A stretch of 15,746 bases of DNA from a candidate division CSSED10-310 bacterium. Lineage in GTDB: Bacteria > CSSED10-310. This document shows, piece by piece, positions 1 to 15,746 of this stretch (its first letter is position 1; each line of letters begins with the position of its first letter). Both the position numbers and the translations under genes were made by a program. The notes under the pieces are model-generated. The model ran no database searches. It was given only the letters and a program-made list of their open reading frames with translations, and had not been told where the DNA came from. The stretch lies in contig JAFGMN010000019.1 in the NCBI GenBank assembly GCA_016927515.1, positions 1-15,746 on the forward strand, given 5' to 3'.

Positions 1-128
1 CATAAGCAGACAACCATTGCCGGGAAACTTCGGCCAGGGGTGTTTCCGGATCGCTGAAAACCGGACTGGCAGCGGGTAGAGCGTGTACCGAACACGAGTC
101 AGCAGGCCATTTCGCAAGCCGGATCAGC

Positions 129-1640
129 TCATGACTCAGGATGTCCAGATTCCGTTGGACCATTTTTTCCAATCGCTTTCCAGTAATCGAGCAAAGCCTC
201 GATAATCTGATCTTGAATCTGTTTCGAATCCCGATGCCGGGACCGGTTATTGTTGATCAAGATAGAAAACGCAAGCCCTTTGCCTCCTCGTCCGTCAACG
301 AGACCGGTCAAACATACCACATTATCGATCAACCCCGTTTTGCCGCGAACCAACCGCTTTTCTGGATGATCCTTCAACCGGCGACGTAACGTTCCATCGA
401 CGCCGGCAACAGGCAGCATCGTGACAAATTCCGGACCAAACGACGATTCGTTGACGGCATATCGCATGATATCGACGAACTGCCGTGCCGATATCCGGTT
501 GTTCATCGACAGTCCGGATCCATCACTCATCACCATTCCCTCCGTCGAAACGCACCCTGTCTTCTGTAGATAGCCGAGGATTGCATCGAGACCCTGGCGG
601 GTTGTGCCCGGTTTTCCATGTACCTCCGCCGCAATGGTTTTAACCGCTTGCTCCATCATGAAATTGTTCGAAAACTTGTTTGCTTTTTGCAGAAGAATGA
701 AAAGGGGATCCGACTGGTAAAGTGTTACCTCGCCAGCGGAATCCGGTGTTTTTCCGGGCTGGACGGTTCCCCGGACAATGACGCCGTTCTGTTCGAGATA
801 GTGTTTGAACGCGTATCCCGCATAGCGAGCGGAATCGCTGACATGCCGATAATAGGACTGAGTCTCGCATCCAGCCGGCATCCTTCCTTTGACCACAAGC
901 GAGCAGAAACCATCTTGTTCCTTGATGTCCAAAATCAGCGTTATCTTACTCCCTTTTTCACCGGTTGTTGGTTCACCCGATACCTGAAAATACTCCAATG
1001 CGGGATCGGCAATGATTGTGACGGGTTGACCTGGAAGCGAACCGGGCGTTGCCACCACGGAAACTGCATTGAAATTGAATGCCAGGCCACCGGTCGGCGC
1101 GTTGTACCACAGAGGCATTTTAATTCGTTGCCAATCCGGAGACGGGATACCGTTGTCATCGAAAATGGAACCATCGGCGACGATATCTCCTTTCACTTCC
1201 CGGATACCGGCGGTATATACCTGATTTGCAAGAATCCACAACTGCTCTTTTACAAGAAAGGGATCTCCACCCCCGATGATGTATAGATTACCTTCGACGA
1301 TTGCCTGCGTTCCCGATTCATCCCGCATGACGTGAGTTGAAAACGCATATTCCGGCGACAGCAAACCCAGTGCACCGATGGTTGTCAGAATTTTTTGATT
1401 TGATGCCGGTTTCAGAGGCAGATCGGGGTTGTGCTCAAACACGCTTCGTCCGGTCGACAGCTCCGACACGTAAATCCCTACCTGTCCCTCCCGGCAGACA
1501 CGATGTCCGAGTACGGCTGTTATTGCTCGATGGAGGTGGTCATCAGCATTGAGCACCGAGTTTTCATCCGCCGTCACGGGCAGACCGATCAAGAGAATAC
1601 AAATCACGTGTAAGCAGAGAAATCGTCGATAAATTGTCAT
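129..1640 (-). CDS. dacB: Secreted D-alanyl-D-alanine carboxypeptidase/endopeptidase, PBP4 (peptidase S13, DacB family)
   Basis: The 512-aa ORF 129..1667 starts with GTG. An internal ATG at 1640 (MTIYRRFLCLHVICILLIGLPVTA, a signal peptide) is preceded by GGGAGAG and is the more likely start. The three class-C PBP active-site motifs are visible: SxxK (PASNQKILT), a DGSGLSMNN stretch resembling the E. coli PBP4 DGSGLSRHN region, and KTG (RGKTGLIDN). Confidence 0.85.
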   Translation of the reverse strand: MTIYRRFLCLHVICILLIGLPVTADENSVLNADDHLHRAITAVLGHRVCREGQVGIYVSELSTGRSVFEHNPDLPLKPASNQKILTTIGALGLLSPEYAFSTHVMRDESGTQAIVEGNLYIIGGGDPFLVKEQLWILANQVYTAGIREVKGDIVADGSIFDDNGIPSPDWQRIKMPLWYNAPTGGLAFNFNAVSVVATPGSLPGQPVTIIADPALEYFQVSGEPTTGEKGSKITLILDIKEQDGFCSLVVKGRMPAGCETQSYYRHVSDSARYAGYAFKHYLEQNGVIVRGTVQPGKTPDSAGEVTLYQSDPLFILLQKANKFSNNFMMEQAVKTIAAEVHGKPGTTRQGLDAILGYLQKTGCVSTEGMVMSDGSGLSMNNRISARQFVDIMRYAVNESSFGPEFVTMLPVAGVDGTLRRRLKDHPEKRLVRGKTGLIDNVVCLTGLVDGRGGKGLAFSILINNNRSRHRDSKQIQDQIIEALLDYWKAIGKNGPTESGHPES

Positions 1641-1716
1641 GACTCTCCCGAGTAAGTAGGCAGGCACCCCGATTCGGGTCAGTGCACAGTCCGTGTATCT
1701 GGGTCGTCGGTCGATT

Positions 1717-2118
1717 TCATTTCAGCAGGTCGTCATCGATTTCATGCATCATGGTCTCATGAAAACGCGCCGCCTTGGACGCATCTTTCCTTTCCATCAC
1801 CCGGTCCTGCAGTTTGCCGAGAATGGTTTTTTCCTTGTATCGAAGAACGACCTCACCCAGTTGCAGCAGATCATCATGTTCCAGCAGTGTCGCTTCAGAA
1901 AGACGTTTTCCGTTGATGAACGTTCCATTGCTCGATTTCAGATCGGTAACGAAATACTGATCCTCAGTCAACCGCAGTTGAGCATGCCGCCGGGAGACTG
2001 ATTTATCGTTGATTTGAACCAGGTTGACCGGCGATCGCCCGATCGTCAGAACGGCTTGACGTAAATGATAACTGTCTCCTATACCTGGTCCTCTTTCAAC
2101 AATCAGCCACCCGCTCAT
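1717..2118 (-). CDS. FHA (forkhead-associated) domain protein, 133 aa
   Basis: Canonical FHA signature: TIGRSPVNLVQINDKSVSRRHAQL ... DLKSSNGTFINGKRL. AGGAGG lies 6 nt upstream of the ATG at 2118 on the minus strand. The gene sits 50-77 nt upstream of the PBP4 gene on the same strand. Confidence 0.85.
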   Translation of the reverse strand: MSGWLIVERGPGIGDSYHLRQAVLTIGRSPVNLVQINDKSVSRRHAQLRLTEDQYFVTDLKSSNGTFINGKRLSEATLLEHDDLLQLGEVVLRYKEKTILGKLQDRVMERKDASKAARFHETMMHEIDDDLLK

Positions 2119-2375
2119 GCTTTGCCTCCTGAATCACTCACCGTCCGGCGGGAATTACAGTCCAACCCATCAAACAACCCCGGCTGGCGATACGTCAGAT
2201 ACGCCGGACATCTCGAAGCATACCGACAGGACACCTTGCAGATCTCGATGTTGATCCGGGGATTGTTCCGTCGCTTGGGGCACACAAGATAAATCGTTTC
2301 CCGACGCGTTTCCATTCCCTTATTTTACATAAACCTGTGCGGTAAACCACCAGTTTTTTCATTCGCATAAAGCTC

Positions 2376-2402
2376 TTGCTCCTGCATCCCATTCATTGTA
2401 AT
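2376..2402 (+). promoter_or_regulatory. Candidate sigma70-type promoter for the ankyrin lipoprotein gene (-35 TTGCTC, about 15-17 nt spacer, -10 TGTAAT/TAATTT)
   Basis: TTGCTC at 2376-2381 and TGTAAT at 2397-2402 (5/6 match to TATAAT) lie about 40 nt upstream of the ATG at 2442. This is hexamer matching by eye only. Confidence 0.2.
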
Positions 2403-2441
2403 TTCTGAAAGTCATTGGTTTCGAACAGCTGGAGGTGTTTC

Positions 2442-2966
2442 ATGATTCGATTTCTATGCGCATTTATGACTGTATTGCTGATCGCGGGCTGCTCATCCGA
2501 GATTCCGAAGAAAGCGGAACAGCCAGCCACGGTCGATACACAACCTGAACAACCGATGGAACCCAAGCGGTCCAGCGAGCCGGAACCGGATACGATTTTT
2601 TCGGCTGCTGCCAAGGGTCAGTTGGCCACGATTATGCGCCTGCTGGATGAAGGCACCGATGTCAATCTGAAGGATGCTTCAGGAATGACTGCGTTGTCAT
2701 GGGCATCGATGCGGGGCCGAGCCGGAATTGTCCGCTATCTTCTGGAACACAATGCCAATCCCAATATCCCCGATGACAAAGGACTGTATCCGCTGCACAA
2801 AGCGTGTCTTTTCGGCGATGAAAGCGTTATCCAGAATCTTTTGGATTTCAATGCGGATGTAAATGCGGCAGGTCCCGAGGGAGTCAAGGCCATTGATATT
2901 GCTCGTCGGATGAAACGGGAAAAGGCGGTTGAACTCCTCGAAATCGCGATGGCCAAAAAGAAATGA
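2442..2966 (+). CDS. Ankyrin-repeat lipoprotein
   Basis: GGAGGTG at 2431-2437 precedes the ATG at 2442; the longer ORF from 2415 lacks an RBS. N-terminal MIRFLCAFMTVLLIAGC has the features of a lipoprotein signal peptide with an LIAG-C lipobox. At least three ankyrin repeats are visible (FSAAAKGQLATIMRLLDEGTDVNLKDASGMTALSWASMRGRAGIVRYLLEHNANPN..., GLYPLHKACLFGDESVIQNLLDFNADVN). Confidence 0.8.
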   Translation: MIRFLCAFMTVLLIAGCSSEIPKKAEQPATVDTQPEQPMEPKRSSEPEPDTIFSAAAKGQLATIMRLLDEGTDVNLKDASGMTALSWASMRGRAGIVRYLLEHNANPNIPDDKGLYPLHKACLFGDESVIQNLLDFNADVNAAGPEGVKAIDIARRMKREKAVELLEIAMAKKK

Positions 2967-3098
2967 TCTGTCCATCTGTTCAGAGATAAACGAACCGTCA
3001 GAATTCCTCGGTATCGATCAATTTCCTGGAACCGGGGCATACCATCTACTGGCTGGAACCACGTATTGATTCGGATCCGGCAGCGCTGAATGGATCTA

Positions 3099-3135
3099 TC
3101 TCCGGCTTCTCTCCGATTGCTCTCCGGTTTCTCGG
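3099..3135 (+). repeat. Direct repeats of (T)CTCCGR at 11/11/9-bp spacing in the 5' region of the metalloprotease gene; possible regulator-binding array
   Basis: CTCCGG at 3100, CTCCGA at 3111, CTCCGG at 3122 and CTCGG at 3131. The roughly one-helical-turn periodicity places them on the same face of the helix, about 170-200 nt upstream of the GTG at 3300. Confidence 0.25.
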
Positions 3136-3299
3136 AATCGCTGCATTCTCACCCTGCCATTGAACCGCCAGTAAATCGAAGCGGATATGATCTCAGGAAA
3201 TGCATGTGATTGGCTGCATTCAGGGGCTCGGGTCCGAATTTTGCAGTGTTTGGGTTGGGTTTTTGGTTGTCACACAACTCACTATCAGGGGGAAGCAAC

Positions 3300-6200
3300 G
3301 TGAAAGGGAGATTTCAATGGTTATCAGTCACATTGGTGATTCTGTTATCGCCGATGTCCATACTGACCGTATCGGGATTCGATATCCCGGAAGAGAATCC
3401 GGTATCCCGGGCACTTCTTGTCGTACCGCATCAGGACATCCAGGTAACTCCATCAGTGGAAAACTTTTTCCATTTTGACGGAACTCGCCCGGCCATCGCC
3501 GGATATGATCAATTCCTTAACCGGTTCGGCGCTCAATGGGATATTCAGTACGACCGGCGCAATAACCGGCCGGACATCATTTCCGGACAGGGTATTCCGA
3601 TGATACCGGGAGCTGGAAACGAGTTAACGATGAAGGACGTGCTACTCGATGGGCGCTCGATTCAGAGCATCGATGCATCGATCATGATCGATCTCACCCG
3701 GCAGTTCATTATAGACCAGAACGATCTGCTCCGACTGGACCTGTCTCAATTGGAACCCGATCTGGATAATACCCTGACATTCGGTTCCAACAACCGGATC
3801 TGGCTTGTGCATTTCAAACAGGTGTATGCCGGAATCGAAGTCAAGTTTGCCGATGTCTTCTTCCGATATAATGCCGGTAACCTGACGCAATTCGGCGCGC
3901 ACCGGTATGTGGATATTCCGGACGGTCTGAGCGCGATTCCTGAAGTGAAAGGAGAAGATGCCCTGACCATTTCTGTGAATCATGCTGAGACGGAGTGTAC
4001 CGGTGAATTGGACGTATTTGAATCGCCGGAACTGTTTTGGGTCCCGGTATTTAGTGATGCTGATGGCGTGAAGAAGCCGGGCGAGATTTACGATGGCCCA
4101 GCCGGTGAGGGATATGGGCTTCGCCTGGCATGGGAGTTAAAGTTTCGTCTGTTGCCGAACGCTGAAACGTGGTATTCCGTCGTCGATGCTCAGACCGGCG
4201 AAATCCTCAGTTTCCGTGATTCGAATATGTATGAGTCCGTCTTTGGCGGAGTCTATCCCGTGACCAATTTGGATCCGGAAGTACTGCTCCCATTTCCATT
4301 CGTCACAACATCCGCAGGAAATTCGACGTCTGGCGGTCAATTCAACTCCGCAGGATCGACCTCTGCTGATCTGAACGGCCAATATGTCCGAATCAGTGAC
4401 AGCTGTGGCGCTATCAGCCTCAGTTCCACCAGCGATCTGGATTTCGGTTCCAGCGGCGGTCAGGACTGCACGACGCCGGGTTTCGGTGGTGCTGGCAACA
4501 CGCATGCGTCCCGCTCCTGTTTCTACCACCTCAGCCAAATCAAGTTCAAAGCCATGGGATACCTCCCCACAAATACCTGGCTGCAGGGAAAAGTCCGATC
4601 GAACCTGAACATCAACAATACGTGCAACGCATATTGGGATGGCAGCAGCGTTAACTTTTACCGGTCTGGCGGAGGCTGTTCGAACACGGGTGAAATCGCT
4701 TCAGTATTTCTGCATGAATGGGGTCACGGTCTTGATTATAACACCGGGACATCGTCCAGTGAAATGGCGTCAGCGGAAGGCGTCGCGGATTCCATGAGTT
4801 TTCTGCAGACAGGTGTTGCCTGTATCGGACACAACTTTACTCCGGGCGACCCCTGTAGTTTCGGCTGTGGTAGCGATTGCACCGGTGTCCGGGATCCCAG
4901 TGTCCGGCCGGCAATCAGTCCATCAACTATTGCTTCGAGTCCGGCCGATTGTGATCGCTGGAGTTGCCCATATAGTGGGTACGAAGGAATTATGGGATAT
5001 GAAGGGCATTGTGAATCCCTGATTTCCGGTGGAGCGGTTTGGGATGTAGCGACCAATTTGGCAACCTCGCACGGAGCGGCAGGATGGGAGTTGGCCAACC
5101 GGATCTTTTTAGAGGGAATGGGGGATTACCGTGGCGCGTATCAACTGGTATCTGGTGGAACCTGTAATCCGAGTGCTGTCGTCAATGGATGCGGAGCGCA
5201 AAACTGGTTTACCGTCTGGATCTTCATGGACGACGATAACGGCAATCTGGCTGACGGAACGCCGCATGCGGAGCAGATTTGGGATGGATTTGCGAACCAC
5301 GGGATCGCTTGCGGCAACCGGCCGGTCAACTATACCGTCTGCGCCAATCTGGCGACCCCCATTTTAACCGCTGTGCCCGGAGATGAATCGGCGACATTAA
5401 GCTGGACCAGCGTTCCAAATGCCGATCGCTATATCCTCTACAGAAACACGGCGGGATGCACGTTTGCCATGAATATCATCGCCACAACCAGTTCGCTCCA
5501 ATACGTAGACACGACCGTGGCCAACGATTTTACTTACTATTATGCCGTGCAGGCGGTCGGACTGAACGATCAATGCCGCAGTCTGTTCTCCACCTGCACT
5601 CCGGTTGAAATAACCGGATGCATCAATCCACCATTGGTCAATGCCGGAAACGATGTGGAAACGTGCCCCGGGAATGCCGTGACACTGGGCGGGAACCCGA
5701 CAGCAACCAACGGTACGCCACCGTTCAACTACCTGTGGACTCCGGGCAACCACACAACAGCAAACCCCGTTATATATCCCAATCAGACAACAACCTACAC
5801 AGTCACCGTCACCGATGCCATCGGATGCGTCGGTATGGATTCGGTTACCGTGATTATGGACGCTCCCGCTGTCAACGCCGGATTCGATCAGTTCACGTGC
5901 GCGGGATATTGCGTGCAACTCGGCACCGCTCCCGTTTCCGGTTACGTCTATTCCTGGACACCCACCACAGGTCTCAGTAATCCGACCATCGCCAATCCAA
6001 CTGCCTGCGTAACGGAAACAACCCAATATACAGTGACCGTAACCGCCGACGGGTACCTTTGCCAGGGCCAGGATCACGTCTCTGTTTTCGTCGATCTGCC
6101 GTCCCTGGCAGTATCGAATGTCGAAATCCTGTCGGATTCCGGTGACGGCGACGGATTTCTGGAAGCGGGGGAGAGCGGCGAACTCCGTATCTCCCTGATG

Positions 6201-7853
6201 AATCAAGGGTTTGTTCCTTCATACGATACTCTGGCCTATTTGACTCCATCGGATCCCTACCTGTACATCGTGAGTGATCCACAATTTATCGGCGATATCG
6301 GATTCGGCGGAATGGAGCAGTTCACATGCACGGTAATCGTCGATCAGCGGCATTCCTGTCCGGTGATCCAGGTGGTCGAGATCGGTTTGGAAGCCTGCGG
6401 AGGTTCAATTCAGGGAATTCCGATGAATCTGACCCTGGGTCAGCCCGGTGGTACGGAATTGATCTATTCCACCGGATTCGAAGGACCGGACGACGAAGGC
6501 TGGACCCACGCGCAGGTCCAAACTCAGGACGACTGGCAGCGGGATGTACCACAGGGAACCAGTAGTTACGATCCTGGCTCAGCCTATGAGGGTGCATATT
6601 GCTGGGGTAATGATCACGGCCAATCGGGATGGGACGGAAACTACAAGAATAATGTCAACAACTATCTCGAATCCCCCTCCTTCAATTGTTCCGGAAAAAC
6701 AGGCGTTAAAATCCAGTTCATGCGGTGGTTAAGTGTTGAAGAGGGTGTTTACGATCAGGCTTCCCTTTCAGTGAACAGCAATGCTGTCTGGCAGAATCCG
6801 GCGAGCGGTAACCATCTCGATACCAGTTGGATCCCTCTCGAATACGATATATCCACTTGGGCCGATGATAATCCCAGTGTGCGCATCCGGTTTACACTGG
6901 AATCCGACGAAGGTCTGACCTTCGGTGGATGGAATATCGATCAGTTCGCTATTCTGGCGGACAGCGATCCGGAATGTGATGTGTTCGATTGCGATGCCGC
7001 TGAAGCTCTCGCCGGGAACGATCAGAGTGTTCCCGCTGGTTCCCAGGTCACCCTCGATGGTAGCGGATCGTATGTGACTGGCTGTGTGTCCGGAGTCGAA
7101 TATCGATGGATCGGCGGCGGATTACCCGGCAGCTGGACCGATGATCCCATTGCAGTAGATACCGTCACTTCCGCCACAACGTATTCACTGACTATCCGGT
7201 GTGCCGCAGGGCCCGGTGTCCCTACCTGCACAGACAGTGACACCGTGACAATCTATATCAACGGTCAACCCACTCCGACAAGCATTCCACCAACCTTCAC
7301 TCCAGTACCCGATACACCCACACCGACCATGACCGCAACACCCACAGCCACGCTCACCCCAACCTTCACTCCGACGCAACCCGCAACCGCCACCCCCACA
7401 CCGACAACCCCACCCGGAGAACCAACAAATACACCATTCCCAACCAATACTCCGACGCCAACGCATACGAACCCACCCCAACCAACGTCCACTTCAACAC
7501 CCGAGCCCCAGACAATCCATCTCGATCTGTTGATGAGTCAATCGATATTCCAGAGCGGTGACTGGTTTGATTTGACAACACACGTTTGGAATCCCGGACC
7601 CGATTACCCGGTCGACGAATATCTGATGCTCGAAGTGTACGGCAGCTATTGGTTCTATCCTGACTGGTCCATGACCCTCACACACAACTTCCGCATGCTA
7701 TCTTCGGGAGATAACTATCAGACGATTATGGCATTCACCTGGCCACAGGTTTCGGGATCCGCTTCAGGTCTCCACTTCTTCTATGTCCTGACGAAACCGG
7801 CCACATTCGAAATTGTCAGTAATCTGGCCACTGCTACATTCGGCTATAACTGA
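3300..7853 (+). CDS. Secreted multidomain zinc metalloprotease of about 1517 aa, thermolysin/fungalysin-like (clan MA gluzincin, M36/M4-like), with FTP/PepSY propeptide, FN3, three PKD/SprB-like Ig repeats, lectin/MAM-like domain, Pro/Thr linker and unknown C-terminal domain
   Basis: The ORF track starts at TTG 3210, but the in-frame GTG at 3300 is preceded by AGGGGGAAG at 3287-3295 and gives a classic signal peptide (MKGRFQWLSVTLVILLSPMSILTVSG). The propeptide (VHFKQVYAGIEVKFADVFFRYNAGNL) looks like FTP/PepSY. The HExxH motif is HEWGH at 4713-4727 (VFLHEWGHGLDYNTG); its downstream AEGVADSMSF aligns with the third-ligand Glu region of fungalysin (EGWSDF) and thermolysin (NEAISDIFG). TLSWTSVPNADRYILYR...YYYAVQAV is FN3-like. 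Two tandem 80-aa repeats (NAGNDVETCPG...TTTYTVTVTDAIGC and NAGFDQFTCAG...TTQYTVTVTADGYLC) and a third copy at aa 1258-1352 are present. An 82-aa PT-rich linker follows. The stop at 7851-7853 is followed by an intrinsic terminator. Confidence 0.85.
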   Translation: MKGRFQWLSVTLVILLSPMSILTVSGFDIPEENPVSRALLVVPHQDIQVTPSVENFFHFDGTRPAIAGYDQFLNRFGAQWDIQYDRRNNRPDIISGQGIPMIPGAGNELTMKDVLLDGRSIQSIDASIMIDLTRQFIIDQNDLLRLDLSQLEPDLDNTLTFGSNNRIWLVHFKQVYAGIEVKFADVFFRYNAGNLTQFGAHRYVDIPDGLSAIPEVKGEDALTISVNHAETECTGELDVFESPELFWVPVFSDADGVKKPGEIYDGPAGEGYGLRLAWELKFRLLPNAETWYSVVDAQTGEILSFRDSNMYESVFGGVYPVTNLDPEVLLPFPFVTTSAGNSTSGGQFNSAGSTSADLNGQYVRISDSCGAISLSSTSDLDFGSSGGQDCTTPGFGGAGNTHASRSCFYHLSQIKFKAMGYLPTNTWLQGKVRSNLNINNTCNAYWDGSSVNFYRSGGGCSNTGEIASVFLHEWGHGLDYNTGTSSSEMASAEGVADSMSFLQTGVACIGHNFTPGDPCSFGCGSDCTGVRDPSVRPAISPSTIASSPADCDRWSCPYSGYEGIMGYEGHCESLISGGAVWDVATNLATSHGAAGWELANRIFLEGMGDYRGAYQLVSGGTCNPSAVVNGCGAQNWFTVWIFMDDDNGNLADGTPHAEQIWDGFANHGIACGNRPVNYTVCANLATPILTAVPGDESATLSWTSVPNADRYILYRNTAGCTFAMNIIATTSSLQYVDTTVANDFTYYYAVQAVGLNDQCRSLFSTCTPVEITGCINPPLVNAGNDVETCPGNAVTLGGNPTATNGTPPFNYLWTPGNHTTANPVIYPNQTTTYTVTVTDAIGCVGMDSVTVIMDAPAVNAGFDQFTCAGYCVQLGTAPVSGYVYSWTPTTGLSNPTIANPTACVTETTQYTVTVTADGYLCQGQDHVSVFVDLPSLAVSNVEILSDSGDGDGFLEAGESGELRISLMNQGFVPSYDTLAYLTPSDPYLYIVSDPQFIGDIGFGGMEQFTCTVIVDQRHSCPVIQVVEIGLEACGGSIQGIPMNLTLGQPGGTELIYSTGFEGPDDEGWTHAQVQTQDDWQRDVPQGTSSYDPGSAYEGAYCWGNDHGQSGWDGNYKNNVNNYLESPSFNCSGKTGVKIQFMRWLSVEEGVYDQASLSVNSNAVWQNPASGNHLDTSWIPLEYDISTWADDNPSVRIRFTLESDEGLTFGGWNIDQFAILADSDPECDVFDCDAAEALAGNDQSVPAGSQVTLDGSGSYVTGCVSGVEYRWIGGGLPGSWTDDPIAVDTVTSATTYSLTIRCAAGPGVPTCTDSDTVTIYINGQPTPTSIPPTFTPVPDTPTPTMTATPTATLTPTFTPTQPATATPTPTTPPGEPTNTPFPTNTPTPTHTNPPQPTSTSTPEPQTIHLDLLMSQSIFQSGDWFDLTTHVWNPGPDYPVDEYLMLEVYGSYWFYPDWSMTLTHNFRMLSSGDNYQTIMAFTWPQVSGSASGLHFFYVLTKPATFEIVSNLATATFGYN
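7266..7511 (+). repeat. Low-complexity Pro/Thr-rich linker-coding region (CA-rich, G-poor on the coding strand) inside the protease gene
   Basis: Encodes QPTPTSIPPTFTPVPDTPTPTMTATPTATLTPTFTPTQPATATPTPTTPPGEPTNTPFPTNTPTPTHTNPPQPTSTSTPEPQ. Its skewed composition generates spurious Gly/Val/Trp/Cys-rich antisense ORFs at 7185..7581. Confidence 0.8.
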
Positions 7854-7876
7854 TACCGGCTGACCAACCCATAGAC

Positions 7877-7908
7877 GGTGATCCCTTGTTGGATCACCGT
7901 TTTTTTTT
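7877..7908 (+). terminator. Rho-independent terminator of the metalloprotease gene
   Basis: A perfect 8-bp stem GGTGATCC (7877-7884) / GGATCACC (7891-7898) with a 6-nt loop CTTGTT, followed by a T9 run at 7900-7908, 24 nt after the stop codon. Confidence 0.85.
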
Positions 7909-7994
7909 ATGATAGTCTCCTTCCCGATCGATCGGATCACCGGGAATAAGCTACGATGAACCACAATGAAGAAACCCAATGAAACGACTCGGAA

Positions 7995-8033
7995 ATGAAC
8001 GCGATGAAAAAGCAGGTTAAAAAGGCACGGTAA
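7995..8033 (+). other. Possible 12-codon Lys-rich leader uORF (MNAMKKQVKKAR) whose TAA stop overlaps the ATG of the downstream kinase gene (TAATG)
   Basis: ATG 7995 ... TAA 8031-8033 shares its final A with ATG 8033. The uORF sits in a cluster of five ATGAA pentamers between 7956 and 8008. Only a weak SD (GGAA) precedes it, so it could be a chance ORF in an A-rich leader. Confidence 0.2.
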
Positions 8034-9679
8034 TGAAATTGCTAATAGAAGATCGAGATGTCATTGATGTGAATGCCGGTGATTCCTTGGTGGAAATCGC
8101 CCGCCAGTTCCAGAAAGATCATCAGTTTCCCATTGTTCTGGCGCGAGCCAACAACCGGTTAGTTGATCTATGGTATAAACCCGTTGGCGACACGCGGATT
8201 GAATTCATTGATCTTGGAATGGTGGACGGCATTAAATCGTACCGGCATGCTCTTGTTTTTGTAATGCTTCGCGCATTCCATGAGCGGTATCCCGAAATGC
8301 GGCTGATCGTCGCCCACTCTTTAGGGCGTGCATTTTATATTTCACCTAAAAACGGGGATGAAATCACTGATTTCATGCTGCAACAGGTGCGGGAGCGAAT
8401 GATGGCGATTGCCGAGATGGATGAACCGTTCGTTCGAACGAAGGTGAAGCGGGAAGACGCCATTATCGAGATGCAAAACGAGGGACTGGACGATAAAGTC
8501 CGGTTGTTGCGATGGATCGATCAGGAGTATATCCATCTGTACCGGTTCGGCGAATTGAAAGAGTATTTTTTTCGTCCCTTGGTTCCGTCATCGGGGTGTC
8601 TGACTCGTTTCTGCCTGGATAAATACCACTCCGGCTTTCTTTTAGGAACTCCGAGCCACGCAACACCGGGTCGAATTACGCCGGTAACCCGATACAACAA
8701 ATTGTTCCAGATTTTTCAGGAGTATGAAACGTGGGGACGTATACTTGAGATCAGCGATGTCGGACACTTGAACGAATCTGTCGCGAAAAGCAGGATCAAA
8801 GATATCATGCTGATCTGCGAAACACTTCACGAGAAGAAAATCGGTAACATCGCAGACCGGATCCAGGTGACATCACCCCGTCCCCGGGTCATCCTGATCG
8901 CGGGTCCATCATCTTCCGGCAAGACAACGTTTTCCAAACGCCTGGCTCTTCATCTCAAAGTCAATAAACTGACACCGCACACGATCGAAATGGACGATTA
9001 CTTCGTGCCACGCACCCGAACACCCCGGCTCCCCAGCGGCGAATACGACTATGAAAACATAGAAGCCATCGACCTCGAACTCTTCAACCACCATATGATC
9101 CAGTTACTTAACGGTGAAACCATCGAACTTCCTCATTACGATTTCGGCACCGGTGTGCAAACGCCATCCGGCCGTATGATGACCCTTAAAAACGGGGATG
9201 TTCTCATCGTTGAGGGAATCCATGGGTTGAACAACCGGTTGACCAAGTCCGTGCCGGATCACGACAAATTTAAAATCTACGTCAGTGCACTGACTCACCT
9301 GAATATCGATGACCACAACCGCTTCTCGACAACGGATACCCGCCTGTTGAGACGGATCGTTCGTGACAGCCACTTCCGTTCGTATCGAGCCCTGGAAACG
9401 CTTCGGCGCTGGCCCTTGGTACGTGAAGGAGAAAACCAGTGGATATTCCCCTACCAAGAAGATGCCGATGTGATTTTTAACTCCTCTTTACCCTATGAAA
9501 TCAGCGTTCTGCGATCATTCGCAATTCCCGTTCTCATGAAGATTCCTCGAACGGAACCGGAGTATTCCGAGGCTCGCCGGTTGATGGACCTGCTGTTATG
9601 CTTCCGGGAGGTATCAACCGCTGACGTTCCCTATATATCGATTCTCCGGGAATTCGTGGGCGGCAGCATTTTTCAATAA
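8033..9679 (+). CDS. Uridine kinase/phosphoribulokinase-family P-loop kinase fused to ThrRS-N-terminal-like TGS and second domains (548 aa)
   Basis: The N-terminus resembles ThrRS N1/N2: TGS-like (LARANNRLVDLWYKPVGDTRIEFID) and SYRHALVFVMLRAFHERYPEMRLIVAHSLGRAFYI (compare RHSxAHxL...GFYYD). The kinase half carries the P-loop IAGPSSSGKTTFSKRL. Udk-like blocks are visible: NIEAIDLELFNHHMIQLLNGETIELPHYDFGTG (compare Udk FDHPDAFD...NG..V..P.YDF.TH), VLIVEGIHGLN, LKIYVSALTHLNIDD and RDSHFRSYRALETLRRW. Confidence 0.8.
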   Translation: MKLLIEDRDVIDVNAGDSLVEIARQFQKDHQFPIVLARANNRLVDLWYKPVGDTRIEFIDLGMVDGIKSYRHALVFVMLRAFHERYPEMRLIVAHSLGRAFYISPKNGDEITDFMLQQVRERMMAIAEMDEPFVRTKVKREDAIIEMQNEGLDDKVRLLRWIDQEYIHLYRFGELKEYFFRPLVPSSGCLTRFCLDKYHSGFLLGTPSHATPGRITPVTRYNKLFQIFQEYETWGRILEISDVGHLNESVAKSRIKDIMLICETLHEKKIGNIADRIQVTSPRPRVILIAGPSSSGKTTFSKRLALHLKVNKLTPHTIEMDDYFVPRTRTPRLPSGEYDYENIEAIDLELFNHHMIQLLNGETIELPHYDFGTGVQTPSGRMMTLKNGDVLIVEGIHGLNNRLTKSVPDHDKFKIYVSALTHLNIDDHNRFSTTDTRLLRRIVRDSHFRSYRALETLRRWPLVREGENQWIFPYQEDADVIFNSSLPYEISVLRSFAIPVLMKIPRTEPEYSEARRLMDLLLCFREVSTADVPYISILREFVGGSIFQ

Positions 9680-9688
9680 GGGGACGCA

Positions 9689-11185
9689 ATGGCCCGCATC
9701 CTGCTGGTTTTTCCTCCATCTGCTTATCGCAATCACACGCCACCGCTGAACCTGGCATATCTCGCCGCTGTACTTGAGAAGGATGGGCACGAGGTTCAGA
9801 TTCTGGACCTTTCAGCTTTCCATCCACCATGTACTCCGGATGAAGCCATCGCTATCGCGCGTGATTTCAATCCGCTCTGGATCGGTATCACGCTTAATGT
9901 GATTTTCATCAAACCTGCATATGAATGGATACAAAAAATCCGGACCCTCAAGATACCAATAGTGGCCGGTGGACCACATCCAAGCCTGCTGTTCGACGAA
10001 GCGATTGAGAATGGATGTGACATCGTTGTACGGGGTGAAGGAGAACAGACGGTTTGTGAACTGACCCGTGCGCTTCACCAAGGAACGCCTCTCGACACCA
10101 TCCCCGGTTTGGTTTTCCGTGATGATCATCGAACCATACGGAATACCGGTTTTCGAAAACCGATAGCGGATCTTGATGAGTTGCCGTTCCCGGCCAAACA
10201 TCTTTTTCCACGCCATTGGTATACGGATGATTCCCCCACCTATCAGGTCTACGGCGCGATTTTTTCAGGTCGCGGTTGCCCCGCAGCTTGCACATATTGC
10301 TACAAGGGTGTTTTCGGGCCTGGATGCCGATTCCGTAGCGCGGAAAACGTATTCGAAGAAATGCTGTTCTTGAATCGTACTTACAACGTGACAGCTTTCG
10401 AATTCATGGATGATGCTTTTTCTGCAGACTTGGATCGCGTGGACCAATTATGCGATCTCATCAATCGAACACCCGGACTCGATATATGCTGGCAGTGCAC
10501 GACCCGATTGGACCTGACACGCCCCGACCTGCTCCAGAAAATGAAAAAAAGCGGATGCTTTAGGATTTTTTATGGATTGGAAAGCGGTGATCAGGATACC
10601 CTTTTTCGGGTCAATAAACACCTCGATCTCAACCATGCCATTCAGGTTCTCGAATGGACACATACACTGGGAATCCGGACCATTGTCGGCTTCATGTGGG
10701 GATTTCCTTGGGACTCTCCAGCCAGTGTTAAAGCCTCCATCCGATTACTTCGGACTATCGCCCCCTTCGTCGATGAATTTAATCCCCTGGGCATCCTGAT
10801 CCCTGTCCCCGGGACGCGGTTGTTCGAAGATTGTCGGAATCGATATCACTTGGACCACTGGTGGATTGAGGATCGATTTGGCCGGCTCTATCGCGACAAT
10901 GTCGTGTTTCCCTACTTTCAACGCCGTTTTTACAACGATTTCGCTTTACTGAACGATGGTTTCTTCCCATATTCACCTCAGGTCCGGCGGCTAATCCGAA
11001 AAGGAACCTCTTTTATCGGAAGGCACAATGTGCTCCGTAACACACCGCTATACAGGGCAATACCGGTTTTAGGTGCCGTGATGCTGTCCCGATTGCTGTT
11101 TTTGATCCATCCCCGGTTGGAGCAGTTTGTTTTCGGCTGTCTCACTACCGCCCGTGCACGTGTGCGGAAAAAAAGAACACGATGA
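9689..11185 (+). CDS. Cobalamin-binding (class B) radical SAM enzyme, 498 aa, unknown substrate
   Basis: AGGGGA lies 5 nt upstream of the ATG at 9689, 9 nt after the upstream stop. An N-terminal B12-binding-domain pattern is present (ARILLVFPPSAYRNHTPPLNLAYLAAVLEKDGHEVQILDL ... IPIVAGGPHPS ... DIVVRGEGEQT). The radical SAM CxxxCxxC motif is SGRGCPAACTYC at 10276-10299. There is a C-terminal extension of about 150 aa of unknown function. The stop overlaps the next start (ATGA at 11182-11185). Confidence 0.85.
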   Translation: MARILLVFPPSAYRNHTPPLNLAYLAAVLEKDGHEVQILDLSAFHPPCTPDEAIAIARDFNPLWIGITLNVIFIKPAYEWIQKIRTLKIPIVAGGPHPSLLFDEAIENGCDIVVRGEGEQTVCELTRALHQGTPLDTIPGLVFRDDHRTIRNTGFRKPIADLDELPFPAKHLFPRHWYTDDSPTYQVYGAIFSGRGCPAACTYCYKGVFGPGCRFRSAENVFEEMLFLNRTYNVTAFEFMDDAFSADLDRVDQLCDLINRTPGLDICWQCTTRLDLTRPDLLQKMKKSGCFRIFYGLESGDQDTLFRVNKHLDLNHAIQVLEWTHTLGIRTIVGFMWGFPWDSPASVKASIRLLRTIAPFVDEFNPLGILIPVPGTRLFEDCRNRYHLDHWWIEDRFGRLYRDNVVFPYFQRRFYNDFALLNDGFFPYSPQVRRLIRKGTSFIGRHNVLRNTPLYRAIPVLGAVMLSRLLFLIHPRLEQFVFGCLTTARARVRKKRTR

Positions 11186-12132
11186 ATACCGATCCTGCCA
11201 ACCGTCGACCCATTCAGGCCGTCACGCTGGGATATGCGTCCATCGATCATTTTATTCGCGTTGAAAAATTTCCTCGACTCGGTCAAAAGATACCGTTTCA
11301 CGGGTATTCTGTAATGGGTGGAGGCCAGGCGGCAACCGCCGCAGTCGCTTTGGCTCGCTGGGGACTCTCGGTTCGCTGTATTGGCCGTGTCGGAGGAGAT
11401 GAAACGGGGGATCGGGCGATTCAGTGGCTTCAGGATGAACATGTGGTCACGGATAGCATGATTAAAACCCCGGGTTTGACCAGTCAGACGGCATACATCA
11501 TTGTGCCCGATGATTGTGGTGAACGCACGGTCATTTGGAATCGGCAACCCGGATTGAACCTCCGACCCGCTGATCTCCGTAAAGAATGGTTCGATGGGGT
11601 TTCAGTTCTTTTTCTCGACGGACACGAAATCGATGCCGCTGTCACGGCCGCACGGTGGGTGAAACAACAGGGTGGAAAAGTGGTTCTGGACGCGGAGCAT
11701 ATCGGTGTCGAGCGCGATTCACTGCTCGCTCATACGGATATCGCCTTTGGAAGTGAAGACTTCGGTATGCGGGAGTTCGGTGTCAGCGATCCCATTGAAA
11801 CGATCGGCATCCTTCGCGGGTATGGAATCCCACTGGCGGGAGTCACTCTGGGTGCCCGGGGAAGTCTGGCGGATTGGGGTGAGGGAATACGCCGGTTCAG
11901 TGCTGTTCCCGTGCGAGCCATTGACACAACGGGTGCAGGAGATATTTATCATGCCGCATTGACATACGGTATTTTACACGGGATGCCCTGGGAACATCTG
12001 ATATCGTTCGCGTCCATTGCCGCCAGCCTAAGTTGCAGGGCTCTTGGTGGCCGCGCCGCTATCCCTTCACTGGAAGAAATCACGGAACATACTGTCTCGG
12101 AAGACCGCCTGGAGAAAACGAATGAATGCTGA
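11182..12132 (+). CDS. PfkB/ribokinase-family carbohydrate or nucleoside kinase, 316 aa
   Basis: The N-terminal GG-containing sheet region (VTLGYASIDHFI...GGGQAATAAVALARWG) and the PfkB signature DTTGAGD (AIDTTGAGDIYHAAL) are both present, as is the anion-hole GARGS. It is translationally coupled to both neighbours. Confidence 0.85.
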   Translation: MNTDPANRRPIQAVTLGYASIDHFIRVEKFPRLGQKIPFHGYSVMGGGQAATAAVALARWGLSVRCIGRVGGDETGDRAIQWLQDEHVVTDSMIKTPGLTSQTAYIIVPDDCGERTVIWNRQPGLNLRPADLRKEWFDGVSVLFLDGHEIDAAVTAARWVKQQGGKVVLDAEHIGVERDSLLAHTDIAFGSEDFGMREFGVSDPIETIGILRGYGIPLAGVTLGARGSLADWGEGIRRFSAVPVRAIDTTGAGDIYHAALTYGILHGMPWEHLISFASIAASLSCRALGGRAAIPSLEEITEHTVSEDRLEKTNEC

Positions 12133-12727
12133 ATTGATGCCGCGGTTCAGGATCATTCCAGGTGAACGCAGGCATGTGGCGGGGTTTCATTGCGAGCCGG
12201 ATCAAGCGTTTTTCGATCGGCTGATACGAAAAAAACCATTAGCGGCCGTTTCGCGCCATCTGGCTGAGGCGATTGAAGCCAGTCGACAAGAAACGGGGCA
12301 ATGGGTCCGGACTGCGGCCATTTATGGTCTGTTTATACCGGATGACACCATGGCACACGGGTTTCCCGGTGCGAATCTTGTGGCCCTGGCTTTGGTGACA
12401 TGTGGCCGGGATCTCGACATTGCCATAGATCGACGAACTAGACTCAATGATGTGCTGGGAAGTTTCCTTCTCGATGCATGGGGTAGTGCCTGGGTGGAAG
12501 GAGCGGTCAGTGTCATTGACCGCATGATTCGGCTGGAAGCCGGTTTACTGGGATTGAATGGCGGAAAGCGCCGCAGTCCCGGATATCCGCCGTGGCAAAT
12601 CACGGACCAGCGGCACCTGATCGATCGGCTTCACGGCACCGACATGGGCATATCCCTGACGGATTCGCTCATGCTGATACCCAGAAAATCCGTCAGTTTC
12701 GGTATTCCTCTGACGCCAGCAACCTGA
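12122..12727 (+). CDS. Stand-alone homolog of the AdoMet-binding reactivation (activation) domain of cobalamin-dependent methionine synthase (Met_synt_B12-like), about 201 aa
   Basis: The likely start is ATG 12122 (MNAELMPRF), preceded by GGAGAAA at 12111-12117, and it overlaps the PfkB stop by 11 nt; the track ORF begins at 12044 without an RBS. The C-terminal half matches, as recalled from memory, the E. coli MetH activation domain. KRRSPGYPPW carries the RxxxGY AdoMet-binding motif (MetH R1134...Y1139). GISLTDSLMLIPRKSVSFGI matches GMKLTESFAMWPGASVSGW. LLDAWGSAWVEGAVSVIDRMIR matches LADRLAEAFAEYLHERVRK. Confidence 0.6.
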   Translation: MNAELMPRFRIIPGERRHVAGFHCEPDQAFFDRLIRKKPLAAVSRHLAEAIEASRQETGQWVRTAAIYGLFIPDDTMAHGFPGANLVALALVTCGRDLDIAIDRRTRLNDVLGSFLLDAWGSAWVEGAVSVIDRMIRLEAGLLGLNGGKRRSPGYPPWQITDQRHLIDRLHGTDMGISLTDSLMLIPRKSVSFGIPLTPAT

Positions 12728-13337
12728 ATTTTTCCAGTGTCCATGAATCCGCGGGATGTATTTCCGGCGGCTGACCGGGCATGATTTCTATGGATAGATG
12801 GTCCAGTTCAACCCCACGATCCCCTAGTTCTGCCTGGCACCGGTGTGCTGCTTCCACCAGGAACAGGTCGAGCGCGGGAGGTTTCAGCTGGTCATGCATC
12901 GTGTCCCTGATCATTGCGGTCAATGTGCCTCGAAGATGATATTCAATATAAGGATCGAGTCGCTGACCGTCAAAATGATGAATAATATCTGCCGCCCGCT
13001 TCCGGGAAATCGAGTAATGCGCGATCACATGTAGCCCGATCTTAAAGTTATCGGCGCTGAGCATCTCCACTTGTTTCAATTCCCTGAAATTCCCCATCAT
13101 GTAATGACCCAGCACAACATCACCCGTCAGCTGAATCATTGTCACTCGATGGGTTAACGGCCAGACGATGTGGATTCCGGGATTCAGAATAACAATCGGA
13201 TCCTGATGCCACAAGAACCGGCGCACACCCAATGTATCTGCTGGAATCCGGAAGATCCCGGTAACCATGATGCCCAAAAAAAACAAACAAAGACCGATAA
13301 CACCATGACGAATTAAGGAGTATCGGCGCCCACTCAT
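12693..13337 (-). CDS. SPFH/Band-7 (stomatin/prohibitin/HflC-like) domain membrane protein, minimal 214-aa form
   Basis: An N-terminal TM segment (VIGLCLFFLGIMVTGIF) is followed by an SPFH-like pattern (LNPGIHIVWPL..V, LSADNFKIGLHVIAHYSI, LVEAAHRCQAELGDRGVELDHLSIEI). The start ATG at 13335-13337 overlaps the TAA of the upstream gene by 1 nt (TAATG on the minus strand). The 3' end overlaps the convergent plus-strand gene by 35 nt. Confidence 0.55.
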   Translation of the reverse strand: MSGRRYSLIRHGVIGLCLFFLGIMVTGIFRIPADTLGVRRFLWHQDPIVILNPGIHIVWPLTHRVTMIQLTGDVVLGHYMMGNFRELKQVEMLSADNFKIGLHVIAHYSISRKRAADIIHHFDGQRLDPYIEYHLRGTLTAMIRDTMHDQLKPPALDLFLVEAAHRCQAELGDRGVELDHLSIEIMPGQPPEIHPADSWTLEKFRLLASEEYRN

Positions 13338-15619
13338 TACCTGATCCTCCGAACCGGCTGGTCGCTTTCGACCAGGAATACGCTGCGCTCCGGATGCATC
13401 TCCATCAACTCACGTGTCGCTTCAGCAGAATAATCCATCGCATAAATCACATCTCCGGAAAAATCAGGAATTCGGTTGAGATGGAAAAACGGAATATAGA
13501 TATAATCCGGTGGTCCCCTGAACAGCATAATGGAGTGATGCATTTGATTTTGTCGGACTGCTGCGATGGTTTCGTCCCGGACATTGCAGTAGTTCGAAAA
13601 AGCAGCCATTTCGTATGGCCAGTACATCGTCAGACTGCCGATTACAAGACCCAGTATGCAGACGATGCAGAGGGCCGAAGCAATGCGACGCGCGACGGCA
13701 GTGTTGAAATAAATAGCCATTTTTTCACCGAGCAGATCAATACCGCGCGTGGACACCAGTGCAATGAGCGGCATGCATTCCGACCAATACCGCGGTTCAT
13801 GTGTCCATCCAAAGTGAGCAAGTGCAGAATAAACGCAACCATTGAGTGAGAACGTCAGAATGAAAATCCAGTCCCAGGGGTTTTTTGAACGGAGAATAAT
13901 CGGCAGGAAAGCGAACATCAGCGTCATGTATGGAATCCAACCGAAGCCGCGCATCAGGAACCAGGTGGTATTTTGTTGCAGGTATTTCCAGAATGTCGCT
14001 GTATCGTTTCCAGTGCTAAAGCGATCTTCCACCTGGTATTGAATCAGTTCCCATCGTCCGGTGGTGAACCAGGCATGGGCGCAAGTGGTGGAAGCGATCA
14101 GCAGGCAGGTCAAAGCAAACAGCGCGATGGGACGCAGCTTGCGTCGGCGCAGGCAAGATAAAGCGAAAAAACACACGGAACCTGTTGCGAAGACCAATGC
14201 TGTGACGGGCCGGATAACGAAGAGGATTCCGAATGATAGGCCGGCGGTGAGTGCGTGCCGATTTGATGGGAATGAGCTAGCGCGGATCATACACAGAATG
14301 AACACGGAGGAAGCCGCAGCAGCGGATATATGGGACATGTAGCTTCCGCCGAGGAGTATAAACAGGGGTGAACTGACAAGCAGAATGCCGGCAGCGGGTC
14401 CGGTCCAACGGGCACCGGTCAGTTTTAACCCGATTCGAATGGTTGCCAGGACGGTCATGGCCGTGCACAGTGCGGGAATCAGTGATAGCAGTCCGAGTCG
14501 ATATCCTGCTGCAAGAATGAGCGAATGACCGTATGTGTAGTAGCTGAACACCCTGTCTTCCCACCAGATCCCCAGGTGTTTGAAGCAGGGAATCGGTTGT
14601 GGGGGAGGGATAAACCATCGACCGGATGCGAATACCTTGGCTTGGAACAGGTATACAGCCTCATCGTTCACACGGGGAGTATGATTGAACACCGAGGAAC
14701 TCACCCAGTATGCAGCAAAGAAAGCCAGTACGACCACGCCACCTGTCATCCAGAAAATACTGCCGGAGTGTCCTCCGGGGCTTTCATTTTTTTCTGCCCC
14801 GGTGGTTTTCGGTGAAACCGCAGTGGGGAGGGTTTTGTCTGGTGGATCATCCCGCACGCGGGTGCGTTTTGTTTTGATCATGCGGATAGGAATGAGAAGC
14901 AAGCCAGTCAAACACGCCGTCAAGCCGATCAGGAGAATCGAGAAGAAGGCCCCGATGATCATGCGGAAAGTCCAGATAGTCCGAAGTTGACGGGGCATGG
15001 ATGGATTGATCAGGTATCGCTGAGTCCACTCCCAGGTATCATTCAGAGCAAATCCGTAACATCCGGAAAAAACGTCCGCATTGAAAATATTTCGATTCCG
15101 GGAATCGCTATCAACGAAATGAATACGGATGGAAGTCGGCATGATGCAGTCGATTTCCAGAACGCAGTCCGCCAGGTTGATCGAAGGATTGTCCAGGAAA
15201 AGGGGTTGAAAATGACCGAATCCGGCGGTTTTTTCGATGCCGAGTCGATGCAGGATTGGATATGCCCATTCTGAAGCCGATGCCCACGTGGGAACACTGT
15301 GTGGACCCGATCGCCAGATTGGGCTGAAGCGTGACGATTCCCGTATCACCGCGCCGGTAAAGAGTTGGAAAAACTGCACCTCATGCGGGCGCTGCAGCAT
15401 TTGATGGAAGAAAATTTCGATTCTGGGTTTTTTCACCGGCAGGGGATGGGCCATGTTGAGGCACTCCCCATCAATGTAAGCTTCCATCCGTTCCGGTGAG
15501 TAAAAAATCGTCAGGTGATGATGATTGGCGTGAATCAATCGGAACAAGCAACCAATGAACACTCCGGTCAGGAAAATAAAAATGAGAAGACGAATTGGAC
15601 GTCCGGATTGGCGATGCAT
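13337..15619 (-). CDS. Integral membrane GT-C-fold glycosyltransferase-like protein (ArnT/PMT_2-like) with an extra N-terminal TM plus a roughly 190-aa extracytoplasmic domain, 760 aa
   Basis: There are more than ten predicted TM segments. The DE-motif loop typical of GT-C (ArnT/PMT) enzymes follows the third TM segment (PRVNDEAVYLFQAKVFASGRWFIPPP). A C-terminal soluble domain is present. The N-terminal 200 aa (a TM at aa 10-27, then a Cys/His-containing soluble segment, then a second TM) is not typical of this family. No clear SD is visible, so the start is uncertain. Confidence 0.6.
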   Translation of the reverse strand: MHRQSGRPIRLLIFIFLTGVFIGCLFRLIHANHHHLTIFYSPERMEAYIDGECLNMAHPLPVKKPRIEIFFHQMLQRPHEVQFFQLFTGAVIRESSRFSPIWRSGPHSVPTWASASEWAYPILHRLGIEKTAGFGHFQPLFLDNPSINLADCVLEIDCIMPTSIRIHFVDSDSRNRNIFNADVFSGCYGFALNDTWEWTQRYLINPSMPRQLRTIWTFRMIIGAFFSILLIGLTACLTGLLLIPIRMIKTKRTRVRDDPPDKTLPTAVSPKTTGAEKNESPGGHSGSIFWMTGGVVVLAFFAAYWVSSSVFNHTPRVNDEAVYLFQAKVFASGRWFIPPPQPIPCFKHLGIWWEDRVFSYYTYGHSLILAAGYRLGLLSLIPALCTAMTVLATIRIGLKLTGARWTGPAAGILLVSSPLFILLGGSYMSHISAAAASSVFILCMIRASSFPSNRHALTAGLSFGILFVIRPVTALVFATGSVCFFALSCLRRRKLRPIALFALTCLLIASTTCAHAWFTTGRWELIQYQVEDRFSTGNDTATFWKYLQQNTTWFLMRGFGWIPYMTLMFAFLPIILRSKNPWDWIFILTFSLNGCVYSALAHFGWTHEPRYWSECMPLIALVSTRGIDLLGEKMAIYFNTAVARRIASALCIVCILGLVIGSLTMYWPYEMAAFSNYCNVRDETIAAVRQNQMHHSIMLFRGPPDYIYIPFFHLNRIPDFSGDVIYAMDYSAEATRELMEMHPERSVFLVESDQPVRRIR

Positions 15620-15746
15620 ATTGTGACGGTATCAGGTGACACGCAGTGATTCAAGTACACCTTGTGAGATCGGGTGGGGCGGTCTCGATCAATCAGCGTT
15701 TGACACCCAGCTTGAGCAGAATATCTTCAGCCAGGCACCATTTTGA

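Follow-up and report, generated by a model that had tools for sequence, protein, structure and literature searches.

A compact four-gene unit predicted to encode two kinases, a class B radical SAM enzyme and a MetH-type reactivation domain in the candidate phylum CSSED10-310

Introduction

Class B radical SAM enzymes that act on sugar or ribose rings include AprD4 (PDB 6FD2), OxsB (5UL2-4), HpnJ and the methylases of the GenK/Fom3 type. These enzymes combine an N-terminal B12-binding-type Rossmann domain with a partial TIM-barrel radical SAM core that carries a CxxxCxxC motif. AprD4 is a sugar dehydratase acting on the sugar ring and is partnered by a reductase (AprD3), and OxsB is partnered by a phosphohydrolase (OxsA). 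The reactivation domain of methionine synthase (MetH) also occurs as a stand-alone protein, of which Thermotoga maritima TM0269 (1J6R) is an example. Such proteins belong to split methionine synthases and to corrinoid methyltransferase systems of the Mtg type: relatives of the TM0269 type adjoin a split MetH, or a corrinoid protein together with a homocysteine methyltransferase (HcyMT) and an MTTB-family methyltransferase. In addition, Firmicutes and other anaerobes contain a family of long (about 550 aa) 'nucleoside kinases' that combine a ThrRS-N-like region with a Udk domain and of which we know of no characterised member. The PfkB kinases include a branch containing ribokinase (RbsK) and YihV.

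Proteins that resemble each of these are encoded by four adjacent genes, here g1 to g4, in the window, the 15,746-nt stretch of DNA from a bacterium of the uncultured candidate phylum CSSED10-310 that was analysed. The radical SAM protein g2 has the domain layout of the class B enzymes named above, but is set apart from the solved members by a conserved C-terminal three-helix region of its own and by having two kinases as partners instead of a reductase or phosphohydrolase. The g4 protein equals TM0269 in size and shares its fold over the full length, yet the two are about 16% identical, and g4 adjoins genes for a PfkB kinase and a B12-binding-domain radical SAM protein (B12-rSAM) and ileS. 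The g1 protein shares its architecture and Udk motifs with the long nucleoside kinases; the genes of that family are solitary elsewhere, whereas a B12-rSAM gene lies 6-26 nt downstream only in CSSED10-310. The g3 protein shares the GG and DTxGAGD motifs with the ribokinase/YihV branch, and GGGxAATAA with YihV (7AG6), but scores below all curated equivalog cut-offs.

Layout and conservation of the unit

The genes and their upstream boundary are listed below.

7873..7902, plus strand: intrinsic-terminator-like hairpin and T-run (12-pair stem with 6 G-C pairs, then TTTTTTTAT)
7903..8032, plus strand: A-rich leader of 130 nt, recognised by reading the sequence
8033..9679, plus strand: g1, predicted nucleoside kinase of 548 aa, Udk/PRK-type in its C-terminal part (residues about 280-490) and ThrRS-N-terminal-like in its N-terminal part (residues about 16-210)
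9689..11185, plus strand: g2, predicted radical SAM enzyme of 498 aa; B12-binding (Rossmann) domain at the N-terminus, three-helix region (430-497) at the C-terminus
11182..12132, plus strand: g3, predicted PfkB-family sugar kinase of 316 aa, ribokinase/YihV-like type; start codon shared in part with the g2 stop codon (ATGA)
12122..12727, plus strand: g4, predicted stand-alone MetH reactivation (AdoMet-binding) domain of 201 aa, TM0269 type; overlaps g3 by 11 nt

The list of open reading frames and the sequence itself reproduce exactly the four plus-strand genes and the junctions of the initial annotation, which are +9 nt for g1|g2, -4 nt for g2|g3 and -11 nt for g3|g4. The start of g4 is an in-frame ATG at 12122 with GGAGAA ahead of it. 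The stop codon of a 12-codon uORF in the leader (7995-8033) overlaps the start codon of g1 (TAATG). No riboswitch in the leader reached the Rfam gathering score, and matches at E<=10 were at chance level. The leader is far shorter in the relatives L002, L007 and L096, where about 15-61 nt separate the Ank gene from g1.

The hairpin terminates an upstream gene of 1547 aa and forms the 5' boundary. At the other end, an SPFH gene on the minus strand (12693-13337) runs towards g4 and shares 35 nt with its 3' end, so that the four genes stand as a discrete unit within the window. With genes on one strand, short or overlapping junctions, a terminator and a convergent gene as bounds, and an order kept in relatives, the locus has the properties by which operons are recognised. 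The genes form a compact unit with a layout consistent with a single transcript. The four include no gene for a nucleotidyltransferase, phosphatase, transporter or regulator that could complete a pathway.

Gene order and tight spacing are conserved in all CSSED10-310 relatives that were recovered, i.e., eight other loci (L002/L003, L004, L006, L007, L094, L095, L096 and L097) with 63-78% identity in the radical SAM protein. The junctions in these loci range from +6 to +26 (g1|g2), from -19 to +25 (g2|g3) and from -14 to +17 (g3|g4). In the L002/L003 lineage, g4 is missing and g1-g3 are intact. For 15 of the 21 closest radical SAM orthologues there is a g1 orthologue whose longest contig has an identical length, so that the two are probably on the same contig. 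Insertions are found outside the unit only: the window has a protease gene ahead of g1, an SPFH and GT-C-like pair follows g4 there and in L095, and L006 has a PMT_2 gene after g4. Among the loci recovered, the four-gene arrangement was not found outside CSSED10-310.

The flanks are conserved to a similar degree, with an S13 peptidase gene and the Ank gene upstream and ileS-lspA-lgt-rluD-SIR2 downstream. Tight spacing is also common here: the g4|ileS junction is -4 nt in L096 and +29 nt in L004. The coding density of the phylum has been reported as 93-94% (PMC8248873). Because flank synteny is similarly conserved, the conservation and packing of the unit may reflect slow rearrangement in a dense genome, and the conserved flanks and the g4/ileS overlap mean that tight packing does not specifically point to a shared function. 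Co-transcription with translational coupling, as initially proposed, thus fits the arrangement, but the same packing extends to the unrelated ileS. Likewise, the gene order is conserved in eight independent loci, but within a single phylum-level clade in which the flanks are syntenic as well.

The radical SAM enzyme

The g2 protein matches the Pfam families B12-binding (PF02310; 72.8 bits, cut-off 32.1) and Radical_SAM (PF04055; 67.2 bits, cut-off 29.5). The [4Fe-4S] cluster motif CxxxCxxC is present as C197-x3-C201-x2-C204 and is invariant in 40 sequences, and C255 and C290 are further invariant cysteines, in which g2 differs from the solved class B members. An AF2 model (pLDDT 92.3) gave AprD4, MgmA, TsrM, OxsB, CysS and TokK as the best folds, with E-values from 1e-23 to 1e-15 and about 20% identity to each. 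The nearest solved structure is AprD4 (E 1.5e-23, TMq 0.67). The cluster motif, the B12-binding-type domain and the overall fold predict that g2 is a class B radical SAM enzyme. It may or may not bind cobalamin: to our knowledge, AprD4 carries the same B12-binding-type domain yet no cobalamin.

The curated B12-rSAM models of NCBIfam that matched g2 all scored below their cut-offs: ApyD (156.5 bits, cut-off 750), HpnJ (136.5/577.6, ranking second), BchE (114.9/481), PhpK (104.5/600), HpnR (85.8/650), AprD4 (82.5/500) and BzaD (80/450, ranking 11th). HpnP is absent from the reported matches. Membership of a characterised family such as BchE, named initially as grounds for giving up the proposal, is rejected by these scores. 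On sequence grounds, g2 is a clade-specific radical SAM subfamily. The kinase-linked radical SAM proteins form one clade in a neighbour-joining tree, and among the loci recovered, the subfamily occurs only with the kinases. Kinases like g1 or g3 were found beside the B12-rSAM gene in 0 of 75 other loci.

More distant relatives of g2 point to carbohydrate chemistry. Genes for GT4, PIG-L and GNAT proteins are close by in relatives with 54-56% identity, and relatives with 33-40% identity, in other phyla, are located among glycan genes. One of the wider relatives (L088) lies in a Wzx/Wzy/glycosyltransferase context, others adjoin Wzt, NeuB with a CMP-sugar cytidylyltransferase, GT1 or PMT_2, and one is found with a sugar transporter and a 3-keto-disaccharide hydrolase. 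These contexts are in keeping with the sugar substrates that AprD4, HpnJ and OxsB use.

The two kinases

The C-terminal part of g1 matches PRK (PF00485) at residues 286-484 with 68.1 bits (Pfam cut-off 22). The Udk motifs GPSSSGKT, MDDYF, PHYDF and the lid RLLRRIVRD are kept and align with the uridine-cytidine kinases (UCK) of Thermus and human. Assignment as a Udk equivalog was rejected, with scores below the NCBIfam cut-offs (82.5 bits against 180 for NF004018 and 75.8 against 220.3 for TIGR00235). The TGS domain (PF02824) of the initial annotation went undetected in residues 1-279, even at E<=10; with E about 2e-4, this part shows weak similarity to the N-terminal domains of ThrRS, and some homologues of g1 have a recorded PF02824 match. 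Full-length homologues of about 550 aa number in the thousands, are 42-49% identical among the matches listed, and are named 'nucleoside kinase' or 'uridine kinase'. The family is widespread, and its gene is solitary in Koleobacter (L090, Firmicutes) and in assembly GCA_964619725.1 (L089), where a relative of the radical SAM gene is found at a separate locus (L086). The solitary genes indicate that the function of g1 is independent of the radical SAM enzyme.

The g3 protein matches PfkB (PF00294) with 135.9 bits (Pfam cut-off 25.8), and the motifs GGGQAATAA and DTTGAGD can be read directly in its sequence. As a ribokinase (RbsK) equivalog it was rejected, with 128.4 bits against 299.65 and 113.4 against 341 in NCBIfam, and the ribose-binding GGKGANQ of ribokinase is replaced by GGGQAAT. 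The structure-database matches include ribokinase 6ZNX (107 bits) and sulfofructose kinase 7AG6 (100.7 bits). Models of archaeal ribose-1-phosphate kinase also match g3, at 82 and 77 bits, far below their cut-off.

The reactivation domain

In g4, Met_synt_B12 (PF02965) scores 24.3 bits, slightly below the Pfam cut-off of 25. The single sequence finds 1J6R with E=4e-7 (Phmmer), and a family profile finds 1J6R with E=6e-17 and E. coli MetH (1MSK) with E=9e-4, with RxxxGY aligned. This AdoMet-binding motif, R150-x3-G154-Y155 (RRSPGY) in g4, is a conserved feature of the family, and its aligned counterpart in E. coli MetH is RPAPGY. The model (pLDDT 90) has TM-scores of 0.78/0.79 to 1J6R and of about 0.7 (query-normalised) to MetH reactivation domains. 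The predicted membership of g4 in the MetH activation domain family is secured by profile and fold despite the Pfam shortfall. Four of the six Pfam assignments proposed initially were thus right as they stood; this fifth one needed the additional comparisons, and the sixth was TGS.

The g4 family is very large, with 4045 clusters at E<=1e-10, of which the best 150 are all stand-alone and include no fusion with a radical SAM protein. Relatives of g4 are nearly always found with corrinoid methyltransferases: among 80 metagenomic g4-like loci, an MTTB-family methyltransferase is encoded at 47, a corrinoid protein at 40 and a homocysteine methyltransferase at 22. Outside the CSSED10-310 clade, none of these loci has a kinase neighbour, and a radical SAM gene, weakly similar and convergent, is present at two. 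One relative (L093) adjoins a MetH without the activation domain, and another (L091) has a corrinoid protein, HcyMT and MTTB context. In L099, a g4-like gene stands ahead of ileS with no PfkB gene immediately upstream. Genes for MetH, corrinoid proteins, MTTB or S-methyl_trans proteins are present neither in the window nor in the related CSSED10-310 loci, and within the unit, g2 is the sole corrinoid-type protein that g4 could serve.

Possible functions of the unit

At a probability of about 0.4, the unit is best read as a B12-rSAM module that modifies a sugar or ribosyl group and has recruited a reactivase. The g2 enzyme would use radical chemistry to modify a sugar or ribosyl ring, most probably by C-methylation via methylcobalamin, or alternatively by a dehydration or ring rearrangement as in AprD4, HpnJ or OxsB. 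One or both of the kinases would supply or trap the phosphorylated substrate or product. The g4 protein would have been recruited from corrinoid-methyltransferase systems and, like the MetH activation domain, would convert cob(II)alamin to methylcob(III)alamin with AdoMet, as an accessory and not an obligatory component. Modification of a nucleoside or sugar phosphate had been suggested initially from the gene content, and a sugar or ribosyl substrate does gain some support because AprD4 is the nearest structure and the relatives with 33-40% identity lie in glycan clusters. A link between g2 and at least one kinase is plausible, at somewhat less than even odds, and a role of g4 in serving g2 is the more tentative proposal. 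That all four genes belong to one pathway, as initially proposed, is rather unlikely. This single-pathway reading is possible and unproven, because the unit is confined to one clade, the g1 family is solitary elsewhere, the relatives of g4 serve corrinoid methyltransferases and not radical SAM enzymes, g4 was lost once, no fusion is found and the packing includes ileS.

Nearly as likely is a mosaic housekeeping operon, in which co-transcription would result only from a dense genome and a long co-directional block (Ank, g1-g4, ileS, lspA, lgt, rluD). The kinases g1 and g3 would then be ordinary nucleoside and ribose salvage kinases, g2 would be an unrelated sugar- or glycan-modifying radical SAM enzyme, and g4 would act in trans as the reactivation subunit for a split MetH, or for a different corrinoid methyltransferase, whose gene lies elsewhere. 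Such an operon would account for the solitary g1 genes of other phyla, the methyltransferase partners of g4 relatives (L091, L093), the position of g4 or a g4-like gene at ileS (L096, L099), the loss of g4 in one lineage and the syntenic flanks, and the matches of g3 to archaeal ribose-1-phosphate kinase models are compatible with nucleoside catabolism alongside g1. It accounts less well for the gene order, as kinase genes alternate with the two cobalamin-related genes and do not form two adjacent pairs, and this order is invariant with insertions on both sides. The radical SAM subfamily that is seen only alongside the kinases, and a g3 without GGKGANQ and far below the ribokinase cut-offs, also argue against it.

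It is improbable that the kinases clear or recycle nucleosides from the SAM chemistry of g2 and g4 instead of making the substrate of the radical SAM enzyme. A methylating B12-rSAM releases S-adenosylhomocysteine (SAH) and 5'-deoxyadenosine, and adenosine kinases belong to PfkB. Adenosine from SAH, and 5'-deoxyadenosine or 5-deoxyribose from the radical reaction, would be the candidates, in line with two expected AdoMet consumers (g2 and g4) and with the interleaving of the two kinds of genes. However, no SAH hydrolase, MTA/SAH nucleosidase, deoxyribose-phosphate isomerase or aldolase is encoded in the unit, the active site of g1 is Udk-like and thus of the pyrimidine-nucleoside type, and such kinases are absent from the 75 other B12-rSAM loci.

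Alpha-ribazole salvage employs a dedicated kinase (CblS/CblT), and all four proteins can be linked to cobamide chemistry on paper. A cobamide module, in which the kinases would act on a riboside of benzimidazole or of a purine by phosphorylation, as in salvage of the alpha-ribazole type, g2 would methylate the lower-ligand ribotide like BzaD/BzaE and g4 would handle the corrinoid, is nevertheless very improbable, as the BzaD match of g2 is far under its cut-off and low in rank, no cobT, cobS, cobU, bzaA/B/C or cobalamin riboswitch is nearby, and the relatives of g2 are found in glycan and not in cobamide contexts.

The four-gene unit and its boundaries

The four-gene unit described in the initial annotation is confirmed by the ORF list, by direct sequence reading and by its boundaries, and the junctions of +9, -4 (ATGA) and -11 nt were found again with the same values in both. 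The window is a 15,746-bp contig from a candidate division CSSED10-310 bacterium, a source indicated by identical proteins in databases. All four encoded proteins (g1 to g4) are new members of known families, and their combination is an uncharacterised variant.

Features of the window
3210-7853, plus strand: 1547-aa protein that looks secreted; a long linker rich in Pro and Thr lies close to its C-terminus
7873-7902: terminator-like strong hairpin with a T-run, at the end of the 1547-aa gene
7995-8033, plus strand: 12-codon uORF MNAMKKQVKKAR; its TAA stop codon and the ATG of g1 overlap (TAATG)
8033-9679, plus strand: g1, Udk-type nucleoside kinase (ORF list and direct sequence reading)
9689-11185, plus strand: g2, radical SAM enzyme with a B12-binding domain (ORF list and direct sequence reading)
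11182-12132, plus strand: g3, PfkB kinase (ORF list and direct sequence reading)
12122-12727, plus strand: g4, stand-alone MetH reactivation-domain protein, with an in-frame ATG after a GGAGAA ribosome-binding site; an alternative start is possible at 12137
12693-13337, minus strand: SPFH/Band-7 gene, converging on g4 with a 35-nt 3' overlap at 12693-12727
13337-15619, minus strand: GT-C-like multi-pass membrane protein (LA_3751/2 family, E=3e-4)

The hairpin upstream and the convergent SPFH gene downstream indicate that the four genes are a self-contained unit in the window. There is no terminator between g4 and the SPFH gene where their 3' ends overlap, and the overlap is kept in the related locus L095 (32 nt, 2727-2758). 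No RNA family or riboswitch was found upstream of g1. The uORF sits within an A-rich leader containing several ATGs and is probably not conserved, since the leader is far shorter in relatives. The 1547-aa protein has no Pfam match at E<=0.001, and M36-metallopeptidase models match it only faintly. Its gene separates g1 from the upstream Ank gene in the window, while the gap between Ank and g1 is about 15-61 nt in the relatives L002, L007 and L096.

The radical SAM enzyme

The assignment of g2 as a B12-radical SAM enzyme is supported by matches to both the B12-binding domain and the radical SAM core, with the motif C197/C201/C204. Membership of a characterised family such as BchE, which could have explained the neighbouring genes, was also considered; no curated model came near its cut-off, and BchE, HpnJ, HpnR, ApyD, AprD4 and BzaD all scored far under the curated NCBIfam cut-offs. 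The AF2 model of g2, a confident one (pLDDT 92.3), matches AprD4, MgmA, TsrM, OxsB, CysS and TokK, with an identity of about 20% to each. Among three further cysteines, C255, C270 and C290, two are invariant and one is nearly so in 40 sequences with identities down to 33%. An auxiliary cluster site or a catalytic role is conceivable for them.

Relatives of g2 at 33-40% identity in other phyla have carbohydrate-gene surroundings. In L088, the neighbours are Wzx, Wzy, GT4, GT2 and methyltransferases, and further contexts contain a Wzt-type ABC transporter, NeuB with a CMP-sugar cytidylyltransferase, GT1, PMT_2, or a sugar transporter with a 3-keto-disaccharide hydrolase. AprD4, the nearest enzyme of solved structure, works on a sugar ring, and the second-best model is HpnJ, a radical SAM enzyme of hopanoid biosynthesis whose substrate is likewise a sugar ring. 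Based on these glycan contexts and substrates, a sugar or ribosyl substrate fits g2. The proposed modification of a nucleoside or sugar is thereby supported in general terms, with the two kinases as putative suppliers of g2. A literature search for sugar C-methylating B12-radical SAM enzymes in polysaccharide clusters returned nothing relevant.

Radical SAM enzymes that are 54-56% identical to g2 have different neighbours, such as an overlapping SPASM radical SAM gene in L005. Directly upstream of two of them lies a 66-aa Cys-rich DUF6485 gene (L086, 7751-7951; L087, 3481-3681), and GT4, PIG-L deacetylase and GNAT genes are kept nearby in both loci. DUF6485 could be a partner or substrate of this sister subfamily; it was rejected as a part of the window's locus, from which a homologue is absent.

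The kinases

The g1 protein contains a Udk/PRK kinase domain (PF00485 at 68 bits in Pfam) in which the P-loop, the Udk substrate motif and the lid motif are all intact. Its N-terminal part of about 210 residues weakly resembles the N-terminal domains of threonyl-tRNA synthetases (E about 2e-4); the TGS domain claimed for g1 was not recovered in a Pfam TGS search. Over its full length, g1 belongs to a widespread family of about 550 aa named 'nucleoside kinase' or 'uridine kinase' in databases, and the homologues listed share 42-49% identity, many of them from Firmicutes. A homologue without the cluster partners is found in Koleobacter (L090), and another is solitary in GCA_964619725.1 (L089), an assembly that carries a 54-56% radical SAM relative elsewhere. 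The PfkB assignment of g3 holds at 135.9 bits. This protein scores about equally against ribokinases and the sulfofructose kinase YihV, and it has the GGGxAATAA motif in common with YihV.

The reactivation-domain protein

Family profile and fold agree with the claim that g4 is a MetH-reactivation-domain protein. With the profile, Thermotoga TM0269 (1J6R) is hit at E=6e-17; E. coli MetH is matched too, and the AdoMet-binding RxxxGY motifs line up. The g4 model and 1J6R superpose from end to end (TM 0.78). This family of stand-alone proteins is very large, with 4045 clusters at E<=1e-10, and g4 is an ordinary member of it in an unusual neighbourhood.

Elsewhere, relatives of g4 usually accompany corrinoid methyltransferases. 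In a Leptospira-like relative, the gene overlaps that of an 814-aa MetH without an activation domain (L093), and in L091 it is flanked by genes for a homocysteine methyltransferase and an MTTB-family methyltransferase, adjoining one for a corrinoid protein. The g4 profile found 80 metagenomic loci; MTTB occurs in 47 of them, a corrinoid protein in 40 and a homocysteine methyltransferase in 22. Co-located reductive reactivation modules have been described for split MetH and MtgBCDE systems (PMC12478193). Within the same 80 loci, kinases stand beside the g4-like gene only in CSSED10-310, and a radical SAM gene is near it in just two, convergent and weakly similar. No fusion of a g4-like domain with a radical SAM enzyme was found among the best 150 of 7157 representatives.

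Conservation of the unit

The closest orthologues of g2 (P0001-P0021) are 62-77% identical, and for 15 of these 21 there is an orthologue of g1 whose longest contig has an identical length, so that the two are probably on the same contig. The kinase-linked radical SAM enzymes form one clade in a neighbour-joining tree. Gene order and tight junctions are alike in every relative with readable context (L002/L003, L004, L006, L007, L094, L095, L096 and L097), and g4 is missing from the L002/L003 lineage, in which g1 to g3 are kept. The 4.29-Mb contig ERZ21831077 contig_2 carries g4, and GCA_964404285.1 represents the lineage that lacks it. Insertions occur on both flanks of the unit and none within it, and the case for a selected unit rests mainly on this pattern.

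Insertions beside the unit
Window: protease gene between Ank and g1
Window and L095: SPFH and GT-C-like pair between g4 and ileS; in L095, the GT-C-like multi-pass membrane protein is at 3370-5622, minus strand (PMT_2 at 0.0027)
L006: PMT_2 gene; GT-C-like multi-pass membrane protein at 13006-14679, plus strand (PMT_2 at 4e-12)

Large GT-C-like membrane proteins recur right after g4 in three lineages, on differing strands. Orthology of those in the window and L006 is unsupported (BLASTP E=0.24), though both look GT-C-like. A 3.7 kb contig labelled Candidatus Thorarchaeota (L094, SDNG01000230.1) has the same order of PfkB, g4 and ileS, at 52-67% identity to the window, and probably belongs to CSSED10-310, having been misbinned into an archaeal MAG.

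The flanks are syntenic too, with an S13 peptidase (minus strand) and Ank upstream and ileS-lspA-lgt-rluD-SIR2 on the same strand downstream; in L096, g4 and ileS overlap by 4 nt. The coding density of the phylum is 93-94% (PMC8248873), indicating that tight packing is generic in CSSED10-310. In L099, a distant g4-like gene (151-684, 32% identity) directly precedes ileS (831-3599), and the 150 nt upstream of it do not resemble a PfkB 3' end; the adjacency of g4 and ileS may therefore predate that of g3 and g4. The neighbourhood, for which conservation across genomes was in question, is kept in CSSED10-310 relatives but absent outside the clade: a scan of GTDB species representatives (80 loci) did not find the cluster outside CSSED10-310. 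Two of these loci carry close relatives of g2; the other 78 hold B12-radical SAM enzymes at 26-38%, with no homologue of g1, g3 or g4 nearby.

Possible functions of the locus

The best reading, with a probability of about 0.4, is a lineage-restricted module of the radical SAM enzyme, at least one kinase and a recruited reactivation protein. Here, g2 would alter the ring of a sugar or ribosyl group, one or both kinases would handle the phosphorylated substrate or product, and g4, recruited from corrinoid methyltransferase systems, would support the cobalamin cycle. Nearly as likely is a mosaic operon in which salvage kinases and a MetH helper stand beside a radical SAM enzyme unrelated to them. 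The interpretation in the initial annotation is supported in part: a sugar or ribosyl substrate fits, but the cluster is confined to CSSED10-310 and g1 is solitary elsewhere. If the mosaic explanation is right, this is an ordinary block of densely packed genes, and it cautions that within-phylum synteny and tight packing do not define a pathway. By-product salvage is quite improbable, and a cobamide-related role even more so.

The locus would matter far more if g4 is a helper of the radical SAM enzyme. To our knowledge, the in vivo return of cob(II)alamin to its methylated state in cobalamin-dependent radical SAM enzymes is poorly understood, and one recent review on the cobalamin domains of these enzymes discusses no dedicated protein partner. 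A MetH-type reactivation domain encoded next to a B12-radical SAM enzyme is a concrete, testable candidate for such a re-methylation partner. It is doubtful, yet conceivable, that g4 remakes methylcobalamin from cob(II)alamin and AdoMet and that the operon yields a novel C-methylated or ring-rearranged ribosyl or sugar phosphate. If true, g4 would be the first methylcobalamin-regenerating accessory factor for cobalamin-dependent radical SAM enzymes, and the product would be a previously unknown compound in an uncultured phylum. The operon would also indicate a hitherto unknown sugar or nucleoside modification in CSSED10-310, for which anoxic sediment metagenomes are the sole source so far.

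A recurring corrinoid array

A recurring order was observed in the metagenomic loci, running from a corrinoid protein through an optional homocysteine S-methyltransferase and a TM0269-like reactivation protein to an MTTB-family methyltransferase (L101, L103, L105-L113, L131, L133, L142-L144, L155, L156, L161 and others). This array looks like a compact split methionine-synthase or quaternary-amine demethylase system that includes a reactivation subunit of its own.
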